Positions 1-64,000 of a stretch of DNA of 64,000 bases are shown here, piece after piece. The notes under the pieces were generated by a model, which was not told the DNA's origin, ran no database searches, and was given only the letters and a program-made list of their open reading frames with translations. This DNA comes from a bacterium (GTDB taxonomy: Bacteria; UBP7; UBA6624; JBBIMK01). Numbering within the stretch: position 1 is the first letter of the stretch; every line of letters begins with the position of its first letter. The stretch is from the NCBI GenBank assembly GCA_037444445.1, contig JBBIMK010000009.1:6-64005 (forward strand), read 5' to 3'. The translations under genes were made by a program, and so were the position numbers.

Positions 1-440
1 GCACCTCCCTCAGGTGGTGGTCCGAAGCCAAAACCAGGCCCACCTGGCGGTGGTCCCATCGGCCTGGGCTCCTCAATGACTATCTTCTTCACCAGTTTAA
101 GCGTCTTTGCCTCATACTGGAAAAGAGTGTTGCCGAGGAGGATGTAGATAGAGTCACCGACGGCTACCATAGCAGATGGAGGAGTGGAGGGAGGAAATGG
201 CATCATCGGACGCATTTCCCCAAATCCTGGACGAGGTCCACCTGGCTGAGGACCAAAACCAGGTCCACCCGGCGGTGGTCCACCCGGTGGAGGTCCAAAT
301 CCTGGACCACCGGGTTGTCCGGGAACGGGTGGTTGAGCCAGTGCCACCGGTGCTGTGGAGTTTCCAACGGTCAACCCTACCACCAACCCCACCACAAGAG
401 CCACCAATGTTACTGCGAAAAGCCACTTCTTACCGACCAT
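1..440 (-). CDS. Secreted Gly/Pro-rich repeat protein, partial (N-terminal part only; C-terminus lies beyond the left edge)
   Basis: Open frame on the minus strand from the ATG (complement of 438-440) to the window edge with no stops. GGAGGTGA Shine-Dalgarno sits 8-9 nt upstream. The N-terminus MVGKKWLFAVTLVALVVGLVVG is signal/TM-like, followed by GGPGFGPPPGG-type repeats. It is not in the supplied ORF table because it has no stop inside the window. Confidence 0.5.
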   Translation of the reverse strand, partial: MVGKKWLFAVTLVALVVGLVVGLTVGNSTAPVALAQPPVPGQPGGPGFGPPPGGPPPGGPGFGPQPGGPRPGFGEMRPMMPFPPSTPPSAMVAVGDSIYILLGNTLFQYEAKTLKLVKKIVIEEPRPMGPPPGGPGFGFGPPPEGG

Positions 441-676
441 CTATACTCACCTCCGATCAATTAAACTCGCCAGAGAAGAAAAAGTTTCACCCATCCGGAT
501 TCCCCTGTGGTCAACAAGCCCCTCCCCTACATCACACTACGAACCGTGTGTCATTCTGAGTCGAAGGCAATGCATCCGCCTCGCTTTTCAAAATGCCCCC
601 TTTTGGGGTCAGGCACCAAACGGTGGCATTCTTAGGCGATTCATCGCCGCTTTTGGAAGTGAAAGCGGATGGGTGC

Positions 677-1231
677 CTACAATTTCGGTAGGGTGATGCC
701 CATTTGTTTCTGGTATTTCCCCTGTTTATCTGCGTAAGAGATGAGACACACCTGGTCGGCTTCAAAGAAAATCACCTGGGCAATACCTTCGTTGGCATAG
801 ATTTTGGCTGGCAGGGGTGTGGTGTTGGAAATCTCTAATGTGGCAAAGCCTTCCCACTCTGGCTCAAATGGGGTTACATTGACGATGATTCCGCACCGGG
901 CGTAGGTGCTTTTCCCGAGGCAAATAGTGAGGATATTTCGGGGGATGCGAAAGTATTCCACGGTTTTAGCCAGGGCGAAGGAGTTGGGCGGAATTACGCA
1001 ATAGGCCCCCTTCATCTCCACGAAACTTTTCTCATCAAAGTTTTTTGGGTCCACAATGGTGGTGTAGATATTCGTGAAGACCTTAAATTCGTCCGCCACA
1101 CGGATGTCATAGCCGTAGGAAGAAAGCCCGAAGGAAATCACGCTTCTGGAAATCTGGCTTTCCACGAATGGCTCTATCATTCGGTGTTTCAGAGCCATTT
1201 CCTTAATCCAGGAGTCGGATTTAATGCTCAC
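677..1231 (-). CDS. dcd: dCTP deaminase
   Basis: 184-aa ORF with the dUTPase-like beta-barrel family signature ([40 protein letters not shown]). Its length is typical of Dcd. Confidence 0.85.
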
Positions 1232-1234
1232 AGG

Positions 1235-3553
1235 TTATCCGCAGTTGGAATAGCCGCAGGAATAGCATTTGGCACAACCTTCACTCATCACGAGGATTCC
1301 GCCGCAGTCGGGACACAGGTCCGGGTCTGCCTTTTTCCCTTTGGTTTCCCCCGAACGATTGGAAGATTTGATTTCAGGTTCTTCTAACTGGAAGAGGAGA
1401 GCGTTGCTATCACCATTCAGCCCCAGATACTTTTCAATGGCTTTGGCGATGGCATCCGGAATGGAGTGGGTGATGGAGCCATCCTCCTGGCGTTTGGACA
1501 TAATACTGCGTATGCCTTTGAGTTGTTCAATGACATCATCGGGGCGGAGGCCGGAGCGGAAGGCGAGGGAAATGAGCCTGCCAACGGCTTCCGTCAGGGA
1601 AGCCAGGGCAGAACCGGTTTTCCCGATGTTAGCGAAGACTTCAAAGATGCCCTTCTCATCTTCATTGATGGTGATATAGAGGTGCCCTAATTCGGTGTCC
1701 ATCTTAATGGTTTTTCCGGAGGTAATCTGGGGGCGGGGGCGGGGCTTCAATACCTTCTTCGTGCCCTCAAACTCCGTCTCTTTCGTCCCCACATTCAGAA
1801 CCTGCTGAGGACGCGACCCATCCCGATATACGGTCACTCCCTTACAATGTAACCGGTAAGCCAGGTGATACGCTTTCCCAATGTCCTCCATCGTAGCGGA
1901 GTTGGGCAGGTTGATGGTCTTGGAAACGGACGAATCTACATACTTTTGCCCGGCTGCCTGAATCCTCACATGCTGTTCCGTGGGAATGTCAAAGGTGGTT
2001 TCAAAAATCGCCCGAATATAATCTGGAATCTCCTTCAATCCTTTGATGCTGGGGGCTTCACTGATTTTCCGGAATAAAGCCTCAGTGTAGAAACCCAATT
2101 CTTTGCTTGCCTGCAGGAAATAAGGATTGGCGTAATACAATTTCGTGCCTTCCATCACATGCTTCATCCACACGATGGAAAAATGGGGTTCAATCCCACT
2201 GGAAGCATCCGCAATCATAGAAATGGTGCCAGTGGGTGCGATGGTGTTCACGCAGGCATTCCTCATGGGCGTGCCCTTGAAAATACTATACTCTATCCAG
2301 GGGAAAGACCCTTTCTGCTCCCCCAGCTTTCGGGAAGCCTCCCGGGCTTGCTCATACAACACTTTCATCAGTTCCTCACAGGCCTGAAGAGCATCCTCAG
2401 AGGAATAGGGAATGCCCATCAGATAAAGCAAATCGGCGAAACCCATAATCCCCAGGCCAATTTTACGAGTGTTCTTCGCCATGCGCTCAATCTCCTGTAT
2501 CGGATACAGATTTGCGTCAATTACATTATCCAGGAAATGGGTGCAGAGGCGCACTATCTTCCCATACTCATTCCAGTCAAAGCGGTTACGGACTTCTTTC
2601 CACCGGGCGGGGCGTTTCTTCTCCAAATACCAGGGAGTTCCCGGGTAAAACTTCGCCACATGGATGGAGCCGAGATTGCACACTTCATACGGAAGGAGAG
2701 GCTGTTCTCCACACGGATTCGTGGCTTCAATCTGAAATTCTGGATGATGAACGGGTGTTGCCTCGTTCATTTTATCAATGAAAATCACTCCAGGCTCCCC
2801 GTTTTTCCATGCCTGATAGCATAGTTTATCAAAGACTTCTCGTGCCCTGAGCCTGCCAGTAGTTTGCCCGGTCCTCGGGTTAATCAGGTCATACTCCGTA
2901 TCCTCTTCCACCGCCTCCATAAAGGCATCCGTGACCGCCACCGAGATATTGAAATTGGTGATTTCCCGAACATCATCCTTACAGGTGATGAATTCCAGGA
3001 TGTCCGGATGGTCAACTCGGAGGATGCCCATATTGGCGCCTCTGCGTCTACCGCCCTGCTTGATGGCTTCCGTGGCGCCGTTAAAAACCTTCATAAACGA
3101 AACGGGGCCGGAGGCGACTCCGCCAGTGGTTTTCACCAGGTCGCCACGGGGACGCAGACGGGAGAAAGAGAATCCTGTTCCGCCACCCGTCTGGTGAACT
3201 TTCGCCGCATTCTTCACCGCCTCAAAGATTCCTTCAATAGAGTCTTCCACAGGAAGCACGAAGCAGGCAGATAACTGCCCGATTGGAGTCCCCGCATTCA
3301 TTAGCGTGGGCGAATTGGGCAGGAATTGAAAATTGGTCATCATCGTATAAAAACGGTGTGCCAGTTCCTCTATCTCTTCCCCGGTGGCGCCATAATTTTT
3401 TTCCACATCCGCGATGGCTTTCGCCACCCGCCAGAATAACTCCTCCGGCGTTTCTACCACCTCTCCCCGGTCATCTTTTCTCAAATAGCGATTCCGAAGC
3501 ACCGTCAGTGCATTTTCTGACACCTTTATCGGCTCTAATACCCCTTTTTCCAT
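1235..3553 (-). CDS. nrdJ: Adenosylcobalamin-dependent (class II) ribonucleoside-diphosphate/triphosphate reductase
   Basis: 772-aa ORF with the RNR catalytic core (NPCGEQPL, thiyl-radical Cys region). C-terminal Cys cluster CPDCGG...CAKCYSCGYSNCG is typical of NrdJ. AGGAGGG Shine-Dalgarno lies upstream of the ATG. Confidence 0.9.
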   Translation of the reverse strand: MEKGVLEPIKVSENALTVLRNRYLRKDDRGEVVETPEELFWRVAKAIADVEKNYGATGEEIEELAHRFYTMMTNFQFLPNSPTLMNAGTPIGQLSACFVLPVEDSIEGIFEAVKNAAKVHQTGGGTGFSFSRLRPRGDLVKTTGGVASGPVSFMKVFNGATEAIKQGGRRRGANMGILRVDHPDILEFITCKDDVREITNFNISVAVTDAFMEAVEEDTEYDLINPRTGQTTGRLRAREVFDKLCYQAWKNGEPGVIFIDKMNEATPVHHPEFQIEATNPCGEQPLLPYEVCNLGSIHVAKFYPGTPWYLEKKRPARWKEVRNRFDWNEYGKIVRLCTHFLDNVIDANLYPIQEIERMAKNTRKIGLGIMGFADLLYLMGIPYSSEDALQACEELMKVLYEQAREASRKLGEQKGSFPWIEYSIFKGTPMRNACVNTIAPTGTISMIADASSGIEPHFSIVWMKHVMEGTKLYYANPYFLQASKELGFYTEALFRKISEAPSIKGLKEIPDYIRAIFETTFDIPTEQHVRIQAAGQKYVDSSVSKTINLPNSATMEDIGKAYHLAYRLHCKGVTVYRDGSRPQQVLNVGTKETEFEGTKKVLKPRPRPQITSGKTIKMDTELGHLYITINEDEKGIFEVFANIGKTGSALASLTEAVGRLISLAFRSGLRPDDVIEQLKGIRSIMSKRQEDGSITHSIPDAIAKAIEKYLGLNGDSNALLFQLEEPEIKSSNRSGETKGKKADPDLCPDCGGILVMSEGCAKCYSCGYSNCG

Positions 3554-3844
3554 CCCTTTTCCCTCCTTCTCCCTGCGGTTCCCCGCAGGAGGTCATTTCC
3601 CTCCACAGGGTGTTTTCCCTGTCTCGGTAAATCTTACTATAATACACCCTTCAAGTTTTGTCAACTTTTATGAAAAAAGTTAGTAAATCCCTGCGATTTC
3701 CCCCTTTTATCGCCCCTTATGTTACTCCTTCATTTCCTCACTCCCAAATATAGTATACCTGAATTCTCATGGAAGAGAAATGAGGAAACGATGCCTCAGG
3801 CGAAATGAGAGGAGCCACATCCGGGCAGGGATGGTATAATCAGG

Positions 3845-4798
3845 GTGATGCGGTACTGCCAGAGTGTGATACGGCGAGGAGGTTTCTTCATTATTATTTG
3901 CTGTGCCTTCGTGCTGATTGAACGCTTCTCGTGGCCCGCCTCCCTTACAACATCGGATTCGGATAAGACTTCACCATTACCCGGTAGATATTTCCACCAG
4001 TTGAAAGGGAAGCGGGTGGGAGTTCAGGTGCAAAGCATTGAGTCCACCAACGCTACGGACACTCAGGATTTTAGCCTGGAGAACGACGCCGGGAAGCAAT
4101 TTCTCGGACGAATTCGCATCCCTGTAAAAAAAGGAAAGTATCCTGTGGCTTTCCTGGTGGCCGCTCTGGAAACGGGGCGAACTGTAGTAGACCTCATCCC
4201 TCAGTACGATGACCTGATTGTAGTAAGCCTGGATTATCCTCTAAGCGTGGAACCCATCACCCTCGGAAATGCTCTTCAGGAGATTTCAGCACTTCGCCGG
4301 GGAGGGGCGGAGACCGTGGCAGGCATCTTGCTCACCCTGGACTGGCTGTTAACTCTGCCGGTTGTGGATGTGAAAGATGTCACCCTGATTGCGGTAAGTT
4401 TCGGCGTTTTTACAGCCATTCCAGCGGCAGCCGTGGACGCCCGGATTACGCGCCTCGTGATACTCCAGGGTGGCGGAGACTTGTCCAGAGTCATTTCCGC
4501 CAATGCCTCTCGTTTAGGCCTCCCTCTCCCGCCGAAAATAACTGCCTGGCTCGGAAGCCTGTTCCTCTCACCTTTCGAGCCCAGCTCTTATATCGCACAG
4601 GTTTCCCCCAGGCCTGTCATCATCGTGGCAAGCCAGGATGATGCCTATTTCCCCCGCTCCACAGTGGAATTCCTTTACCGCCGAGCAAAGGAGCCGAAAG
4701 AACTCATCTGGTTCTCTGGCGAGCATCTCGGGCTGGAAAAAGTGGCAATGCTCCAGGAATTTACTCTCTTCATCGTGAAGAAATTGTATGGGAAATGA
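3845..4798 (+). CDS. Membrane-anchored alpha/beta-hydrolase fold protein (dienelactone-hydrolase-like)
   Basis: 317 aa with an N-terminal hydrophobic anchor. It carries a nucleophile-elbow-like AVSFG and alpha/beta hydrolase-like segment pattern. No specific family was recognised. Confidence 0.5.
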   Translation: MMRYCQSVIRRGGFFIIICCAFVLIERFSWPASLTTSDSDKTSPLPGRYFHQLKGKRVGVQVQSIESTNATDTQDFSLENDAGKQFLGRIRIPVKKGKYPVAFLVAALETGRTVVDLIPQYDDLIVVSLDYPLSVEPITLGNALQEISALRRGGAETVAGILLTLDWLLTLPVVDVKDVTLIAVSFGVFTAIPAAAVDARITRLVILQGGGDLSRVISANASRLGLPLPPKITAWLGSLFLSPFEPSSYIAQVSPRPVIIVASQDDAYFPRSTVEFLYRRAKEPKELIWFSGEHLGLEKVAMLQEFTLFIVKKLYGK

Positions 4799-5065
4799 GG
4801 GATAAACCCTCCCCCTGTCAGCACAAGATACCTTTCATTTCTCGCTCATTCTTCACAATACCTGATGGCCTGACACACCAGTGGTTTGAATCTATTCCAG
4901 TGAAAAGATTTTTTCAAACTGTGTTGGTTCATATCCCAAAAACTCGCCCGTGGCTTTTCAGGGTCTAACCTCACAATGTCTTTTACTTTTCGTCCCTGTT
5001 TCAGGATGTGCATTTGCCTCGCTGATTTATGAATTCTTTCCTCCAGCGTATAATGGAAGCAGAGG

Positions 5066-6268
5066 ATGGCGAAAATGGGGAAGGAAGGACAGGTAGAGGT
5101 TGCAATCATTACTTACAATCCGGATTCAGCCATCCTTACCGCCCTTCTGAAGGCTTTGAAGGAGCAAACTTATCCAGTGAGGCAAACCCGGGTGGTGGAT
5201 AATGGCTCCACGGAGCCGGAGAAGGTGAAAGGGATGGCAGGCGAGGTGGAGGTGATTCTCCTCGGGAGGAATGAAGGGTTTCCGTCAGCGGTGAACCGCT
5301 CCGCTCACCTCTCCACCGCTCCTTATCTTCTCATCTTGAATGATGATGTAGTGCCCGAGAGAACCGCCGTGGAAGAGATGATAAAAGTGATGGAGAGTTA
5401 TCCGGATTGCGCCGCCGTGGCGCCCAAAATCTATCTCACTCATTATCCTGGCTTCCTGGATAGCGTGGGAACCCTCGTGAATGAACATCTTTCGGCTTAC
5501 AATCGGGGCATCGGTGAGCCGGACATCGGGCAGTATGACATCGTAGAAAAGACCTTCGGGGTGTGCTTCGCCGCCACTCTCTTGAACCGGAATCTCTTCT
5601 TGAAGATGGGCGGGCTGGAGGCTTCCTTCTTCTCGTATTACGAAGATGTAGACTGGTGCTTCCGTGCCAATGCAGCAGGATGGCATATCTATACCGCTCC
5701 CTCAGCCCGTTTTTTCCACCTCCACGCCCGGGCATGGAGAAAGGAAAATCCACATCGCCGGTATTTTTTAGTTCAGCGAAATCTCCTCCGAACCGCATTA
5801 TGGAACCTTCGCCCACGGGCTTGCCTCCGAACCATCTGCCACAAATTCAGAGAACACTTCCGACGGTTCATTCAGACCCCAGAATACCGCTTTGTTACCC
5901 TCCAAATTTTTTCTTCCTTTCTCCCGGATGTTTTCACTTTCTACCCCCATCGCCTTCGCAGGCAAAAAAAAAGGAAACTCGCTGACCACGACATTTTCCG
6001 CTATTCCTACGGCTATGAACCGCATTTTGACCCGCTGAATTATCGCCCGCTTTATACCCTCGGTAACCTTCATCAAGCCTACAAACGCCTCTTTGAAATC
6101 ACCCTGAAAGATGAAGTCGGCCTAAAGGCCGAAGCGCTGAAAGGATTACAGGAGCGAAGCAGAAGTTTACCTCTCCCCTTTCTTCAACAGAAGTTGAGAG
6201 AGATTTTGAAAGGAGAGCCCCCCATCATCCACCAATTCATAGATAACCTGGAGCCGGAAAATGAATGA
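5066..6268 (+). CDS. Family 2 glycosyltransferase
   Basis: N-terminal GT-A fold signature (VAIITYNPD...LKEQTY, VVDNGSTE, LILNDDVVP with DxD-like motif). 400 aa. Confidence 0.75.
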   Translation: MAKMGKEGQVEVAIITYNPDSAILTALLKALKEQTYPVRQTRVVDNGSTEPEKVKGMAGEVEVILLGRNEGFPSAVNRSAHLSTAPYLLILNDDVVPERTAVEEMIKVMESYPDCAAVAPKIYLTHYPGFLDSVGTLVNEHLSAYNRGIGEPDIGQYDIVEKTFGVCFAATLLNRNLFLKMGGLEASFFSYYEDVDWCFRANAAGWHIYTAPSARFFHLHARAWRKENPHRRYFLVQRNLLRTALWNLRPRACLRTICHKFREHFRRFIQTPEYRFVTLQIFSSFLPDVFTFYPHRLRRQKKRKLADHDIFRYSYGYEPHFDPLNYRPLYTLGNLHQAYKRLFEITLKDEVGLKAEALKGLQERSRSLPLPFLQQKLREILKGEPPIIHQFIDNLEPENE

Positions 6269-7259
6269 ATCCGAAATCGCCAGCGAAACATATCTACAGG
6301 CTATCCAGAAGGAATCCGCTTTCTGGGACCATTTCAACGAGGATGCCGTGGCTCACGGCATCCCTCACTGGCTGGATGTCCGGAAAGCCACTCCTTTAAG
6401 GCGAGGAATCTGGTCGCCATTTGATGACCCGAAATATGAAGAAATCCTTCGGGGTAGTATCAAGCGAACCTACCTGAAAATAGCACTGCAGAAGAAGGGA
6501 AAGGCACTGGACATTGGCTGCGGGCTGGGATGGCTGGCTCTGGAATTAGCCCGCCACGGCATAGATGTCCTGGCTCTGGACATCAGCCAGAAAAGCCTCC
6601 AAATTGCTAAAGCGTATTATGAGAAAGAAAAACCCCCGGGTAAAATTGAGTATCAATGGGCGGATTTGAACCGCATCTCCCTGCCTGAAAACGAGTTTGA
6701 CCTTATTGTCGTCTGGGATGTCCTCCATCACATTACCAATCTAAAGGGCTTATTTTCCGAAATTTCCTCCACACTGAAGCCCGATGGAAGATTATTGATT
6801 TTTGACCATAAAGGGATGGAAGAGAAGAATTTAAGATTCTACCGTTGGTTTCACTATTTCGTCCCCGCCGCCCCTGAAATGTATTTCAATAAAATTCGCT
6901 TCTGGCTGGAAAAAGGGGGCTTTCTACACCCTCGGCCGAAACCTCACCCGCCTCCCAATGAACCTGTGATTGCCGATGCCCCTTTTGAACACCATTCAGA
7001 GAAAGAAATCCTCCCCGTCCTGAAAGAACATTTCCAGGAAATTCAGGTGGAAACCCATCTCTGTTTTGCCATGCACCTGGCTCATTTCCACCGCCTGCCC
7101 AAGCTCGGCGAATACTTCTACTTACGCCTTCTCAGACGCCTGGACGACTGGCTCATCCGGAAAGGATTTCTCACAGGCGAATACTTCCTCGCCATCTACC
7201 CGCCTCCGAGAAACCCACCCATGGGTTCTATCGGGCTGTCGCCCCGCCATCTCCAGTAG
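6261..7259 (+). CDS. Class I SAM-dependent methyltransferase
   Basis: Motif I LDIGCGLGWLALELARHG, acidic motif II VLALDIS, motif IV-like DLIVVWDVLHH. It overlaps the GT2 stop by 8 nt, which suggests an operon. Confidence 0.75.
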   Translation: MNESEIASETYLQAIQKESAFWDHFNEDAVAHGIPHWLDVRKATPLRRGIWSPFDDPKYEEILRGSIKRTYLKIALQKKGKALDIGCGLGWLALELARHGIDVLALDISQKSLQIAKAYYEKEKPPGKIEYQWADLNRISLPENEFDLIVVWDVLHHITNLKGLFSEISSTLKPDGRLLIFDHKGMEEKNLRFYRWFHYFVPAAPEMYFNKIRFWLEKGGFLHPRPKPHPPPNEPVIADAPFEHHSEKEILPVLKEHFQEIQVETHLCFAMHLAHFHRLPKLGEYFYLRLLRRLDDWLIRKGFLTGEYFLAIYPPPRNPPMGSIGLSPRHLQ

Positions 7260-7341
7260 ATGACAGGGAGCCGGAGCACTCAATATCAACAAGGATTTGC
7301 ACCGGGTGGATGCCTGACTGCATACTTTCCTATGAAAGATG

Positions 7342-7349
7342 GTATAATA
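7342..7349 (+). promoter_or_regulatory. Extended -10 promoter element (TGgTATAAT) upstream of hrcA
   Basis: tggtataat lies at 7341-7349, 16 nt upstream of the hrcA ATG (7365). No good -35 is present, consistent with an extended -10 promoter. Confidence 0.35.
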
Positions 7350-7364
7350 TACGGTGGAAGACGG

Positions 7365-8396
7365 ATGGAAGTGCTGACGGAACGTCAGAAAAGGATTTTA
7401 ACCACGATAGTAGAGAATTATTTTGTTCATGCGAAGCCCGTGGCTTCTACCCCGCTGGCAGAATCCGGGGCTTTTCCTTACAGTTCCCCCACGATTCGCA
7501 ACGATATGCTGAAACTGGAGAAAATGGGATATCTCGTGAAACTCCACGCATCCAGCGGGCGAATCCCTTCGGAAAAAGCCTACCGGCTGTATGTGGAGAA
7601 CCTGTTGCTATTCCCCCCCAGAGTTGTTTTTCCAGGCGTTCAGCGGCTGGCTCGGAAGTGGAAAAAAGTGGAGTCGGAACTGAGAACATTCCTGACGGAA
7701 GCATTGAACACCCTTGCTCAGGAGGCTTCAGCGGTTGCCTTTGCCTCTCTTCCTCTTCTGGACTCGGAAGAAATCCAATTCCTGCGGATTACACCCTTTG
7801 AGAGCACCCAGATTTTAGTGTCGCTGAGAGGCGCTTCTGGATGGCAAGAAACTCGCCTGCTATATCTCCCCGAATCGGTTCAGGAGTTCCGCTGGGAAGA
7901 GATTTCTTCGGAACTGACGGATTGGCTGAAAGGACGTCGGATTTCTACGATTACTCCCTCTTTCCTGAATCGGATGTTTTCAAATGTGAAAGAGAAAGTT
8001 CTTCTGAAGGCGGTGTTATCGTCTTTTTTCTACAGCCTTCAAAGTTCCGAGCGTTTCTACCACGAGGGGCTCTGGTATCTTCCTGCCCAGCCGGAGTTTC
8101 AAGCCTCACCGGAGAAGGTGGCAAAACTGCTACGGCTGTTGGAGGAGCCAGGGGACCTGATAGATATTCTGGTGGGGATGGAAGAAAAAATCGGTGTGGT
8201 GTGGGAAAGCGCCCTTCGTTCCATAGGCCTGGAGGGGTGCGTGATTGTCAGCCAGATTTATTCTCCAGGCGGTCTTCGGGGGTTCGTGGGCGTTGCCGGT
8301 CCCATCCGGCTGAATTATCCCCGGGTGCTTCCCCTTTTACAATCCCTTTCCACCACATTGGCTCATCATTTTCACTCCATGCTCATCTCCGAATGA
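7365..8396 (+). CDS. hrcA: Heat-inducible transcription repressor HrcA
   Basis: N-terminal winged-helix MEVLTERQKRILTTIVENYF...PVASTPLAE and overall HrcA architecture. The internal ATG at 7365 was chosen over the table start (7260) because HrcA homology begins there. A CIRCE operator is present in front of groES in the same window. Confidence 0.85.
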   Translation: MEVLTERQKRILTTIVENYFVHAKPVASTPLAESGAFPYSSPTIRNDMLKLEKMGYLVKLHASSGRIPSEKAYRLYVENLLLFPPRVVFPGVQRLARKWKKVESELRTFLTEALNTLAQEASAVAFASLPLLDSEEIQFLRITPFESTQILVSLRGASGWQETRLLYLPESVQEFRWEEISSELTDWLKGRRISTITPSFLNRMFSNVKEKVLLKAVLSSFFYSLQSSERFYHEGLWYLPAQPEFQASPEKVAKLLRLLEEPGDLIDILVGMEEKIGVVWESALRSIGLEGCVIVSQIYSPGGLRGFVGVAGPIRLNYPRVLPLLQSLSTTLAHHFHSMLISE

Positions 8397-9139
8397 GTGT
8401 CCCCAGGGTATTCCTCCCCCATCTTTCCTCGGGGGCAAAAAAAGTAATTCTGCGTAAAGACTCATTTCATCATCTGGTGCATGTCCTGCGCCTTTCTCCG
8501 GGAGATGAATTTACCGTTTATGGCTGGGATGCCGAAGAAGCCCGTGTGGTGGTTCAAGAGGTGGGGAAAGATTATCTAACGGGAGAAATTCTTTCCCGCT
8601 CCCCTTTACCCAGACCCTCCCTCCAGGTTACTGTGCTTCAAGCCCTCCTCAAAGAAAACTCTATGAATACCGTCATCCAGGGGCTTTCCATGCTGGGCGT
8701 CCATCGGCTCATCCCGTTTTATTCTCGCCGAAGCGTCCCTCAACCGGTGCCAGCCCGGGTGGAAAATAAAATGAGACGATGGGGAAAAATCGCCCTCCAC
8801 GCCGCTTCTTTATCCCATCTCCCTTCACCGATGGCTATTCACACACCGACCCCGTTTGCGGAAGCCGTGCAGATGATGCCGGAGATTTCCTGTCGGTGCT
8901 TACTTTATGAGGAAAAGAAGCACTCCGGCTTCGTTTCTTTTCTCCAATCCAGCCCCCCCGCCTCAGAAGTCCTATTGATGGTGGGACCGGAGGGAGGATT
9001 TGAGAAAGGCGAAGTGGAAACCGCACAACAAAACGGCTGGCTACCCCTGTGGCTGGGGCAGCGCATCCTTGCCTCCTCCTTTGCCGGTATCATTGCGGTG
9101 GCGATTCTGCAGGCCTGCTGGGGTGACCTGGGGAAATGA
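8393..9139 (+). CDS. rsmE: 16S rRNA (uracil1498-N3)-methyltransferase RsmE
   Basis: RsmE/YqeU family pattern (N-terminal PUA-like domain, then SPOUT domain with LLMVGPEGGFEKGEVE and C-terminal LGQRILRAETA-like LGQRILASSFA). The ATG overlaps the hrcA stop (ATGA). Confidence 0.85.
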   Translation: MSVPRVFLPHLSSGAKKVILRKDSFHHLVHVLRLSPGDEFTVYGWDAEEARVVVQEVGKDYLTGEILSRSPLPRPSLQVTVLQALLKENSMNTVIQGLSMLGVHRLIPFYSRRSVPQPVPARVENKMRRWGKIALHAASLSHLPSPMAIHTPTPFAEAVQMMPEISCRCLLYEEKKHSGFVSFLQSSPPASEVLLMVGPEGGFEKGEVETAQQNGWLPLWLGQRILASSFAGIIAVAILQACWGDLGK

Positions 9140-10497
9140 TGAATGATGAATCCCCCGATAAAAATCGTGGAAATCCCGCCACAGGGCGCGATACGATGAG
9201 GAAAACCTTTTATATTTTTACCCTCGGGTGCAAAGTGAATCAGGCAGAAAGTGAGGGCATGCGGGCTATGCTCCAGCAGAATGGATACAGACCTGTGGAG
9301 AAGGCAGAAGACGCCGAGACGGTGATTGTTCACACCTGTGCGGTGACGCTGGAGAGCGAGAAGAAATCCAAAAAGTATATTCGCCATTTTCGTCGTTTTC
9401 CCCACCATCCGCAAGTGATAGCCACGGGATGCTACGCCACATTGAAGCCATCCGAGGCGGCGGGAGTCGGCGCCTCGGCAGTGATTCCCAACTCCCGACG
9501 CTCTCATTTCCTAAAATTCATCGCCCCACAAAGGCCTGCACCACCCCCGGCTGTAAACGAAGGCTATCCGTCTCCCCGAACCGGCTTTTTTGATGACCTG
9601 CCCCAGCCGCCTCCTGCTCAACGGACCCGCGCCTTTGTGAAGATTCAGGATGGTTGTTCTCACGGCTGTTCGTATTGCATCATTCCTGCCCTCCGAGGGC
9701 GGGAGCGCAGTCTACCCCCTGAACGGGTCTTGAAAATCCTGGATGAAATGGAAGAGCAGGAAATTCCGGAAGTCGTCCTCACAGGCATTCATCTGGCGGT
9801 TTATGGCAGGGATTTGACCCCGAAATTTTCTCTGGCGAAATTGCTTCAAGCCATTACCCGTCGCTCTTATTCTTTCCGCGTTCGCCTCTCTTCTCTGGAG
9901 CCCCAGGATGTTCGGGATGACCTGATACAGGCCGTAAGCGATGGCGCTCCAAACATCTGCCCCCACTTTCACCTGCCTCTCCAATCCGGAAGTGATAAAA
10001 TTTTGAAACTGATGAGGCGAGGTTACACTTTTACGCAGTTCACCAGGCTGGTGGAACATCTCCGTCGGGCGATTCCAGATGTGGGCATCAGCACAGACCT
10101 CATCGTGGGGTTTCCCGGAGAGGAGGAGGAAGATTTTTCTGCCACCCTCTCTGCTATGAAACTCCTTCAATTTGTTCGGGTTCATATCTTTCCGTTCTCT
10201 GTTCGTCCGGGCACGCCAGCCTCTCTCCTGCCGCAAATCCCTGAAAAAACGAAGTGGGAACGCCAGCAGGAACTCCTGCGATTAGACCGGTGGCTCCGTA
10301 GAAAACTTTCTTGTCAGCAAATCGGAGTCTCGTATGAAGTCATCCCGGAACAGCCATCTGACGAGTTTCCCGGCTTCTTCCAGGGATATACGCAAAATTA
10401 TCTTCCCGCCCTCATCTCGGGAGTATCCCCTGGGACCCGGGTGCGCGGGAAAGTGGTTGACATTCGGGATATTTTCCTTCTGGTGAATCCCGTTTAG
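9136..10497 (+). CDS. mtaB: Radical-SAM methylthiotransferase, MtaB/MiaB family (tRNA t6A/i6A methylthiolation)
   Basis: MTTase N-domain (FYIFTLGCKVNQAESE), radical SAM CxxxCxxC (CSHGCSYC) and a C-terminal TRAM-like domain. It sits next to rsmE, as B. subtilis yqeU-yqeV do. The start may instead be the ATG at 9196 (MRKTFYIF). Confidence 0.8.
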   Translation: MMNDESPDKNRGNPATGRDTMRKTFYIFTLGCKVNQAESEGMRAMLQQNGYRPVEKAEDAETVIVHTCAVTLESEKKSKKYIRHFRRFPHHPQVIATGCYATLKPSEAAGVGASAVIPNSRRSHFLKFIAPQRPAPPPAVNEGYPSPRTGFFDDLPQPPPAQRTRAFVKIQDGCSHGCSYCIIPALRGRERSLPPERVLKILDEMEEQEIPEVVLTGIHLAVYGRDLTPKFSLAKLLQAITRRSYSFRVRLSSLEPQDVRDDLIQAVSDGAPNICPHFHLPLQSGSDKILKLMRRGYTFTQFTRLVEHLRRAIPDVGISTDLIVGFPGEEEEDFSATLSAMKLLQFVRVHIFPFSVRPGTPASLLPQIPEKTKWERQQELLRLDRWLRRKLSCQQIGVSYEVIPEQPSDEFPGFFQGYTQNYLPALISGVSPGTRVRGKVVDIRDIFLLVNPV

Positions 10498-10511
10498 AAA
10501 AGGAGGATGGG

Positions 10512-10862
10512 ATGAAAAAAGAAGATTGTATCTTTTGCCGAATCGTGACCGGTGAAATTCCCGCTGACATCGTGTTTCGCACCGAGAGAGCCCTTGCTTT
10601 CCGTGACATCAATCCTCAGGCCCCTCTCCATTTCGTCGTCATCCCGAAAGACCATGTGGAAACAGTGAGCCAGTTGAGCAATGAGTTTATGCTTGCCCTG
10701 GGAGACATCTTTCGTCTAACAGGAATCCTGGCGGGTTCTTTCGGTGTAGACCAGAAGGGGTTTCGCATCGTGTTCAATGAAGGCCCTGACGCAGGGCGGA
10801 CCGTCCCTCACGCTCACTTTCACTTTTTAGCGGGCAGACCCCTTCACTGGCCCCCCGGATAA
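10512..10862 (+). CDS. HIT-family (histidine triad) nucleotide hydrolase
   Basis: 116 aa with the HxHxHxx motif (HAHFHFLAG) and N-terminal CIFCRIV zinc-ribbon-like motif typical of the Hint branch. Confidence 0.85.
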   Translation: MKKEDCIFCRIVTGEIPADIVFRTERALAFRDINPQAPLHFVVIPKDHVETVSQLSNEFMLALGDIFRLTGILAGSFGVDQKGFRIVFNEGPDAGRTVPHAHFHFLAGRPLHWPPG

Positions 10863-10942
10863 AACAGGGAAATGGAGTGTAAGGAATGGAAATTCGTAGC
10901 AGAGTGCTCGTATTTCATGCGAAGAGGTGAGAACACCAAATT

Positions 10943-11890
10943 ATGCCCTACTCGGAGATGAAAATTCGGTTCAAGGACAATGAGGAAGCGGTGGAACTTC
11001 TGGGCGCTGGCGATGAAAACATCCGCTGGTGGGAGGAAGTCTTTGATGTTCGCTTCCGCCTGAAAGGAGATGAACTGATGATTTCCGGAGAGAAAACGGA
11101 TGTTCAAAAAGTGGGCGAAGCCCTCAAGCGCGCCCTGAAAGATGTTCAGACCGTCCCTTACGAGAACCGGCGGGCTTATTTACTTCGTGCCTTCCAGTCC
11201 CCGCCAGAGGGCAAAGTCCTCAGTATCACAGCCAGCGGAAAGCCCATCAAACCCTTGAGCGAGGGGCAAAGAATCTATGTGGAGCAAATCCTCACCAGCG
11301 ATATTACCCTCTGCATCGGACCGGCGGGCACCGGCAAAACCTTCCTCGCTGTAGCCTGCGGCGTGAACTTCCTGAAGGAAGGAAGGGTGGAACGAATCAT
11401 CCTTACCCGCCCTGCTGTGGAAGCAGGAGAATCCCTCGGCTTCCTCCCCGGAGATATGATTCAAAAAATCAATCCCTACCTCCGCCCGCTGTATGATGCC
11501 CTCTTTGTTGTCCTCGGCTTAGAGAAAACCCGTCGGCTGATTGAGAAAGAAGTGATAGAAATCGCTCCACTGGCGTTCATGCGTGGCCGCACCCTCCGCA
11601 ATGCTTTCATCATCTTAGATGAAGCCCAGAATGTGCGAAAAATCCAGATGAAAATGTTCCTCACCCGACTGGGAGAAGATTCCCGCGCCGTCGTCACGGG
11701 CGACATCACCCAGATTGACCTTCCCACTTCCGAAGATTCCGGCTTGATTCAGGTCATAGAAATTCTGAAAGGTATTCAGGGCATTTCCATCGTCCGCTTA
11801 ACTCATAAAGATGTCATTCGGCATCCTATCGTTACACGCATCATTCAGGCTTATGAGGAGACTTCAAAAAGTGTCCGACCCTCCCAGTAA
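10943..11890 (+). CDS. phoH: PhoH-like ATPase
   Basis: Walker A GPAGTGKTFLAVA and the PhoH/YbeZ family C-terminal region. Its position upstream of the 7TM-HD gene and ybeY matches the conserved phoH-ybeY neighbourhood. Confidence 0.9.
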   Translation: MPYSEMKIRFKDNEEAVELLGAGDENIRWWEEVFDVRFRLKGDELMISGEKTDVQKVGEALKRALKDVQTVPYENRRAYLLRAFQSPPEGKVLSITASGKPIKPLSEGQRIYVEQILTSDITLCIGPAGTGKTFLAVACGVNFLKEGRVERIILTRPAVEAGESLGFLPGDMIQKINPYLRPLYDALFVVLGLEKTRRLIEKEVIEIAPLAFMRGRTLRNAFIILDEAQNVRKIQMKMFLTRLGEDSRAVVTGDITQIDLPTSEDSGLIQVIEILKGIQGISIVRLTHKDVIRHPIVTRIIQAYEETSKSVRPSQ

Positions 11891-13517
11891 GCGCCTCTTC
11901 AAAATCCTTCGCTTCCTTTTTTATCCGTTATTTCTCGTCCTGCTTTCACTTTTCCTGAATCTCTTTTTCCTTCGCTGGACCACCCTGCCTGTAAAGGAAG
12001 GGGCTATTGCACCCCGCACCATCACGGCGCCTCGGACTCTCACCTTGATGCTTCCAGAACCTTCTCCCGGAGGTGTTTCCGAAGGAGCGTCAGTTCGCAT
12101 TCTCACCCTCTCTCCCGGTGACCTCATCGTCCAGAAGGGAGAACTCGTTTCCTCCCCTCTTTACCATGCCCTCCGCGCCCAAAACCTCGTTCCCCCGGAT
12201 TTCTCCCCCCTCTCCCTCTTCTCTATTTTTCTCTATTTCGCTTTCCTCTTCGGGGTTCTCTTTTTCTTTTTCTCCTCTACCCTCAAAAAAGAGTGGAAGT
12301 TTTCTTTACACCGCTTGTTCCTATTTGCCCTGTATGCCTTCACCCTTACTTCCCTTTTCTTTCTCGCAGTGCTACGGGAGAAAACTGGCTGGGATTGGGT
12401 GCCACTCCCGGCAGGCATTGCCGTTCTTCTTTTACACCATACCCTGGGCATCGCTTCGGTTCCCTTTTTCCTTCTCTCCATCCCTCTTCTATTCCCGGGG
12501 ACCATTCTGGGATACGAAGTCGTCACTTTTCCCGTGCTTCTGGCTGGCCTTGCTTCCTCTGCCTCGCTGACCACTGTGAAACAACATCAAAAATCTATCT
12601 TTGCCGGCGTATTCTCTCTCACCCTCCTTTTGAGTCGGATTCTATCCGGCGAAACTCTTCATCCAGCCCCCCAGGAAGGCCTCACACTCGGGCTGATGTT
12701 TCTGGGAATCTACGGGATTGGGTCTGGATTGCTCCGCGTCCTGCCGGGTGCCTTTGGATTTACCAGCCGGGAGAGGCTGTTGGAACTCTTGAACCCGGAT
12801 TCCCCGTTGTTAAAAGAGTTGGCCGCCAGAGCCCCTGGAACTTATGCCCATTCCGAGCAGATGGCCTTGCTGGCAGAGCAGGCGGCGGTGGCCCTGGGTG
12901 CTGACCCGCTGGTCACCCGCATCGGTGCCCTCTACCATGACATCGGCAAAATGAAGCACCCGAAATTTTTCATTGAAAATCAATCCGCGGGAAAAAATCC
13001 CCATGATGATTTGCCCGCCACTATGAGCGCTCGCATCGTAATGTCGCATGTGAAAGAGGGGGAGGAACTTGCCCGTGCTCATCGCCTCCCCCCGGAAATC
13101 ATTTCTTTCATCCGCACCCACCATGGCACATCCCGAGTGAGTTTTTTCTACCAGAGGGCGGTAGAGGATGCGGGTGAATCTTTCCTTACCCCGCCTCCAC
13201 CGGCTGAATTCCGCTATCCCGGCCCCCTCCCCAGAACCCGGGAGGAAACCCTCATCATGCTCGTAGATTCTATGGAAGCCATCCTCCGCACTCAGCCTCA
13301 TTCTTCCACCGACTCCATCCGCCAGACCCTCTGGAATATCACCTATCAAAAGATGAGAGACCATCAACTGGATGAATCGGTCCTCTCTCTGTCCGAATTA
13401 TCACGAGCCATTGAAAAAATGCTGGAGTTCATCTCAGGAGGTGCTCACAAACGCGTTGAATACCCGCAACCGGAAGTATCTCATCCGGATCCGGGGGCCA
13501 CGAATTCCCGGATTTAA
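11853..13517 (+). CDS. Membrane-associated HD-superfamily phosphohydrolase (7TM receptor with intracellular HD domain)
   Basis: Multiple TM helices are followed by an HD domain (ALYHDIGKMKHP...IRTHHG). It is the YqfF-like gene usually found between phoH and ybeY. Start is uncertain: 11811, 11853 ATG or 11871 GTG, all overlapping the phoH 3' end. Confidence 0.8.
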   Translation: MRRLQKVSDPPSKRLFKILRFLFYPLFLVLLSLFLNLFFLRWTTLPVKEGAIAPRTITAPRTLTLMLPEPSPGGVSEGASVRILTLSPGDLIVQKGELVSSPLYHALRAQNLVPPDFSPLSLFSIFLYFAFLFGVLFFFFSSTLKKEWKFSLHRLFLFALYAFTLTSLFFLAVLREKTGWDWVPLPAGIAVLLLHHTLGIASVPFFLLSIPLLFPGTILGYEVVTFPVLLAGLASSASLTTVKQHQKSIFAGVFSLTLLLSRILSGETLHPAPQEGLTLGLMFLGIYGIGSGLLRVLPGAFGFTSRERLLELLNPDSPLLKELAARAPGTYAHSEQMALLAEQAAVALGADPLVTRIGALYHDIGKMKHPKFFIENQSAGKNPHDDLPATMSARIVMSHVKEGEELARAHRLPPEIISFIRTHHGTSRVSFFYQRAVEDAGESFLTPPPPAEFRYPGPLPRTREETLIMLVDSMEAILRTQPHSSTDSIRQTLWNITYQKMRDHQLDESVLSLSELSRAIEKMLEFISGGAHKRVEYPQPEVSHPDPGATNSRI

Positions 13518-13536
13518 ATCCCTCTTTCATCGGGCT

Positions 13537-13941
13537 ATGGAACTCCTCCACATCCCCGCACCCTCTGAAATTAGCCTCCTGTTCACAGATGACCGGGAAA
13601 TCCGAATATATAATCAGCGCTATCTTCATCGTTCTTACTCTACCGATGTTCTTTCTTTCCCACTCTGGGAAAAGGCTGGTGAATGGATGTGCATCGGAGA
13701 TATTGCGATTTCTCTGGAGTCAGCAAGAAGAGATGCGAAATTACTCCGCTCTCCCTTCCGGGTTCACCTTCTAACACTGGCGATTCACGGGCTATTGCAC
13801 CTCTTAGGCTATGAGGATTCCACTCCATCTCTGCGTCAGAAAATGCTTCGCCAGCAGACCCGTTTGGTGAACCGGATTCTGCGTGAACTGGAAGCCGGCA
13901 GGAATGCAAGGGCGAAAAGCCAGATGGAAGAGGATGTATAG
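13537..13941 (+). CDS. ybeY: rRNA maturation endoribonuclease YbeY
   Basis: Zinc-binding HGLLHLLGYEDS (H-x-x-x-H-x-x-G-Y-D) motif. The internal ATG at 13537 was chosen because the table start (13372) overlaps the previous gene. Confidence 0.88.
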   Translation: MELLHIPAPSEISLLFTDDREIRIYNQRYLHRSYSTDVLSFPLWEKAGEWMCIGDIAISLESARRDAKLLRSPFRVHLLTLAIHGLLHLLGYEDSTPSLRQKMLRQQTRLVNRILRELEAGRNARAKSQMEEDV

Positions 13942-13998
13942 CACGATGCCCGCTCAATTCTTTCATTCTTCCACTCCTCCATTCTCTATCGTCCGGCT

Positions 13999-15297
13999 AT
14001 GAGCCTTCTGACTTCTCTCCTGTTCCTGCTCTTCACGGCCGGGACGGCAGCCATGGAAGCGGCGGTATTCTCCACAGACCGGGGGCTACTGCGAAGGCTG
14101 GAAACTCAGGGACATACTCGCGCCAGGCTCCTCCTCCACCTCCTTTCTTCTCCGGAACGCCTCGCCGCTTGTCTCCTCATCACCCTGAATGTTTGCGTCA
14201 TCTTCTTTACCTACACCGCCACCCTCTTTTTCATCCATCTTTCCAGGGTTTATCCTCACTGGAAGCAGGGGATTCTTGTCGGTGGTGCTTCCCTCACCAT
14301 CCTTCTCGCTCTTCTGTTGGGCGAAGTCATTCCAAAAGCGTGGGCTGTGCATCATACCCCCGCTTTCTCCCTTCGTGTGGCACCCTTACTGAACCTTCTC
14401 CAGCGGGTCCTGGCTCTGCCCGTCTCCTTCATTCTGTGGTTTCTACAAAAGCCCCGGCTGGCTATGGGCAAGGCGGCGGAAACGGCTGTCTTTGAATCCC
14501 GCCTGCGCACTCTCGTGGATTTGGCACAGCGCTCGGGAGCCCTGGAAGAGGAGGAGCGGAAGATGATTGAAGGTGTATTTGAATTTGGCGACCGAATCGT
14601 AAAAGATGTCATGATTCCCAGAATTGACACCGTAGCACTGGATGTGGATACCCTGCTGAAAGAGGCTATCCAGACCATCGTGACCACGGGCCATTCCCGC
14701 ATCCCCGTCTACCAGGAAAGCATTGACCGCATCCTCGGCATTCTGTATGCCAAGGACCTGCTGTCCAGGAATTTCTCCCCACACGAGGTGGCCACTCTCC
14801 CCATTTTTGGGCTTGTCAAGCCTGTTCTGTTCATCCCTGAAACCATGCCTGTCTCGGAGGCATTTGCGAAACTCCGACGGCAGAGAATTCACCTGACTGT
14901 GGTAGTAGATGAATACGGTGGCACAGCGGGAATCGTCACCATTGAAGACCTCCTCGAAGAGATTGTGGGGGAAATTCAGGATGAGTTCGACCGGGCGGAA
15001 GCCCCACCCATTGAATTCCTCACCCCGAATAAATCCCATGCCATCGCACTGGGCCGTCTCACCATTGATGAACTCAATCAAGAAATGAACCTGAACCTTC
15101 CCGTGGATAAAGACTACGACACCCTGGCAGGGTTCCTGTTCCACGAAATGGGACGCATCCCCAAAAAAGGGGAATCCTTTCACTATTCATTCGTGGAATT
15201 TCAGATTCTGGAAGTCAGGGGAAACCAGATTCAAAAGGTGAAAATCCTGCGCTCACCCGCTTCTAAAACCCCTGAACCTTCCTCTCACATCTTATGA
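13999..15297 (+). CDS. corC: CNNM/CorC-family transporter-associated protein (DUF21 TM domain + CBS pair + CorC_HlyC domain)
   Basis: N-terminal 4-TM DUF21 region, a tandem CBS pair (DVMIPRIDTVAL..., HLTVVVDEYGGTAGIVTIEDLLEEIVGEIQDE) and a C-terminal CorC/HlyC transporter-associated domain. It follows ybeY as in E. coli ybeZ-ybeY-ybeX. Confidence 0.8.
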   Translation: MSLLTSLLFLLFTAGTAAMEAAVFSTDRGLLRRLETQGHTRARLLLHLLSSPERLAACLLITLNVCVIFFTYTATLFFIHLSRVYPHWKQGILVGGASLTILLALLLGEVIPKAWAVHHTPAFSLRVAPLLNLLQRVLALPVSFILWFLQKPRLAMGKAAETAVFESRLRTLVDLAQRSGALEEEERKMIEGVFEFGDRIVKDVMIPRIDTVALDVDTLLKEAIQTIVTTGHSRIPVYQESIDRILGILYAKDLLSRNFSPHEVATLPIFGLVKPVLFIPETMPVSEAFAKLRRQRIHLTVVVDEYGGTAGIVTIEDLLEEIVGEIQDEFDRAEAPPIEFLTPNKSHAIALGRLTIDELNQEMNLNLPVDKDYDTLAGFLFHEMGRIPKKGESFHYSFVEFQILEVRGNQIQKVKILRSPASKTPEPSSHIL

Positions 15298-16277
15298 CCA
15301 TCGGGCTCTGGATTCTTCCTCTTTCCATTCTTTTCGCTTGCCTCCTGTTTTCCTTCCTGTTTAACCTCGCTGAAATGTCCTTTTTGAATATAGACCGGGT
15401 AAGACTGCGGAAAGAAGTGATGGACCGCATCCCTTCCGCCCTGGCAATCCATCGTTTAACCTCCAACCCCCTATCCCTTTTCGGCACCTTACTGCTGGGA
15501 ATTACCGCCTTCCTTCAAATCAGCAGTATCCTCTTCACCTATCTTTTTTATCCTCTCGTTTCTCACATACCCTACCTGATGGATATTCTGGTTCTACTGT
15601 ACACCCTCATTGTTATCCTGTTCATTGAGGCTTTTCCACAGATTCTGGCGTTGCGGGAGCCCTATCACTTTGCCCGGCGCACACTGCCTTTTGTTCGCCT
15701 TTTTCAGGTTCTTGCTTATCCTGTGGTCTGGCTCCTCACGCTGATACCGCGAACCCTGATGGGAGACACATCCGCCCGAAGTTTTCTGACCATTCCACCC
15801 CCTTCCCGAAAGAGGCTGTTTGAATCCCTTTTAGAGGGTCCGCCTTCGGAAGAAGCCACGGTCATCTACCGTGTTTTACGGGCGGCTGAAACCCCCGCCA
15901 CCGCTGTGATGACCCCCCGGAAGAGCATCGTGTTTGTAAAATCCAGCGACCCTTTGGAAATAGTTTTCAAAACCTTTCAGGACACCCAATTCTCCCGCCT
16001 CCCCGTCTGCACCAAATCCCTGGACGATGCCACCCGATTCCTCCATGTGAAAGACCTCCTCCAGAAGCTGGAAACCCCTACCGAGGACTGGCTGTCCCTC
16101 ACCCGCACCCTCCCCTCCTTCCCCGAATCCACCTCCCTCTACGACCTGTTGAAACGGATGCGTGGACAGGCTTACATCGTCCTCCTTCGTAACCCCAAAA
16201 ACCAGGTCTCAGGCCTCCTCACTATGGAAGACATCCTGGAATACCTGAAAGGCGAAATAGAAGACGAATACGACTGA
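15294..16277 (+). CDS. CNNM-family paralog (DUF21 + CBS pair, lacking the CorC_HlyC domain)
   Basis: Overlaps the upstream stop (ATGA). Hydrophobic N-terminal half, then a CBS pair ending LTMEDILEYLKGEIEDEYD. No C-terminal transporter-associated domain. Confidence 0.7.
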   Translation: MTIGLWILPLSILFACLLFSFLFNLAEMSFLNIDRVRLRKEVMDRIPSALAIHRLTSNPLSLFGTLLLGITAFLQISSILFTYLFYPLVSHIPYLMDILVLLYTLIVILFIEAFPQILALREPYHFARRTLPFVRLFQVLAYPVVWLLTLIPRTLMGDTSARSFLTIPPPSRKRLFESLLEGPPSEEATVIYRVLRAAETPATAVMTPRKSIVFVKSSDPLEIVFKTFQDTQFSRLPVCTKSLDDATRFLHVKDLLQKLETPTEDWLSLTRTLPSFPESTSLYDLLKRMRGQAYIVLLRNPKNQVSGLLTMEDILEYLKGEIEDEYD

Positions 16278-16332
16278 ATTTTTCTCCGATATGGCGGAGT
16301 CTTCTGTTTATTTGTGGTAATCTATAAATGAA

Positions 16333-17073
16333 ATGATGAATGGCGAGGAACCGATTCGGCAGAGAACGCCTCTGCCAGGGAATCGCACCGAGGCAGCCTC
16401 GCGGATGGACTTCACCTTCCTCCGCCACGATGCACCTCCGGAAGCATTCCATCGGTTTCTTCAATATACTCTTTTCTATCCCTTCGCCTGCATTATCGTT
16501 CCCCCGGCTTTATTCAACACTGCACGCACTTTTTATCAACAGCAGGGAGTTTCTAAACCCCTCGGCAGTGTGGTGGGTTTCCCTTTAGGATTTACGCCCA
16601 CTGAAATCAAGAAGGAGGAAGCCCGCTTCCTTCTCCAGAACGGTGCTGTGGAAATAGATATGGTGGGGAATCTTTACTGGCTGAAATCCGACCTTTCCCG
16701 ATGGCAAAAAGAGGTGCAGGAAGTTTCTTCTCTGGTTCACTCTTATCACGGCGTGTTCAAAATCATTCTGGAAACTTCTCTGCTGACTTCGGAAGAAATT
16801 ACTTCTGCCAGCCGGGCATCCATTCCTGCGGGTGTGGATTTTGTGAAAACCTCAACGGGTTATTTTGGCGGCGCTACTGTAAAGACGGTAGCCCTGATCC
16901 GGCAAGCCGTGGACAGGCGGGTAAAAATCAAAGCCTCGGGCGGAATCCGCACCCGTGAGAATTTTCTCCAGATGTTAGAGGCGGGCGCCGACCGCATCGG
17001 CACCTCCCACGCTATCCCCATCTTGCAGGAATTTGAAGATTTTGAAAAACAAGATTTGAAACAGGTGGAATGA
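16333..17073 (+). CDS. deoC: Deoxyribose-phosphate aldolase
   Basis: DeoC class I aldolase motifs (VVGFPLG, Schiff-base Lys region VDFVKTSTGY, IKASGGIRT). The start could be the internal ATG at 16405. Confidence 0.8.
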   Translation: MMNGEEPIRQRTPLPGNRTEAASRMDFTFLRHDAPPEAFHRFLQYTLFYPFACIIVPPALFNTARTFYQQQGVSKPLGSVVGFPLGFTPTEIKKEEARFLLQNGAVEIDMVGNLYWLKSDLSRWQKEVQEVSSLVHSYHGVFKIILETSLLTSEEITSASRASIPAGVDFVKTSTGYFGGATVKTVALIRQAVDRRVKIKASGGIRTRENFLQMLEAGADRIGTSHAIPILQEFEDFEKQDLKQVE

Positions 17074-17645
17074 GGCATCACACCATTAAAGCACTCGTGA
17101 TAAAACGGCGCATTCTACCCGACGGAAGCAAATTTCTCACCCTTTTTTCGGAAGAAATGGGGAAGGTGGAAGCCGTTGCCCGGGCGGGGGCCAGGCCCTC
17201 CCGCTGGTCGGGCAGATTTGAACCTCTCCTCCTTCTTTCCCTTTCCCTCTTCGGCTCCCGCTCTCCCTACCGTATCACGACCGCTGAGGTGCTGGAAGAT
17301 TTTCCAGCCCTCACTTCCTCTCCTCAAACCCTCCAGAAAGTGGCTCCATTCATCTTTCTTCTTACCCGTGCCTTCCCCATTCAAGACCCCTATCCTGACA
17401 TCTTCTCACTCGTGCTGGAAATCCTCCACATATTGCCCGATTGTTCTCGCTCCGATTCCATCTACCTTTACTTCAACTATCGCTGCCTCCTTTCTCTTGG
17501 AGGCATTCCCCCAGAGCCTGCCCTTGCCCCGATAACCCTTCAAGAAATCTGTGAAAACCAGGTTCCCCTCCTGCAGGATGCAGGTTTTCATTCTCGTCTC
17601 CGCTCCGCCTGGCTCATTTCCTTAAACCTGAATCTCGCCCCCTGA
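17070..17645 (+). CDS. recO: DNA repair protein RecO-like (short form, no C-terminal zinc finger)
   Basis: N-terminal OB-fold pattern typical of RecO (KALVIKRRILPDGSKFLTLFSEEMGKVEAVARAGARPSRWSGRFEPL). Only 191 aa with no CxxC pairs, so the assignment is tentative. Confidence 0.5.
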   Translation: MRHHTIKALVIKRRILPDGSKFLTLFSEEMGKVEAVARAGARPSRWSGRFEPLLLLSLSLFGSRSPYRITTAEVLEDFPALTSSPQTLQKVAPFIFLLTRAFPIQDPYPDIFSLVLEILHILPDCSRSDSIYLYFNYRCLLSLGGIPPEPALAPITLQEICENQVPLLQDAGFHSRLRSAWLISLNLNLAP

Positions 17646-17669
17646 GTTTATCCAGAAAGTCCACGAACA

Positions 17670-17695
17670 AAAAGCACTCATTCAGTGCGTTTTCC
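17670..17695 (+). terminator. Putative intrinsic terminator after recO-like gene
   Basis: aaaaGCACTcattcAGTGCgtttt: 5-bp GC-containing stem, 5-nt loop, flanked by an A-tract and a T-tract. Confidence 0.35.
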
Positions 17696-17738
17696 TTCGG
17701 TTTTACCGAAGGATTGAAAGATGTAGCCACTTATGCAC

Positions 17739-17766
17739 TTGACAGAATTGGCTAATATGATAGAAT
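17739..17766 (+). promoter_or_regulatory. Sigma70-like promoter for the SLH-domain porin gene
   Basis: TTGACA (17739-17744), then a 16-nt spacer, then TAGAAT (17761-17766). It lies about 35 nt upstream of the GGAGGTG RBS and GTG start. Confidence 0.5.
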
Positions 17767-17802
17767 AATCCATTGCAAGATGACAGCGGAGGTGGTTTTA
17801 TC

Positions 17803-19389
17803 GTGAAAAGGTTGGGGCAGTGGGCAGGAATTCTCGTTTCTATCGGTATCTGGTGCACCACCCTGTGGGCAAAACCCGGTCCCTTCCCCGATGTCCCCAT
17901 CGACCACTGGGCTTATGACGCCGTGGAGTATCTGGCTTCCAAAGGTTTTGTGGAAGGATACCCCGATGGGGAGTTCAAGGGGGACCGGACGCTGACCCGC
18001 TACGAGTATGCCATGATTATCGCACGAATGGAGCGAAAACTCCTTCAGGAACTCAAGGAAATGGCAGGGCCATCAGCGGAAATCCTCTCCATGATTCAGC
18101 AGATGAAGGATGAATTCTCTGCTGAACTGGAGGATATTAAAGCCAAACTGGCTTCCCACGAGATGCGGCTGGAAGATTTAGAGACCCAGGTCGGTGGATT
18201 ATCCCAGCGGACGACTGCTCTGGAGCAGAAGGTGGAGAAGCATGAAGAAATTCTTGCCGCTCTGAAAAAGATTGATGTCTCAGGCTCCGCTTCCTTTGAT
18301 TATATCTGGGGAAGCGGGCAGAAATTTAATCCCACCCTTGCCGACTTCTCTCAGTCGGATGTGGACTTCTCCTTCGTTCTGGCTCTCCATATCCCTGTTG
18401 CCGAGACGGTGACCCTGGATTCTAAGGTAACCACCCTGGGACCACTGGGGACGACGAACATCTATGGCGGTGCTGGCACCGACCCTCCCCAGCCCTGCCC
18501 TCAGGGCATCGGCAAGCCCTTTGACCCCCTCGTTTCCTATAACTGCATCACCTACGGGAAATATGATGTTTTCCGCACCGGCGATTATCGCCTCCCCTCC
18601 ACCAACGACCAGACGAACAAAAGTTTTGACCTGAATGAAGCCTACATCACCTGGACGAAGGATTGGGGAAATATTCAAGCCACCTTCTGGGGTGGGAAAT
18701 TCAACCCCCACTGGTTTTCCTCCCCACTGTTCTTCAACCCTTACATCGGATACGAAGGCTTCGGCGCCATCTTCAACTGGAGAAAGAAATGGAACCTGAC
18801 GCTGGTAGATATGCGGACCGAGGACTTTACACAGGGTGCCCTCCCATCCCTTAATGACACGGACCTGGAATTGATTCAACTTTCTTCCCAGAATCGGGCG
18901 GTAAAAAATCTTGACTTCTCCTTCGGCTGGGTTTTCTCCAATACTTCCGACCTTCGCCAGGTCATCTCTGATTCCCCGGAAACCTTCCTCACCCATCTGG
19001 CTTATCGGATTCCCTACCGCCGCCCGCTGAAAATCTATGCCGCATTCGCTTCCAACGGTGAAGAATTCCGTGGCCCTCCCAATGCCAGCACGGATTACGC
19101 CGATGACATCTTCGCCAACTCCTGGATGATTGGAGTGAAACTCCGAAAAGCCGAAAATATTCGGGATTGGGCTCTGGATGTCAACTGGAAGGATGTGGGG
19201 CTGAACACGGGCTTGCCCGGCTACTTTACCCCGGATACGAAATTCCTCACCGCTACCTTTTCCTACCGGGCGGCTAAAAATACCCTCTGGAGCCTCCGCA
19301 TTGATTCCGGCACCTTCGGTGATAATGCCAGCATCCCCCGAGAGCCTACCGTTACCTCCTTCACCACAGGCGTCACCACCACCTTTTAA
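17803..19389 (+). CDS. S-layer-homology (SLH) domain outer-membrane protein: SLH + coiled coil + C-terminal beta-barrel (OmpM/Slp-like OM-peptidoglycan tether/porin)
   Basis: Signal peptide after GTG 17803, with GGAGGTG 8 nt upstream. SLH motif DVPIDHWAYDAVEYLASKGFVEGYPDGEFKGDRTLTRYEYA. Heptad-rich segment at about aa 90-170. Alternating beta-strand-like C-terminal half ending in aromatic Phe (TTTF), typical of OM beta-barrels. Confidence 0.78.
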   Translation: MKRLGQWAGILVSIGIWCTTLWAKPGPFPDVPIDHWAYDAVEYLASKGFVEGYPDGEFKGDRTLTRYEYAMIIARMERKLLQELKEMAGPSAEILSMIQQMKDEFSAELEDIKAKLASHEMRLEDLETQVGGLSQRTTALEQKVEKHEEILAALKKIDVSGSASFDYIWGSGQKFNPTLADFSQSDVDFSFVLALHIPVAETVTLDSKVTTLGPLGTTNIYGGAGTDPPQPCPQGIGKPFDPLVSYNCITYGKYDVFRTGDYRLPSTNDQTNKSFDLNEAYITWTKDWGNIQATFWGGKFNPHWFSSPLFFNPYIGYEGFGAIFNWRKKWNLTLVDMRTEDFTQGALPSLNDTDLELIQLSSQNRAVKNLDFSFGWVFSNTSDLRQVISDSPETFLTHLAYRIPYRRPLKIYAAFASNGEEFRGPPNASTDYADDIFANSWMIGVKLRKAENIRDWALDVNWKDVGLNTGLPGYFTPDTKFLTATFSYRAAKNTLWSLRIDSGTFGDNASIPREPTVTSFTTGVTTTF

Positions 19390-19490
19390 ACTTCTTATCC
19401 CACCCTCATCCCCTACCTCTTCCCATAAGTCCTGCCCACAGAAAAGGTCGTCTCTATTTCAGCCATTCTTGTGTGTAAGGTATTAGAAGA

Positions 19491-20717
19491 ATGAGATATC
19501 GTTTTCTTGTGGTGGGTGATGATGTAATTTCTCTTCTCCTTGCCAGCCGACTTCAGCAGTCAGGCCCAACCCTCCTCATCCGCTCCTGGGCTGGCTCTCC
19601 CCTGATGGAGATTTCCCATCGCCTCTTTCCTCTCCTTCCCCCTTTCTCCCTCCAAACCCTTTTACCTTTTTCTACTCCAGCCACGGGCATTTTGATACAC
19701 TCTGCCTTCCAAAATCAGCTTCACCCTCCAGCAGTCGGTCTGAAGATTCAAGGCGACCTTCTCACCTTCTTTCGCCACCTGGAACAGGTCTTCCCTCAGC
19801 AGGCTACAGTCCTTGCTTCCCTGCACCAGGATTTCTTCTCCCGCTATCCCGCCTTTCCACCTCACCTTCACGAATATCCCCTTCGCCAGATTTTTGAGCC
19901 CTTCAGCATCTACTTTTCACACCTTCCTCTCCTCAGTCTTTCTTTCCTTGCTCTTCGGAAATCCTTTCAGCAGTTTTCCCCCTCTCTTCTTTCTCTCGGT
20001 GAATTTACCCGAACCATAGAAAGGGAATTCCGCAAAGCAGGAGGTGAAATTGCAGAGTCCACCCGGGTTCACTCTTTTCTTTACCGGGGTGTTTTCCCTT
20101 CTGGTGTGTCCACCGTGGATGGTGAACCCCGTCACGCTCACTCTCTCTTTTTTGGGAACTCCCCCTTCCTCCATCAAAGGTTGAAAGCATTCTCCACGGG
20201 GATTTCTCCCTTTTTAGGCTATGGAATCTTAAAAACTCCCTTAAACCCGGAGGTTTCATTCATTTTCCGGATTTTTGACCGGGATTTTCCTCCGGTGGAA
20301 CAGAATTTCTTCTTTGCTTTTCTACTTCCCTGGGTGAAAGGGGAAGCGGAATATCCAGAAATTCGTGTGATTTTCGGCTATTTCAGTCGTGAAGACCACT
20401 GGGCAGGCTCTGGTGAAAAAGTAGAAAAGCGGTACCGGGCAACCCTTCTGGAAGCGGTGTCTGAAAGTGTGGGCCAGGTGGAGATTCTGCAGTTCCTCAC
20501 ACCGCTGGAAGTTCGGAATCACTCGCTGTTCTACACTTTCCCCACGCCCACTTACCTTCCCGGTGAGATTTCCCTTTCACGCAGGATGAAGTTCCGTTCC
20601 GCATTTCCACCCGCCTGCCGCCTACTGATTTCACCCGAGATGATGACAGGGGAGGCGGGAGCGTGGATTCTGCAGGCTGAACGCCTGGCGTTGCCCTACC
20701 TGAAAGTCCCGATGTAA
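19491..20717 (+). CDS. Hypothetical protein, weakly FAD/NAD-oxidoreductase-like (degenerate Rossmann N-terminus)
   Basis: 408-aa ORF. N-terminus RFLVVGDDVISLLLASRL resembles a degenerate dinucleotide-binding fold. C-terminal GE-containing segment resembles amine-oxidase/phytoene-desaturase C-termini. Composition is unusually L/P/F/S-rich. Confidence 0.4.
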   Translation: MRYRFLVVGDDVISLLLASRLQQSGPTLLIRSWAGSPLMEISHRLFPLLPPFSLQTLLPFSTPATGILIHSAFQNQLHPPAVGLKIQGDLLTFFRHLEQVFPQQATVLASLHQDFFSRYPAFPPHLHEYPLRQIFEPFSIYFSHLPLLSLSFLALRKSFQQFSPSLLSLGEFTRTIEREFRKAGGEIAESTRVHSFLYRGVFPSGVSTVDGEPRHAHSLFFGNSPFLHQRLKAFSTGISPFLGYGILKTPLNPEVSFIFRIFDRDFPPVEQNFFFAFLLPWVKGEAEYPEIRVIFGYFSREDHWAGSGEKVEKRYRATLLEAVSESVGQVEILQFLTPLEVRNHSLFYTFPTPTYLPGEISLSRRMKFRSAFPPACRLLISPEMMTGEAGAWILQAERLALPYLKVPM

Positions 20718-21255
20718 ACGCCAGCGTCCCGTCGCCTGCAGATTTTTTATTGATTTCTCCTCCCCGGGAAATGCGGAAAGAAAGTCAAAAACAGAAAAAG
20801 ATAGATTCTTTTACCTGTCCTTCCTACAAAAGATTGATTTTTTTACATTTCCTTTACACTATATAATGCCAGTGAAGTTAAAGAGAGAAAGAAACCGAAA
20901 TTTTTCGTTTTTCCCATTTACCGACTCTCTCTCGTAGTAGCCGTTGGTGGCAGGCTTTTTTCCTATCTCTTTGCCATTTTATACCCCTTATTATTCGGGA
21001 AAAGGCAATTCCTTATAGCCAGGCGACTGGGATATGAGAGCATTCGGCTGGAAGAGCGTCCTGCACCAGAAGACCCCACTCGCCCCGATTTCACGCTCCC
21101 CGATGTGCCCATGCCCCCAGAACCCGAACCACCCCCTGCACCACCCCCCTGAAGAGGAAAAGAGGAGCATTCTACTTTTTTATTGCCGTTGTCATCGCCT
21201 GTCCACCAGCATCCGCACAATTCTTGGGCAGATTTTCTTCTTTTGTGTAATCTTT

Positions 21256-22572
21256 TCAGTCTACCTCTTTTCTCTTCACGCCTTCTTTCAAGGAATGAGC
21301 GTCAACGCTGTGGATGATGTGCTCAAAATCAGGGCTCCACTGAGAAGTATGGCACTGCCGGCATTGAGTCCTGCGAGGCACGCTTACTTTCACCGAGGGA
21401 TTCAGGGTATGCGGAAGTGCAGGATTATGACAGGCTTCACATTGCACATTGATGAAGGTGGGCGTGTCTTTGATGTTCATAAACCCACCCGGTTTCCCAA
21501 ATCCCAGAGTATGGCAGGTAAGGCATTCGGGGTTATATTCATCCCGTGTGGGAATAAGAGAATTGATGGCGCGAGCGTGGCGGGAAGAAACCCACATTTC
21601 ATAGATTTTCTCGTGACAGCGCCGGCAGGAGAAAGCACCGGAATAATCTTTAGGTTTCCACCCCCGGCTTAACCCCAGGATTTCCCGCTGTTTCATATAC
21701 TCTTCCAGTAGAGGCAGAAGGGTCTTTGCATCTTCCTGCGTAGCCTTCACTGGATGCCATTTCACCTGCAGTTGGACAATGCTCCCGGCACGGATTAGCA
21801 TCACCAGCTCCGCCACCCCGAGTTGTGTCGCATTCCAGGACAGGATATGCACTTTACCGTATGATTTTGCGACGACAGGGGTATCTTTCTCCCGCATATC
21901 AGGAATGCTTCCCAGAACCAGGTCCACCTCTGGATACTGGTTGAGCCATTTCATCACATCCTTCAGCCTGCTCTCGTGAACCAAAAGGGCGAGGAGATTA
22001 CTTTCTGCTTTCAGCGTTTGCATGGCTTCTTCTAATTGTTGGGGATTTAGTGTAACATCCCCCATAGAAGGAATGCTTTTGGGGATGGCAGTAGCCACTC
22101 CGAGGACAAGTCCTCTACCAATCTCCTTTTTATAGATTCGGGGCAGGGTAGGGGATTCAATGTAAGTTCCGACAGCGGTGCACTTGCCTTCGGACAGGGA
22201 TGTCAGGATGCGGGCGCTGGTGAGAATTTCCTGCGGCCCCAGGGCGCAAACATCCACCCCTGCATCATCAAAACCCTGCCGAAATAGAGCGGCGCTCTGC
22301 TTCGCCATCACCAGGTCAGGCGGCAAAAAATTCCCCCCCTCCAGCGTAACCTGGATATTTCCCGCAGAGCGGAGCTCCTTTACTATCGCTACCTCTTTTA
22401 CCCACCCACCCCCCGAACCAGAACTCAGGATTCTTCCGTCCTCCCCATAAAGCCAGAGAAAACGAACAGTTTCTGACCTGTAAATGCTACAGGTGGAAAG
22501 GACGAAGAAAATCAGGAAATAACGGCGTCTCCACAACAGATTCACGGGCAATGTTCCATTCCTGCTACCCAT
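21256..22572 (-). CDS. Secreted multiheme c-type cytochrome (four CxxCH motifs) with a roughly 300-aa N-terminal domain of unknown function
   Basis: N-terminal signal/TM anchor. C-terminal 120 aa contain CRRCH, CLTCH, CEACH and CRQCH heme-binding motifs. Confidence 0.7.
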   Translation of the reverse strand: MGSRNGTLPVNLLWRRRYFLIFFVLSTCSIYRSETVRFLWLYGEDGRILSSGSGGGWVKEVAIVKELRSAGNIQVTLEGGNFLPPDLVMAKQSAALFRQGFDDAGVDVCALGPQEILTSARILTSLSEGKCTAVGTYIESPTLPRIYKKEIGRGLVLGVATAIPKSIPSMGDVTLNPQQLEEAMQTLKAESNLLALLVHESRLKDVMKWLNQYPEVDLVLGSIPDMREKDTPVVAKSYGKVHILSWNATQLGVAELVMLIRAGSIVQLQVKWHPVKATQEDAKTLLPLLEEYMKQREILGLSRGWKPKDYSGAFSCRRCHEKIYEMWVSSRHARAINSLIPTRDEYNPECLTCHTLGFGKPGGFMNIKDTPTFINVQCEACHNPALPHTLNPSVKVSVPRRTQCRQCHTSQWSPDFEHIIHSVDAHSLKEGVKRKEVD

Positions 22573-22616
22573 TCTCCCTGGGAGTGAAAAGATGCGGAGA
22601 ACGAAGGCTTCTTTCT

Positions 22617-22865
22617 TCAGTGTTCTATATCCTCTCGGGCTTCCCAGTAAGGGCAGTAGAAGGGATGGTCCTGAAGGAGCACCCGTCCATCAGAGTTTCT
22701 CATCACCGGCTCCATCATCGGATATTCCTCTCGCTTCCATCCTAAAAGATGGCAGGTTTCCTCTACACACAAAGTATCCTCCAGCCCTTGAACAGCATAC
22801 CCGCGCTCTTGAATCTCAAAATGTCTGCAGTTGATGCAGTGCTGAAGGATGGGTTTCATACCCAT
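22617..22865 (-). CDS. Small cysteine-rich protein (possible metal-binding), translationally coupled to the FBP aldolase/phosphatase gene
   Basis: 82 aa with Cys at CxxC (CINC), CVEETC, CPY. Its ATG overlaps the upstream TGA (TGATGG). Function unknown. Confidence 0.4.
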   Translation of the reverse strand: MGMKPILQHCINCRHFEIQERGYAVQGLEDTLCVEETCHLLGWKREEYPMMEPVMRNSDGRVLLQDHPFYCPYWEAREDIEH

Positions 22866-23965
22866 CAGGATTCTTTCTGAAACCGGTCCTTCAGCCTTTC
22901 AATAATTTGTGGGATGGTGGTGTATTCCATATTGGGAAGGGAAAGGCGGTGGGGTTCAAAAGGTCCATGAAGGCGCATATAAGAGGCAATTTCACCGGCA
23001 AAATAGCGGGAATTGTCAAAGGCAGGGTCGTCAAACAGGTCCACAGGACCCACCAGTTGCCCATTCGCCAGTTGAAATCCTGCAGAAATCACCCGGGGAG
23101 GTCCGTCAAATCGGCTGGTCTGGGCTTCCCGAAAGGGCACGGGGAAAAGGGGTCCAAAGTGGCTCCCCCGATTCCACCCTTCCACCAGATGAGGGAAGGC
23201 AAAGGCTTCCAGGATTTCCCCCACAGCAGGCAACCCGGCTTGCGCCCGAACTATCAGAACCGGGTCATCCTTCCCTACATACTTCCCCGCTATCAAAGCA
23301 AGTTTCTGCGTGGAGGCAGAGGCGCAAACCATTCCACCTCTGGTGAATACCTTCCGGACAAGATACCGCTCCACTGCTCCAATCAATGCCAGCAAATCAT
23401 ACATCTCTTCCGGGCAGTTGAGGCGAATGCTCTGATTTTCTTCTATATCCAGGATTTCAAACTGGAAGCCATCGTGCATTTTGGGGTCAATCACCAGGCC
23501 AGCGGTGCAGAAAGGGTCGGCAAACATACGATATACAGGAAGATTCCAGGCGCCCGGTGAACATTTATCCCCCATAAAAATCACCACCGGCTCTGATGGG
23601 CGTTCCTCTATTTCCATCTCCGCTACCCCCGGTCCTAAACCTTTCACATTCCCGCTGAAGGCATCTTTCAGAAGGTCCTGCCCTGCCCCATACAACTTCA
23701 ACTCCTTCGCCACCTCCGTGCATCCGACAAAAGTATCCCAGGCGATTTTGTGAATCTGCTCGCTATTTTCACCCATTTTATGAGTGAGAATCAATTCCAG
23801 GTCATCCCCGCAGGACATCACACAAAAATCAACAAGAACCCCTTTTTCCTTGTGAGCCTGAAGTTGCTCCTCAGCGGTGTCAATCAGGTCTTCGTGGATA
23901 TGCGAGTGCCCCACATACCCCCCCACATCTGCTTTAATCACACTCAGCGTTATTTTTTCAGCCAT
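22865..23965 (-). CDS. fbp: Bifunctional fructose-1,6-bisphosphate aldolase/phosphatase (archaeal-type, class V FBPase)
   Basis: N-terminus MAEKITLSVIKADVGGYVGHSHIHEDL matches the hallmark FBPA/P N-terminus, with family-wide similarity over about 366 aa. The internal ATG at 23965 was chosen; AAGGAGGG Shine-Dalgarno lies 7 nt upstream. Confidence 0.88.
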   Translation of the reverse strand: MAEKITLSVIKADVGGYVGHSHIHEDLIDTAEEQLQAHKEKGVLVDFCVMSCGDDLELILTHKMGENSEQIHKIAWDTFVGCTEVAKELKLYGAGQDLLKDAFSGNVKGLGPGVAEMEIEERPSEPVVIFMGDKCSPGAWNLPVYRMFADPFCTAGLVIDPKMHDGFQFEILDIEENQSIRLNCPEEMYDLLALIGAVERYLVRKVFTRGGMVCASASTQKLALIAGKYVGKDDPVLIVRAQAGLPAVGEILEAFAFPHLVEGWNRGSHFGPLFPVPFREAQTSRFDGPPRVISAGFQLANGQLVGPVDLFDDPAFDNSRYFAGEIASYMRLHGPFEPHRLSLPNMEYTTIPQIIERLKDRFQKES

Positions 23966-24497
23966 CCGGCATCCCTCCTTTCGTTCTTCGTCCATACTCA
24001 TTATAACAAATTGTGGATGAGCGTTCGCAGTAACCCGCCCGAGATTTTTCCTCACTCTATGAAATGAAACTTTATCCCGACCCACTCGTGATTCCTGAAA
24101 CCAGGTATGTCATTTTCTGATTATTCCTATTGTCTACTTCCTGAATTTCGTGGTTGAGGATATTCCTCACCTCCTTTCCATAAGAGGAATGGAAGAATAC
24201 GCACGAGGGATTTTACCTGACCATTTGACTTTGGAATAATTTTGTAGTCATATTATCGTGCTCATGCTATGAGATTTGATAAGGGAAAGAGGAAGCCTTT
24301 TATGACAATGAGGGGGCAGGGAGAAAGTGGTAGGGTGCCGGGTTTTATCTCCTCCTTATGCCTTTGCTTTTCTATATCTACCCCCCCCCGTATAATCGCC
24401 TTTTCAACCCTTTCTGCTGGCTCATCCCTAAAATTCCTCTCTTTTTGGGAACTTTCTGGCAAAAAAGGAAGTCCACTTTATCAGGAGGTGGTAAAAT

Positions 24498-26918
24498 ATG
24501 AAGCGAGGGAAGGTGGGAATTCTGCTGAAGGCAATCTGGGGCGCCTTCCTGTTGTATGCACTTTTTTCCTGCGGCGGAGGGGGTTCCGCTACTACACCTG
24601 CGCCTGCGGCCCGAAGCCAGAAAATAATAGTGCCGTTTTCGGCGGGAAGAGGTGGTTTGCCGAGCAGCTCCCATAGAACTGCAATGACGAACCCGGCTGA
24701 GAATGCGACAGATACAACCAGCTCATCCCTGCCTCCAGCGACCCTGACACAGGAAGGTTTGCTGGAAGGACCGCCGGATTGGCGAGTCAACGAGCATCTT
24801 CCCTCTGTCCCGTTCCCGGAGTCGTTTCTCTGGGAGTTTGTGGATTCCCGGGGCCGCGCTTTCACGGAAACCGGCAGGGCTCACATAAATGTGCGGGAGT
24901 TCGGGCTTGTCCTCAGGGACTCCACGACACTGTTTCAATTGTCAGAACTGCTTCACCTCACGGATGCGTCCATATTGGGCGCAAGCCCAAAGATGAAGAT
25001 GCTTTTTGTGCGCCTCAAACAGCGACGGAATCTGGACGAATATCTCGCCTTGCTGAATCGTTTAGAAGAAGACCCCCGAGTGGAGAGGGTGATTCCGCAA
25101 GTGACTGTGTACAAAGCCTCAGCGCTCGTTCCTACTGATGAAGCAGACTGGCGCTGGGAAGTCAGTCCAGGTGGAGGCAACTGGAATTTTGAGGCAGTAA
25201 GAGTGCCCCAGGCATGGAGCCTTATGGGCTGGATTTACAGGAGACAGAATCTGGTCACCGGGGGCATCGTAGACGAGGGTTTTTTCCTTCACCCAGACCT
25301 CTCAATGAACCATGAGGAATTGAACGGTGCCAATCCAAGACTTGACAATCATCATGGAACCGGAGTTGCTGGAGTGTGGGCTGCCCTATGGGGCTCCACC
25401 GTGCAACAGAGATGGCTGGACGGAGTGCTACCGAACTCTATTCTGACCCTGTGGGGTTTAACGGGGCGAAATGTGCCGCCCCGCGGACCCGGTGACCCTC
25501 GCTGGCCCCCTCCCTGCGACATTTTCGGGCCCCAGGATGACTACGGCAAACAGTGTCTCTTCTGGCTCCAATTGTTAGATGACCTTTTCTCACAGAACAA
25601 GTTTCTGGACCTGCACCCGGAAATCAGCGTCCTGAATCTCAGCATCGGATATGGGTGTTTGTTCGCAGGCGATGCGGCGGATCCTCCCGGTAACCCTCCT
25701 GACGAGCGAGCCCGTCAAATCGCTGAGATGCTGGGCAGGGATTTTGCGCACCACTTCCAGAGCCGGGCAGACACTCTTCTACTGTTCCAGGCTGCTATGA
25801 ACTGCTACCTGAGGCGCCTGGATGAAGCCGAGGACGATGCCCGCTGGAATTCTCCCTCCTGCTATGCGTCCATAGTGGGCGACCCCACCTCCAATCCCCC
25901 TGTGCCACCCCAACAAAACATCATCTGCGTGGAAGCCACGAAGAACGCGGCGGGTTATCCGCTCGCCGGTTTCTCCAATGTGAGCGGGCAACTCTCCGCC
26001 CCGGGAAATAGCGTCACAGTATTGCTTGGAGTAGATGAAACAGCCGGGACTTCCGGCACATCCTATGCCAGCCCGCTATCCGCCGGTGCGGCATCCCTTC
26101 TGAAGTCATTCCGTCCGAGCCTGACGGTGACGCAGATTCGTCAGGCGCTTCTGACCTATTCCCGCTCCACGCCGGCAAACCAGCCTGAACCTCGGCGCGC
26201 ACCGATGCTGGATGCCTTCTACGCTCTCACCGGGCTGGACCTGATGGCAGGAAATACCGATGTCCAGAGGGAACTGGTGGATGCGGATGATGGGACGGTG
26301 GACGGGAACCTGCGGATGAGGGTATTCACCAGCGACCCGAACCCGGATGATGTTCACGCCATCCCGCCCGGAGGAACAACCCCAGACCACCGACGCGGGG
26401 ACGGGTATGTGACCCCACGCGATTTCCGCACCTTCCGGGATGTCTTCCTTCAGGTTCGCTCTGTGGAGGATGCCAATCTCGCTCCGCTCATCTCTCTGGA
26501 CGGTTCTGCGACGCATTTCAAGAGGGATTTGAATATGGACGGATGTTTGAGGGCGAGGGCGGATGCCTGCGACCCCAGCACCAATCCCTGCGTCCCCGCC
26601 AATCCCCCACACCCGGTGGACATCCCTACTCCCACCAACTGCTCGGCAGAAACCGGCGCTCCGGTGGAGAATGTCTATCCCCGGTATGATTTCAACGGGG
26701 ATGGGAGAATCACGGCTAATGCGGTCAATCCCGCCTCCGGCGATGTGGCGCCGTTCAAGATTGACCCGGACACCCACTGCACCGGGCTCAACCAGCCTGC
26801 CGGATGTCTGCGGGATATAGATGTGATGGCGCAGGTGTGGGATGCCTCTTCCTGCGAGCTTCCCGCCGGAGAATCAGCCGGTTGCCCGTCAGCACTATAT
26901 AGAGAATGTGGGCAATGA
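24498..26918 (+). CDS. Subtilisin-like (S8) serine peptidase lipoprotein with C-terminal Ca-binding dockerin/EF-hand-like repeats
   Basis: GGAGGTG RBS, then a signal peptide with lipobox LFSC. S8 triad motifs are present: Asp region GGIVDEG, His HHGTGVAG, Ser GTSYASPLSAG. Downstream are D-x-D/N-x-D-G loops (YDFNGDGRI, DLNMDGCLRA). Confidence 0.75.
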   Translation: MKRGKVGILLKAIWGAFLLYALFSCGGGGSATTPAPAARSQKIIVPFSAGRGGLPSSSHRTAMTNPAENATDTTSSSLPPATLTQEGLLEGPPDWRVNEHLPSVPFPESFLWEFVDSRGRAFTETGRAHINVREFGLVLRDSTTLFQLSELLHLTDASILGASPKMKMLFVRLKQRRNLDEYLALLNRLEEDPRVERVIPQVTVYKASALVPTDEADWRWEVSPGGGNWNFEAVRVPQAWSLMGWIYRRQNLVTGGIVDEGFFLHPDLSMNHEELNGANPRLDNHHGTGVAGVWAALWGSTVQQRWLDGVLPNSILTLWGLTGRNVPPRGPGDPRWPPPCDIFGPQDDYGKQCLFWLQLLDDLFSQNKFLDLHPEISVLNLSIGYGCLFAGDAADPPGNPPDERARQIAEMLGRDFAHHFQSRADTLLLFQAAMNCYLRRLDEAEDDARWNSPSCYASIVGDPTSNPPVPPQQNIICVEATKNAAGYPLAGFSNVSGQLSAPGNSVTVLLGVDETAGTSGTSYASPLSAGAASLLKSFRPSLTVTQIRQALLTYSRSTPANQPEPRRAPMLDAFYALTGLDLMAGNTDVQRELVDADDGTVDGNLRMRVFTSDPNPDDVHAIPPGGTTPDHRRGDGYVTPRDFRTFRDVFLQVRSVEDANLAPLISLDGSATHFKRDLNMDGCLRARADACDPSTNPCVPANPPHPVDIPTPTNCSAETGAPVENVYPRYDFNGDGRITANAVNPASGDVAPFKIDPDTHCTGLNQPAGCLRDIDVMAQVWDASSCELPAGESAGCPSALYRECGQ

Positions 26919-27717
26919 TTCCGGGGACGAAAACAATGACCCCTTTCAATGCGACTCCACCTGGAGGTGGCAGCCCCGCCGATACCTCCTTGCTGACCGG
27001 AACAGCGACCAGAGAATAGATTACCTGTATTCCGTGGATTTACATTTTTCGGGGGCGGCGCTTCCCTCTTCAGGAGCCCCCTCTATTCTCATCGTTGTCA
27101 AATCCCGGATGCCGGATGGGAATAGGCAGGATGATGATGGAGATGGGATGATAGATGAACCCTATGACCGTTCCTTCACCCGGCACATTCGGATTCCTGC
27201 CAGTGAGTGGGCATCCCAGCGGCTGGTGCTCACCGTTCCTATCTATTCCCTCGTCGCACAGGACCCACCGCCGCCGGACCAGTTAGGGAGAATTCGTGTA
27301 TCGGTCAAAGGGGTGAGCATCCAGCCTTCTTGCTGGGAATATTTCCCCCTTCATTACGGGCAGGATGTGGCGGTGCCGCCCCGGCAGGGCGTTGACCCCG
27401 CCACCCCCTGCCCTTCCCCTCCCACCCGGGCCATACACCTCGGGGGTCCCAACGACCGGCTGTATAAAATCCTCACCTTACCTGACGGCGGTTATCTGGC
27501 GGTGGGCGGCACCTACACAATGGCAGGTGGAACCCCACCAGATATGTGGGTTTTCCGGCTGGGAAGCGATGGCAATGTTGTGTGGGCGAAAGCCTATGGA
27601 GACCCCCATATGGGCAACATTTATTTTGGCAAACAGGATAGCGCAACGACTGCCGCAATTATCCTTCAGGTTCCCTACAGACTCCAGCAAGCCTCTATAA
27701 TAGCCAGAAGCCAATAG
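26827..27717 (+). CDS. Probable frameshifted continuation of the S8 peptidase (Ca-binding repeat / beta-rich C-terminal domains), or a separate overlapping ORF
   Basis: Frame +1 relative to the peptidase. The first stop-free codon is at 26827, right after an in-frame TGA at 26824. It overlaps the peptidase ORF by about 90 nt and has no signal peptide of its own. It carries the same kind of acidic Ca-loop motifs (NDSGDENND, ADRNSDQRIDYL). Confidence 0.4.
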   Translation, partial: WRRCGMPLPASFPPENQPVARQHYIENVGNDSGDENNDPFQCDSTWRWQPRRYLLADRNSDQRIDYLYSVDLHFSGAALPSSGAPSILIVVKSRMPDGNRQDDDGDGMIDEPYDRSFTRHIRIPASEWASQRLVLTVPIYSLVAQDPPPPDQLGRIRVSVKGVSIQPSCWEYFPLHYGQDVAVPPRQGVDPATPCPSPPTRAIHLGGPNDRLYKILTLPDGGYLAVGGTYTMAGGTPPDMWVFRLGSDGNVVWAKAYGDPHMGNIYFGKQDSATTAAIILQVPYRLQQASIIARSQ

Positions 27718-27845
27718 CGATTGGCGAATGGCAGATTCAGAAACAGTGAGATTTTGCAGGCAACACAAGAGTGCAAACCGTCTCTGCACGCCCCTGCCTG
27801 ATATTCGTTTGATTCGTTGAATCCTGCGACCTTTGCTCCGAGCGA

Positions 27846-28451
27846 TTAAGGGTAATACTTGACCCGAACCCCTGCGAGGTAAGTGTCCACTATCGTTTTG
27901 GTTTTCAGGCTATTCGTCCGATAAACATAATATAACTGGTCTTTGATGTAAGGTTTAATACGCTCAAAAGTGAGTTCCGACGGCTTTAATCCGTAGGTCT
28001 TCATCAGAGTTTGGTTCCATACCTCTTTATTTTCCTCATAATATCTGCGAACCTCCTCATCCGTGGGCTCCAGCAGGGAACGAAAGAGAGCGTCTTTGAG
28101 CAATTGATTCCGGATATACTGGCGATAATCTTCGTCCGTTAAACCCCTTTCTTTCAGCCATTGCTGGTAGTGCTGGAGGTTCTGGAAGCGTTCCGAGATG
28201 TCTCGCGACAGGGCTTTATCCACCGTGGAATCCGAAACGCTGAAGCCCCGGGCGACCGCGGCGCGAACCAGGACAAAATCCTGCACATATTCGTCCAGAA
28301 ACCGCTGGAATGATGGGTCCTTTACCAGGTCCTCGGTTAGTATAGGAACCTCGTTAATCCACAGTATTGGACGGGCAGTGGGCCCACGGCACGAACCCCA
28401 TAAAACAAAAAAGGCTATGACCCCCAGCGGTTTCAAAACCCTCATTTTCAT
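27846..28451 (-). CDS. Periplasmic SurA-N-terminal-domain-like chaperone (no PPIase domain)
   Basis: Signal peptide, then a helical region resembling the SurA/PpiD N-terminal chaperone domain. Overlaps the upstream stop by 4 nt. Confidence 0.5.
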   Translation of the reverse strand: MKMRVLKPLGVIAFFVLWGSCRGPTARPILWINEVPILTEDLVKDPSFQRFLDEYVQDFVLVRAAVARGFSVSDSTVDKALSRDISERFQNLQHYQQWLKERGLTDEDYRQYIRNQLLKDALFRSLLEPTDEEVRRYYEENKEVWNQTLMKTYGLKPSELTFERIKPYIKDQLYYVYRTNSLKTKTIVDTYLAGVRVKYYP

Positions 28452-31279
28452 TTCTCCTCTCCCTCCTTAGAAATCGGGATAACCCCGGCATCCAGCCAGG
28501 GACTCCAGAAAAGTAAAAGACTGCCCCGCTCCATTGATGTCCCGCGATATGAAATTCTCATTCTTCTTTCCCCTTTTACTTCCTCCAGCCAGAGCACCAC
28601 CTCATTTCTCCCAATTTCCATGCCCTCCTCCGGGGTAAGACCTGTAATTCCATAAAATTCTACTCCTGTTGCATGGCGGATGTGAACACATAGAAAAGGG
28701 AGTGGCGCTCTTGGAACGAGGGAAAGGAAAAGAGAAGAGCCATTCACATCTGATTGAAATTCCGTTCTGACCTCCAGCAAAGAAGGAGAAAGGGAAGTGC
28801 AGGAGGCTGAGGTAGGCTTGCCCAGATGTCTATCGCGAAGGGCTTCCTCAGGAAACAGAGTGCACCGCACAGGAGGCTTTCCCTCTATCACGGGCTGAAC
28901 CACAGAGCGGAGATAATCACTCATAGGGAAATTCGCAGGAAGCAGTGGAAGAGGAGAAATTTCAGAGGCTTTCTTCAGGAGAAAATGGAATGGGAAAGCC
29001 GATGGAAGAATAGAGAAAGTTTTCATTCCAGGGGGTCGCAGAAGAGAAAAAACAGCGGTGGCAAACGGACTGTAAGCGGTAGGTTCTTCCGGCAGGAAGG
29101 CACCGGCTTTCGCTACCACGCCCTCATCCACTGCCTGCCCTTTCTCCTGCAGCGCTCTTAAAGCCAGTAGCGCCCATGCGGTGGCCTCTACATTTCCCTT
29201 CTTCATCGTTCGCAAAAAATGAAACCCCCCGTCCGACTGTTGAAACCGATAAAGCCAGCGGAGCAGGATAGAGTCGGAAAATTCCCTATCCGGGAGGAAG
29301 GAACGGGTGAGCAAATTCAGAAACGAAAAATCTTCAGAGCCTGCAGAAGCCGTAGAGACTTCCGCAATAGATTGAGAAAACAGGAGCGGTTTCCCTTCCA
29401 CTGAAAAGGCCCGGATGGTAATCGGCCAGGATGGGTCAACAGAATTCATCGGGAGAACCCTCTGGAATGAGGTTCTTTCGCCCTTCCGCAGGTCCACCCG
29501 CACCGGCACATCGCTACGAACCACCAGAGTGGGGTCTGAAACTGTGGAGGGTAAAAAATCCGCCTCCAGCCTTTTCTCCTGAGTATCAGCGATGGAAGAT
29601 AGGCGAACCTGAGTATAAATGCCCTCAGGAACCTGTAAAATTCGCGATGTGAATGCGTAAGAACCCCCCGCAGGCTCAATCAGGCTCAACCGATAATAGC
29701 CCGGCGAAGGTGGTAGCGAGATCCGTGTTTTCTCATCACCTGAAATCGGCTGAAGCAAAAATGCTGATGACAGTCCAGAGGATGAAAAGACAAAGGTGGA
29801 GTGCTTTTCCACTCTCAGGGTGGAAAGAGGAAGGGGAGGTGGAGTTCCCCCAAGGAACTCCGTCAGGCGGAAGGAAGGAGGAGTCAGTAAAAGCCATCCC
29901 TCTTCTACCTCCGGATGCTGAACCGTTAGCAGGGCTCCACCCAGAAGCACCTCCTCGGTCTGATAAGTCAAAGTCGGTGGCGGAATATTCGCCACCGGCA
30001 CGAAGGTCTGTTGAACCTGCAATCGGCCAGATTCCACCCATTCCTCACTCATCCAGAAGCCCGGTGCATAGGCTTCCGCAAGGGGCAGACGAACCTCCTG
30101 CCCCGGCTTGAAAATGCGAATGCCATCAGGCAAATAAAAATAAATCGTCTTGAAATCTGAAGGAGGCAAACTGTAAACCCCTCCGCTATTCAGGGAAGAA
30201 TCTTCCTCTCCGGTGAACTTCCAGAAATACTCCTCTCCATCTCCTTCAAGCCAGACAAAAGAATAGGGGCTGGATACAGTGGATAAGGGGGGTGCAAGAG
30301 TTATTTTCCCCGAAGTCCGGGAGTCAAAAATTCGGGTGGACGAAATCCATTCCTTTTCTCCATCTTTTATTCCATACACCGCAACCTGAAAAGGCCGGGG
30401 TGCACGGGGAAAGTAACTCAATCCCTCGCCGTCCGAGGTTAACGGTGGAAGTAGAAGAAATCGGGAGGGCTGGATGATTTCCACCCTGTAAGGCTCCCTC
30501 CCATACCCCTCCAGTTGCACTTCAATTTCTTCATCAAAAGGCTGGGGAAGGTGAAAAAACTGGAGTAAGGAAGAAACGGGAGAAAAGTAGAACAATCTCC
30601 GGGAAGAATCAAAAATCCTGAAAGAGCGGTGCTCTCCACCCCGCAGGAGTAAAGAAACTGCCCTCTCATCAACGGTATAGACCCCATCCGGAGAAACGCC
30701 CTCAGGAGCCGATGGAATTTCTATCGGAAGTTCATCTATGTCTTGCCCTTTCTGAACCCTGAGGATAGAGCCTGCGGGAACCATATCCAGTGAAACTTTT
30801 CCGCCTCCATCCGTTAGCCCGAATAGAAGTTTTTCCTGCTGGAAGAAGAGAGAAAAGGACACACTTCCCACCGGTTTTCCTGTTCTTCGCTCCACCACTT
30901 CCAGATAGAAATATCGCCCTGTTGGGTGGAGTATCATAGATAGGGAAGTAATCAAAAATGTCCGAACCGCTTCGCAGGCGCCGGATTGGAAAATTGTGCG
31001 ATAATATCCTCGTTCCAGGGGCTTCTTCAGCGGTCCCGGGAAGGGCCCGGAATAGAGAGACTCAAATCCTCCCTCATCCTCCAGAAATTCTCCCTCCCAT
31101 TTTTCTACTTGAATCGTGAACGGTGGAGGGCAGGGAGGTTCACCCAGGGAAATCGTTTCACCGGGTGAAAAACGCCAGAGAGATGAAGCAGGGGTGGAAA
31201 CAGAAGCCACAGAACCTGCCATTAGAACCGCTAACCACCAGAGTGGAATTCGTGAAATTGAAAATGGGAGGGGTGTCAA
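28448..31279 (-). CDS. Large secreted alpha-2-macroglobulin-like / prenyltransferase-squalene-oxidase-repeat (alpha/alpha-toroid) protein
   Basis: 943 aa with a signal peptide. N-terminal beta-rich modules. C-terminal region has the QxxDGGF repeat (LLRWLYRFQQSDGGFHFLRTMKKGNVEATAWALLALRA) characteristic of the A2M thioester domain and of terpenoid-cyclase-like toroids. No CxEQ thioester motif was found. Confidence 0.45.
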   Translation of the reverse strand: MTPLPFSISRIPLWWLAVLMAGSVASVSTPASSLWRFSPGETISLGEPPCPPPFTIQVEKWEGEFLEDEGGFESLYSGPFPGPLKKPLERGYYRTIFQSGACEAVRTFLITSLSMILHPTGRYFYLEVVERRTGKPVGSVSFSLFFQQEKLLFGLTDGGGKVSLDMVPAGSILRVQKGQDIDELPIEIPSAPEGVSPDGVYTVDERAVSLLLRGGEHRSFRIFDSSRRLFYFSPVSSLLQFFHLPQPFDEEIEVQLEGYGREPYRVEIIQPSRFLLLPPLTSDGEGLSYFPRAPRPFQVAVYGIKDGEKEWISSTRIFDSRTSGKITLAPPLSTVSSPYSFVWLEGDGEEYFWKFTGEEDSSLNSGGVYSLPPSDFKTIYFYLPDGIRIFKPGQEVRLPLAEAYAPGFWMSEEWVESGRLQVQQTFVPVANIPPPTLTYQTEEVLLGGALLTVQHPEVEEGWLLLTPPSFRLTEFLGGTPPPLPLSTLRVEKHSTFVFSSSGLSSAFLLQPISGDEKTRISLPPSPGYYRLSLIEPAGGSYAFTSRILQVPEGIYTQVRLSSIADTQEKRLEADFLPSTVSDPTLVVRSDVPVRVDLRKGERTSFQRVLPMNSVDPSWPITIRAFSVEGKPLLFSQSIAEVSTASAGSEDFSFLNLLTRSFLPDREFSDSILLRWLYRFQQSDGGFHFLRTMKKGNVEATAWALLALRALQEKGQAVDEGVVAKAGAFLPEEPTAYSPFATAVFSLLRPPGMKTFSILPSAFPFHFLLKKASEISPLPLLPANFPMSDYLRSVVQPVIEGKPPVRCTLFPEEALRDRHLGKPTSASCTSLSPSLLEVRTEFQSDVNGSSLFLSLVPRAPLPFLCVHIRHATGVEFYGITGLTPEEGMEIGRNEVVLWLEEVKGERRMRISYRGTSMERGSLLLFWSPWLDAGVIPISKEGEEK

Positions 31280-32457
31280 ATACTCCCGACCATGGCATCA
31301 TCCGGCCGGTCAAACGGATAGACTTCAATTTCCGTCTTTTTCGCTTCCCGCAGAACCTGAAGTTTTAACTTATCATCCGGTCCTAACTGTCGGATGTTCA
31401 GCGCCAGGTCTCGTGGACTTTTATACAGGATTTCCTCGGTCACCAATTGGCCAGCGGGGGATTGGCGCGTGAACTTGGCGCCCAGGATAATGTCACCCAC
31501 CCGAAGCCCACGCTTGGCCGCAGGTCCTTTGAGATCCACAGTATCCACGATAATTCCTGCATCCTTCTCTATCCATTCTTCAGGCATACCGGCGAAAATC
31601 CGAAGGAGTTTCGTGGTGGGTGAAGCGATGACCCCAAACCAGGGGTGATAGATTTTCCGTCCCGCAATTAAATCAAAAGCATACTGCCGAAGGTCATTGG
31701 AAGGGAATACAATGTTCAAATTCTGCACTTCCCGCACCAGTTCTGTGGGAATGATAGTGGATTGCTCCACTGCCAGGGCATTGATGCCCAGCACCTCACC
31801 TCGCATATTCGCCAGCGGTCCTCCCAGATTGTATAGGTAAAAGCGAGCATCCGTCTGAATCACCTTCGGAACGAAGTAATCCCAGTTCATGTAGTAATCC
31901 CGAACGGAACTAATGACACCCACGGATGCGGCTACCGTTTCCCCCAGCGGATATCCGAGAGCCAGCACGGTTTCTCCCGCTTGAACTGCGGAGGAATCTC
32001 CGAAGGTAACAGCGGGGAAAGGACCCGGGCCCAGAATCTGGATGATGGCGAGGTTATTCCAGCGGTCATAATTCGCCAGACGGGCGGGCAGAATCCGCCC
32101 GTCGTGGAGGCGAACCTGCATTTCCTTCGCCCCCTTCACCTGTGTATACAGCGTAACCGCATACCCCTCGGGTGATACGATGAATCCTGAAGTTCCACCC
32201 TGGGCTATCAGACGCTGGAAGGAGCGACGAAACACGGGCGACTGATATAATGTCGTCACCACTTCCACAGACACCACCGCCGGCGCTACCTTCTCCACTG
32301 CTTCCACGAAGGCAAAACTTCCAGGGTCAAACACATAGGTGGGAGTCATTGCAGAGCAAAAAAGCAACAGGCTTACTCCCACCACCCAGAAGATGGAACT
32401 CTTCTTCCCCCGGCTATCCATCTTTTCACCCCTTTCCCGCCATTGGCTCCCAGCCAT
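31276..32457 (-). CDS. HtrA/DegP-family pseudo-protease with PDZ domain (catalytic triad replaced)
   Basis: Trypsin-fold + PDZ architecture. The His box reads VTLYTQV (no His). The Asp box reads NNLAIIQI (Asp to Asn). The Ser box reads YNLGGPL instead of GNSGGPL (Ser to Leu). Confidence 0.7.
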   Translation of the reverse strand: MAGSQWRERGEKMDSRGKKSSIFWVVGVSLLLFCSAMTPTYVFDPGSFAFVEAVEKVAPAVVSVEVVTTLYQSPVFRRSFQRLIAQGGTSGFIVSPEGYAVTLYTQVKGAKEMQVRLHDGRILPARLANYDRWNNLAIIQILGPGPFPAVTFGDSSAVQAGETVLALGYPLGETVAASVGVISSVRDYYMNWDYFVPKVIQTDARFYLYNLGGPLANMRGEVLGINALAVEQSTIIPTELVREVQNLNIVFPSNDLRQYAFDLIAGRKIYHPWFGVIASPTTKLLRIFAGMPEEWIEKDAGIIVDTVDLKGPAAKRGLRVGDIILGAKFTRQSPAGQLVTEEILYKSPRDLALNIRQLGPDDKLKLQVLREAKKTEIEVYPFDRPDDAMVGSI

Positions 32458-32466
32458 TTCTTTGCC

Positions 32467-33669
32467 TCAAACGGTTCCCCCGGCGCCCGCAGGGGGCTGG
32501 GGCTGCTCTTCTATCCGCAAAGTCACCAGTCGGAACACACCGCCCCGCCGAATGAAAAATTCCACCGAGTCCCCCACTGACATACTCCGAATCATCTTCC
32601 GAAGTTCAAAGGCATCTTTGTATACTTTCCCGTTAACGGAGTAAATCACATCCCCGGCGGCAAGCCCCGCCTGCTCCGCCGGCGAGCCCGGAAAAACCCC
32701 CTTGATTTTTACCGGATATTTCATTCCCTTGTAAAATTCATCTAATCTCAGAATCTCTTCCTTGATATAACGCTGAATATCCTGCTGTGGATTAAACCCC
32801 TGCTCTACACCGGGCCAGCCACCGATATAAGTAGGATTCCTCTCCTGAGGGGTCCAGAAGATGAAGAGCCCTGCCCACGGGTAAATCACCCGCCCGTATT
32901 TTAAGATGTCTTCCGCACTCTTCTTCGCATCGTTGATGGGGTAGAAAAGATTTTGTGCCTCCATCGCACTGGAACCCCAGGAGTTAATCCCAATCTGCTC
33001 GCCCCGGGCATTAAAAGTGGCTCCCCCGCTGTTACCGGCATTGATGGTGGCCGTGGATTGAATTATCCAGGTGAGTTCCTTACCATAGTCCGGATTATTG
33101 AAAACATCCTCCGCACTCATCAGCGGAAATGGATATTCAAAATCCTTCACAATACCCACCGTTACAGTGTTCACCAGCTGGAACTCTTTGAGCCGGAATC
33201 CCGGGTTGAATTGCTCAATCATAAATCCTAAGGAGGCATCGCCGGGAGAGCCAATGGCGAAAACCAGGTCATTTTTCTGAATCTTCTCAGAATCCGCCAG
33301 GTCTACATACGGGAAGACTCTGGGTTCCGGGGTGATGATTTTCACCAGGCCGAAATCCACCTTCACATTAGTGCCCACCACTTTCCCGGGAAGCACCTCC
33401 CCATTATCCAGAGTAATATCTACGAGTTTAGCGGAGGTGACCACATGCCAGTTGGTGTAGATATAGCCATCCGGCGAGACGATGGAGCCGCTTCCTCCAC
33501 CCCCCCCTGCTCCACCGGGGCTCCGATGTAACACCCGAACCATGGCAGGCTTCACTTTCGCCACCACCGGCGTCAGGTCCATCGTCGCTATCCCTTCCGC
33601 TCCCTGCTCCTCCGTTGCTTCCAGCGACAGCACCATAAAAGAAAGCAAAAGGATAGAAAGTTTTTTCAT
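32467..33669 (-). CDS. htrA: HtrA/DegP-family serine endoprotease with PDZ domain (catalytically intact)
   Basis: Signal peptide MKKLSILLLSF. His box YTNWHVV, Asp box VDFGLVKI, Ser box GNSGGATF, C-terminal PDZ. The ATG at 33669 overlaps the upstream stop (ATGA). Confidence 0.8.
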   Translation of the reverse strand: MKKLSILLLSFMVLSLEATEEQGAEGIATMDLTPVVAKVKPAMVRVLHRSPGGAGGGGGSGSIVSPDGYIYTNWHVVTSAKLVDITLDNGEVLPGKVVGTNVKVDFGLVKIITPEPRVFPYVDLADSEKIQKNDLVFAIGSPGDASLGFMIEQFNPGFRLKEFQLVNTVTVGIVKDFEYPFPLMSAEDVFNNPDYGKELTWIIQSTATINAGNSGGATFNARGEQIGINSWGSSAMEAQNLFYPINDAKKSAEDILKYGRVIYPWAGLFIFWTPQERNPTYIGGWPGVEQGFNPQQDIQRYIKEEILRLDEFYKGMKYPVKIKGVFPGSPAEQAGLAAGDVIYSVNGKVYKDAFELRKMIRSMSVGDSVEFFIRRGGVFRLVTLRIEEQPQPPAGAGGTV

Positions 33670-34706
33670 CTTTTCATCCCTCCTTTCCACTCGGCGATGG
33701 TCACATCTCGCTCAAGGATGCGGCCATCCCGCCAGATTTTCACTGAAAAAGTATCCCCGATATTCAACTGATTCACAGGAATCCAGAAGTCCTGAGGCAG
33801 GGTAAGAGATTTCCCCCCCAGTTCCAGCAGGAAATCGTTGGCACGAATCCCCGCTTTATCGGCTGGACTCCCCTCATCTACGAAAGTAACAAATAGTCCA
33901 TAATCATACGGGTATCCGTAGCGGGTTCGCTGGGTGTCATCCACCACCAGCAAAGATACCCCGGTCCAGGGGCGGGCGAATCGCCCCTTCTCCACTATCT
34001 CCTTCACCACTCTCCGCACCGTATTCACCGGAATGGCAAAGTGCAAGTATAATTCCTTATATTGCTGACGCAGGAAAGTAAGAACCCCCACCACTTCTCC
34101 TCGGAAATTCAAAAGAGGTCCCCCCTGCATTCCGTAGGAAATAGGGGCATCCGTTTGAATAAAGGTAGTCACTCCACCTTCCGCCCAGGGTCCCGCGGTG
34201 GGCAGTGCAGAAAGTATCCCGAAAGAAGGTGTGAACAGCCCATTTGAACTCACACCGACGGCAATCAGAGGCTCACCCACTCTCGGTGATTCGTTCTCGG
34301 GCAGGAAAGGAACCGCGGTCAGTTTCTCCGCCCGGATGCGAACCACTGCCACATCCGTCGGCTCATCCATTCCCAACAGCACCCCCTCATAACTTTTCCC
34401 ATCTGAAAGAATCACCTGGATATAACGGGCATACTTCAAGGTTTGAGCCGTCGTGAGTATATATCCCTTTTTGTCATCAAAAATGAATCCAGAGCCTACT
34501 TCCGTAAGGGTTGCGTCACCCAGAATCCCTCGCTTACGCTCTAAAAAACGAACCTTCACCTGCACCAGAGCCGGTAACACTCCGTTGGAAATATCATTCA
34601 TCCGCTGGGCATAAGGATGTATTTCCCGGGGCACGGTGGTGCCGAAAAGGAACACCATACAGACCCCCCCCACCAGTCCAGCCATTTTCAGCCTGAGTCC
34701 TTTCAC
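33666..34706 (-). CDS. HtrA/DegP-family pseudo-protease with PDZ domain (His and Ser replaced)
   Basis: The His box reads LTTAQTL (His to Gln). The Asp box PTDVAVVRI is retained. The Ser box reads GMQGGPL (Ser to Gln). Signal peptide and PDZ domain are present. Confidence 0.7.
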   Translation of the reverse strand: MKGLRLKMAGLVGGVCMVFLFGTTVPREIHPYAQRMNDISNGVLPALVQVKVRFLERKRGILGDATLTEVGSGFIFDDKKGYILTTAQTLKYARYIQVILSDGKSYEGVLLGMDEPTDVAVVRIRAEKLTAVPFLPENESPRVGEPLIAVGVSSNGLFTPSFGILSALPTAGPWAEGGVTTFIQTDAPISYGMQGGPLLNFRGEVVGVLTFLRQQYKELYLHFAIPVNTVRRVVKEIVEKGRFARPWTGVSLLVVDDTQRTRYGYPYDYGLFVTFVDEGSPADKAGIRANDFLLELGGKSLTLPQDFWIPVNQLNIGDTFSVKIWRDGRILERDVTIAEWKGGMKR

Positions 34707-34719
34707 CGCATTCCTCCTC

Positions 34720-35091
34720 TCATTCCAGTAATCCTGTAACTTCCTGTTTTCCGGAGACCTTCAAATTATTGATCACATCCCTCACCTTCTCCACACCTCG
34801 GGCAAGGGCCTCTGCTTTTTTCTTCTGCTCCTCCGTTTCCAGCTCCCCATCCAGGATGACCACCCGATTCTTCACCGTAATTTTCACATTTTTCAACTGA
34901 AGGGCAATATAGGGGTCAGAAGCGAGGCTCTCCAGCACAGTGGTCTGGATGGCCATATCAATGCTTTCCACCGCCATATGCTGGGGCGCCAGAGAAGTTC
35001 TCTCCCGCATCGTCCTCCCCTTCCCCTCACACGCCACTCCCATTCCTATCGCCAGCACCAGCGCCACAAGTACACTCCCTCTCATCGCCAT
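34720..35091 (-). CDS. BON-domain (OsmY-like) periplasmic protein
   Basis: 123 aa with a signal/lipobox-like N-terminus. BON-domain pattern: LKNVKITVKNRVVILDGELETEEQKKKAEALARGVEKVRDVINNLKV. Confidence 0.7.
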   Translation of the reverse strand: MAMRGSVLVALVLAIGMGVACEGKGRTMRERTSLAPQHMAVESIDMAIQTTVLESLASDPYIALQLKNVKITVKNRVVILDGELETEEQKKKAEALARGVEKVRDVINNLKVSGKQEVTGLLE

Positions 35092-35151
35092 TGTTCATTT
35101 TACCACATCTTTTCTAAAAACTGCAAGTCAACTGCTCCTTCTCCGACTCCA

Positions 35152-36492
35152 TCAGACGGAAAGCCCCCGCAAAAGGCTTCGGTCAGGGGTAAACGCCGAG
35201 GCCGCCTGGGCTGCATAATTCTGCACCAGGTAATATCCCACCCCTCCCACCACCAGCGCAATGAACACCACAGAAATCAGCAAGGCTCCCACGGCATTCC
35301 CCCGTCGCATATGCCCGAATTCCGCCAGGGCCACGATGGTCAAATACAGCCCCCACAGAAATAGAATTCCTGCAAGCCCATACAGGACAGCGGAGCCCGA
35401 AAGAAATGCCATGTCCCCCGCATATCCAGAGAGAAAAAAAGGCACAAACAGGAAGGATGACCCCTTCCAGACCCAGGGAAAGGTGGTATATTGTCGGAGT
35501 ATCACCAGAGCGAGGAAGAAACTCACGGAGTAGACCAGCCAGAGAGCCAGAACAAGGAAAGGAATGAGGTAAGGCCCATAAGTGAGCATTTGCTCATACG
35601 GCTGGAGAGCACGGCGCCGAACATCATACAGAAGCGCCTGCCTCATATCCTCATCCTTCGTCATCTGGTTAATGGCTGACACAGATTGTATCTGAGCCTG
35701 AGTCATAACCATCTGGTCAAAGTTTGCCATCAAATTGTCCGCATTTTGAAACATTCTTGCCGAGGTCAGAGAGCCCGTAAGCAGGACGATAAACAGGGGG
35801 TAAAGGAAAGTGGCTCCTCGGGCGGTGTCCCGGAAAACATCCCCGGGTGCTACCACCAGCCGATAAAGGTCCACCCAGAAATCTTTCCACAAAAAAATCA
35901 AAATAATCAACGCCAGAAGAACCATAGAGAAAGCACCCATATTCCGTCCCGTGACCGTCCAGAATGGGGTTGCCCAGACCAAACGGTAGTTCCCGGTGAA
36001 TTTCAGCGTCCGAAAAATTTGGTCCACTCCTTTAACATCGGATGAGAACTCTGCCGCCGGCGCCTCATACCGGAAGAGATAATCCTTCAGAACCGTTGGA
36101 ATCGCTGCCACATATATCCGCACTGAAGCGCTCTCCTTCCGAGCCTCCAGGATTTTCACATACTGCCCATCCACCCGTAAAAGCCCTGCATCCGAAACCT
36201 TGAACCCCTCCTTTTCCAGTCCTTCCCGGAGAGCCTTCACTTTCCGGTCCGTTGCCTCCACAGGCCGGTCCAGGAGCTCTTCCTCGGTGGTAATGGTCAA
36301 AGTGGCTTTTCCAGAGAATTTCAGCACGAGAGTTCCCTTCTCCTCGGTAACGGAGAGGGAGGAAGGGTGACGAAAAAAAAGCCCCCATTCTGTGTTGTAA
36401 TAAGGGGTCGTGCCAAAATTCTGCAATACCGTGCACCCGGACAGCACTCCCACAAAAGATAACAAAATCCAACCTCTCCTCTTCGCCATCAC
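35152..36492 (-). CDS. Lipoprotein with periplasmic domain and C-terminal multi-TM (Yip1-like) domain, function unknown
   Basis: Lipobox LSGC, then about 180 aa that are predicted soluble, then 5 or more hydrophobic helices. Confidence 0.45.
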   Translation of the reverse strand: MMAKRRGWILLSFVGVLSGCTVLQNFGTTPYYNTEWGLFFRHPSSLSVTEEKGTLVLKFSGKATLTITTEEELLDRPVEATDRKVKALREGLEKEGFKVSDAGLLRVDGQYVKILEARKESASVRIYVAAIPTVLKDYLFRYEAPAAEFSSDVKGVDQIFRTLKFTGNYRLVWATPFWTVTGRNMGAFSMVLLALIILIFLWKDFWVDLYRLVVAPGDVFRDTARGATFLYPLFIVLLTGSLTSARMFQNADNLMANFDQMVMTQAQIQSVSAINQMTKDEDMRQALLYDVRRRALQPYEQMLTYGPYLIPFLVLALWLVYSVSFFLALVILRQYTTFPWVWKGSSFLFVPFFLSGYAGDMAFLSGSAVLYGLAGILFLWGLYLTIVALAEFGHMRRGNAVGALLISVVFIALVVGGVGYYLVQNYAAQAASAFTPDRSLLRGLSV

Positions 36493-36640
36493 TGATGAAA
36501 GTGTATGACGAAATCACAAAAAAATCAAGGGATTCCTGATTTCCACCTCAGAGGATGTTACAGGATGCCAGTGTGGAGCCTTTCCCCTCTTGGCGGGGCG
36601 GAGATAGAATCCCCCCTGAATGTATCACCGAGGAATGCGG

Positions 36641-36666
36641 GTGGGCGAGCCGACAGGCTCGCCCAC
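36641..36666 (-). terminator. Strong stem-loop downstream of groEL (possible terminator/processing site; no U-tract)
   Basis: GTGGGCGAGCC gaca GGCTCGCCCAC: perfect 11-bp stem, 35 nt after the groEL stop. Confidence 0.3.
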
Positions 36667-36701
36667 GAAACCTGCCTCACCCCTCGGAAAGACAGCGGGT
36701 T

Positions 36702-38324
<1,623 letters not shown>

Positions 38325-38340
38325 TCATCCCTCCTTTTGC

Positions 38341-38631
38341 TTAATCTTCCACGATGGCGAGAATGTCATCTTCCCGGAGGATTAAGTATTCATCCCCCTT
38401 ATACCGAACCTCATTCCCGCCATATTTGGAAAACAGCACCTTCTGCCCTTTCTTCACTTCCATGGAGGCTCTCTGCCCATTCTCCAAAAGCCTTCCGGGT
38501 CCCACCGCAATCACCTCACCGAGGATGGGCTTATCCTTCGCTACATCCGGTAACACGATGCCGCCTTCACTGACGGCTTCCTTCTCCAGACGCTTCACCA
38601 CAACCCTGTCTCCTAACGGCTTTAACGCCAT
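38341..38631 (-). CDS. groS: Co-chaperonin GroES (Cpn10)
   Basis: 96 aa, LKPLGDRVVVKR...GEVIAVGPG...VKKGQKVLFSKYGG. Confidence 0.95.
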   Translation of the reverse strand: MALKPLGDRVVVKRLEKEAVSEGGIVLPDVAKDKPILGEVIAVGPGRLLENGQRASMEVKKGQKVLFSKYGGNEVRYKGDEYLILREDDILAIVED

Positions 38632-38667
38632 TCTCTCTACCTCCTGTTAAAATTTTATTTTCCATTT

Positions 38668-38694
38668 TAGCACTCTCGTGCCTTGACCGCTAAT
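38668..38694 (-). promoter_or_regulatory. CIRCE operator (HrcA binding site) upstream of groES
   Basis: On the gene strand it reads TTAGCGGTC-N9-GAGTGCTAA (consensus TTAGCACTC-N9-GAGTGCTAA). One arm is perfect, the other has 2 mismatches, with 9-nt spacing. A TATAAT-like -10 lies immediately upstream on the same strand. Confidence 0.6.
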
Positions 38695-38707
38695 AATTAT
38701 AGAAGAT

Positions 38708-39361
38708 TCAAAAACCCTGTGTCAAGTCCTTCCAGTTACCTCTGGTTTCCCACTCATATTCCAGAATTTGAATGGTTGCTCCTTCCTTCTGAAAGGTTTT
38801 CAGCAGGCGGAAGTTCCACTCGGCCGCCGCCAGCACCGGATTCCCCTGCCAGGGCTCCTGATAGGAAAATCCATAATGGGGATGATAGGTGAGCATCATC
38901 AACCGATACCCGGGGTATCGGATGGGACGAGGAACCACCAGCCCCAGCAAATCCACCACTTCGCAGTCGCAGTAATACCCTAAATACCCGATGTCTGTGG
39001 AAGAAACGGAAATGGGGGGCTGACCATTCTCCTTCAGCCACTCCGCCGCTTCCTTCTTCAATTCACTCTTCGTTTTGTGTTCCTGAAGTTCATCCCACAG
39101 CCCGGCGGAATGCTCCAGAAAAGACGGAAGCAAGGCAATGCCAGCCAAAACAAGCCCGAATCCAGCCGCTGGCTTCCATTTCCCCAGCCATTGCCATACT
39201 TTCCCTGTTCCGATACTCACCAGCAAAAGATAAATCGGATAGATGGACATAAAGTACCACGGCGCTATGAGAGCGTGGGTGATGGAGAAAAACACTAAAA
39301 AAGTCCAGTGCCACACCATCAGCAACAGCCCTTCATTTCTTCTCGCCACGATAGAATACAT
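38708..39361 (-). CDS. C-terminal fragment of a GT39/GT83 (PMT/ArnT-like) membrane glycosyltransferase
   Basis: Its frame is open upstream through the C8 tract at 39455-39462 and would join the N-terminal fragment after a 1-nt change in that tract. Confidence 0.55.
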   Translation of the reverse strand: MYSIVARRNEGLLLMVWHWTFLVFFSITHALIAPWYFMSIYPIYLLLVSIGTGKVWQWLGKWKPAAGFGLVLAGIALLPSFLEHSAGLWDELQEHKTKSELKKEAAEWLKENGQPPISVSSTDIGYLGYYCDCEVVDLLGLVVPRPIRYPGYRLMMLTYHPHYGFSYQEPWQGNPVLAAAEWNFRLLKTFQKEGATIQILEYEWETRGNWKDLTQGF

Positions 39362-39449
39362 CCCGAACAGGTAAAAGGGGAAGAGAAAAATTTTCAGTGG
39401 AGCCAGCGTGTGAATAAAGGGGTTATAAAAGAAAAAATAACCGAAAACA

Positions 39450-40301
39450 TCATACCCCCCCCTGTGGGTGAATGAAATACTGGGACAGAAGCGAGGTATC
39501 TAAAGACCCCATCGCCCCCATCTTCAATCTCCAGATAACATCCGATAAGTCCTTTTTCGCAAGGAGAGGCTCCGGCAGGAGAACTCCATAATATCCATAA
39601 ATCAAAAGGGCAGTCAGAAATGAAAAAAGCCCCAAAAATAGCAGGGTTTTCATTCCCCTTTTCCAGTTTTGATAAAAAAGAAACAGGATTGCCGAGGCAT
39701 CGTAAAATATGGCTTCCGGTCGTGTGAGAACCATTGTCAGCATCACTAAAGACAGGTTGAAAGGCTCTGCCTTCTTCCTCATAAGAACGAGAAGCAGGAA
39801 AAACAAAAAGTGAAAAAGTGGCGTTTCCATCCCCGAGGCTTCAAAAATATGAAAGAAGGGATTCCAGGTGAAAAAAAGGAGGGCAATGGTGGCTGTGCCT
39901 CTTCCCCATTCTTCTTTCACAAAAAAATAGAGGAGGATACAGGTGAATAGAAAAAAAAGCCAGTTCAGGAGGTAAGCCGAAAGAATTCCTTCTACCCCGA
40001 TAGAAATCAGTCCAGCGTTCAACAGCATAAAAAGGGGTGCAGAGGTTCCGAAAATCCGCATCCCCGGATTGAACACCGCCCCCAGCCCATCCGCCAGGTT
40101 CCGGGCATATCGCAGGGTGATCAGAGCATCGTCCGTGGGATATTGAACCAGAACATACGCCAGCAAACGAAGAACCGCACCCGTAAGAATCAGCAGGATT
40201 GCCGTCTTCTCTGTTTTCCAGTATTTCTTTACCTGACGAGTGATTATTTTTCTGCCTGTGCAAATATAAGAAAAACCTGCTATGTGGAAGAGCACACCCA
40301 T
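39450..40301 (-). CDS. N-terminal fragment of a GT39/GT83 (PMT/ArnT-like) membrane glycosyltransferase
   Basis: Multi-TM protein. A first-loop motif YPTDDALITLRYARNLADGLG resembles the DE/DD catalytic loop of ArnT/PMT enzymes. The ORF ends ...HPQGGV* immediately after a G8 run on the coding strand. Confidence 0.55.
   Translation of the reverse strand: MGVLFHIAGFSYICTGRKIITRQVKKYWKTEKTAILLILTGAVLRLLAYVLVQYPTDDALITLRYARNLADGLGAVFNPGMRIFGTSAPLFMLLNAGLISIGVEGILSAYLLNWLFFLFTCILLYFFVKEEWGRGTATIALLFFTWNPFFHIFEASGMETPLFHFLFFLLLVLMRKKAEPFNLSLVMLTMVLTRPEAIFYDASAILFLFYQNWKRGMKTLLFLGLFSFLTALLIYGYYGVLLPEPLLAKKDLSDVIWRLKMGAMGSLDTSLLSQYFIHPQGGV
39455..39462. repeat. Homopolymeric G8/C8 tract at the junction of the two glycosyltransferase fragments
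   Basis: cccccccc at 39455-39462. Changing the tract to 7 or 10 fuses the two ORFs into one reading frame of about 530 aa. Confidence 0.8.
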
Positions 40302-40338
40302 ATGCAGTTCAGGAGGTAAAATGTGTCGGGAAGTGGAT

Positions 40339-41460
40339 TTATTCTTCTAAACCGGCGATCCCGCCTTTGAACTCGGTTCGTGCTTTCCTCAACGAGCGCT
40401 GGCGGACGAAAAGTTTGAAATCGTGTGGGCTGGAAGCCGCATTTAATGCGGTCTCATAGGTGATTTTCCCCTCCGTATATAACTGATACAGGTGCTGGTC
40501 AAAAGTCTGCATCCCCTCAAACTCATCCTCTTCCATAGCCTGGCGGATGAGGGAAAGGTCTTCCCCTTCCTGAATCAATTCTCGGATTCTTGCCGTGGCG
40601 ACCATAATTTCCATAGCGGGGATGCGTCCCCCTCCCACCATAGGCAGTAGTCGCTGGCAGAGAATGCTCTCCAGGGTAGTGGCAAGCATTATCCGAATCT
40701 GGTTCTGAAACTCTGGTGGGAAGTATTCCACAATCCGGTTCAAAGTTTGAACCACATCCATCGTGTGGAGTGTGGTCATCACCAATCTCCCGGTGATGGC
40801 CGCCGTGATAGCCGCCATAATGCTTTCCCGGTCCCGCATCTCTCCAATCATAATGGCATCCGGGTCCTCCCGCAGAATGGTGCGGAGAGCGGAAGCAAAG
40901 TCCGAGGTGTCCAGCCCCACTTCCCGCTGGTTGATGATAGCCTTTTTATCGTAGAACACATACTCAATGGGGTCTTCCACACAGATGATGTGATACGGCT
41001 TGTGAAGATTGATGTGCTCAATCATAGTGGCGAGAGTGGTGGACTTCCCGCTTCCCGTGGTTCCAGTAACAATAATCAGCCCCCGGGGTCGCAGAGAGAG
41101 CTGCGCCAGCAGGGGGGGAAGGTTGATCTCTTCAAAGGTGGGGATGCGAGTTTTCACATGGCGAATAGCAAAGGCGAGGGTTCCTCTCTGGCGGAAGAAG
41201 TTCACTCGGAAGCGCCCCTCAATATCCGGCGCCCGATAGGAGAAGTCCAGTTCATCCCGCTCTTCCAGGAGATGTTCCCGCTTGGCAGTCAGGAGGGTTC
41301 GCCCCGCCGCTTCCAGGTCCTCTTCCGTCAGGATAGGCAGGTCCGTAGGTTCCAGAATCCCATCAATCCGAAGATAGGGAGGGCGTTCAAACCCCAGATG
41401 AAGGTCTGATGCCCCCCGCTCCACCATCATTCGGAGCAAATCTCTGATGTCTATCGGCAT
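40339..41460 (-). CDS. pilT: Type IV pilus retraction ATPase PilT
   Basis: PilT N-terminal, Walker A GLIIVTGTTGSGKSTTLA, Asp box, His box. 373 aa. Confidence 0.9.
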   Translation of the reverse strand: MPIDIRDLLRMMVERGASDLHLGFERPPYLRIDGILEPTDLPILTEEDLEAAGRTLLTAKREHLLEERDELDFSYRAPDIEGRFRVNFFRQRGTLAFAIRHVKTRIPTFEEINLPPLLAQLSLRPRGLIIVTGTTGSGKSTTLATMIEHINLHKPYHIICVEDPIEYVFYDKKAIINQREVGLDTSDFASALRTILREDPDAIMIGEMRDRESIMAAITAAITGRLVMTTLHTMDVVQTLNRIVEYFPPEFQNQIRIMLATTLESILCQRLLPMVGGGRIPAMEIMVATARIRELIQEGEDLSLIRQAMEEDEFEGMQTFDQHLYQLYTEGKITYETALNAASSPHDFKLFVRQRSLRKARTEFKGGIAGLEE

Positions 41461-41510
41461 TCCTCATCGCCCCCTTTGCGTTTCATCTTCATTTTAATTA
41501 TACTCTATTT

Positions 41511-41549
41511 ATAAAAATCAGGGGGGTCTCCTTCAGGAGGAGACCCCCC
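41511..41549 (-). terminator. Rho-independent terminator after the first pilin gene
   Basis: On the minus strand: GGGGGGTCTCC tcctgaa GGAGACCCCCC (11-bp GC stem) followed by TGATTTTTAT. Confidence 0.6.
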
Positions 41550-41589
41550 CATTATACGGGCGCCCCACAGAATTGGAAATGAACTTTCT

Positions 41590-42684
41590 TTACTGTTCTA
41601 CGGTGCCGCCGGTGGCTTGCTCGGTTCCAGCGGAGTAGTAAACCACGACGCCGTCATAACGACCATCCTGGTTGGGTGTGCTCACATCCGTGGCTCGGGC
41701 AACCCCTGGTGCAGGAACAAAGGCCACATTGGGTATCTCCGCCACGCCCAGGAGTGTGCCCTGAGAGCTCACTCCACCATAGCCCGGCTCATTTAACCAA
41801 ATCGAGCCCGGGATAAAAGCGTTAGGATTCTGACGGCATCCGAACCTGTCTACCACCGTGCCTGACAGGGTGCCAAACTCTGTGGGCAGACCGTTTAGTC
41901 CACCGTTTGGATTTCGTGTCCCCCAGCAGTGCAGGACATCCTTCCCCACAGTGCGGACCGAGCCATACCCAGCCAGCAGGAAGTGGTCAATAGAGAATGG
42001 CCTCATAATGCCTCCGGTGGTGCCTAACTGGCGGATAATCCCCGGCGTTACCCCGTAAGCCCGATAGGCGAACTCACCCGGAATCCAGTCCACCGTCTGG
42101 GTGTTATCATCCCCCATGAAGTAGTAAATTACCTGCTGTTGACCAGTGGCTAAAGGGTTATCACTGGGTAACGGACTCAGGGTGCCGCACTGGGAAGTCT
42201 GGGTATTGCAGTTGTTGGTGTCTCGTCCGGGGTAATTCGGGTCCGATAGAATGTTACCCAGAAGATCGCCGCCTTGTGGCCGCGGGGGTAAGCCCGCTCT
42301 CCACCAGCAGCCGAAGCGCGGGTCCAGGTTGGTCCGAATGCAGAGAGAGCTTCCGTCCTTCATAAATGGATTCCGATGGTAAGAAGTTTGATACCCGTAG
42401 AAAATTAAGGGGTCCATGGGCTGTGCAGTAGCGAGAGCAGCCCACCCTTGCCCATTGGTCCAGGAAGCCACATCCCCACCGTAAATATAGTTCGGATATA
42501 GGCCATCCTGATCCGTGGCGTATCGCTCCAGGGATATCTGGATGGCGTGGACGGAGGACTTGGTTTGCACCTCCAGCGCCTTGTCCTTCGCCTTGATGAA
42601 GTTGGGAAGGGCAAGGGAAACCAGTATCCCGATGATGGTGATGACCACCAATAACTCAATGAGGGTAAACCCTCTACGAATCAT
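41590..42684 (-). CDS. Type IV pilin-like protein with class III prepilin signal and a large (about 300 aa) Cys-rich globular domain (candidate major pilin)
   Basis: N-terminus MIRRGFTLIELLVVITIIGILVSLALPNF (G-F-T-L-I-E cleavage/methylation motif, Glu+5). A strong terminator follows immediately downstream. Confidence 0.75.
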   Translation of the reverse strand: MIRRGFTLIELLVVITIIGILVSLALPNFIKAKDKALEVQTKSSVHAIQISLERYATDQDGLYPNYIYGGDVASWTNGQGWAALATAQPMDPLIFYGYQTSYHRNPFMKDGSSLCIRTNLDPRFGCWWRAGLPPRPQGGDLLGNILSDPNYPGRDTNNCNTQTSQCGTLSPLPSDNPLATGQQQVIYYFMGDDNTQTVDWIPGEFAYRAYGVTPGIIRQLGTTGGIMRPFSIDHFLLAGYGSVRTVGKDVLHCWGTRNPNGGLNGLPTEFGTLSGTVVDRFGCRQNPNAFIPGSIWLNEPGYGGVSSQGTLLGVAEIPNVAFVPAPGVARATDVSTPNQDGRYDGVVVYYSAGTEQATGGTVEQ

Positions 42685-42817
42685 AAAAACACCTCCTTTT
42701 TTCCGTCAGGGAGAAAAGGAAGCCCGCTTTTTCAGGGAGAACCCTGTGGGGCGCCCTTTCTTTTTTATCTCTCTTCAATGCAGGCTTCCCTTCCTCTCTG
42801 CACGGAATTTTTATTCC

Positions 42818-43987
42818 TTACTTCAGTTCCCGTTTGGGCTCCTTATCCAATCCACCGTAAACCAGGGTGATAATTTGGTCAGGCGTGCCATCAGGGCCAC
42901 TTCCACTGGGTCCCACCTCATCTCCAGGCTTCAGGGGCGTAATGGTATAGGTGCACTGCCAGGTACTTGGCGGGACTTTGTAGAAGGGGACATTCATCGG
43001 GTCTGGCTCAAAGGAGAAATATCCCGTGAGAAACCCGTGAGCACCGCCGAAGGAGGTCCAACACCAACCCCCCGCACCCGGTGGTTCACAGCAGGAGCGG
43101 TGCATATAATCGTAGCCCAGGGTTTTGATAGAGCCGAAGCCCACGAGAACATATCCGCAGACGGCGTGGGAAAGGATTCGGGCCGCCGGTAGGCTACCCG
43201 TGTTGTTCAAGGCTTCCAGATGGGCATCCACGGTCTCACCGTCGCAGAAAACCGGGTGATAAAAGAACTGACCCGGCACATCCATGCTCGGAGGACCATA
43301 CTGCTGACGATAGCCGGACATGTCATTTGCCCACAAATCCGTCCACACCGATTCGCCTTTCCCCCAGCCGAGGTCGAACATAAGGTTGCCATATCTGCCT
43401 CCCACGGCGTAACCAGGGCTGTAGAGTTGAACATAAGGGGACCCCGCAGCCCAGACGCTGTTGATGTTTGGCGGTATGAACGGATTCTTCGGATACTCGC
43501 TCAGATAGCCGAACATCAACAGCATGTCCATGCAGACTTCCTTGCTCGGGGAGTTGGGACCCCGATACTCCGGAACTCTCTGCTTCAGGGTTCCCAGTTC
43601 AGGCAGACAGTAAGGCCGGTTGGTGTTGCAATCCACAAAGTCCGGCGGGTTTAGCCAACTGCCATCGTAATCCAGGAAGGCAGATTCACCGGCGTTCGTT
43701 CCCGGATTGCATCCGGAGGAACTAGCGTATGGTCCTCCGTCTGCACTGGCGATATTGAACTCCTGGTCACCTCCCGTGACTACCTGTGGATAGAGCCCCG
43801 CATTTTCCACAGCGTAGCGCTCCAGTGCCATCTGAATGATGTGGATGTTGGCTTTGATCTGCGTTTCCTTCGCCTTATCCCGCGCCCGTATATAGTTGGG
43901 TAAGGCGATAGAAACCAGAATTCCCAGAATCACCATAACCACCAGTAACTCAATAAGCGTGAAACCTCGAATCATTCGGGATTTCAC
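42818..43987 (-). CDS. Type IV pilin-like protein paralog (389 aa)
   Basis: N-terminus MKSRMIRGFTLIELLVVMVILGILVSIALPNYIRARDKAKE is nearly identical to the paralog at 44082-45221. Large Cys/Trp/Tyr/Gly-rich C-terminal domain. Confidence 0.75.
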   Translation of the reverse strand: MKSRMIRGFTLIELLVVMVILGILVSIALPNYIRARDKAKETQIKANIHIIQMALERYAVENAGLYPQVVTGGDQEFNIASADGGPYASSSGCNPGTNAGESAFLDYDGSWLNPPDFVDCNTNRPYCLPELGTLKQRVPEYRGPNSPSKEVCMDMLLMFGYLSEYPKNPFIPPNINSVWAAGSPYVQLYSPGYAVGGRYGNLMFDLGWGKGESVWTDLWANDMSGYRQQYGPPSMDVPGQFFYHPVFCDGETVDAHLEALNNTGSLPAARILSHAVCGYVLVGFGSIKTLGYDYMHRSCCEPPGAGGWCWTSFGGAHGFLTGYFSFEPDPMNVPFYKVPPSTWQCTYTITPLKPGDEVGPSGSGPDGTPDQIITLVYGGLDKEPKRELK

Positions 43988-44081
43988 CGCGTATCACCTC
44001 CTTTCAGATTCTTGTTGTTCTCTTTCATTTTTTGGGTTCCTTCGTTTTACCGCCTTTCATCCTCGGATAACGAAGTAGCCT

Positions 44082-45221
44082 TTACGGCGGTGGCCCCTGA
44101 CCTGAGGCTTCGCATCCGGGCTTCCGGGTGTCCATGAGCACCTTCACATCCACGCCGGAGGAGAGAACGGTGATGACACCGTCTGGCAACCCGTCAGGAC
44201 CGTTATACACGCAGTAAGCATCGCGTGCGGAGGCATAGTTCAAGTCCCCCGGTTCCAGTTTGCAATCCCCCTCCGCATCATCACAGGCGAGAGTGCTCTC
44301 TGCGTAATCGCCCAGGACATCATAGACATCGTGCCCGCGATTCCAGCTAGCACCATAGCCTGCCAGATGATAGCCCACCACCTTTGCCTGCATAAAGAAC
44401 CCTGTCCAGACATAATTCGAGTCTGGCTGTATGGGGTAGTAGTAGAAGTTGCCCGGTAGGTAATTGTGGAGGATTTTGTTGGAGGTTTGAGCCTGGGCGG
44501 GGTCGCAGCCGGGGCTCCCTAACTTGCATCGGATGGAATAGGGTGGGTGCCCTGCCCAGCCTCGGGCGGTAACGGTAAGCCCTGATACAGTATTATTCAA
44601 TTGCCCCCCGCGCTGGCAAGCGCCTTTGCCTAACCCATAAGCCCCGGAAGGACCGCAGATGGCTCCGTAAACCCCCTCGCTGACATCCCACATAAAGGAG
44701 TTGGTAGGTCCGCCCACATGTCGACAAGAGGCGTCGTCGGCTGATTGACACCGATTGTTGGGGAAAACCGTGCTGTAGTTGCAGAACACATCGGCGTTGC
44801 CCCCCATGTTATTTGGCCAGCGCGGGTGTGGACACTCCCGCACCTGAAACTGGATTCCGGTGCCCGCCGCTGACATAAAGGGATTGTTAGGGTACCGATT
44901 GAGGTAGCCGTATTCCATGAGTGGGTCCCCATCCCCGCAGGGCTGGCTGATCCTCGGGCAGTATATCGGGGCAAAGGGGGAAGCATTCCAGTCGTCGTAA
45001 TTCCCCCCCAACAGCCACTTGGGAAAGGCCCCGTCATTATCCGAAGCATACCGTTCCAGCGCAGTGCGGATAATGTGCAGGTTCGCCTCCACCTGCTTCT
45101 CTCGCGCTTTGTCCCGCACCCTCGTGTAGTTGGGCAACGCAATGGCCACCAGTATCCCGATGATGACCATGACCACCAGTAACTCAATCAGTGTGAATCC
45201 ACGAATCATTCGGGATTTCAC
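44082..45221 (-). CDS. Type IV pilin-like protein paralog (379 aa)
   Basis: N-terminus MKSRMIRGFTLIELLVVMVIIGILVAIALPNYTRVRDKAREKQ. Its 5' UTR, including the AAAGGAGGTGATA RBS, is near-identical to that of the neighbouring paralog. Confidence 0.75.
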   Translation of the reverse strand: MKSRMIRGFTLIELLVVMVIIGILVAIALPNYTRVRDKAREKQVEANLHIIRTALERYASDNDGAFPKWLLGGNYDDWNASPFAPIYCPRISQPCGDGDPLMEYGYLNRYPNNPFMSAAGTGIQFQVRECPHPRWPNNMGGNADVFCNYSTVFPNNRCQSADDASCRHVGGPTNSFMWDVSEGVYGAICGPSGAYGLGKGACQRGGQLNNTVSGLTVTARGWAGHPPYSIRCKLGSPGCDPAQAQTSNKILHNYLPGNFYYYPIQPDSNYVWTGFFMQAKVVGYHLAGYGASWNRGHDVYDVLGDYAESTLACDDAEGDCKLEPGDLNYASARDAYCVYNGPDGLPDGVITVLSSGVDVKVLMDTRKPGCEASGQGPPP

Positions 45222-45285
45222 CTGATATCACCTCCTTTGAATTGGATTTGAAAGTGTTTCCGGTTCTTTTTCATTTTTTCATCCC

Positions 45286-46509
45286 TTATTTGAACAGGTC
45301 AATGATGTGGAAAATGGGGAGGTACAGGGCGATGACAATCGTTCCCACCACGGCGCCAATGACAAGAATCATCACGGGCTCAATCAGGCTGGCAAGCCCT
45401 TTGATGGTGGCATCAATCTCCACATCGTAGAAATCGGACAGTTTATACAGCATATCCTCCAGGTTTCCCGCCTCTTCGCCTACGGCCACCATGTGGTAGA
45501 CCATAGGGGGGAAAATCCCGGTTCGCTTCATCGCAGGTGCAATCCCTTCCCCTTCTCGCACCCGGTCCCGAATGTAGTGCACACTCTGAGTGACCACATA
45601 GTTATCGGCGGTATCCGAAACCACTTCCAGTGCCTCCAGGATTGGTACCCCACTCTGGGTGAGTGTGCCTAAGGTTCTGGAAAAACGAGTGATAGCCACT
45701 TTCTTGGACAGAGGACCCAGAATCGGAAGACGGATGAAAAGAGGGTCCAGCAAGCGATGCCCCCACCGACTCTTCCGAAACCGCCAGAAAATCATCACTC
45801 CCACAAAAGGAGATGGAAGCACCCACCACCAGTTTAAGACGATAAAGTCGGAAATTTCTACCAGCTTCTGCGTGAGCGCTGGAAGAGGCACATTCCCGGA
45901 AGAAAGGCTCTCATACAGGCTGGCAAACTGTGGCACGATGTAAATTAAAATCCCCATCGTAATCAGGAATGCAATCACGGTAACGAAGGAAGGGTAAGCC
46001 ATGGCGGAGCGAATCTTATGCCGCAAATCCAGTTCCTTCTCAAAGAACATGGCCATACGCTCCAGAATGGCTTCCAGAACGCCACCGATTTCCCCCGCAT
46101 GCACCATACTTACGAAGAAGTTAGAGAACGAACGGGGGTGCTTCTTCATGGCTCTCGCCAGGGTTTCTCCGCTCTCCACATCCAGCCGCAACTGATGCAC
46201 AATCCGCTTCAGGTTGGTGTCCTGGGTCTGCTCCTCTATCACATCCAGGGCGTTGGCAAGGGTAAGACCCGCCGAAATCAAAAGGGAGAACTGACGGGAA
46301 AAAACGGTGAGGGACTTTAATCCGACACCACGGAAGCGACCCATGAAAGCCCCCGCACTCCTTCCCCCTTTCTTTTCCCGAATGCGAACCACCCAGTATC
46401 CCTGGCGGCGCAGTGCATCCACCACCGTCTGGGGATTATCCGCCTCCATTACCCGCGAGAAGGTCTTCCCCCCCGCTCCCCTCGCAGTAAATACAAATGT
46501 CTTCGCCAT
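45286..46509 (-). CDS. pilC: Type IV pilus inner-membrane platform protein PilC (GspF family)
   Basis: Two GspF repeats and 3 TM segments. 407 aa. Confidence 0.9.
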   Translation of the reverse strand: MAKTFVFTARGAGGKTFSRVMEADNPQTVVDALRRQGYWVVRIREKKGGRSAGAFMGRFRGVGLKSLTVFSRQFSLLISAGLTLANALDVIEEQTQDTNLKRIVHQLRLDVESGETLARAMKKHPRSFSNFFVSMVHAGEIGGVLEAILERMAMFFEKELDLRHKIRSAMAYPSFVTVIAFLITMGILIYIVPQFASLYESLSSGNVPLPALTQKLVEISDFIVLNWWWVLPSPFVGVMIFWRFRKSRWGHRLLDPLFIRLPILGPLSKKVAITRFSRTLGTLTQSGVPILEALEVVSDTADNYVVTQSVHYIRDRVREGEGIAPAMKRTGIFPPMVYHMVAVGEEAGNLEDMLYKLSDFYDVEIDATIKGLASLIEPVMILVIGAVVGTIVIALYLPIFHIIDLFK

Positions 46510-46604
46510 TTCTTATCCCTCAGGCAATTTTATATTACCACAGGCAAAAAAACTTGTCAAGTGGGGGGGAGGAAAAAGGGGTAAAAAGATGGAAATGTGC
46601 GTAT

Positions 46605-47747
46605 TCATGGGCTTTCCATTGCCTCCCGGGATGCCATCTCCAGTGCCTCTTCCACACCGCCGGCAGGACCTGCCGCGATGAGACGCTGGAGTTCCTTCGG
46701 ATTATGGGCGGCAGCCATGGCAGTCTCCAGGGTTATCCTCCCGGAGAAATAATAATCTCGCAGACACTGGTCCATCGTCTGCATTCCTAATTTGGTGTGG
46801 GTCATCATGGTGGAGTGAATCTGATAGATTTTTTGCTCCCGAATCAGGTTCCGGACCGCCGGGATGTTGAGCATCACTTCAAAGGCAGCCAGGCGCCCCT
46901 TCCCATCCGCTGTGGGCAGAAGTTGCTGGGATAAAACGACCTCCAGGGCATTGGCTAACTGCGCCCGAACCTGGGATTGCTGATGTGCAGGAAAAACATC
47001 AATGATGCGGTCAATGGATAACGGAGCATTGATGGTGTGGAGGGTGGAAAAAACCAGGTGTCCCGTCTCTGCAGCGGTAATGGCGGTAGAAATAGTTTCC
47101 AGATCCCGCATCTCCCCCACCAGAATCACATCCGGGTCCTGACGGAGCACCCTTCGCATGGCTTCCGCGAAGGAGAAAGTATGGTCGCCCACCTCCCGCT
47201 GATTCACATTGGCTTTTCCATGCGGAATCACATATTCAATCGGGTCTTCCATTGTGACCATGTGAAGAGGCTTGGTCTGGGAAATGACATTGAGCATGGC
47301 AGCCAGGGATGTGGTTTTCCCGCTCCCCGTGGGACCGGTGACCAGAATCAGCCCCCGAGGAAGCATAATTTTCTCCTTCATAATCGGAGGAAGCAGGAGT
47401 TCATCCATGGTGGGAATGCGGCTGGGCAGCGCCCGAATAGCGAGGGTCACTCCCGTGCGGGTCAGGGATAGATTGCACCGAAACCGACCCAATCCCTCCT
47501 GCTCGTAGGAAAAGTCCAATTCCCTCTCGTTCTCAAACCGCTTCCTCCTCTCCTCCCGAATCATACTGTAAGCCAGTGCACGGGTATCCTCCGCGTCCAG
47601 CACCTCGTATTCTGTCAGGCGGACCAGGTTCCCCAGCACCCGAATCGTGGGAGGAAGGCCCGGCGTCAGATGCAAATCCGTGCCGTTGACTTCATGAACC
47701 TTTACCAGCAGGTCCAGAACAGTATATTCGCCCACTCCCTTCGGCAT
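46605..47747 (-). CDS. pilT: PilT/PilU-family type IV pilus ATPase (second paralog)
   Basis: Walker A GLILVTGPTGSGKTTSLAAM and PilT-type Asp/His boxes. 380 aa. Confidence 0.88.
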   Translation of the reverse strand: MPKGVGEYTVLDLLVKVHEVNGTDLHLTPGLPPTIRVLGNLVRLTEYEVLDAEDTRALAYSMIREERRKRFENERELDFSYEQEGLGRFRCNLSLTRTGVTLAIRALPSRIPTMDELLLPPIMKEKIMLPRGLILVTGPTGSGKTTSLAAMLNVISQTKPLHMVTMEDPIEYVIPHGKANVNQREVGDHTFSFAEAMRRVLRQDPDVILVGEMRDLETISTAITAAETGHLVFSTLHTINAPLSIDRIIDVFPAHQQSQVRAQLANALEVVLSQQLLPTADGKGRLAAFEVMLNIPAVRNLIREQKIYQIHSTMMTHTKLGMQTMDQCLRDYYFSGRITLETAMAAAHNPKELQRLIAAGPAGGVEEALEMASREAMESP

Positions 47748-47765
47748 TTCAGCACCACCTCCATA

Positions 47766-49568
47766 TTACGAAATCAGGGGAGCCAGTTTCCGCGGCGCCT
47801 CCGCCAGACCGGGAACCCTCCGCTCGGGAACCCGTTCAGGTATTAACTCCAGAGCCCGTTCCTCGGGTGGAACCACCCGGAGCACTTCCTCCAGCGTCGT
47901 AATTCCCTCCAGGGCTTTGCGAACACCGTTTTCGTACAGGGTCCGCATTCCCTCCCGCATCGCCTGGCTCTTGATTTCCATGTGAGAAGCGCCCGACAGA
48001 GCCATTTCCCGGATCCGGGGGCTCATCACCATAATTTCAAACAGGGCGGTTCGGCCCTTGTAGCCAATCCCGTTGCAGAACTTGCACCCCACCTTGTTAT
48101 AAAGAATCACTTCCTCCGTTTCCTTCCGCCCCAGAACCTTCATCACCCCCGCTATCTTCTCCATCTCGTACGAAGAGGGATGGTAGGATTTCTTGCAATA
48201 AGGGCAGAGGACGCGAATCAAACGCTGGGCAACCGCCGCTATCAGTGTGGCATTCACCAGGTAGGGCTCCACGCCGATGTTCACCAGACGAATGATGGAT
48301 GAAGGTGCATCATTGGTGTGAAGGGTAGAAAAAACGAGGTGACCGGTCAGGGAAGATTGAATCGCCATCTCCGCCGTTTCGTAGTCCCGAATTTCCCCGA
48401 TCATCATGATGTCCGGGTCGGAGCGGAGAAAGTGCCGGAGCGCCGAGGCGAAAGTCACTCCCACCTTCGTGTTCACCTGCACCTGATTCACCCGGTCAAT
48501 TTCATACTCCACCGGCTCTTCAATGGTCATCACATTCACTTCATCGGTGGCAATTTTCATCAAAGAAGCATACAGCGTCGTGGTTTTCCCGCTCCCCGTA
48601 GGACCCGTGAGAAGGATAATCCCGTGAGGGCGGGAAATCAATGAGTTCCACACCTTCATCTCGTCCTCCGAGAACCCCAGGTCCACCAGGCTCATCAACC
48701 CCACCGCCCGGTCCAGTATTCGCATGACAATTTTCTCCCCGTACACCGTAGGAACGGAAACCACACGCATATCAATCTCCCGGTCGGGCATCTGGAAAAA
48801 AATCCTCCCATCCTGAGGCTTTCGTCGCTCCGCCGTGTCCATCCCTGCAAGAATCTTGACCCGGGCCAGCGTAGCCGCTATGGCTTGCTTCGGGATTTCC
48901 ATCTGTGGTATCAAAATGCCGTCCACCCGGTACCGAACCTTCATTTTTTCTCTCCGGGGTTCCAGGTGGATGTCCGAAGCCCGGGAATTTACCGCTCCCG
49001 TAATCAGCGTGTCCACCAGCTTGACAATCGGGGCATCTTCTACCTCAAACTCTTTGGAAATCTGCTTGAGTTCCAGAAGGTCCAGCCCCTTTTCCCGCCG
49101 CTCCGCCACAAACTCTTTGATGGCTTTCTGCGCAGCGTGCTTCACCCCGTAGTGCTGTTCAAAGGCGTGCTTTAAAGCATCCAGGGTGGTGATAGCCGGG
49201 CGAACCTCATATCCAGTCGCCAGCCGTATGTCATCAATCGCAAGAAGATTCAGAGGGTCCACCATCGCCAGCACAAGCGTATTCCCCTCCAGTCGCACCG
49301 GAAAAACCTGATGCCGAAGAATCAGGTCGGGAGTAATCACCCCTTTCGTAATCAGCGCCTGGTCCACGGGCGTCTCAAACAGGTCAATCACCTCCACACC
49401 CAGTTGATGGGAGAGGGTCCGGGTGATATCCTCCGGGGAAGCCATCGCCAGTTCCACAATCACCTCTCCCAGGCGCTTCCCCGTTTCCTGCTGGACTTTC
49501 AGGGCACGCTCCAGGTCCTCGGCAGTAAGTAACCCTGCCTCCACCAGCAAATCACCTAATCTCTTCAT
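47766..49568 (-). CDS. pilB: Type IV pilus assembly (extension) ATPase PilB/GspE with N-terminal MshEN-like domain
   Basis: N-terminal GLLTAEDLERALKVQQETGKRLGEVIVEL, Walker A GIILLTGPTGSGKTTTLYA, and a tetracysteine motif CPYC...CKFC. Confidence 0.9.
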   Translation of the reverse strand: MKRLGDLLVEAGLLTAEDLERALKVQQETGKRLGEVIVELAMASPEDITRTLSHQLGVEVIDLFETPVDQALITKGVITPDLILRHQVFPVRLEGNTLVLAMVDPLNLLAIDDIRLATGYEVRPAITTLDALKHAFEQHYGVKHAAQKAIKEFVAERREKGLDLLELKQISKEFEVEDAPIVKLVDTLITGAVNSRASDIHLEPRREKMKVRYRVDGILIPQMEIPKQAIAATLARVKILAGMDTAERRKPQDGRIFFQMPDREIDMRVVSVPTVYGEKIVMRILDRAVGLMSLVDLGFSEDEMKVWNSLISRPHGIILLTGPTGSGKTTTLYASLMKIATDEVNVMTIEEPVEYEIDRVNQVQVNTKVGVTFASALRHFLRSDPDIMMIGEIRDYETAEMAIQSSLTGHLVFSTLHTNDAPSSIIRLVNIGVEPYLVNATLIAAVAQRLIRVLCPYCKKSYHPSSYEMEKIAGVMKVLGRKETEEVILYNKVGCKFCNGIGYKGRTALFEIMVMSPRIREMALSGASHMEIKSQAMREGMRTLYENGVRKALEGITTLEEVLRVVPPEERALELIPERVPERRVPGLAEAPRKLAPLIS

Positions 49569-49604
49569 CCCTTCTTCACCTGCCTCATCCTTATCCTCTT
49601 TCCC

Positions 49605-51857
49605 TCATCGTTTTTCCCGTCTCATTTTCATTGTAGCATCTTTTTTATTTCTGTCAACTCTTACATCCAGGTGCCTTATACCAGCCTGCAGTGCCACCAG
49701 GGATTCGGGGGATGGAGGCTCTCCCCCATAAAAATACTTCTCCACACAGGTTAACAGCCCGTGAATTTCCCGCTCCGACGATGGTGAAACCCGGAGGACA
49801 GAAACCAGATACTCCCGATAGGTTGCCGAAGGCGAGCGCGGGAACCCGGCTTTCTTTTCCACCCTCCCCACCAGCGATAACAGCCTCTCCCGGAAAGAGG
49901 GCGAACGCGGAAAACGCCCACCCATAGATAAAATGACAGAATGGATATGGTGATAAGCATAAGGGAAAAAAAGAGGCAGCAGGAACGCAAGGATTAGAGG
50001 AACTTTTACCCGGTTGAACCAATTCCCAATAGGCCTCGCAAGCGTAGATACATAATACGACAGCGTGGCGGCGAGGAAAGCCAGACGGTCCTGAAAATAA
50101 TTTCCCGGGCTGAGAGGGTTCACATCCCGGCTGAGACCCCCCACACCACCCGGGTTTGTCACGGAAACATTCTGCAAAACCTCAGGCGTGGGGTCCATCG
50201 TTATCCAGGCATAATTTGGGATATACGCTTCCACCCACGCATGGGCATCCTTATCCTTCAGCGTAAAACTCCCCTGCAAGAAATCATACTCCCCGCCCAT
50301 ATACCCACCCACCACTCGCGCAGGGATTCCCACCGCTCTTAACAGCACAGCCATCGCACTCGCATAAAACTCACAGTACCCACTCCGCCCCTCAAACAAG
50401 AAATAATCCACCGCATCCCGGTCCCTCGGAATCCTCCCCAATTCCAGCTTGTACTGGTAACGCGGCGAATTCAGGAATCTCCGTATCGCCTCCATCTTCT
50501 CATAAGCGGAAGCAAAGCCGTCCGTAATCTCGTGCGCCAGCGCATAAACCCGCTCAGGAACCTCAGGCAATTCCAGATACCGCCTCAGGACCATGGCCTC
50601 CCTGGAGGGTAGTGAATCCACCCGATAAATTTTCAGGGTCGTCTCATCCGTCTTCACCACATACGACTCTACGGAGTAAGAATACCCCGGGTTTAACACA
50701 AAAGAGGTTCGCAACGACCCCTCCCGGTCCGACGACACGAAACTACCCTCCTGGCGGTGAAATGAAAACGGTAACCTCACCGAAACGGGCTCCCACAGGG
50801 CAAACAGCACATTCGGGTGAGGTTTCAACACCCGAAAAGTAGTTCTCACCCTTTCATATTCGTAATCCCGCTCCTCATCAGGCTCTATCAGAGGAATATA
50901 CCCCTTTTCCGAGTCAACCGAATGAGGTGTCAGGGGCGAATGCGAGGGGATTTCCCATCCCCTGCCCGTATAAGTCGTGAACACCAGCCCGCGGAAATAC
51001 CCCGCAAAAGGAGCAGAAACCTCCATCGCAGGCTCCTCCGACAGGTGGATACTTTCCCCCGATGCCAGTTGCAAGTAAGGCGAGAAGCCCGAATACCGCA
51101 CATAAGCGGGAGGCAGGTCATCCGAAAAATTTAACGGCACAAGACTTCCAATGGTTCCGCCGGCAGAGGTGGGTCCAGCCAGCAACACCAGAGACTCACC
51201 CCGGGGAATCTTCGCTACCATCAAGAACACAATAGATGAAAGCAGAAAAGCCCATAGAAAAATGTTCAACCCCAGGCGGAAGAAGACGGGCACAGTCCAT
51301 TTCTCTCGCTTCTCCAGATTTTTCTGAAAACCTCCCCGTTGGATAAACATAGTGGATTCCCCAAAGATGACCAGTAGCAGGCTTGCCAGCCCCAGAATCG
51401 CAAAAAGTATCCCCGTAAAATTATAAAGGGATAGACCCCCGGTGAACAGCGACACCGCTACAGGAAACGACAGGAAAAATAGCACATCCTGAAGGGTAAA
51501 TAACCGGAGGAGAAAAACTATCAACAGCCAGGGAACCAGCCGGCCGATATAGAGATAAAAGTTACCAAAATCCTTCACCCCCTGATAAGTATAGTAAGTG
51601 AACAAAAGGAAGGAACAAATTTCTCCCAGTATCCGAACCCACTTGTGCAGTGAGCGAGGAATGAACAGGCTGAGAAAAAAACTGCCGTTCATCAGGGCAT
51701 AGAGAAGGATTGCCTCATAGGGCTTGTAGGAAAGCGCCAGAAACACCAGCGCAAAACACAAAGAGGAAATCACCCATACCAGCACATACTGGAGGGTGGA
51801 AATGGGCATCTGCCACAGCCCTTTCCCCCTTTGTTTATCCAGAATAGAGTAAGTCAT
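49605..51857 (-). CDS. Transglutaminase-like membrane protein (DUF3488 N-terminal TM domain + transglutaminase core; TgpA-like)
   Basis: Multi-TM N-terminal half. Transglutaminase Cys-His-Asp core with GYCEFYASAMAVLLRAVGIPARVVGGY. Start set at the ATG at 51857, just after the DUF58 gene stop. Confidence 0.75.
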   Translation of the reverse strand: MTYSILDKQRGKGLWQMPISTLQYVLVWVISSLCFALVFLALSYKPYEAILLYALMNGSFFLSLFIPRSLHKWVRILGEICSFLLFTYYTYQGVKDFGNFYLYIGRLVPWLLIVFLLRLFTLQDVLFFLSFPVAVSLFTGGLSLYNFTGILFAILGLASLLLVIFGESTMFIQRGGFQKNLEKREKWTVPVFFRLGLNIFLWAFLLSSIVFLMVAKIPRGESLVLLAGPTSAGGTIGSLVPLNFSDDLPPAYVRYSGFSPYLQLASGESIHLSEEPAMEVSAPFAGYFRGLVFTTYTGRGWEIPSHSPLTPHSVDSEKGYIPLIEPDEERDYEYERVRTTFRVLKPHPNVLFALWEPVSVRLPFSFHRQEGSFVSSDREGSLRTSFVLNPGYSYSVESYVVKTDETTLKIYRVDSLPSREAMVLRRYLELPEVPERVYALAHEITDGFASAYEKMEAIRRFLNSPRYQYKLELGRIPRDRDAVDYFLFEGRSGYCEFYASAMAVLLRAVGIPARVVGGYMGGEYDFLQGSFTLKDKDAHAWVEAYIPNYAWITMDPTPEVLQNVSVTNPGGVGGLSRDVNPLSPGNYFQDRLAFLAATLSYYVSTLARPIGNWFNRVKVPLILAFLLPLFFPYAYHHIHSVILSMGGRFPRSPSFRERLLSLVGRVEKKAGFPRSPSATYREYLVSVLRVSPSSEREIHGLLTCVEKYFYGGEPPSPESLVALQAGIRHLDVRVDRNKKDATMKMRREKR

Positions 51858-53103
51858 CCTCCTGTGATAAAGTATACACCCTGGCTCCCCCGGATGCAAC
51901 CTGCTGGAGAAACTTCTGCACAGGGTCCCGAGGGAGAGAGAGAGGAGAAATCTTGCCTGAATCCGCCCCCCCACCGGAACGAAAAGCCTCGGGATTGATG
52001 TAAAAAAAGGATACAGAAGCCACAACACAACTGAGGTGATGGAGAATCGGAATCATTTCCTCCCTGATGCTGGAGGTGAATAAAAGGAGATGAAGGTTGG
52101 GAGAACGAAGATGAGACAGGAGGCGGAGAAGCACGGTAGAGAAGGGGTTAGAGCCTTTTCCCTGAATGCAGGCTAATTTTTGGAAGGCCACAAGAAGGGA
52201 GGCAGGTCCCGAAGCAAGGGTGAAATCCATTCCATCCGGCTCATCAAAATAAACACTCCCCAGTGCACCCGTAGAGAAATAGTAATGCGCCACGGAAGCG
52301 GCAGAGCGAATAGCCACCTCCAGGGTATTCCGGGGACCATCCCCCAGAATTTGATGGGGGTCCACATCCACCACGATTAAGAAATTCCCCCCCATTTCCC
52401 TGAGGAACTGTTTCAGGACCGGGAAACCCAATCGGGCGGAGGTGAGCCAGTGAATATTCTTAAATGGGTCCCCCGGGACATACGGACGCAGTCCGATGAA
52501 TTCATCCCCCGCTCCTTCCAGGGATACGCTGGGTCGCAGAGGAAGCGGTGAGCCCCCGCCCGCTTCCAGGGGAAAAGAGGTGAGAATGAGAAACCGAGGA
52601 TACACGGTGAATGCCCGTTCTATCCGGAATATCTCCTGCACCTGATATAACTTCATCGGGTCCTGCGATTCCAGAACTATAGTGGAAAACGGATAGATTC
52701 CCCGACGCACACTCCGAAGGCTGAAAGGATAACGCACCTCCTCCCCTTTCTGAATCCGGGCAAGATGAATTTCCAGCGGCGACTCTATATAGGGCGCCTG
52801 AAAACTCACTTTTAACAGAATCTTCTGAAGTGGCGTGTGATTCCGCACCACCACTTCACCCTGAAAACTATGCCCCTCTACATTCCCCTCCGGAACCCGC
52901 AGGTCCACACTCACTCCCCGGAGACTCCGAGTCACCCAGATGAAGGCGATGATGTGTAAAGCCACGAAGAAAGATAGCACCGCATCCAGCGTTTCCACAG
53001 CAGCACTCGTAACAGACAGCACAAAGATAAAAAGGGCAATGAGCAAAAGAGAAATCCCCCGGGGTGCTATGAAATACCGGGTCCTATGCGATGGGAACTT
53101 CAT
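51835..53103 (-). CDS. DUF58 domain protein (vWA-like; MoxR partner)
   Basis: DUF58 signature GLRPYVPGDPFKNIHWLTSARLG, N-terminal TM helices. Positioned between the MoxR and transglutaminase genes. Confidence 0.8.
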   Translation of the reverse strand: MKFPSHRTRYFIAPRGISLLLIALFIFVLSVTSAAVETLDAVLSFFVALHIIAFIWVTRSLRGVSVDLRVPEGNVEGHSFQGEVVVRNHTPLQKILLKVSFQAPYIESPLEIHLARIQKGEEVRYPFSLRSVRRGIYPFSTIVLESQDPMKLYQVQEIFRIERAFTVYPRFLILTSFPLEAGGGSPLPLRPSVSLEGAGDEFIGLRPYVPGDPFKNIHWLTSARLGFPVLKQFLREMGGNFLIVVDVDPHQILGDGPRNTLEVAIRSAASVAHYYFSTGALGSVYFDEPDGMDFTLASGPASLLVAFQKLACIQGKGSNPFSTVLLRLLSHLRSPNLHLLLFTSSIREEMIPILHHLSCVVASVSFFYINPEAFRSGGGADSGKISPLSLPRDPVQKFLQQVASGGARVYTLSQEDDLLYSG

Positions 53104-54022
53104 GAAGAAGAGCCGTGAGAACCTCTTTCTCCGTAAGACCGGAGACCTTCAGATGAGGCTTCAGATACACCCTGTGGGAGAGCAGTGGGACAAAAAGTTC
53201 TTTCACATCGTCCGGAATCACATACTCCCTGCCCCGAAGAAAAGCCAGAGCCTGAGAAGTGCGTAATAGCCCCAGGGCACCCCGAGGACTGGCCCCCAGC
53301 AGAAAATCCCCGTGCCTGCGAGTGGCATCCCCTAACGCCACGATGTATTCCAGAATGGAACCCGACACCTTAATATGCCGTATCGCCCTCTGTAGTTCCA
53401 GAATCTCTTCCTTCCCTACCACTGGAGTTATCGTGGTGATAGGGTGCTGAAGCATCTGGTCTAACAACATTTGCACCTCTTTCTCCGGGGGGAGATAGCC
53501 CAGGGAAATCCGCATCATAAACCGGTCCAGTTGTGCCTCCGGTAGCTTATACACCCCTTGATATTCCACCGGGTTCTGCGTGGCAACAACGAAAAAGGGG
53601 TCATCCAGAGGTGTGGTAATTCCCTCCACCGTCACTTGATGTTCTTCCATCGCTTCCAGGAGAGAGGATTGAGTCCGAGGCGTTGCCCGATTGATTTCAT
53701 CCGCCAGGAGAATATGAGTGAAGATAGGCCCCTTTTTGAAGTCAAAATCACTGGTTTTCTGATTATAAATGTAAGCGCCCGTGATGTCCGAAGGCAAGAG
53801 GTCTGGCGTCAATTGAATCCGCCGAAAGGTGAGTTGGGTGGAAAGGGCAAGGGCTTTGGCCAGTGTGGTTTTCCCGGTCCCGGGCACATCTTCAATCAGA
53901 AGATGTCCACCCGCAAGGAAGCAAACGAGGCACTGCTCCACGACAGAGTCTTTCCCGATAATCACCCGCTGAACAGAATTTTTCAGCTGGGAAGCGAGAG
54001 CGAATCCCTGGTCCCAGTTCAA
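53084..54022 (-). CDS. moxR: MoxR-family AAA+ ATPase
   Basis: Walker A GHLLIEDVPGTGKTTLAKALA, Walker B LLADEINRA, 312 aa. Confidence 0.9.
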   Translation of the reverse strand: MNWDQGFALASQLKNSVQRVIIGKDSVVEQCLVCFLAGGHLLIEDVPGTGKTTLAKALALSTQLTFRRIQLTPDLLPSDITGAYIYNQKTSDFDFKKGPIFTHILLADEINRATPRTQSSLLEAMEEHQVTVEGITTPLDDPFFVVATQNPVEYQGVYKLPEAQLDRFMMRISLGYLPPEKEVQMLLDQMLQHPITTITPVVGKEEILELQRAIRHIKVSGSILEYIVALGDATRRHGDFLLGASPRGALGLLRTSQALAFLRGREYVIPDDVKELFVPLLSHRVYLKPHLKVSGLTEKEVLTALLHEVPIA

Positions 54023-54037
54023 TCTCCTACCTCCTCA

Positions 54038-55393
54038 TCAATAGGCGCCCCGGGCTGACAGCACAGCCACCGGTGTCAAAAAAAGAATTTTCATATCCAG
54101 CCAGGGCGTCCAGTTCTGGATATAATACAGGTCCAGCCTTACCCGCTGTTCATACGACAGGTCCGACCGTCCGCTCACCTGCCATAACCCGGTGAGTCCG
54201 GGTTTCACGGAAAGGAATAAACCTTCTGATGGAGCATAGCGGGGAAGTTCCTCGGGCACTACGGGCCGGGGTCCCACCAGACTCATCTCCCCCCGAAGAA
54301 CATTCACTAACTGGGGTAACTCATCTAACGAATACTTCCGAAGAAATCTTCCGAGAATCGTCACCCTCGGGTCCTGCTTTAACTTGAATTGCTGTTGAAA
54401 TTTCTCCGCCAGAGCGGGCTCCTGCTTCAGCATCTCCTCCGCCTCAGGAACCATCGTCCGAAACTTCCATAAAAAAATCGGCTTTCCCCCTTTCCCTATC
54501 CGCATCTGAAAATGGAATGGGCTCACTCGCACCTCCAGAAAAAGAAGTAAGGAAAGAAGAAGAAACAGCGGAAGGGAAACTATGAACAAAAAACTTCCCA
54601 GGGTGTAGTCCACCACTCCTTTGAAAATTTTTCCGGCAAAGGATGCATATAGACAGCGATGACTCATCAGAGGAATGCCCTCCAGTTCCTCAAAAGATAA
54701 GGTGGAAAACAAAAACCCTGTCACGGGGGGAGTGGCTTTCATCGGAAGACCGTGCTGGAAAGCAAAACGCACCACCTGCGCAAATCTCTCCTCATCTCGC
54801 ACGGGAACCACCAGCAATAGATGAGGTGAATCCTGCATCACCCTGGCTTCTAATCGCTCCATCAAAGTGTCCAGCGGCGCCCAGGAAACGGCAATCACTT
54901 CCGCCCTCGGGTACATCCGCAAAAGTTTACGCTGAACCTCCTCGCCCCCCTCATCCTCTGAAAGAAACAGAACCTTCCACTGAGCCCGCCGATAATGGGG
55001 TAATAGCCATCCATCTTTCAGAACAAGGAAGAGAAAAGAAAGCCCCCAGGAAACAACCAGCACTACGCGGGAAGGGTCAAGGGTGTTCAGAAAAAATGCC
55101 AGTAGTGTGAGGGAAAAAAGCGCAAAAGTGGAGGCATGAAAATAATGCACCGCATTTTTTTTTAGATTAAAAAAGAAATTGTCTAATTCGTAAAACCCGC
55201 TAAAAAGCAGGTAAATAAGCAGGAAAAAGGCAAACCCGAAGGCATGAAATAGATACCAGGGCAGGGGAGCGTAGGAGGGTGAGAAAAAACCAGCCAACAG
55301 CGAAAAACGAAGCCAGTAGGAGAAAAGAAAAGCCAGGAAGGAAACCAAAACATCCAGAACTATCCGATAACTCAAGTTATACCGGGTTGCCAT
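54038..55393 (-). CDS. Undecaprenyl-phosphate sugar phosphotransferase (WbaP/exopolysaccharide priming glycosyltransferase family)
   Basis: N-terminal TM segments. C-terminal bacterial sugar transferase domain with KFRTM and [22 protein letters not shown]. Start uncertain: the table ORF begins at 55453 and overlaps the GT4 gene. Confidence 0.85.
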
Positions 55394-56468
55394 GAGCGGA
55401 TAGAAAACTGAAGAACCTTTCCCGAAAGACCTGCGGAGAAAACCTTCGCGCATAGTTCTGTAGCACCTCCCGGGAGTAGGAGGAGGAGGAGAAGGAGCGA
55501 ACCGCAGACTCCAGAGATTGGGGAGTGGGGGCCGGGAACAGAACGCCCGTTTGACCGGGAATTACCGTTTCCACCGCCGCACCATCGGATAAAGCAATGA
55601 CTGGTGTCCCCGCGGCCATGGCTTCCACAGCACACAGCCCGAAATCCTCTACTCCGGGAAAAATCAGGGCTTGCGCCCGGGCGTATAAGCCACGCAGAAC
55701 ATCTCGCTCCACCCAGCCCAGAAATTCTATATTCTTTCCCGCCTTCTGACGAAGAGTTGAACCCAGGGGGCCCTGCCCTACAATCTTCAAGGGCAATCCC
55801 AGAGAATGGAAGGCTTCTATTGCCATTTCTACCCCTTTATACGGGACGAGTCGGGAGACCAGCAGAAAGTATTCCTCACGAGGCAAACAGCCCGCACTGG
55901 CAAAAAACTCTACATCCACAGGAGGGTAAATCACCTCAGCAGGGCGGCGGTAGTACCGCTCAATCCGCTTCGCCACGAATTGCGAAATCGCCACAAACTC
56001 ATCCACCCGATGGGAGGCCACCACATCCCACTGCCGTAGCGATGGGAAAAAAGAGGCAGCCAGCGGCCGCTTCCACACGGAGAGTGACGAAAGATACACA
56101 TCCCGCTGGTCCCAGATATACCGCATGGGCGTGTAGCAGTAGCAGACATGAAACGACCGGGCAGGGGGAAGAACGCCCTTCGCCACACAGTGATTCCCGG
56201 TAATGACCAGGTCCACATCTTCTATCCGCAAACTCTCCACCGCCAGGGGGAATAGAGGAAGAAGATTCCGGTAATACCGATGGATGCCAGGGAAATTCTG
56301 TAAAAATGAGGGGTGAACCCGATGAACCCCCAGGAATCGTTTCCATCGCCGGGGATGATAAAACAACACATACACCGATGCATTCGGGAAAAAAGTGAGA
56401 AAGTGTGACAGAACTTCTTCCGCACCACCGGGCTCCTCCAACCACTCATGAACCAGCGCGACCTTCAC
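55377..56468 (-). CDS. Family 4 glycosyltransferase (GT-B, retaining)
   Basis: N-terminus MKVALVHEWL. The C-terminal GT4 donor-binding region reads LLVSRLVPYKGVE...GVEDFGLCAVEAMAAGTPVIA. Confidence 0.8.
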   Translation of the reverse strand: MKVALVHEWLEEPGGAEEVLSHFLTFFPNASVYVLFYHPRRWKRFLGVHRVHPSFLQNFPGIHRYYRNLLPLFPLAVESLRIEDVDLVITGNHCVAKGVLPPARSFHVCYCYTPMRYIWDQRDVYLSSLSVWKRPLAASFFPSLRQWDVVASHRVDEFVAISQFVAKRIERYYRRPAEVIYPPVDVEFFASAGCLPREEYFLLVSRLVPYKGVEMAIEAFHSLGLPLKIVGQGPLGSTLRQKAGKNIEFLGWVERDVLRGLYARAQALIFPGVEDFGLCAVEAMAAGTPVIALSDGAAVETVIPGQTGVLFPAPTPQSLESAVRSFSSSSYSREVLQNYARRFSPQVFRERFFSFLSAHGNPV

Positions 56469-57828
56469 CCGTTGAACTCCCTGACGGTGTCGGCAAGGGG
56501 GAAATCCGAATGACCTCCGGCGGAGGCTGGGGAGACATTTCCGGAAATAGATTCACCAAATCCTGTGATTTCATCATTAATATCAGCGGATACGAACGAG
56601 GTGGAAGATTCTGGATATACCACCCTTCCGCTGTCTTCTGCAGGGTAAACTGCACATCAGAGGCGAGAGCAGGATCCACGAGGGCCACAGGCACGAACCC
56701 CGGCGCCCTCGCCACAAGAATCCCTGTATCCTTTGCACCCGTACTCCAGAACACAATCGCTCCCACTCCCCCATTCAGGAAAAAGTAACTCCCGCTCCCT
56801 TCCATCGCCATCCCGGGATAAAGGATTTGATATGAAAACGGCGGATACACAGGCTTCATCCCGGCGAGGAAAGAGTTCATTGAAAGAAACATCACATACA
56901 CAGGCCGCGGTAACCCCTCCGGAGGTAACAACCCATCCATAGAGTTCTCATCCCTGTTATGCAGCGGGTCAACGAACCACCTATCCACTCCCATTGCCGT
57001 CAAAGATACAGCAAGTCTTGCCATAGCGCTCGCTCGTTCCTCCCCGCTTCTCATATAACCCACAACCCCCAGACGCCCCACCACCACATCCTTCTTACTC
57101 CCCACCAGCCGGCGGATATAATCCACCACCCTATAAGTGCGCAAGTATGTAGAGTAATCCCAATAAGTAGAGGAAGAGAAAGGAATCACCAAAGAAATCC
57201 CGTCGGCGAAAGACAAAACCCCTCTCGCTTGAAGAGTCTCCAGGAACACCTCATCCTCACCAGATACCCCTCCCACATACACCTTCGCCAGAGGGTCAAA
57301 GGCGCGGATGGCTTGATATGCCAGCAAAAATGTCCTCCCATAAGACACAGCCAGAGGTTGAGAAAACGAAATCCCACCGATGGGACCCCCTCCCTCATCC
57401 ACATTCTCAAACACCTCATACCCATAAATCAGCCACCGATACCGCTCCGCCACTCTCCCGGCAAACCGTGCGAACGCTTCCGCCCTCTCATCCCCTCCAT
57501 ATAGCAGGTTAGAGCCCGTTAACAGAGCCAGCACATCCAGCCCCAGGCTCCGTGCATGCTGAACCACAGGGTCATAAACTGAGAAGTCATACTTCCCCTT
57601 TATCCTTTCAATCTCATTCCACAGGATGCTCAACCGGATGGCAGAAAAGTTCCCCCTCCGTATCTCTGCCACATCCTTCTGCCAGTCTGCATCCACCGTC
57701 ACATTTACCCCGGCAGGTTCATACACCTCACCCCTCACTTCCTTCCCCTGCACCAGAAAAACCACCGCAGGGGCAATCCACTTTGCTAGATACAAAAAGG
57801 CACTTTCCTTATACTTCATACCAATCAC
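56446..57828 (-). CDS. Hypothetical secreted protein, possibly TIM-barrel glycoside-hydrolase-like (EPS-modifying?)
   Basis: Signal-like N-terminus. Alternating beta/alpha pattern and acidic residues after predicted beta-strands (NEIERIKGKYDF, GYEVFENVD). The family assignment is weak. Confidence 0.4.
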   Translation of the reverse strand: MIGMKYKESAFLYLAKWIAPAVVFLVQGKEVRGEVYEPAGVNVTVDADWQKDVAEIRRGNFSAIRLSILWNEIERIKGKYDFSVYDPVVQHARSLGLDVLALLTGSNLLYGGDERAEAFARFAGRVAERYRWLIYGYEVFENVDEGGGPIGGISFSQPLAVSYGRTFLLAYQAIRAFDPLAKVYVGGVSGEDEVFLETLQARGVLSFADGISLVIPFSSSTYWDYSTYLRTYRVVDYIRRLVGSKKDVVVGRLGVVGYMRSGEERASAMARLAVSLTAMGVDRWFVDPLHNRDENSMDGLLPPEGLPRPVYVMFLSMNSFLAGMKPVYPPFSYQILYPGMAMEGSGSYFFLNGGVGAIVFWSTGAKDTGILVARAPGFVPVALVDPALASDVQFTLQKTAEGWYIQNLPPRSYPLILMMKSQDLVNLFPEMSPQPPPEVIRISPLPTPSGSSTGEGRAGS

Positions 57829-60476
57829 CTTCCTCCGTAAGGCGAGGGTCCCAATAGTTGAAGGAACAGAGAGTCAGCAGCGTTCTGGATGGCCAACGAG
57901 AGAGAATCCACCTTCTTCCCCCCCGCCTGTGCAAAGTGGTCCTGACCTCCTCCCTCTCCCTGAATGATATCCCGAACCTCATGGATAATCGTGCGAGCCG
58001 ACACCCCTTCCTTCATCAGATTCGGTCCTATGGCCACCACCACATACGCTTTCTTCTCGTGGACACACCCCAGTACCACCGCCTTATCCGGGTTTCTCCG
58101 GATGAACAGCCCGGCCACATCTGCCAGTTCCTTAGGGGTCACATCCTCTAATTCTTTATACCCGACAGCATTCCCAATTTTTTCCAGGTGGTCCAGAGAT
58201 TCCACCAGCGTGCGGGCTTTCCATCTCTGTACCTGTTTCCGCAGCCCTTCCAGCAGGCGTTGATGTTCCAGGAATTTCTTTTCCAACGATATGATGGGGG
58301 TAGAAAGGTGGCGGGAAAGGGCTCGGAGAATGCGGTCGGAGTGCTGAACCCACCGGAGAGCCTCCAGCCCGGTGACAGCCTCCAGACGCCGGAGCCCGGC
58401 CCCCACTCCTTCCTCGCCGGTAATCTTAAAAAATCCCACTTCATGCGTCCTGTCTAAATGGGTTCCTCCGCATAACTCCCGGGAAATTCCTTCTACTTCC
58501 ACCACACGAACCGTGCTACCATACTTCTCCCCGAACAGAGCCACCGCTCCAGAAGCCATTGCTTCTTCATACGATTTCTCCTCGGCTTTCACCGGATGAT
58601 TCTGGAAAATCCACTCGTTCACCTTTTGCTCCAGTTCCTCCAGTTGCTCCTGGGATATAGGGTGCAAAGCATGAACATCAAACCGGAGAAGGTCAGGTCC
58701 AACGAGGGAGCCAGCCTGGGTGGCGCCCTCTCCCAGCAGGTTCCGCAAGGCGGAGTGGAGAAGATGAGTGGCCGTATGAGCACGACGAATGGCCGCCCGC
58801 CGTTGCCCGTCCACTTTTGCTTCCACCTCTTCGCCTACCCTCACATCCCCGTTCAGAATTCTACCATAGTGCAGGATGGTTCCCATCTCGTGTCGGGTGT
58901 CCAGAACCTCAATCCGGGCATCCGTGAGGAGGCTTTTAATCTCGCCGGTGTCGCCCATTTGCCCCCCCGCTTCCGCATAAAAGGGCGTTACATCTAAAGC
59001 CACAATAATTTCGTCATTTTTCCGACGGATATATTGAATGTGCGCCGGGCTCTCCAGACGCTGGTAACCCACAAATTGGGACGCCCGGGGTTCCCCCGCT
59101 GCCGCCCACTCCTCAGAAGCCACCCGGTGAGCCCGGCGCCCCCTTTCCCTCTGCCGTTCCATCTCCCGCTGATACCCCTCTTCATCCACCTTCAGCCCTT
59201 GCTCTCTCGCCATCTCTATGGTCAACTCCAGCGGGAATCCGTAGGTATCGTAGAGAGCGAATGCCACCTCACCGGGAAGGGTGTCCTCCCTCAGCCCCGA
59301 AATTTTTTCCTCAAAATATCTCGTGCCTACTTCCAGCGTCCGGAAGAATGCCGTTTCTTCCGCTTCAATGGCTTTCCAGATGAGATAACTTCTCTCCCGA
59401 AAGTTCGGCAAATAAGTCATATCCATGTCAGTGGATTTCCCCACCAGGGTATTGACCCCGGTGTGGAAAAAGGGGCGGGACATTCCCATCTTCACGCCGT
59501 AGCGGACAGCCCGTCGGATGAGCCGCCGAACCACATATCCGTGTTTCACATTGCTGGGACGGATATTCTCTGCCATGGTGAAACACACCGCCCGTAGATG
59601 GTCGGCACAAATCTGCGCCACTTTCACTCTTTCCTTCGGGTCCTTTTTCTCAAACAGGTTCAAATAATGTTGAACAAGAGGGGCCAGAAGATGGGTCTCA
59701 AATACCGAAGTATAGCCATTGACGACGGCACAAAGACGCTCCAGCCCCATGCCCGTGTCCACGCCCCGCTCCGGTAAACGCTCCAGCTTCCCCTCTCCCC
59801 GACGGTTGTATTCCATAAACACCAGGTTCCAGATTTCCAGGCTCTTCTCCTCATCTCCCGGTAGTGCCTTCTCCGTCAGGCGGTAGTATATCTCTGTGCA
59901 CGGGCCACAGGGTCCGGTCTCCCCCATCTTCCAGAAATTATCCTCTTTGCCCCGAGCCAGAATCCGGTCCGCGGGAATCCCCGCTTCACGCCAGAAATCC
60001 CGACTCTCTTCATCCGCTGGAACCTCCTCATCTCCCTGAAATACGGTCACCCACAGTCGGTTCGGGTCCATCTTCAGAAATTCCGTTAGAAACTCCAGTG
60101 CCATAAATATGGCTTGAGCCTTAAAATAACTTTTGGAGCCGAAGGAAAAATTGCCCAGCATCTCAAAAAAAGTCAGGTGCCGTGGGGTGGTGCCCACCTT
60201 CTCCACATCCGTGGTCCGTAAGCAGGGCTGGCAGGTAACGAGGCGTGGAAAAGGTGGCGCTTTTACCCCCAGATAGTATGGCTTGTATTGCGCCATACCT
60301 GCATTGGTGAACAACAGAGAAGGGTCATCCCTGAGCACCAGTGGAGCCGGCATCTCCTCCCTGTGGTCCAGATTTTTATAGACAGGGCGGGTGCGAAAAT
60401 AAACCAGAAACTCCCTCCGCAGGGTTGAAGCATCCGCCACGCTTTCTTTCGATTCAAACCGTCCTCTCTTCATCAT
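57825..60476 (-). CDS. alaS: Alanine--tRNA ligase
   Basis: 883 aa. Class II aaRS catalytic domain (DDPSLLFTNAGM), editing-domain HxxxH...CxxxH motifs (AHTATHLLHSAL, LCGGTHL) and C-terminal DHHA1-like domain. Confidence 0.95.
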   Translation of the reverse strand: MMKRGRFESKESVADASTLRREFLVYFRTRPVYKNLDHREEMPAPLVLRDDPSLLFTNAGMAQYKPYYLGVKAPPFPRLVTCQPCLRTTDVEKVGTTPRHLTFFEMLGNFSFGSKSYFKAQAIFMALEFLTEFLKMDPNRLWVTVFQGDEEVPADEESRDFWREAGIPADRILARGKEDNFWKMGETGPCGPCTEIYYRLTEKALPGDEEKSLEIWNLVFMEYNRRGEGKLERLPERGVDTGMGLERLCAVVNGYTSVFETHLLAPLVQHYLNLFEKKDPKERVKVAQICADHLRAVCFTMAENIRPSNVKHGYVVRRLIRRAVRYGVKMGMSRPFFHTGVNTLVGKSTDMDMTYLPNFRERSYLIWKAIEAEETAFFRTLEVGTRYFEEKISGLREDTLPGEVAFALYDTYGFPLELTIEMAREQGLKVDEEGYQREMERQRERGRRAHRVASEEWAAAGEPRASQFVGYQRLESPAHIQYIRRKNDEIIVALDVTPFYAEAGGQMGDTGEIKSLLTDARIEVLDTRHEMGTILHYGRILNGDVRVGEEVEAKVDGQRRAAIRRAHTATHLLHSALRNLLGEGATQAGSLVGPDLLRFDVHALHPISQEQLEELEQKVNEWIFQNHPVKAEEKSYEEAMASGAVALFGEKYGSTVRVVEVEGISRELCGGTHLDRTHEVGFFKITGEEGVGAGLRRLEAVTGLEALRWVQHSDRILRALSRHLSTPIISLEKKFLEHQRLLEGLRKQVQRWKARTLVESLDHLEKIGNAVGYKELEDVTPKELADVAGLFIRRNPDKAVVLGCVHEKKAYVVVAIGPNLMKEGVSARTIIHEVRDIIQGEGGGQDHFAQAGGKKVDSLSLAIQNAADSLFLQLLGPSPYGGR

Positions 60477-60507
60477 TACCAGAATAATTATATCAGGTGC
60501 CGGCTCA

Positions 60508-61626
60508 TCACAGGCGAACGAGGTATGGATTTTCCCATCGGAGCGAGAGAAGAAGCGTCACCACCAGGAGAATTCCATTGGGAAGCCAGGCGGCAATCAC
60601 AGGAGACAGGGCTCCCCCCTGCCCTACCCGGATGGTTACCGTTACCAGGATGTAGTAAATGAGAGCAATCACGGCGGAGACCCCCAGTCCTATTCCAGAC
60701 CCGGAACGCTCCCGGGTTACCCCCAGCGGCACCCCCAGCAAAGCAAAAACAAAACTGGCAAAAGGAATAGCCACTTTCAGGTGCAGTTGAGTTTCCCATT
60801 TTTTTACCACTTCCGGCTCTATCCCGGCGAGCTTCAGGTGTTGAATGTACCGTCGGAGTTCCCGATGAGTCATCTGCTCTGGTGCCAGGGTTTCTTTCAT
60901 AGCCTCCTCCAGGGTCCTGGAGAAATCTACATTCAGGCGAGAGAAGTCCGTGTTTAGTGAGCGTCCGTCAGGGAAGAATTGAGTTAACCTTCCGTTAAAG
61001 AGTTCCCATTTTCCAGGCGAAGAGGGTTGAGCCCTTTCCGCTGTAGCCAGTTGTCCGGGTTTTCCCTGCTTATCAAATTCTATCCAGGTGATGGCGTAGA
61101 GCACGCCGCCCTGCAATTTCGTGGCGTAAATCACTCTCTGAACCACATTCCCCACCTTCTCCGGGAGAATGATATTTTCTGCTTCTACGGCTGGCTTTCG
61201 GAGGGCATCTGCTTTCACGCGTTCAAATTCCACCGCCGCCCACGGCACCAGGGTCTCGTTCAACACCAGCCCCGCCAGGCTCACGAATACACCGAAAAAG
61301 GCAAATGAACTCAGAATTTGAAAAAATCCTAACCCCGTAGCCAGTAAGGCGGTAAACTCCCCTCGGGAGGAAAGCCGATTGGCTGTTAAAAGAGCCGCCA
61401 GCAATAACCCCATGGGCAGAGAATAGGTGATTGCCTGCGGGACGCCTAACAGAAAAAGCACACCCACATAGGATATATGAACCTTATGCTCCACCAGAAG
61501 AGAAAGTAAAGGGCGCAGCAAAAGGATGGAAATCATCAGGGTGGAAAAAGCCAATACACCAAAAATGAACAGGGGAAATAATTCTGTCAGGATGATTTTA
61601 TTTTTCAGGCTGAAGTGGAATAACAT
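60508..61626 (-). CDS. lptF: LPS export ABC permease, LptF/LptG (YjgP/YjgQ) family
   Basis: 372 aa with 6 predicted TM helices and a periplasmic beta-jellyroll-like insert between TM3 and TM4. Adjacent to lptB. Confidence 0.8.
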   Translation of the reverse strand: MLFHFSLKNKIILTELFPLFIFGVLAFSTLMISILLLRPLLSLLVEHKVHISYVGVLFLLGVPQAITYSLPMGLLLAALLTANRLSSRGEFTALLATGLGFFQILSSFAFFGVFVSLAGLVLNETLVPWAAVEFERVKADALRKPAVEAENIILPEKVGNVVQRVIYATKLQGGVLYAITWIEFDKQGKPGQLATAERAQPSSPGKWELFNGRLTQFFPDGRSLNTDFSRLNVDFSRTLEEAMKETLAPEQMTHRELRRYIQHLKLAGIEPEVVKKWETQLHLKVAIPFASFVFALLGVPLGVTRERSGSGIGLGVSAVIALIYYILVTVTIRVGQGGALSPVIAAWLPNGILLVVTLLLSLRWENPYLVRL

Positions 61627-62417
61627 TAGCCAGTGGGGGCGGAAGGAGAGGGTGGCAGAGATTCCTTCGGCGCTTCCTGAAGTTCTTCCGGCACCCGAAA
61701 ATGCCGACCCAGGTAGTATTCCTTGGCCACCGGGTCCTCCGCCACCTGCCGGGATGTGCCCGACAGGAGGATGCGTCCCTGGTGCATGATATACACTCGG
61801 TCGCAGATGGCAAGAGTCTCACGAACATTGTGGTCGGTCACCAGAAGGCCCACACCCCGGCTCTCTCTCAGCCGGCGGATGATTTGCTGGAGGTCCTGGA
61901 TCGCGATGGGGTCCACGCCGGTAAAGGGTTCATCCAGCAGGAGGAAGGAAGGACTGGTGGCCAGGGCCCTGGCAATTTCCACCCTCCGCCTCTCCCCGCC
62001 GGACAAGGCATATCCTTTCTGCTGTTTCAGTTCCGTAAGCCCCATTTCACTCAAAATCTGCTGAGCAGTTTCCTGTCGTTCCTTCTTCTTTTTCCCCAGT
62101 ACTTCCAGCACGAGGAGGACATTCTCTTCCACAGTGAGTTTGCGAAAGACGGAAGGCTCCTGGGCAAGGTAGCCGATGCCCATTCGGGCTCTGCGATGCA
62201 CCGGCACCCTCGTAATGTCCTTCCCGTCCATAAACACCCGCCCCCGACTGGGGGGGATTAACCCCGTGAGCATATAAAAGGTGGTGGTCTTCCCGGCCCC
62301 GTTGGGTCCTAAAAGCCCCACGATTTCACCCTGGTTCACCTCTATCTGAACGGAATCTACTACCCTCTTCCGCCCATAGCGCTTCACCAGGTCTCGCCCT
62401 TCCAGTTTCTGGTTCAT
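61626..62417 (-). CDS. lptB: LPS export ABC transporter ATP-binding protein LptB
   Basis: Walker A GPNGAGKTT, ABC signature LSGGERRRVEIARAL, Walker B LLLDEP. C-terminal extension typical of LptB. Confidence 0.88.
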   Translation of the reverse strand: MNQKLEGRDLVKRYGRKRVVDSVQIEVNQGEIVGLLGPNGAGKTTTFYMLTGLIPPSRGRVFMDGKDITRVPVHRRARMGIGYLAQEPSVFRKLTVEENVLLVLEVLGKKKKERQETAQQILSEMGLTELKQQKGYALSGGERRRVEIARALATSPSFLLLDEPFTGVDPIAIQDLQQIIRRLRESRGVGLLVTDHNVRETLAICDRVYIMHQGRILLSGTSRQVAEDPVAKEYYLGRHFRVPEELQEAPKESLPPSPSAPTG

Positions 62418-62486
62418 GCCCTCACACCTGAAAATACTCTGATTTTATGAATGGATTATTCTCCCCTTTTATTCCATGAAAGAATA

Positions 62487-62558
62487 GCCGGCGGGCGGAC
62501 TTGAACCGCCAACCTGCTGATTACGAATCAGCCGCTCTGCCGATTGAGCTACACCGGC
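62487..62558 (-). tRNA. tRNA-Thr (anticodon CGU)
   Basis: The minus strand folds as a cloverleaf: acceptor GCCGGTG/CGCCGGC (one G-U pair), D-arm AGCTCAATCGGCAGAGC, anticodon stem GCTGA/TCAGC with loop TTCGTAA (anticodon CGT), T-arm GGCGGTTCAAGTCCGCC. 72 nt, no encoded CCA. Confidence 0.8.
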
Positions 62559-62615
62559 ATCCTATCACCGCAAATATCATATCATAATCCGTTGAGATAA
62601 AATAGAGTTCAGAAG

Positions 62616-64000
62616 ATGAATCGCATCGTCCTCTGGGGATTTATGGGGTCCGGGAAAACCACCGTGGGGAAACTCCTTGCCCAATATCTGGGCTGGAAAT
62701 TCGTGGATGTGGATGAGGAAATCTGCCAGAGAACTGGAAAATCTATCCCTGAATTTTTTCAGCAACAGGGGGAGGAGGCTTTTCGCACCCTTGAATCTCG
62801 CATCATTCGCTCCCTTTCTCACCGCTCAAAAGTGGTGATAGCCCCCGGCGGCGGAGCAGTGATGGAAACAGAAAATGTCATCGCCCTTCAGCCCCACAGC
62901 CTGATGGTTCACCTTTCCGCATCACCAGAAACCCTGCTCCAGAGGTTAAAAAAGGTGAAGACCCGCCCCCTGTTGTTGAAAGGTAAGTCCGTCCGCCAGA
63001 ACATCCTCCGCCTTCTCGCTCTCCGACAGCCTTCCTATGACCGAATCCCTTTCCGGGTTCCCACCGACGACAAAACTCCTGTGGAAGTGGCGCAAGAGAT
63101 TCTCACTTTGCTTCCTTCCCGGATGGAGGAACTCACCCCGAAATCCCCTCGCTTGCCCACGAAAGTCTGGCTGGGAAGGGGCATCACCGCTCATCTCGGT
63201 GATTTCCTCAAGATGGCTTCCTGCACCCCAAAGGTGCTTTTTCTCTCCGACCCGAAAGTGCCTCCTTTCTTCCGCCTTCAGGCAAAAACCTCTCTTTTTC
63301 TCTCTAACTTTCAGGTGCACGAAAGGTTATTCTCTTCTGGAGAAGAATTAAAAAATCTTTCCTTCGCACAAAAAATCTGGTCTGCTCTGTTTGAAATTCA
63401 AGCGGATAGAAGAACTCCTGTGGTGGTGATGGGCGGCGGAACCCTCACCGATGTGGCTGGTTTCGCCGCCTCCACCTTCCTCCGCGGCCTGCCCCTGATT
63501 CTCATTCCCACCACTCTTCTTGCTCAGGTGGATGCCTCCATCGGCGGTAAAAATGCCCTCCACTTCCATTCTATAATCAATCAAATCGGAACCTTCTATT
63601 TCCCCGCCATCGTCCTCATTGACCCCCTGTTTCTGCTGGACCTTCCGGAGAAAGAAATCCAATCCGGTATGGCAGAGGCAGTGAAAGCAAGTATCGTGGC
63701 TAACCCCTCCCTTTTTGCGTTCATCCAGAAAAATGCAGGTGGCATCCTGAATAGAAATCTCCAGGTGCTGGAGAAAGTAATTCGGTCCGCTGTGGGTGTG
63801 AAAATGAGGGTGGTGGAAGAGGACCCTTACGAGAAAGGCAGGCGGAGGGTGTTGAACCTGGGGCATACTTTTGCCCACGCCCTCGTTTCTGCTTATCCAT
63901 TTCTTTCTCACGGTGAGGCTGTATCCATTGGGCTGGTTCTTTCCGCCCGCCTTTCATCCGCCCTCCGTCAGGCTTCCCCATCCCTTGTGAAAACTGTAGT
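62616..64000 (+). CDS. aroKB: Bifunctional shikimate kinase / 3-dehydroquinate synthase fusion (AroK-AroB), 3'-partial
   Basis: Single uninterrupted frame from the ATG at 62616 to the window end. The N-terminal 170 aa are shikimate kinase (P-loop GFMGSGKTTVGK, LID region). From about aa 190 onward it is DHQ synthase (VVMGGGTLTDVAGFAASTFLRGLPLILIPTTLLAQVDASIGGKNAL). It is absent from the ORF table because no stop lies in the window. Confidence 0.8.
   Translation, partial: MNRIVLWGFMGSGKTTVGKLLAQYLGWKFVDVDEEICQRTGKSIPEFFQQQGEEAFRTLESRIIRSLSHRSKVVIAPGGGAVMETENVIALQPHSLMVHLSASPETLLQRLKKVKTRPLLLKGKSVRQNILRLLALRQPSYDRIPFRVPTDDKTPVEVAQEILTLLPSRMEELTPKSPRLPTKVWLGRGITAHLGDFLKMASCTPKVLFLSDPKVPPFFRLQAKTSLFLSNFQVHERLFSSGEELKNLSFAQKIWSALFEIQADRRTPVVVMGGGTLTDVAGFAASTFLRGLPLILIPTTLLAQVDASIGGKNALHFHSIINQIGTFYFPAIVLIDPLFLLDLPEKEIQSGMAEAVKASIVANPSLFAFIQKNAGGILNRNLQVLEKVIRSAVGVKMRVVEEDPYEKGRRRVLNLGHTFAHALVSAYPFLSHGEAVSIGLVLSARLSSALRQASPSLVKTV

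Follow-up and report, generated by a model that had tools for sequence, protein, structure and literature searches.

In the window, the 64-kb stretch of DNA analyzed here, a gene for an 82-amino-acid (aa) protein with a four-cysteine signature directly follows, and overlaps, the fbp gene for a class V fructose-1,6-bisphosphate (FBP) aldolase/phosphatase (FBPase). What is new is this conserved, overlapping mini-protein gene, whose family has no counterpart in Pfam, NCBIfam, or the PDB. We infer that its product is probably a metal-binding partner or regulator. The overall explanation that we favor, to which we give an even chance, is that a real four-Cys mini-protein is coupled to fbp and is a partner or regulator of FBPase or of gluconeogenic flux, while the tetraheme cytochrome gene that comes next is a separate neighbor. 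The mini-protein is thus a concrete and cheap candidate for testing as an FBPase partner.

The fbp gene, the small gene, and the cytochrome gene form, in that order, one codirectional string on the minus strand, and all three are real. The genome is bacterial and encodes lipopolysaccharide (LPS) and type IV pilus functions, as the initial annotation had it: we found HrcA, PhoH, PilB/PilT/PilC, pilins, LptF/G with an ABC ATPase, and an SLH-porin. Its source is described as an uncultured hot-spring bacterium. Rfam and tRNA scans returned nothing near the locus.

In many discussions, the FBP aldolase/phosphatase figures as the ancestral enzyme of gluconeogenesis. By sequence, positions 22865 to 23965 (minus strand) encode a canonical class V enzyme of 366 aa, in agreement with the first reading of this DNA. 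The product matched PF01950 over profile positions 1 to 361 of 361 (E value of 1.7e-177) and scored 578.4 bits against the NCBIfam equivalog NF041126, above the cutoff of 520. The homologue-supported start is the ATG at 23965, which we prefer over a GTG farther upstream at 24085; the orthologue in the related locus L001 begins with MGEKITLSV and is 96% identical, with a dN/dS of 0.03. Tyr229 and Lys232 are present within KYVGK, and we take them to be the catalytic pair, with Lys232 as the Schiff-base lysine, in the numbering of published archaeal structures. A unidirectional gluconeogenic enzyme with bifunctional activity is therefore what we would predict. Set against the known class V FBP aldolase/phosphatase (Say and Fuchs 2010; PF01950/NF041126), the match is full length and at equivalog level, the size is the same, and Tyr229/Lys232 are in place; the enzyme itself shows no difference, and the novelty lies in the conserved downstream gene for the four-Cys mini-protein. 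The enzyme had also been put forward as a useful lineage marker, a claim that did not hold up. Among GTDB species representatives there are 554 relatives of the FBPase, the best of which is 72% identical to that of the window, and the best 80 of the 554 are spread over Nitrospirota, Aquificota, Methylomirabilota, WOR-3, Gemmatimonadota, Planctomycetota, Elusimicrobia, and others. Since the enzyme is known from many bacterial phyla, it is a weak lineage marker, and a 2025 review (PMC12525153) already names several bacterial phyla in which class V FBPase is fixed.

At the junction of fbp and the small gene (22863 to 22867, minus strand), the fbp stop codon TGA (22867-22865) and the start codon ATG of the small gene (22865-22863) have one base in common, in the string tccTGATGGgt. 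A Shine-Dalgarno-like AAGGA/GAAAGAA lies 7 to 8 nucleotides (nt) upstream of the small-gene start, within the 3' end of fbp, and the TGATG junction is identical in the related loci L001 and L093. The initial annotation had called the two genes translationally coupled; the one-base overlap is there, and coupling by termination-reinitiation is what it would suggest. With such coupling, synthesis of the mini-protein would accompany that of FBPase. Farther downstream, a spacer of 44 nt (22573 to 22616) separates the small gene from the cytochrome gene. No minus-strand terminator or promoter was matched between 22572 and 22617, in a scan that was uninformative, with counts at the level of shuffled sequence; a spacer with no terminator-like site is compatible with cotranscription.

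The small gene (22617 to 22865, minus strand) encodes an acidic (pI 5.1), cytoplasmic protein with cysteines at residues 10, 13, 33, 38, and 71. It is a genuine gene, as orthologues, a family profile, and an AlphaFold2 (AF2) model with a pLDDT of 85 all indicate. The orthologues in L001 and L093 are 74% and 98% identical, of equal length and free of indels, and conservation of the small open reading frame (ORF) in orthologous loci, which the initial annotation had made the test of its own proposal, extends beyond these two to loci L094-96 and L097-99, where the gene is again beside fbp. The dN/dS ratio is 0.12 to 0.35 overall (0.33 against L001 and 0.12 against L093), while the other five frames give 0.5 to 1.1 or contain stops. 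When the 44 observed substitutions were placed at random in 20,000 trials, the frame stayed open with at most 22 residue changes in 0.08% of them (P = 0.0008). That the ORF is a spurious overlap, or the region a noncoding RNA or attenuator, is highly improbable: when the window is compared with L001, third positions are not strongly favored among the substitutions (13/14/17 over the three codon positions) and the dN/dS of 0.33 is far above that of fbp, but frame, length, and start are kept, Rfam has no match, and a family of homologues with invariant, fixedly spaced cysteines rules this reading out.

An exhaustive HMMER search gave 23 matches, and the family profile extended these to at least 76 protein clusters, which adds an unannotated small-protein family. 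The signature is C10-x2-C13-R-H ... D30-T ... C38 ... E47 ... C71-P-x-W74-E75, with the last cysteine in a CP(Y/F/H)WE motif. C10, C13, and C38 occur in all 71 aligned members and C71 in 70 of them; the spacing of 24 between C13 and C38 is the same in 71/71, and across the family the cysteines are separated by x2, x24, and x26-32. Exactly four cysteines are found in 62/71 members, and a proline follows the last one in 61/71. The three motifs pointed out in the initial annotation, CxxC, CxxxxC, and CPY, are all present in the window protein, but CxxxxC is no family feature, as position 33 is cysteine in 1 of the 71 aligned members and tyrosine or phenylalanine in the rest. Gene callers sometimes truncate family members (e.g., P0006). 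The longer members carry no informative domain fusions, only low-complexity or acidic tails.

The members of this undescribed family are soluble and acidic, about 80 residues long, and share four invariant cysteines, two in a CxxC knuckle and two distal. Neither the mini-protein nor any of 22 family members had a match at an E value of ≤0.01 in Pfam-A or NCBIfam, the best values being 0.048 (DUF7140, in 2 of the 22) and 0.087, respectively. When PDB sequences were searched with the profile built from 71 sequences, the sole match was a chance one (E value of 0.98), and Foldseek, run on the AF2 model against PDB structures, found nothing better than 0.9, which bears out the earlier remark that the protein belongs to no known family. 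The best, insignificant Foldseek matches (E values of 0.9 to 2 and TM scores of 0.26 to 0.39) are zinc-ribbon mini-domains, those of the NrdR N terminus and the RNA polymerase I subunit A12.2, with which the mini-protein shares a CxxC knuckle leading into a β-hairpin. A classical zinc ribbon, in contrast, has two CxxC (or CxxH) knuckles on two β-hairpins, whereas the mini-protein has one CxxC, with C38 and C71 isolated. We therefore rejected a classical zinc ribbon, and as no sequence or fold match was significant, the mini-protein is not filed as one.

The small gene adjoins fbp in three lineages, namely the window with L001 and L093, L094-96, and L097-99. The stop-start overlap with fbp is kept in two of the three: in L094, the overlap is 14 nt with a GTG start, while a spacer of about 190 nt in L097 means that tight translational coupling is not universal. 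Across these lineages, the FBPases have diverged to about 70% identity and the small proteins to about 40 to 46%. The linked FBPases form one neighbor-joining clade, with a bootstrap of 69% overall and 100% for L094 plus L097; the adjacency to fbp traces to one origin, a single clade with only 69% support, and counts as one evolutionary event and not three. The gene downstream of the small gene differs in all three lineages, and fbp upstream is constant. The gene that precedes fbp in L094 and L097 runs in the opposite direction, so fbp and the small gene could be a self-contained unit. The initial annotation had presented three genes as one arrangement; this trio recurs in L001 and L093, but only in the lineage of the window, and the wider core consists of fbp and the small gene. 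It is this pair that is the conserved evolutionary unit, kept in a clade of uncultured thermophiles.

With the family HMM, none of 80 other bacterial and archaeal FBPase loci yielded a family member at a distance of up to about 4 kb from fbp. Most other members immediately precede a rhomboid protease gene, often with the gene for PPDK in the vicinity, and others precede a gene for an FGE-sulfatase-domain protein or a lipid A acyltransferase. Within the branch linked to rhomboid genes, PPDK, a second gluconeogenic gene, is 0.1 to 4 kb upstream of the small gene; this comes from one related contig group, with PPDKs 69 to 87% identical, and may be plain synteny. A metagenome scan with an alignment of a four-sequence subgroup yielded five loci and no fbp match, three showing the rhomboid arrangement and two being too short for neighbors. 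That most family members do not adjoin fbp speaks against a role with FBPase.

To our knowledge, no protein partner or posttranslational regulator of class V FBPase has been established, and our literature searches turned up none. In the mechanism that we propose, the four cysteines would hold a metal, either structural or redox-sensitive zinc or possibly an Fe-S cluster, and in the fbp-linked clade the mini-protein would act as a protein-binding partner or regulator of FBPase or of gluconeogenic flux. In the sister branch, it may instead target the translationally coupled rhomboid protease. The strongest competing account, to which we give about one chance in three, is that the mini-protein is functionally unrelated to FBPase, that its ancestral partner was a membrane protein, typically the rhomboid protease whose gene it overlaps in most genomes, and that in this clade it stands behind fbp by inherited synteny only; the locus would then be an ordinary gene string. 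The overlap of the small gene with the rhomboid gene is kept across rhomboid identities of 29 to 58% (L087-L092 and L102-L104), the other next genes also encode membrane-bound or exported products (the FGE-sulfatase-domain protein, the lipid A acyltransferase, and, here, a lipoprotein cytochrome), L097 has a rhomboid gene 3 kb upstream of fbp, and the linkage to fbp goes back to one origin. Against this, no rhomboid gene follows the small gene in the FBPase-linked lineages and none is found in the 64-kb window, fbp stays in place upstream while the downstream gene changes from lineage to lineage, and two of the three lineages have retained the stop-start overlap.

Within the partner-or-regulator reading, a bolder version is speculative and, in our judgment, unlikely: the mini-protein would bind FBPase as its dedicated subunit for sensing a metal or the redox state, would switch this otherwise unregulated, unidirectional, "ancestral" enzyme on or off, and would be reused in trans on the rhomboid proteases of Xenobia-type bacteria. 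If true, it would be the first posttranslational regulator of class V FBPase, with a new small-protein fold. Somewhat less probable still is a small Fe-S redox protein, a ferredoxin-like carrier or sensor with no zinc, that ties the redox state to carbon flux. The Cys-Pro pair is typical of Fe-S ligands, and the strict number of four cysteines, the last followed by proline, in most members would suit such a protein, as would the IscA-like and cysteine-desulfurase-like genes 4 to 5 kb downstream in L083-85; but these Isc-like neighbors occur in one lineage only, the cysteine spacing fits no established Fe-S motif that we could name, and no ferredoxin was matched by fold or sequence.

The initial annotation had suggested a metal chaperone or redox regulator, and the possibility that the mini-protein serves the downstream cytochrome in this way, e.g., as a metal or heme chaperone, we consider very improbable. 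The gap between the two genes is short and has no terminator-like site, the trio is kept in L001 and L093, and a four-Cys site could bind metal; however, no cytochrome gene follows the small gene in L094-96, in L097-99, or in any of the other 12 contexts, and the mini-protein has no signal peptide, while the cytochrome is an exported protein that matures in the periplasm. The cytochrome-chaperone reading was rejected on these grounds, and the cytochrome gene is a separate, lineage-specific neighbor that adjoins fbp only in the lineage of the window.

The cytochrome gene (21256 to 22572, minus strand) encodes a probable lipoprotein tetraheme cytochrome of 438 aa, similar to c554 and OcwA, with a PF13435 match and four CxxCH motifs. 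Its N terminus (22489 to 22572) consists of a positive stretch, a hydrophobic helix (residues 11 to 30 in the AF2 model), and a lipobox-like LSTC ending at Cys28, and is probably a lipoprotein signal peptide, judging from its sequence. Against the pattern [LVI][ASTVI][GAS]C, L-S-T-C28 has a noncanonical threonine at position -1, and at the aligned position, L001 has the canonical L-S-A-C. An alternative start is the GTG at 22545; the gene call in L093 begins with MNLLWRR.

The initial annotation was right that the four CxxCH motifs are confined to the C-terminal end (starting at residues 316 to 404, within the last ~125 residues), and the approximately 300 residues before the heme module had no Pfam match, Metallophos included. 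The claim of a novel N-terminal domain, however, was rejected: residues ~33 to 300 (21673 to 22476, minus strand), modeled with a pLDDT of mostly 80 to 96, have the 5'-nucleotidase/UshA/SoxB-type metallophosphoesterase fold. The top Foldseek matches were 3ivd (E value of 3.4e-15), UshA, CD73, and SoxB, all with a probability of 1.00, and the family profile A4 matched 5'-nucleotidases with an E value of 2.5e-25. The fold is shared with Escherichia coli UshA, human CD73, and the SoxB thiosulfohydrolase (E values of 1e-13 to 3e-15 and TM scores of about 0.5 over 270 to 360 columns), but the key metal and catalytic residues of these calcineurin-like metallophosphoesterases are replaced in the window protein. 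The full set of dimetal and catalytic motifs (DxH, GD, GNHE, H, and GxH) is not present in the domain: GD is changed to GN, GNHE to GPQE, and GGH to GSI, only the His220 equivalent is kept, and motif I is uncertain. As the family consensus is likewise degenerate (Gekel, Laqls, and lggs), the domain is presumably a pseudo-enzyme scaffold with no dimetal catalytic site.

The heme module (residues ~306 to 425; 21298 to 21657, minus strand; CxxCH at 316, 350, 378, and 404) matched PF13435, Cytochrome_C554, with 63.6 bits against a cutoff of 20.8, and the CxxCH cysteines and histidines are all (nearly) invariant in profile A4. The closest solved relatives by sequence are the nonaheme OcwA of Thermincola potens (6i5b; E value of 1e-8) and cytochrome c554 of Nitrosomonas europaea (1bvb/1ft5; E value of 1.4e-7 for 1bvb). 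Unlike these, the window protein has only four hemes, a fused degenerate 5'-nucleotidase domain, and a lipoprotein-type N terminus. Its overall architecture, with a UshA-fold N-terminal domain, is that of the UshA-like (seleno)protein family NF041198 (5'-nucleotidase-like domain plus multiheme c-type module), and the heme module aligns to model positions 401 to 517 of 519 (E value of 1.3e-30). Membership in NF041198 was rejected, as the whole protein scores 106.5 bits against a cutoff of 275, all from the C-terminal 112 residues with the N-terminal domain unmatched, and the metallophosphoesterase motifs are lost; the PCGU/CxU redox motif is also absent from that domain, which has no PCG or CxC and carries SSGS where the homologue P0100 has CNC.

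The cytochrome is probably a periplasmic lipoprotein electron carrier with a four-heme module on a 5'-nucleotidase-like scaffold. OcwA is a terminal reductase of extracellular electron transfer (bioRxiv 10.1101/641308). Documented here in place of the false novel-domain claim is a family of tetraheme proteins on a presumably dead 5'-nucleotidase scaffold; one close relative comes from Chocolate Pots, an Fe-rich hot spring (PMC6137239), which is of interest for studies of electron transfer. Other relatives come from the NCBI metagenome-assembled genomes GCA_015492955.1 and GCA_027058205.1 and from "bacterium JZ-2024 1."

On the minus strand, fbp, the gene for a class V FBP aldolase/phosphatase (ORF 22865-24085, with the start at 23965 backed by homologues), is followed by a small gene for an 82-amino-acid (aa) protein (22617-22865) and a gene for a 438-aa tetraheme cytochrome (21256-22572), all three co-directional. 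One base is common to the fbp stop codon and the small-gene ATG (tccTGATGGgt). The mini-protein has cysteines at residues 10, 13, 33, 38, and 71, and the cytochrome has CxxCH motifs at residues 316, 350, 378, and 404. On re-reading the sequence, we found that the initial annotation had described the ORFs, overlap, cysteines, and heme motifs accurately.

Two close relatives have this trio as well, with an identical TGATG junction: L001 (a 50-kb contig, IMG 3300010938, from a Chocolate Pots hot-spring co-assembly; PMC6137239) and L093 (a Logan contig from SRR11582170). Between the window and L001, amino acid identity is 96% for the FBPase, 74% for the mini-protein, and about 82% for the cytochrome, with dN/dS values of 0.03, 0.33, and 0.15, respectively; for the small gene, the window-L093 comparison gives 0.12. 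The remaining five frames of the 249-nt stretch contain stops or have dN/dS values of 0.5 to 1.1. When the 44 observed substitutions were placed randomly, the frame stayed open with at most 22 residue changes in 0.08% of trials. The small ORF, kept in both orthologous loci, is thus a real gene and not a spurious overlap ORF.

HMMER, run exhaustively against 1.84 billion representatives, returned 23 matches; two were set aside as repeat-protein artefacts, and the others are proteins of 66 to 163 aa aligned end to end. A family profile search extended the family to at least 76 clusters. In a 71-sequence alignment, C10, C13, C38, D30, and W74 are found in all members and C71 in 70, while H15, E47, and E75 are nearly invariant; exactly 24 residues separate C13 from C38 in every member, and 62 members have exactly four cysteines. 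The CxxxxC motif noticed initially is not a family feature, the Cys33 position being Tyr or Phe in 70 of the 71. The proteins are acidic (median pI of 5.1), and no signal peptide or informative fusion was found among them. The AlphaFold2 (AF2) model is small, beta-rich, and confident (pLDDT of 85), with no significant neighbour among PDB structures (best E value of 0.9, to weak Zn-ribbon look-alikes). No Pfam, NCBIfam, or PDB-sequence match was found for the family, which is undescribed and has a concrete candidate link to gluconeogenic genes.

Outside the window's lineage, the two closest homologues are each encoded directly behind a class V FBPase gene and on its strand. In L094-96 (NCBI MAGs GCA_015492955.1 and GCA_027058205.1), the mini-protein is 46% and the FBPase 70% identical to those of the window, and the genes overlap by 14 nt with a GTG start. 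In L097-99 ("bacterium JZ-2024 1"), the identities are 42% and 72%, and a spacer of about 190 nt separates the genes, partly filled in L097 by a 46-aa ORF that overlaps the stop codon of fbp. At this locus (5941-6201 in L097, also in L098 and L099), the deposited small-protein call (P0006, 66 aa) starts too late, an N-terminal truncation that removes the CxxC knuckle; the true L097 ORF begins about 15 codons upstream (MMQFIRVCATC...). In both L094 and L097, the gene that precedes fbp is read from the other strand, which marks fbp and the small gene as the conserved unit. What lies 3' of the small gene changes from lineage to lineage, with the cytochrome following only in the window's own, so the three-gene arrangement does not extend to L094-96 or L097-99. 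The linked FBPases form one neighbour-joining clade among 84 FBPases (bootstrap of 69%; 100% for L094 plus L097), and at the 80 other FBPase loci the family HMM had no match in the roughly 4 kb on either side of fbp. A single origin of the linkage is probable, followed by its retention despite substantial divergence.

We propose that the mini-protein is a partner or regulator of the FBPase, that its four cysteines would form a Cys4 metal site for Zn or Fe-S, and that the two genes may be translationally coupled by termination-reinitiation. The main rival, to which we assign about a third of the probability, is that the mini-protein actually works with membrane proteins such as rhomboid, its adjacency to fbp being historical. 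The remaining family members, some of which carry the name Candidatus Xenobia/Xenobium, are arranged differently: the small gene runs into the start of a rhomboid protease gene downstream, and a ComM-like Mg-chelatase gene comes next (L087-89, L092, and L102-104). In L091 the small and rhomboid genes are instead 54 nt apart, and L090 keeps the rhomboid gene but lacks the ComM-like one. This coupling is kept down to 29% rhomboid identity (L087-L092 and L102-L104). Most of these loci also have PPDK 0.1 to 4 kb upstream. One further lineage has the order PPDK, small gene, FGE-sulfatase-domain gene, and in another a lipid A acyltransferase gene follows the small gene. A role as a chaperone for the cytochrome is disfavoured, because the cytochrome is not kept as a neighbour across lineages and the mini-protein resides in the cytoplasm.

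The C-terminal 125 residues of the cytochrome are by sequence a c554/OcwA-type tetraheme module (PF13435), resembling OcwA (6i5b; E value of 1e-8) and 1bvb (1.4e-7) in the PDB. The N-terminal domain, initially considered novel, has a 5'-nucleotidase fold: the family profile matches 5'-nucleotidases (E value of 2.5e-25) and SoxB (3.5e-16), and the AF2 model (pLDDT of 79; N-domain mostly above 85) matches 5'-nucleotidase, UshA, CD73, and SoxB structures (1e-13 to 3e-15). In alignment, the dimetal and catalytic motifs are gone (GD to GN, GNHE to GPQE, GGH to GSI), and the family consensus is equally degenerate, which leaves a presumably dead 5'-nucleotidase scaffold. About 29 homologue clusters have the full architecture, and the protein is a variant of a known one. 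It is not a member of the nearest curated family, UshA-like (seleno)protein NF041198, since the match is confined to the heme module and scores 106 bits against a cutoff of 275. The N terminus (LSTC in the window, LSAC in L001) looks like a lipoprotein signal. One homologue, P0100, has CNC where the window protein has SSGS (residues ~50-56, alignment A4), reminiscent of the CxU/CxC redox motif found in UshA-like selenoproteins; judged from this alignment, some family members may keep a redox-active site absent from the window protein.

The FBPase is a known enzyme, spanning the whole PF01950 model (E value of 1.7e-177) and exceeding the NCBIfam equivalog cutoff (578 versus 520 bits). Its KYVGK motif holds Tyr229 and Lys232, at the positions of the catalytic pair in archaeal FBPase structures. 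Class V FBPases are not rare in bacteria: there are 554 relatives in GTDB species representatives, and the best 80 of these (64 to 72% identity) come from Nitrospirota, Aquificota, Methylomirabilota, WOR-3, Gemmatimonadota, Planctomycetota, Elusimicrobia, and others, plus a few archaea. A 2025 review describes the enzyme as fixed in several bacterial phyla (PMC12525153). Therefore, the gene, proposed initially as a lineage marker, is only a weak one. Six kilobases from it lies the gene for a 246-aa protein (16333-17073, plus strand) that scores modestly as a DeoC/LacD-family aldolase (43 bits) and may be an enzyme of the class I aldolase type.

The genome belongs to a diderm bacterium. Proteins encoded in the window include HrcA, PhoH, PilB/PilT/PilC, three pilin-like proteins, LptF/G with an ABC ATPase, glycosyltransferases, and an SLH-coiled-coil-porin protein. 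The last (538 aa; 17773-19389, plus strand), which combines an SLH domain at its N terminus with a coiled coil and a weakly porin-like C terminus, resembles OmpM-type outer membrane tethers, which would imply an SLH-anchored outer membrane. Two tandem CNNM/CBS (CorC-type) divalent-cation transporter genes lie at 13999-16277 (plus strand), the second without the CorC_HlyC domain. Between fbp and a SurA-like gene (27846-28451), which in L001 immediately precedes fbp, lie a gene for an 806-aa S8 subtilase and an ORF of 291 aa without Pfam match (24498-27717, plus strand); this stretch looks like a lineage-specific insertion. GC content is 0.57 at 26 to 28 kb versus about 0.52 elsewhere in the window. 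Tandem ORFs of 393, 407, and 346 aa (31276-34706, minus strand) correspond to a tandem array of three HtrA-like Trypsin_2-PDZ protease genes in L001; the first, the one scanned, matches Trypsin_2 and PDZ_2. Two large proteins of 943 and 446 aa (28448-31279 and 35152-36492, minus strand) have no Pfam match, and neither do their similarly sized L001 counterparts (926 and 446 aa). The type IV pilus/T2SS cluster (40339-49568, minus strand) comprises PilB-like, two PilT-like, and PilC-like genes and three unusually large proteins of 364 to 389 aa whose sole feature is an N-terminal methylation motif.

Follow-up and report, generated by a model that had tools for sequence, protein, structure and literature searches.

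Does the region 24498-27717 of the window (the whole 64-kb stretch of DNA analyzed here) carry two genes, one gene completed by a change of reading frame during expression, or one gene that has been broken? ORF1 (24498-26918, + strand) encodes 806 aa with a Pfam Peptidase_S8 domain. It is followed by ORF2 (26842-27717, + strand; 291 aa), which lies in the +1 frame relative to ORF1 in frame 0. The +1 frame has stop codons at 26818 and 26824 and is open from 26827, and the ORF1 stop codon occupies 26916-26918. The overlap measures 77 nt counted from the ATG of ORF2 and 92 nt counting all doubly open sequence, in agreement with the approximately 90 nt at 26824-26918 given in a sequence-only reading that preceded this work. 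For the fused product of ORF1 and ORF2 we computed 1072 aa, compared with the roughly 1090 aa estimated earlier. The public NCBI-derived annotation lists two proteins, one of 806 aa (P0002) and one of 269 aa that begins at GTG 26908 (P0001). We consider it very likely that a single gene lies here, interrupted by a non-programmed insertion of 1 nt that its relatives lack.

The gene appears to encode an S8 (subtilisin-type) serine peptidase that is secreted and probably lipid-anchored. Its predicted architecture comprises a signal peptide with lipobox, a prodomain-like region, the catalytic domain, a ~220-aa Ca-loop-like module, a ~190-aa β-sandwich, and a β-propeller remnant. The putative signal peptide (24498-24572, + strand) was recognized by sequence reading and conservation. 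ORF1 starts with MKRGK and a hydrophobic stretch leading to a lipobox-like L-F-S-C25, followed by GG; the Phe at position -2 is non-canonical relative to the lipobox [LVI][ASTVI][GAS]C. C25-G26-G27 is invariant in comparison with P0003, a homologue encoded by one ORF, Cys-Gly-Gly is also kept in P0005, P0006, and the related locus L002, and the same N-terminus is present in L003/P0005 and L002. A lipoprotein signal on ORF1 is plausible.

The S8 (subtilase) catalytic domain (25263-26162, + strand; residues 256-555) matches Pfam PF00082 with E = 4.9e-14 and 52.8 bits, above the gathering cut-off of 21.8, over profile positions 7-273 of 288. D259 (IVDEG), H286 (HGTGVAG), N435, and S522 (GTSYASP) are invariant relative to P0003 (alignment A1). 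Residues 474-552 align to residues 173-251 of subtilisin BPN', with S522 corresponding to Ser221; the catalytic Asp and His were placed solely by their motifs. The significant profile match, the Asp-His-Ser order, and the oxyanion-hole Asn place the protein in peptidase family S8 and bear out its first identification as an S8 peptidase. As in multidomain S8 subtilases of the fervidolysin type, the catalytic domain with its D-H-S order is followed by a predicted β-sandwich. Fervidolysin-type enzymes have an N-terminal prodomain, whereas the window protein itself has no prodomain match in Pfam; homologues have weak to moderate Fervidolysin_NPro-like scores (P0024, 24.8 bits versus a cut-off of 21). 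The P-domain of kexin and furin offers a functional analogy for a post-catalytic β-sandwich in S8 subtilases.

Between the catalytic domain and the junction lies a post-catalytic module with acidic, Ca-loop-like motifs (26193-26846, + strand), the last part of the gene in frame 0, which 148 of the 152 best family representatives share. Its motifs are DxDDGTxDGN, RRGDGxV..DFRxFRD, DLNxDGC, YPRYDFNGDG, and CLRDIDVMA; DFNGDG and DLNxDG are invariant or nearly so (alignment A7), and the DR(D/N)xDxxIDY loop of ORF2 is conserved as well (alignment A6). The feature in common with type I dockerins and EF-hands is the 12-residue D-x-N/D-x-D-G-x-I loop (YDFNGDGRI, DLNMDGC, DR(N/D)xDxRIDY), conserved across the family. 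No Pfam family matched the module at threshold, and its EF-hand and dockerin matches are sub-threshold (EF-hand_5, 16.4 bits versus 25.9; Dockerin_1, 14.5 bits versus 22.9). Weak matches of these kinds occur in 7-8 of 18 family members (best E = 3e-4, below cut-offs), and in a profile search against the PDB, EF-hand proteins matched over only ~25 residues (best E = 3e-4). The paired-repeat architecture of Dockerin type I (PF00404) is not evident in the window protein, where the likeness is confined to a single 12-residue loop, and for both Dockerin type I and EF-hand the window protein and the 18 family members all score under the curated thresholds. The dockerin/EF-hand-like Ca loops described earlier thus hold as conserved loops at the level of motifs, and not as a dockerin or EF-hand identity.

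The +1 frame at 26848-27438 (+ strand), the first ~197 residues of ORF2, encodes a C-terminal β-sandwich domain recognized by homology and by an AlphaFold2 model, in which residues ~11-178 form the β-sandwich (pLDDT 66-92). Its motifs include W.WQPR.YLLADR.xD.RIDYLYS.DLHF, LTVP, and YGQD. The domain matches residues 912-1070 of P0003 at 48% identity (E = 2e-45). P0003 (1073 aa, one ORF) covers both window ORFs and aligns with ORF1 residues 17-783 at 43% identity. A word-index homologue search retrieved only ORF2 itself for ORF2 and one true homologue, P0003, for ORF1; the family became visible only by exhaustive HMMER profile search of 1.84 billion representatives, which returned 227 matches below 1e-30. 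Many of these are 900-1500-aa proteins in which a single matched stretch spans the junction. The ORF2-type domain occurs in 50 of the 152 best family representatives (49 and the window's own P0001), and in 49 of the 49 others it follows the S8 and Ca-loop region within one protein, starting at residue 189 or later. By homology, the ORF1 protein normally ends with what are now ORF2 residues ~10-197. Two genes with the same overlap in relatives, the arrangement that the sequence-only reading had named as contrary evidence, were sought in the 152 representatives and at four related loci, and the opposite was seen. A profile search of genome contigs and metagenome contigs with the fused-protein alignment gave no related loci.

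Neither the ~220-aa Ca-loop module nor the ~190-aa C-terminal domain matched a Pfam family or a solved structure (best Foldseek match against the PDB, E = 0.025, TM ~0.25). A large subtilase family (900-1500 aa; at least 227 representatives below E = 1e-30) shares these two conserved post-catalytic regions new to Pfam, which may merit family definition and imply no new mechanism.

Alignment of the homologous DNA places the lesion at 26845-26847. The window has exactly one extra base there (GATGC[C]TCTTCC) relative to L003, L002, and L001 (alignment A5), a single-nucleotide insertion on the + strand of one of the C, C, and T in GATGCCTCTTCC. Without the extra base the site would read GATGCTCTTCC or GATGCCCTTCC, one base shorter. 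Removal of one base gives WDA-LPASFPPENQ in the window, within the repaired junction sequence ...VWDALPASFPPENQPVAR. The counterparts are WEG-LPASLPPENQ in L003, WDA-LPSSLPPESQ in L002 and L084, and WDA-LPAVPP in P0003, and all four relatives (L003, L002, L084, and L001) carry WDA/WEG-LPxS..PPE.QPV..RQH in a single frame. Nucleotide identity to the window is 90-94% for L003 and ~75% for L002 and L084, and L001 is distant; the syntenic L003, which comes from SRR11582170, has 94% identity over 21281-25685 and 90% over 26054-26927. L084, whose in-frame junction sequence is identical to that of L002, was the only locus returned by a search of metagenome contigs with a degenerate exact DNA pattern. 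Homology to relatives in the +1 frame already begins at 26848 (LPAS.PP). The out-of-frame tail of ORF1 (26847-26918, + strand; SSCELPAGESAGCPSALYRECGQ and stop) covers a stretch where relatives match the +1 frame and not the frame-0 tail, and the last 23 ORF1 codons, at the C-terminus ending ...VWDASSCELPAGESAGCPSALYRECGQ, have no counterpart in any relative. The insertion falls in the variable linker that joins the CLRDIDVMAQVWDA motif to the β-sandwich.

The one-polypeptide homologues and the single extra base in the DNA alignment together argue that ORF1 and ORF2 derive from one ancestral gene, which upholds the original proposal that ORF2 is the frameshifted C-terminus of the peptidase. 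At the level of sequence comparison, they demonstrate the one-gene origin, the exact site of the insertion, and the absence of the shift in the relatives; the ORF is interrupted relative to intact orthologues in both the homologue and the DNA alignments. The extra nucleotide would shift the reading of the final ~290 codons to +1. Translation of ORF1 would then stop 23 out-of-frame codons on, yielding an 806-aa exported protease that keeps its triad and loses the C-terminal domain. The ORF2 product, if translated at all, would remain in the cytoplasm because it has no export signal (the lack of a signal peptide, remarked on earlier, was confirmed by sequence inspection), and it would most likely be useless. 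With its catalytic domain complete, the 806-aa product may still work as a protease, so that the term pseudogene may be too strong.

The end of ORF2 (27439-27717, + strand) consists of a linker, about one β-propeller-like blade, a non-homologous tail, and the stop codon. Within the window, only 27487-27606 matches the 451-aa propeller-like ORF that lies beside P0003 (48% over 40 aa, E = 6e-6), and tblastn at E<=10 found no further propeller sequence past 27606. The region is collinear with P0006, where domain and repeats form one ORF. The TIGR02608 delta-60 repeat matched once, with E = 0.0034 and 17.2 bits versus a cut-off of 76.5, and AlphaFold2 pLDDT is ~55 for the blade and <50 for residues 251-289. 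No tandem blades matching the repeat profile occur in the window tail, which does not qualify as a delta-60 repeat or β-propeller protein. By these comparisons the tail is a truncated remnant of the ~450-aa module of relatives, not a propeller; the propeller-like sequence earlier said to follow the acidic loops is real over 27487-27606 and is only a short piece of that module.

How did the extra base arise? We favor, with a probability of roughly 0.6, a genuine and recent mutation, amounting to incipient pseudogenization or to truncation under relaxed selection in the clade, and we infer that the organism itself, and not just its assembly, carries the base. Two observations favor this reading: independent lesions in the relatives and the reduction of the window propeller tail to about one blade. 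Part of the catalytic domain is missing from L003, through a frame-breaking 368-nt deletion of window positions 25686-26053 that lies between imperfect repeats CGGCnnATCCT. The L002 match jumps between frames 2, 3, 1, and 3, and this copy has an in-frame stop, a 1-nt deletion, and further frameshifts. L084, a separate assembly record, shares this 1-nt deletion and has in addition an 11-nt deletion that restores the frame at the cost of the conserved YPRYDFNGDG loop. Because the 1-nt deletion recurs in a separate record, such lesions are heritable in that lineage. Genes flanking the related loci are called full length. For the window versus L003, dN/dS is 0.31 and 0.22 in two S8 segments and 0.23 in a neighboring cytochrome gene; these similar values indicate that purifying selection acted on the gene through most of the divergence, so that any inactivation must be recent.

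The locus resembles frameshift-disrupted genes and incipient pseudogenes of other bacteria, in which a 1-base indel leaves two overlapping ORFs where relatives have an intact gene, the downstream part lacks an export signal, and sister lineages carry independent lesions (deletion, frameshifts, nonsense codon). It differs from typical disrupted genes in that the catalytic domain stays whole in the upstream product and dN/dS of 0.2-0.3 indicates recent decay. Independent lesions in every examined member of this small uncultured clade (the window, L003, L002, and L084), at dN/dS of 0.2-0.3, could also mean that loss or remodelling of a surface protease has been selected repeatedly, for instance because it is costly or is targeted by a phage or predator, instead of decaying neutrally; we regard this as speculative and rather unlikely.

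The strongest alternative to a genuine mutation, possible though clearly less probable, is a sequencing, assembly, or consensus error, including polishing or strain mixing in a metagenome-assembled consensus, with the ~1072-aa gene intact in the organism. A single 1-nt indel alone separates the two frames, the extra base is seen in one record only, and no second copy of the contig is in the collections (P0001 and P0002 each form a 90% cluster of one member on one contig). A gene functional until recently, as the dN/dS values suggest, also fits a functional gene with an assembly error. Against this, the longest run at the site is CC or TT; the lack of a homopolymer argues against a typical sequencing error and is no positive evidence for mutation. 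Among the ORF pairs examined over the 64 kb there are no other frameshift candidates, and several genes cover their Pfam profiles end to end (FBPase_3, 1-361/361; PhoH, 2-205/205; tRNA-synt_2c, 2-551/552; AAA_3, 1-131/131). Real, different lesions in the same gene at the four related loci, one of them common to two assembly records, give genuine decay a precedent in the clade, and an indel error cannot explain the truncated 3' propeller part of the window copy. We also asked whether further pairs of long ORFs that overlap or adjoin in the window pointed to an error-prone assembly; this was rejected, as all those checked are distinct, intact genes.

Programmed +1 ribosomal frameshifting (prfB-like) or transcriptional slippage, either of which would yield the full 1072-aa protein, is highly improbable. 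A shift anywhere within the 92 nt of doubly open sequence would produce the fusion, and the codons at 26862-26865 offer a CCC-G context, which is liable in principle to +1 slippage, a tendency that follows from tRNA-Pro behavior. A shift at CCC-G, with SSCELP aligned to DCSALPE of P0003, was considered and dropped, since +1-frame homology to L003 and L002 starts at 26848. Given that start, any shift must fall at GCC-U or UCU-U, neither of which permits +1 tRNA re-pairing; UCC and UGC follow. The site has neither an in-frame stop (the first is 23 codons on) nor a rare codon, A or T runs that would permit transcriptional slippage are missing, and the downstream RNA fold is no better than shuffled sequence (z = -0.15). 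Rfam searches found no family and only two chance-level snoRNA matches. The AGGTG at 26833-26837, upstream of the site, belongs to conserved Q-V-W coding sequence and lies 6 nt from the site, not 3 nt as in prfB.

The prfB (release factor 2) gene likewise has its downstream part in the +1 frame with a short open-frame overlap. Its established +1 site features are a CUU-UGA slippery sequence and an SD-like element 3 nt upstream. The window lacks a CUU-UGA-type slippery codon with stop, an SD-like element at that spacing, conservation of the shift, and the regulatory logic. The junction is encoded in one frame in the 90-94%-identical L003 and in L002, L084, and L001. With no slippery, rare, or stop codon, no unusual RNA structure, and no conservation in relatives, we reject the programmed shift that the sequence-only reading had offered as one option, and the case has no bearing on recoding biology.

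Least probable of all is the arrangement of the public record, a shorter S8 peptidase beside an independent 269-291-aa protein with its own start: P0002 and P0001 are called separately and the SD-like AGGTG ends 4 nt before ATG 26842, but P0001 is the only one of the 152 best representatives to begin with the ORF2 domain, ORF2 has no signal peptide for a domain that belongs to an exported protein in homologues, +1-frame homology to relatives already holds from 26848 onward, upstream of GTG 26908, and the last ORF1 codons are unmatched in relatives. The public 806-aa and 269-aa coding sequences should be counted as one frameshifted S8 peptidase gene, and ORF2 is no orphan family.

Downstream, an intergenic spacer (27718-27845) precedes a convergent SurA_N-like gene with SurA_N domains (27846-28451, - strand). 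A scan for promoters and terminators did no better than on shuffled sequence; a terminator-like hairpin occupies 27789-27771 (- strand). Elsewhere in the window, the FBP aldolase/phosphatase is ~70% identical to its best matches among species-representative genomes, mostly Nitrospirota/Thermodesulfovibrionia MAGs.

The S8 peptidase locus is a single gene that a one-base insertion at 26845-26847 has broken in two. The peptidase frame (ORF1) occupies 24498-26918 of the forward strand and encodes 806 aa; the downstream frame (ORF2), on the same strand at 26842-27717, encodes 291 aa and is +1 relative to ORF1. Stops in the +1 frame occur at 26818 and 26824 and it is open from 26827; as the ORF1 stop codon occupies 26916-26918, the two open frames share 92 nt, or 77 nt when the ORF2 ATG is taken as the start. 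The public record has separate 806-aa and 269-aa proteins, the latter beginning at GTG 26908.

ORF1 is a subtilase, matching Pfam Peptidase_S8 (E=4.9e-14, 52.8 bits; gathering score 21.8) and keeping the motifs IVDEG, HGTGVAG, and GTSYASP. Its residues 474-552 align with subtilisin BPN' 173-251, and S522 falls on the catalytic Ser221. The N-terminus resembles a lipoprotein signal: MKRGK is followed by a hydrophobic run and LFSC-GG, of which Cys-Gly-Gly is kept in relatives. ORF2 has no Pfam match, only a weak delta-60-repeat match close to its end.

Homology identifies ORF2 as the C-terminal part of ORF1. The indexed search turned up a single close homologue of full length, P0003 (1073 aa, JGI metagenome), which is 43% identical to ORF1 residues 17-783 and whose residues 912-1070 are 48% identical to the ORF2 frame (E=2e-45); both parts sit in one continuous ORF. 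A profile of P0003, ORF1, and ORF2 (A3), run by HMMER against 1.84 billion representative proteins, gave 2772 matches with E<=1e-3 and 227 with E<=1e-30. Numerous matches are proteins of 900-1500 aa in which one matched stretch extends from the catalytic domain, past the junction, and covers the ORF2-type domain to its end (for example residues 483-1083 of P0006, 487-1054 of P0008, and 571-1082 of P0016). Local HMM searches of the 152 best representatives found the Ca-loop module, which ends the good frame of ORF1, in 148 and the ORF2-type domain in 50. In the 49 besides the window's own 269-aa protein, this domain starts at residue 189 at least, downstream of the Ca-loop module in the same polypeptide. 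About a dozen representatives terminate 0-2 residues from the domain; others continue into RTX repeats, DUF7453, or propeller-like repeats. The sequence-only reading described the overlapping frames accurately, and its view of ORF2 as a frameshifted C-terminus is borne out.

Related loci were reached via homologue proteins (L001, L002, and L003) or a DNA pattern search (L084). L003 (Logan contig, run SRR11582170) shares synteny with the window (a cytochrome c554-like gene and FBPase_3, followed by the S8 gene), with nucleotide identity of 94% over 21281-25685 and 90% over 26054-26927. L002 (NCBI GCA_900175145.1) has ~75% nucleotide identity and a different genomic context; L084 (FWPU01002704.1) is 96% identical to L002, and L001 (JGI 3300062571, Ga0598072_000172) is the locus of P0003. 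In a multiple DNA alignment (A5), the window has exactly one surplus base at 26845-26847, the junctions reading GTGTGGGATGCCTCTTCCTGCGAGC (window), GTCTGGGATG-CTCTTCCTTCTTCC (L002), GTGTGGGAAG-GGCTTCCTGCGAGC (L003), and GTCTGGGATG-CCCTGCCTGCCGTT (L001). Minus that base the window reads ...VMAQVWDA-LPASFPPENQPVARQHYIEN...; the junction protein is WEG-LPASLPPENQPVARQH in L003, WDA-LPSSLPPESQPVLRQH in L002 and L084, and WDA-LPAVPP...QKVAKQH in P0003. The lesion lies in a variable linker from the conserved CLRDIDV(M/L)A motif to the C-terminal domain (alignment A6), and the repaired product has 1072 aa. The 806-aa truncated product is predicted to be exported still and would retain the catalytic triad; ORF2 has no export signal.

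Each related copy examined is damaged in its own way. L003 (5290-5330) lacks the equivalent of window 25686-26053, a deletion of 368 nt (a length not divisible by three) flanked by imperfect 11-nt repeats, CGGCGGATCCT and CGGCACATCCT, and with it residues ~397-519 of the catalytic domain. Matches in L002 are spread over frames 2, 3, 1, and 3, with an in-frame TAG stop (DSDL*HWQPR) that is absent from L084. These two loci have a 1-nt deletion in common (AAAATCAC-GCC), which marks it as a heritable lesion. L084 has an additional 11-nt deletion ~100 nt upstream, which restores the frame and leaves the ORF continuous with 42 codons out of frame, among them the family-invariant ENVYPRYDFNGDG loop (a compensated double frameshift by DNA comparison of L084 reverse complement 180-330 with L002 6650-6790). 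The L084 ORF stops ~12 residues past the C-terminal domain, without a propeller. Genes adjoining the S8 gene on these contigs are called full length.

The likeliest cause of the split is a recent mutation that inactivates or truncates a gene decaying across the clade, and we put the probability of a real mutation in the window at about 0.6. The main alternative, that an assembly or consensus error introduced the surplus base, is possible but less likely: the ORF pairs checked in the contig include no other split genes, several window genes span their Pfam profile end to end, related copies bear differing lesions in the same gene, and the window's copy also has a propeller tail of about one blade. 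This context favours a real lesion over an artefact. A long-standing pseudogene is disfavoured by dN/dS between window and L003 of 0.31 (residues 1-396) and 0.22 (residues 520-783); neighbouring genes give 0.23, 0.11, and 0.07. Such values imply purifying selection through most of the divergence, so the lesions are recent or, in the window, possibly artefactual. Programmed +1 frameshifting, an option in the sequence-only reading, is rejected, as the relatives lack the shift, and L003, the closest of them, is no exception. Homology in the +1 frame from 26848 would force a ribosome to make the shift at GCC-U or UCU-U, where re-pairing is impossible and no stop or rare codon follows. The upstream AGGTG, a candidate stimulator, is conserved Q-V-W coding sequence; transcriptional slippage is rejected for a site without a homopolymer; RNA folding of the next 120 nt is on a par with shuffled sequence (z=-0.15); and an Rfam search returned nothing relevant. 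Any explanation beyond real mutation and assembly or consensus error is highly improbable. The phenomenon itself is ordinary, and had been correctly observed and well described.

The protein is a member of a large multidomain subfamily of S8 peptidases that lacks annotation; matches to a Fervidolysin_NPro-like prodomain in its homologues are weak. A ~220-aa post-catalytic module carries the invariant acidic loops DxDDGTxDGN, RRGDG..DFRxFRD, DLNxDG, and YDFNGDG (alignment A7; consensus LVDVDDGTxDGNLR...RRGDGxIxMxDFRAFRD...HFKKDLNFDGC...YPRYDFNGDG...CLRDIDVLAD). The Ca loops proposed earlier are genuine as invariant acidic loops, but their likeness to EF-hand or dockerin loops is only sub-threshold. 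The C-terminal β-sandwich has a further loop, DR(D/N)xDxxIDY, and in a subset of members, the window included, a DDDGDGxIDEP insertion (A6). Neither domain matches a Pfam family or solved structure; we infer that both serve an exported protease as accessory or substrate-binding domains stabilised by Ca2+.

Past the C-terminal domain, the window frame continues into sequence homologous to the N-terminal part of the propeller-like ORF (451 aa) that follows P0003; in P0006 the propeller-like sequence is fused in one ORF. The β-propeller likeness noted earlier has this homology behind it, but extends to only about one blade (27487-27606), followed by a non-homologous tail and a stop just 128 nt (27718-27845) from the convergent gene. 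AlphaFold2 models residues ~11-178 of repaired ORF2 as a β-sandwich (pLDDT 66-92), with pLDDT ~55 for the blade remnant and below 50 for the last 39 residues. The short propeller tail is a second abnormality of the window's copy.

In L001 (11190-11290), P0003 ends at a TAG (11220-11222) and the 451-aa ORF, called from GTG 11250 and without a signal peptide, follows in the same frame. The window's repaired protein aligns by tblastn through this stop, and the equivalent junction is unbroken coding sequence in P0006 and the window, which suggests that L001 may hold a split ancestral gene, with a nonsense mutation or read-through site dividing a ~1500-aa protein.

The S8 locus (24500-27700) has a GC content of 0.57-0.61, versus ~0.50 in both flanks, and the L001 contig region, with its distant intact homologue, has 0.58; the raised GC is compatible with past horizontal acquisition. 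Convergent with the locus is an envelope quality-control-like cluster (27846-34706, reverse strand) with a SurA_N-like 201-aa protein, a 943-aa protein without a Pfam match (28448-31279), and three tandem Trypsin_2+PDZ (HtrA/DegP-like) genes (31276-32457, 32467-33690, and 33666-34706). On the other side (21256-24085, reverse strand), a protein of 438 aa whose C-terminus has multihaem motifs (matches to Cytochrome_C554 and C7) adjoins an FBP aldolase/phosphatase of archaeal type (FBPase_3, E=2.5e-177). The latter has only ~70% identity to the best species-representative genomes (Nitrospirota/Thermodesulfovibrionia MAGs), pointing to a lineage without a close species-representative genome.

What the first reader, a model, noticed from the sequence alone, without database searches (positions are those of the whole stretch)
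27846..38694. CIRCE-groESL is followed co-directionally by a tightly packed envelope-proteostasis module (lipoprotein - BON - HtrA x3 - A2M-like - SurA-N-like)
Nine minus-strand genes from groES to the SurA-like gene run with tiny gaps or 4-nt ATGA-type overlaps. Only one strong stem-loop (36641-36666, no U-tract) interrupts them. The only recognisable regulatory element is the CIRCE/HrcA operator in front of groES, and hrcA is encoded in the same window. This hints that a periplasmic quality-control or protease-trap module is slaved to the cytoplasmic heat-shock regulon. Canonical sigmaE/Cpx control would be the usual alternative. I do not recognise this as a described operon.
Basis: partly seen in the sequence, partly recalled or inferred. 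Interest (0 to 1): 0.75.

Follow-up and report, generated by a model that had tools for sequence, protein, structure and literature searches.

The report
groESL beside a separate envelope-protease cluster
An ordinary heat-shock chaperonin operon (groES-groEL, with its CIRCE operator) sits next to a separate, previously undescribed seven-gene cell-envelope cluster (one active and two inactive HtrA proteases, a small alpha-2-macroglobulin-like protein and three lipoproteins) that is found alone, without groESL, in more distant relatives.

Summary
All nine minus-strand genes, the CIRCE operator, the hairpin at 36641-36666 and hrcA are present as described. The idea that the seven downstream genes are slaved to CIRCE/HrcA is not supported. 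The same seven genes occur in the same order in at least eight lineages of an unclassified, uncultured bacterial clade. groESL lies upstream only in the window and its close relative. In six other lineages the upstream gene is on the opposite strand, so the cluster needs its own promoter there. In the window, the groEL-to-cluster gap (209 nt) holds the second-strongest 3' hairpin in the window. It also holds a 30-35-nt block just before the first start codon that is significantly conserved with relatives, including one lacking groESL upstream. New points: two of the three HtrA paralogues are conserved pseudoproteases, and only the middle one keeps His-Asp-Ser. The 943-aa orphan resembles bacterial A2M at fold level but is short and lacks the thioester. 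The "lipoprotein" is a PsbP-like domain fused to a Yip1-like membrane domain. Read-through from groESL is not excluded. The CIRCE-groESL part is ordinary. The cluster is a new variant built from known parts.

The parts
38696..38725 (-). sigma-70-type promoter of groESL (TTGACA-18-TATAAT, 12/12)
   Evidence: Conserved in L001 and L014.
38667..38693 (-). CIRCE inverted repeat (HrcA operator), TTAGCGGTC-N9-GAGTGCTAA, 2 mismatches to consensus
   Evidence: only match in the window, 0.01 expected. Identical or nearly identical in L001 and L014.
38341..38631 (-). groES (96 aa)
   Evidence: Cpn10, NCBIfam GroES.
36702..38321 (-). groEL (539 aa)
   Evidence: TIGR02348 GroEL, 808 bits.
36641..36666 (-). 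11-bp GC-rich hairpin after groEL, no U tract. Candidate terminator or 3'-end stabiliser of the groESL transcript.
   Evidence: dG -25.4 kcal/mol, second strongest 3' hairpin in the window. L001 has a different hairpin, GGGGGCGGGG/CCCCCGCCCC, at the same place.
36498..36533 (-). Conserved 5' block of the module, with promoter-like TTGATT (36528-36523)-17-TACACT (36505-36500). The -10 element ends 7 nt before the GTG-ATG start and there is no Shine-Dalgarno sequence.
   Evidence: alignment with L001 scores 22 and with L004 scores 18, each reached by 0/1000 shuffles. The match to consensus is weak at 8/12.
35152..36492 (-). 446-aa membrane protein: signal/lipobox (LSGC), PsbP/DcrB-like extracytoplasmic domain, then a Yip1-like multi-helix membrane domain
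   Evidence: Yip1 at 21.6 bits, below the cut-off. Orthologues have recorded Yip1 hits. Model pLDDT 61.8. Foldseek matches PsbP family, E 3e-6, TMt up to 0.71. Lipobox Cys is present in most orthologues.
35097..35126 (-). Second promoter-like element, TTGCAG-18-TGgTAAAAT, 5 nt before the BON start codon
   Evidence: Conserved in L001 as TTGTAG-18-TGgTAGAAT, 5 nt before ATG. Function not shown.
34720..35091 (-). BON-domain lipoprotein (123 aa)
   Evidence: BON 54.8 bits. Conserved Cys followed by GRT..ERT in 8 lineages. It is the most conserved module protein, 65-68% identical to distant orthologues.
33666..34706 (-). HtrA-A: HtrA-family pseudoprotease with PDZ (His->Gln, Asp kept, Ser->Gln)
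   Evidence: Alignment to DegQ 4ynn. The pattern is conserved in 8 lineages.
32467..33669 (-). HtrA-B: the only paralogue with an intact His-Asp-Ser triad (TNWHV, DFGL, GNSGG) plus PDZ. Its ATG at 33669 overlaps the HtrA-A stop (ATGA). A GTG at 33690 is an alternative start.
31276..32457 (-). HtrA-C: HtrA-family pseudoprotease with PDZ (His->Thr, Asp->Asn, Ser->Leu)
   Evidence: Alignment to MucD 8k2y. Conserved in 8 lineages. Orthologues score >=463 bits against <=171 bits for ordinary HtrAs.
28448..31279 (-). 943-aa secreted orphan protein: beta-sandwich array, short helical (alpha/alpha-toroid-like) region, C-terminal beta-sandwich. A2M-like fold with no CxEQ thioester.
27846..28451 (-). 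SurA-N-terminal-domain-like lipoprotein (201 aa), no parvulin domain
   Evidence: SurA_N_3 35.2 bits, above the 27.2 cut-off. Conserved lipobox-type Cys.
27757..27800 (.). Hairpin between the convergent SurA-like and 291-aa genes. Probable end of the module transcript.
   Evidence: dG -19.1 kcal/mol
7260..8396 (+). hrcA (378 aa), the presumed repressor acting on CIRCE
   Evidence: HrcA C-terminal domain, 94.7 bits. No CIRCE near it.

Best explanation
Two separate units lie side by side.

(1) A canonical groES-groEL operon. It has a consensus sigma-70 promoter, a CIRCE operator for the HrcA encoded 30 kb away, and a strong GC-rich hairpin after groEL.

(2) An autonomous, ancestrally linked seven-gene envelope cluster. 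In gene order it encodes:
- a PsbP-like/Yip1-like membrane lipoprotein
- a BON lipoprotein
- a dead HtrA (A)
- an active HtrA (B)
- a dead HtrA (C)
- a short, thioester-less A2M-like protein
- a SurA-N-like lipoprotein

The cluster brings its own 5' regulatory region: a conserved promoter-like block ending 7 nt before a start codon that has no Shine-Dalgarno sequence. A second promoter-like element may lie before the BON gene. The adjacency to groESL is a recent rearrangement in this lineage. At most it adds some read-through.

Inferred mechanism (not shown): HtrA proteases are built from trimers. The three paralogues are always encoded 1:1:1 with overlapping or near-overlapping junctions. I therefore propose that A, B and C assemble into a hetero-oligomer, most simply an A-B-C trimer with a single active site. 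The dead subunits would serve as substrate-binding or regulatory partners through their PDZ domains. The complex would be tethered at the membrane by the three lipoproteins. The SurA-N-like protein would hold unfolded envelope proteins. The A2M-like protein would act as a non-covalent cage or scaffold for the protease or its substrates, as type II bacterial A2Ms do with their operon partners.

The confidence of 0.55 refers to the model of two units with the module's own promoter and at most minor read-through. I rate the hetero-oligomer mechanism itself at about 0.35.
For: Shown:
- Gene identities.
- CIRCE and promoter.
- The same seven genes occur in the same order in the window, L001, L002, L004/5, L008/9, L010/11, L012 and L013. 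L006 is a partial copy.
- The upstream neighbour is on the opposite strand in six lineages. groESL is upstream only in the window and L001/L003 (same calls).
- Junctions within the module are -8 to +62 nt in all but one case (92 nt as called before the SurA-like gene in L013).
- Hairpins with unrelated sequences follow groEL in the window and L001. The window hairpin has dG -25.4 kcal/mol.
- The conserved 5' block aligns with L001 and with L004, each alignment score reached by 0/1000 shuffles.
- Distant lineages carry -10-like boxes close to the first gene's start: L002 TGtTATACT; L008 and L013 TTGATG/TTGAAA-16/17-GATAAT; L010 TATAAT.
- The catalytic-residue pattern A (Q/S/M, D, Q), B (H, D, S), C (T/S/D/E, N, L/I/R) holds in all 8 lineages.
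- The pseudoproteases are as conserved as the active paralogue: 44-58% for A and C against 52-55% for B.
- Lipobox-type cysteines are present.
- A2M-like fold.
- PsbP-like fold.

From the literature:
- The HtrA basic unit is a trimer, and degenerate protease domains can serve oligomerisation (PMC3194040).
- MamO is a repurposed, inactive HtrA-family protein acting with the protease MamE (PMC4794232).
- Type II bacterial A2M MagD lacks the thioester, traps a protease non-covalently and forms complexes with proteins of its own operon (PMC5764988).
Against: - The promoter-like element matches the sigma-70 consensus only 8/12, no better than shuffled sequence. The tool's own scan did not list it.
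- The groEL hairpin has no U tract, while a canonical terminator with a T tract exists elsewhere in the window. Termination may therefore be leaky.
- groESL-module adjacency is kept in both sequenced members of this sub-lineage.
- There are no expression data.
- Hetero-oligomer formation, the role of the A2M-like protein and membrane tethering are all inference.
- Both structure models are of low to moderate confidence: pLDDT 54.5 and 61.8, from alignments of 6 and 3 sequences.
Confidence: 0.55

Rival explanations
1. Dual control. The module keeps its own promoter, but in this lineage the U-tract-less hairpin after groEL terminates only partly. HrcA derepression would then add a heat-shock boost to module expression by read-through.
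For: - The genes are co-directional, and the hairpin lacks a T tract.
- The adjacency is retained in the window and in L001/L003.
- The own promoter is weak by consensus.
- HtrA-type functions are classically heat-related (family name; established knowledge).
Against: - Strong hairpins are maintained in both genomes despite complete sequence turnover. This argues for selection for 3'-end formation.
- The linkage is absent in six other lineages.
- There are no expression data.
Confidence: 0.3
2. One reading: a single nine-gene CIRCE/HrcA-controlled operon, with the envelope module depending on the groES promoter.
For: - Nine co-directional genes.
- Only one consensus-grade promoter and one recognised operator in the region.
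- No canonical terminator in the gap.
Against: - The module stands alone behind divergent genes in six lineages.
- A conserved 5' block is shared with a lineage that lacks groESL upstream.
- The 209-nt gap contains a hairpin of dG -25.4 kcal/mol.
- The first module gene has no Shine-Dalgarno sequence, but a -10-like box lies 7 nt upstream. This fits a transcript starting there.
Confidence: 0.1
3. A different function: the cluster is mainly an anti-protease defence system, like bacterial A2M systems. The A2M-like protein would trap foreign proteases entering the periplasm, and the HtrAs would dispose of the trapped complexes.
For: - A2M-like fold hits.
- Type II A2Ms trap proteases without a thioester and work with operon partners (PMC5764988).
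Against: - The protein is about 900 aa against about 1500-1650 for ECAM or Salmonella A2M (target lengths).
- It matches no A2M Pfam model.
- The helical TED-like region is only about 170 residues and is poorly conserved in the more distant orthologues.
- No bait region could be identified.
- It is the least conserved module protein, at 25-33% identity.
Confidence: 0.15

Closest known systems
CIRCE/HrcA-regulated groESL operon (as in Bacillus subtilis and many other bacteria)
   Same: A sigma-70 promoter is followed by the inverted repeat TTAGCACTC-N9-GAGTGCTAA (here with 2 mismatches), then groES and groEL. hrcA is present in the genome.
   Different: Nothing unusual in the operon itself. hrcA is not next to grpE-dnaK and has no CIRCE of its own within the window.
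HtrA/DegP/DegQ/DegS periplasmic serine proteases (MEROPS S1C)
   Same: All three paralogues have a trypsin-like domain plus one PDZ and a signal sequence. Their best PDB matches are DegQ, DegP and MucD, E 1e-30 to 1e-37.
   Different: Only one paralogue keeps His-Asp-Ser. The other two have been catalytically dead throughout the clade. The three are always encoded together in the fixed order A-B-C.
Degenerate HtrA-family proteins working with an active partner: MamO with MamE (PMC4794232), and the degenerate protease domain of plant DEG7 (PMC3194040)
   Same: An inactive HtrA-type protease domain is retained under selection and used for a non-catalytic role next to an active HtrA.
   Different: The context is different (not magnetosome or chloroplast). 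There are two distinct dead paralogues plus one active one. NCBIfam MamO and MamE scores are far below their cut-offs.
Type II (thioester-less) bacterial alpha-2-macroglobulin in a multi-gene operon: MagD of the P. aeruginosa mag operon, YfaS type (PMC5764988)
   Same: A periplasmic A2M-fold protein without CxEQ, encoded in an operon with membrane-associated partners.
   Different: The protein here is roughly 60% of that size, matches no A2M sequence model and has a shortened helical domain. Its partners are HtrAs, BON and SurA-N-like proteins, none of which gave a Mag-related family match in the searches run.
SurA periplasmic chaperone; Treponema TDE1658 family
   Same: N-terminal SurA-type chaperone domain (SurA_N_3 35.2 bits; TDE1658_narrow 32 bits, far below its 340 cut-off).
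   Different: Only 201 aa, no parvulin PPIase domains, and lipoprotein-type N-terminus.
sigmaE/Cpx envelope-stress regulons of E. coli (degP, surA, and others)
   Same: The functional theme: protease plus chaperones for the envelope.
   Different: In E. coli the genes are scattered and controlled by an ECF sigma factor or a two-component system. Here they form one cluster, and no sigmaE-type promoter was found (best match 7/11, reached by 457/500 shuffles).

Membership tests
CIRCE/HrcA heat-shock operon (groESL) | Inverted repeat TTAGCACTC-N9-GAGTGCTAA between promoter and groES | tested here: met
   38667-38693, 2 mismatches, 0.01 expected; the promoter ends 2 nt upstream.
CIRCE/HrcA heat-shock operon (groESL) | hrcA gene present in the genome | tested here: met
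   7260-8396, HrcA C-terminal domain, 94.7 bits.
CIRCE/HrcA heat-shock operon (groESL) | Repression by HrcA and heat induction | not testable with these tools
   Needs expression or binding experiments.
Single transcription unit groES to the SurA-like gene | No terminator-like structure and no promoter between groEL and the next gene | tested here: not met
   There is a hairpin of dG -25.4 kcal/mol and a conserved promoter-like block. The function of either is not shown.
Single transcription unit groES to the SurA-like gene | Linkage of groESL to the module conserved across genomes that carry the module | tested here: not met
   Present in the window and in L001/L003 only. Absent in L002, L004/5, L008/9, L010/11, L012 and L013.
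HtrA/DegP family (S1C) | Trypsin-like domain followed by a PDZ domain | tested here: met
   for all three paralogues.
HtrA/DegP family (S1C) | Catalytic triad His-Asp-Ser (GNSGG) | tested here: not met
   Met for HtrA-B only. HtrA-A has Q/D/Q and HtrA-C has T/N/L. A and C are family members by fold and sequence, but not active proteases.
Alpha-2-macroglobulin family, type I | CxEQ thioester motif | tested here: not met
   No CxEQ in the 943-aa sequence (read directly).
Alpha-2-macroglobulin family (any type) | Match to A2M sequence models (MG, A2M, TED, receptor-binding domains) | tested here: not met
   No Pfam or NCBIfam hit even at E<=10, apart from Prenyltrans at E 0.08. The PDB profile search found nothing.
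Alpha-2-macroglobulin family (any type) | Fold: array of MG beta-sandwiches, alpha/alpha-toroid TED, C-terminal beta-sandwich | tested here: inconclusive
Type II bacterial A2M system (mag/yfaS operon) | Operon partners homologous to MagA/B/C/E/F | not tested
   No Mag sequences were available for comparison. The partners here have other identifiable families: BON, HtrA, SurA_N and Yip1.
SurA | N-terminal chaperone domain plus parvulin PPIase domain(s) | tested here: not met
   SurA_N_3 is met at 35.2 bits. There is no PPIase domain in the 201 aa, only a 17-residue Rotamase_2 fragment below its cut-off.
BON domain proteins (OsmY/DolP type) | BON domain | tested here: met
   54.8 bits against a cut-off of 27.
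Yip1 domain membrane proteins | Match to Pfam Yip1 above threshold | tested here: inconclusive
   The window protein scores 21.6 bits against a cut-off of 28.6. Orthologues P0005 and L012 carry a recorded Yip1 hit, and L013 a weak one.

The most novel reading that the evidence does not exclude
The seven-gene cluster encodes a new kind of envelope protease machine, confined to a deep, uncultured hot-spring lineage. It would be an obligate HtrA hetero-oligomer with one active and two permanently inactive subunits. It would work inside or alongside a miniature thioester-less A2M-like cage. It would be anchored by a PsbP/Yip1 membrane lipoprotein, a BON lipoprotein and a SurA-N-like lipoprotein. 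In this particular lineage it would additionally be placed under partial heat-shock (CIRCE/HrcA) control by read-through from groESL.
Probability: 0.25. Interest if true: 0.65.

Novelty: new variant of a known kind. Interest (0 to 1): 0.42.

Why it matters
The regulatory claim would have linked cytoplasmic and envelope proteostasis through one repressor. The comparative evidence says the linkage is a local accident of gene order, so that point is of low value.

The conserved cluster is of moderate interest for three reasons:
- It is a natural case of one active HtrA fixed together with two different dead paralogues. This could show how pseudoprotease subunits tune an HtrA oligomer.
- It pairs a protease with a minimal A2M-fold protein encoded in the same operon.
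- It comes from a lineage so poorly sampled that neither scan pattern set found it among 185,579 species-representative genomes.

Tried and rejected
- **Genome scans.** The species-representative genome collection was scanned with the 446-aa family and the HtrA-C family. Neither found a relative. The organism's phylum therefore stays unknown.
- **Taxonomy.** NCBI names two related MAGs only 'bacterium JZ-2024 1', filed under unclassified Bacteria. No paper mentions that name.
- **Metagenome scans.** These found nothing new.
- **Cluster look-up.** The exact-sequence look-up gave no names.
- **Contig look-up.** A look-up of the window's own contig via P0001 was not on record.
- **L014.** This groES-bearing relative ends 40 nt after groEL, so it says nothing about adjacency.
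- **Deeper alignment.** The afdb50 library was unavailable.
- **Rfam.** No RNA family was found in the 209-nt gap.
- **Promoter consensus scoring.** Scoring for sigma-70, sigmaE and sigma32 types was no better than shuffled sequence. No promoter claim rests on consensus strength, and a sigmaE-type promoter is rejected. The resemblance of CCCTTGAT-N13-CGTCATAC to the E. coli sigma32 consensus (9/13) was considered and not adopted, because 215/500 shuffles reach that score.
- **Leaderless transcription.** I considered a genome-wide habit of leaderless transcription as support. A few other genes show a TATAAT-like box 4-7 nt before the start. I did not test this statistically, so I use it only as a hint.

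Full report
**1. What is there**

Nine ORFs run on the minus strand from 38631 to 27846. Pfam and NCBIfam identify them as follows:
- groES (38631-38341) and groEL (38321-36702)
- a 446-aa protein (36492-35152) with only a sub-threshold Yip1 match
- a BON-domain protein (35091-34720)
- three Trypsin_2+PDZ HtrA-family proteins (34706-33666, 33669/33690-32467, 32457-31276)
- a 943-aa protein with no family hit (31279-28448)
- a 201-aa SurA_N_3 protein (28451-27846)

The junctions are 19, 209, 60, 13, -4, 9, -4 and -4 nt. Upstream of groES lies a 12/12 sigma-70 promoter (38725-38696). It is followed 2 nt later by a CIRCE repeat (38693-38667). CIRCE has 2 mismatches, is the only match in 64 kb, and 0.01 matches are expected by chance. 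hrcA is at 7260-8396 on the + strand. The hairpin reported at 36641-36666 is exactly there and has no T tract. The factual core of the finding therefore holds. The exceptions are that the groEL-to-next-gene gap is not tiny and that CIRCE is not the only candidate regulatory element.

**2. The seven downstream genes are an autonomous, conserved cluster**

The 943-aa protein has only two relatives in the 5.8-billion-protein index. It has five among 1.84 billion representatives. The 446-aa protein has three. I followed these relatives, and the orthologues of the third HtrA paralogue, back to their contigs. The same seven genes appear in the same order in:
- L001/L003 (about 80-90% identical)
- L002
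- L004/L005
- L008/L009
- L010/L011
- L012
- L013
- L006 (a partial copy)

Within the module the junctions are -8 to +62 nt in all but one case, a 92-nt gap as called in L013.

groES-groEL lies directly upstream only in the window and in L001/L003. In the other six lineages the upstream gene is on the opposite strand, so there the cluster must have its own promoter. Downstream neighbours also vary:
- enolase and pyruvate kinase, joined without a gap, in L002, L004 and L010
- a convergent gene in L008
- other genes in L012 and L013
- FBPase with its own promoter in L001

The unit is thus exactly these seven genes. The groESL adjacency is a derived feature of one sub-lineage.

**3. The groEL-to-module gap**

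In the window the 209-nt gap begins with the 11-bp GC hairpin. At dG -25.4 kcal/mol this is the second-strongest 3' hairpin among 23 gene ends examined. L001 has a gap of only 78 nt. It too begins with a strong hairpin, but of unrelated sequence (GGGGGCGGGG/CCCCCGCCCC). This suggests selection for a structure at the groEL 3' end.

The last 30-35 nt before the first module gene are conserved. The window aligns with L001 over 34 nt (score 22, 0/1000 shuffles reach it). It aligns with L004 over 28 columns (score 18, 0/1000), and L004 has no groESL upstream. The block reads as TTGATT-17-TACACT, ending 7 nt before a GTG-ATG start that has no Shine-Dalgarno sequence. That layout would fit a leaderless or near-leaderless transcript.

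A second promoter-like element, TTGCAG-18-TGgTAAAAT, lies 5 nt before the BON start. It is conserved in L001.

Three cautions apply. By match to consensus these elements are weak: 8/12 for the first, which is no better than shuffled sequence. The hairpin lacks the T tract that another terminator in the window has. There are no expression data. No sigmaE-type promoter is present; the best match is 7/11, reached by 457/500 shuffles. My reading is that the module is mainly transcribed from its own 5' region. Partial read-through from groESL is possible but unproven.

**4.

(a) Two of the three HtrA paralogues are dead.
- I aligned them with DegQ and MucD structures and across eight lineages.
- Paralogue A has His replaced by Gln, Ser or Met; Asp kept; and Ser replaced by Gln.
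- Paralogue B keeps His, Asp and Ser (TNWHV, DFGL, GNSGG) in every lineage.
- Paralogue C has His replaced by Thr, Ser, Asp or Glu; Asp replaced by Asn; and Ser replaced by Leu, Ile or Arg.
- The dead paralogues are about as conserved as the active one: 44-58% against 52-55% identity to distant orthologues.
- They are therefore maintained pseudoproteases, not decaying genes.

(b) The 'lipoprotein' is a polytopic membrane protein.
- It has a lipobox-type N-terminus (LSGC, with the Cys present in most orthologues).
- It has an extracytoplasmic domain whose model matches the PsbP/DcrB/LpqN fold (Foldseek E 3e-6, TM to target up to 0.71). The model confidence is only moderate (pLDDT 61.8).
- It has a Yip1-like helical membrane domain. 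The window protein is below the Pfam threshold, but orthologues have recorded hits.

(c) The BON and SurA-N-like proteins also carry conserved lipobox-type cysteines. The SurA-like protein has no PPIase domain.

**5. Is the 943-aa protein A2M-like?**

There is no support at the sequence level:
- no Pfam or NCBIfam hit
- nothing at E<=10 except a Prenyltrans alpha/alpha-toroid repeat at E 0.08
- nothing in a PDB profile search
- no CxEQ thioester (sequence)

A six-sequence AlphaFold model is poor overall (pLDDT 54.5, pTM 0.29). It shows a beta-sandwich array (35-610), a helical stretch of about 170 residues (653-820) and a C-terminal beta-sandwich.

The protein is a shortened, thioester-less, highly divergent relative. 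The nearest described kind is the type II bacterial A2M (MagD/YfaS). That protein lacks the thioester, traps a protease non-covalently and forms complexes with proteins of its own operon (PMC5764988). Membership is not established.

**6. How it most likely works**

Shown:
- Gene content, order and conservation.
- Envelope targeting signals.
- The pattern of one active and two dead HtrAs.

Inferred:
- HtrA proteases are built from trimers, and degenerate protease domains can serve assembly (PMC3194040).
- An inactive HtrA-family protein, MamO, acts with the active protease MamE (PMC4794232).
- The fixed A-B-C gene triplet with overlapping junctions therefore suggests a hetero-oligomer, most simply an A-B-C trimer with one active site.
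- This complex would be held at the membrane by the three lipoproteins.
- The SurA-N-like protein would hold unfolded clients.
- The A2M-like protein would act as a cage or scaffold.

I put about 0.55 on the model of two units with the module's own promoter and at most minor read-through. I put about 0.3 on dual control with meaningful read-through, and about 0.1 on a strict nine-gene CIRCE operon. The hetero-oligomer mechanism itself I rate at about 0.35.

**7. Context and limits**

- The organism is diderm: LptF/G, an LptB-like ABC ATPase and an SLH porin-like protein are in the window.
- Its relative L001 comes from the Chocolate Pots hot spring metagenome (PMC6137239).
- Related MAGs are filed only as 'bacterium JZ-2024 1', unclassified Bacteria.
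- Two scans of species-representative genomes found no relative. I could not place the lineage.

**8. Verdict**

The CIRCE-groESL part is already known and ordinary. The proposed slaving of the envelope module to HrcA is not supported by comparative evidence and remains untested experimentally. The seven-gene cluster is a real, conserved and apparently undescribed arrangement of known parts, so I class it as a new variant of a known kind. Its most interesting feature is the conserved trio of one active and two dead HtrAs next to a mini A2M-like protein.

Noticed in passing
window 40339-49568 (-): A type IV pilus-like cluster: PilB-like ATPase (600 aa), two PilT-like ATPases, PilC, and three unusually large (364-389 aa) proteins with an N-terminal prepilin methylation motif. 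The same cluster precedes groES in L001 and L014.
   Followed up: partly
window 38708-39361 and 39450-40301 (-): Two ORFs (217 and 283 aa) without any Pfam hit lie between the PilT-like gene and groES. They are absent in L001 and replaced by a single 403-aa gene in L014. This spot is variable.
   Followed up: partly
window 24498-27717 (+): An S8 subtilase (806 aa) and a 291-aa protein of unknown family lie between the module and the FBPase_3 gene. Both are absent in L001, where FBPase follows the module directly.
   Followed up: no
window 36493-36701 (-): The groEL-to-module gap is 209 nt here but 78 nt in L001. The extra ~130 nt folds unusually well (231-nt stretch, MFE -94 kcal/mol, z = -3.7) and matches no Rfam family.
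   Followed up: partly
window 7260-8396 (+): hrcA starts immediately after the stop of a SAM-methyltransferase gene. It is not adjacent to grpE/dnaK and has no CIRCE (<=3 mismatches) anywhere near it. Only the HrcA C-terminal domain scored in Pfam.
   Followed up: no
L002 9495-11923; L004 13158-16087; L010 14275-17201: In three lineages enolase and pyruvate kinase follow the SurA-like gene with junctions of 0 to -13 nt (46 nt before pyruvate kinase in L002). They look as if they belong to the same transcript as the envelope module.
   Followed up: no
window 3845, 16333, 35091, 36492 (gene starts): Several genes have a TATAAT-like box 4-7 nt before the start codon and no Shine-Dalgarno sequence. 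They often have a doubled start (GTGATG or ATGATG). This hints at leaderless mRNAs in this organism. It was not tested statistically.
   Followed up: partly
window 49605-54022 (-): A TgpA-like transglutaminase (807 aa), a DUF58 protein and a MoxR-type AAA ATPase form a co-directional cluster.
   Followed up: no
window 17773-19389 (+), 21256-22572 (-), 22865-24085 (-): An SLH-domain porin-like protein, a multihaem cytochrome c and an archaeal-type FBP aldolase/phosphatase (FBPase_3). These fit a diderm thermophile from an iron-rich spring. L001 is from Chocolate Pots hot spring.
   Followed up: partly
whole module, all loci: Neither the 446-aa family nor the HtrA-C family was found in the 185,579-species genome collection. 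NCBI files the related MAGs as unclassified Bacteria. The lineage appears to be very poorly sampled.
   Followed up: partly
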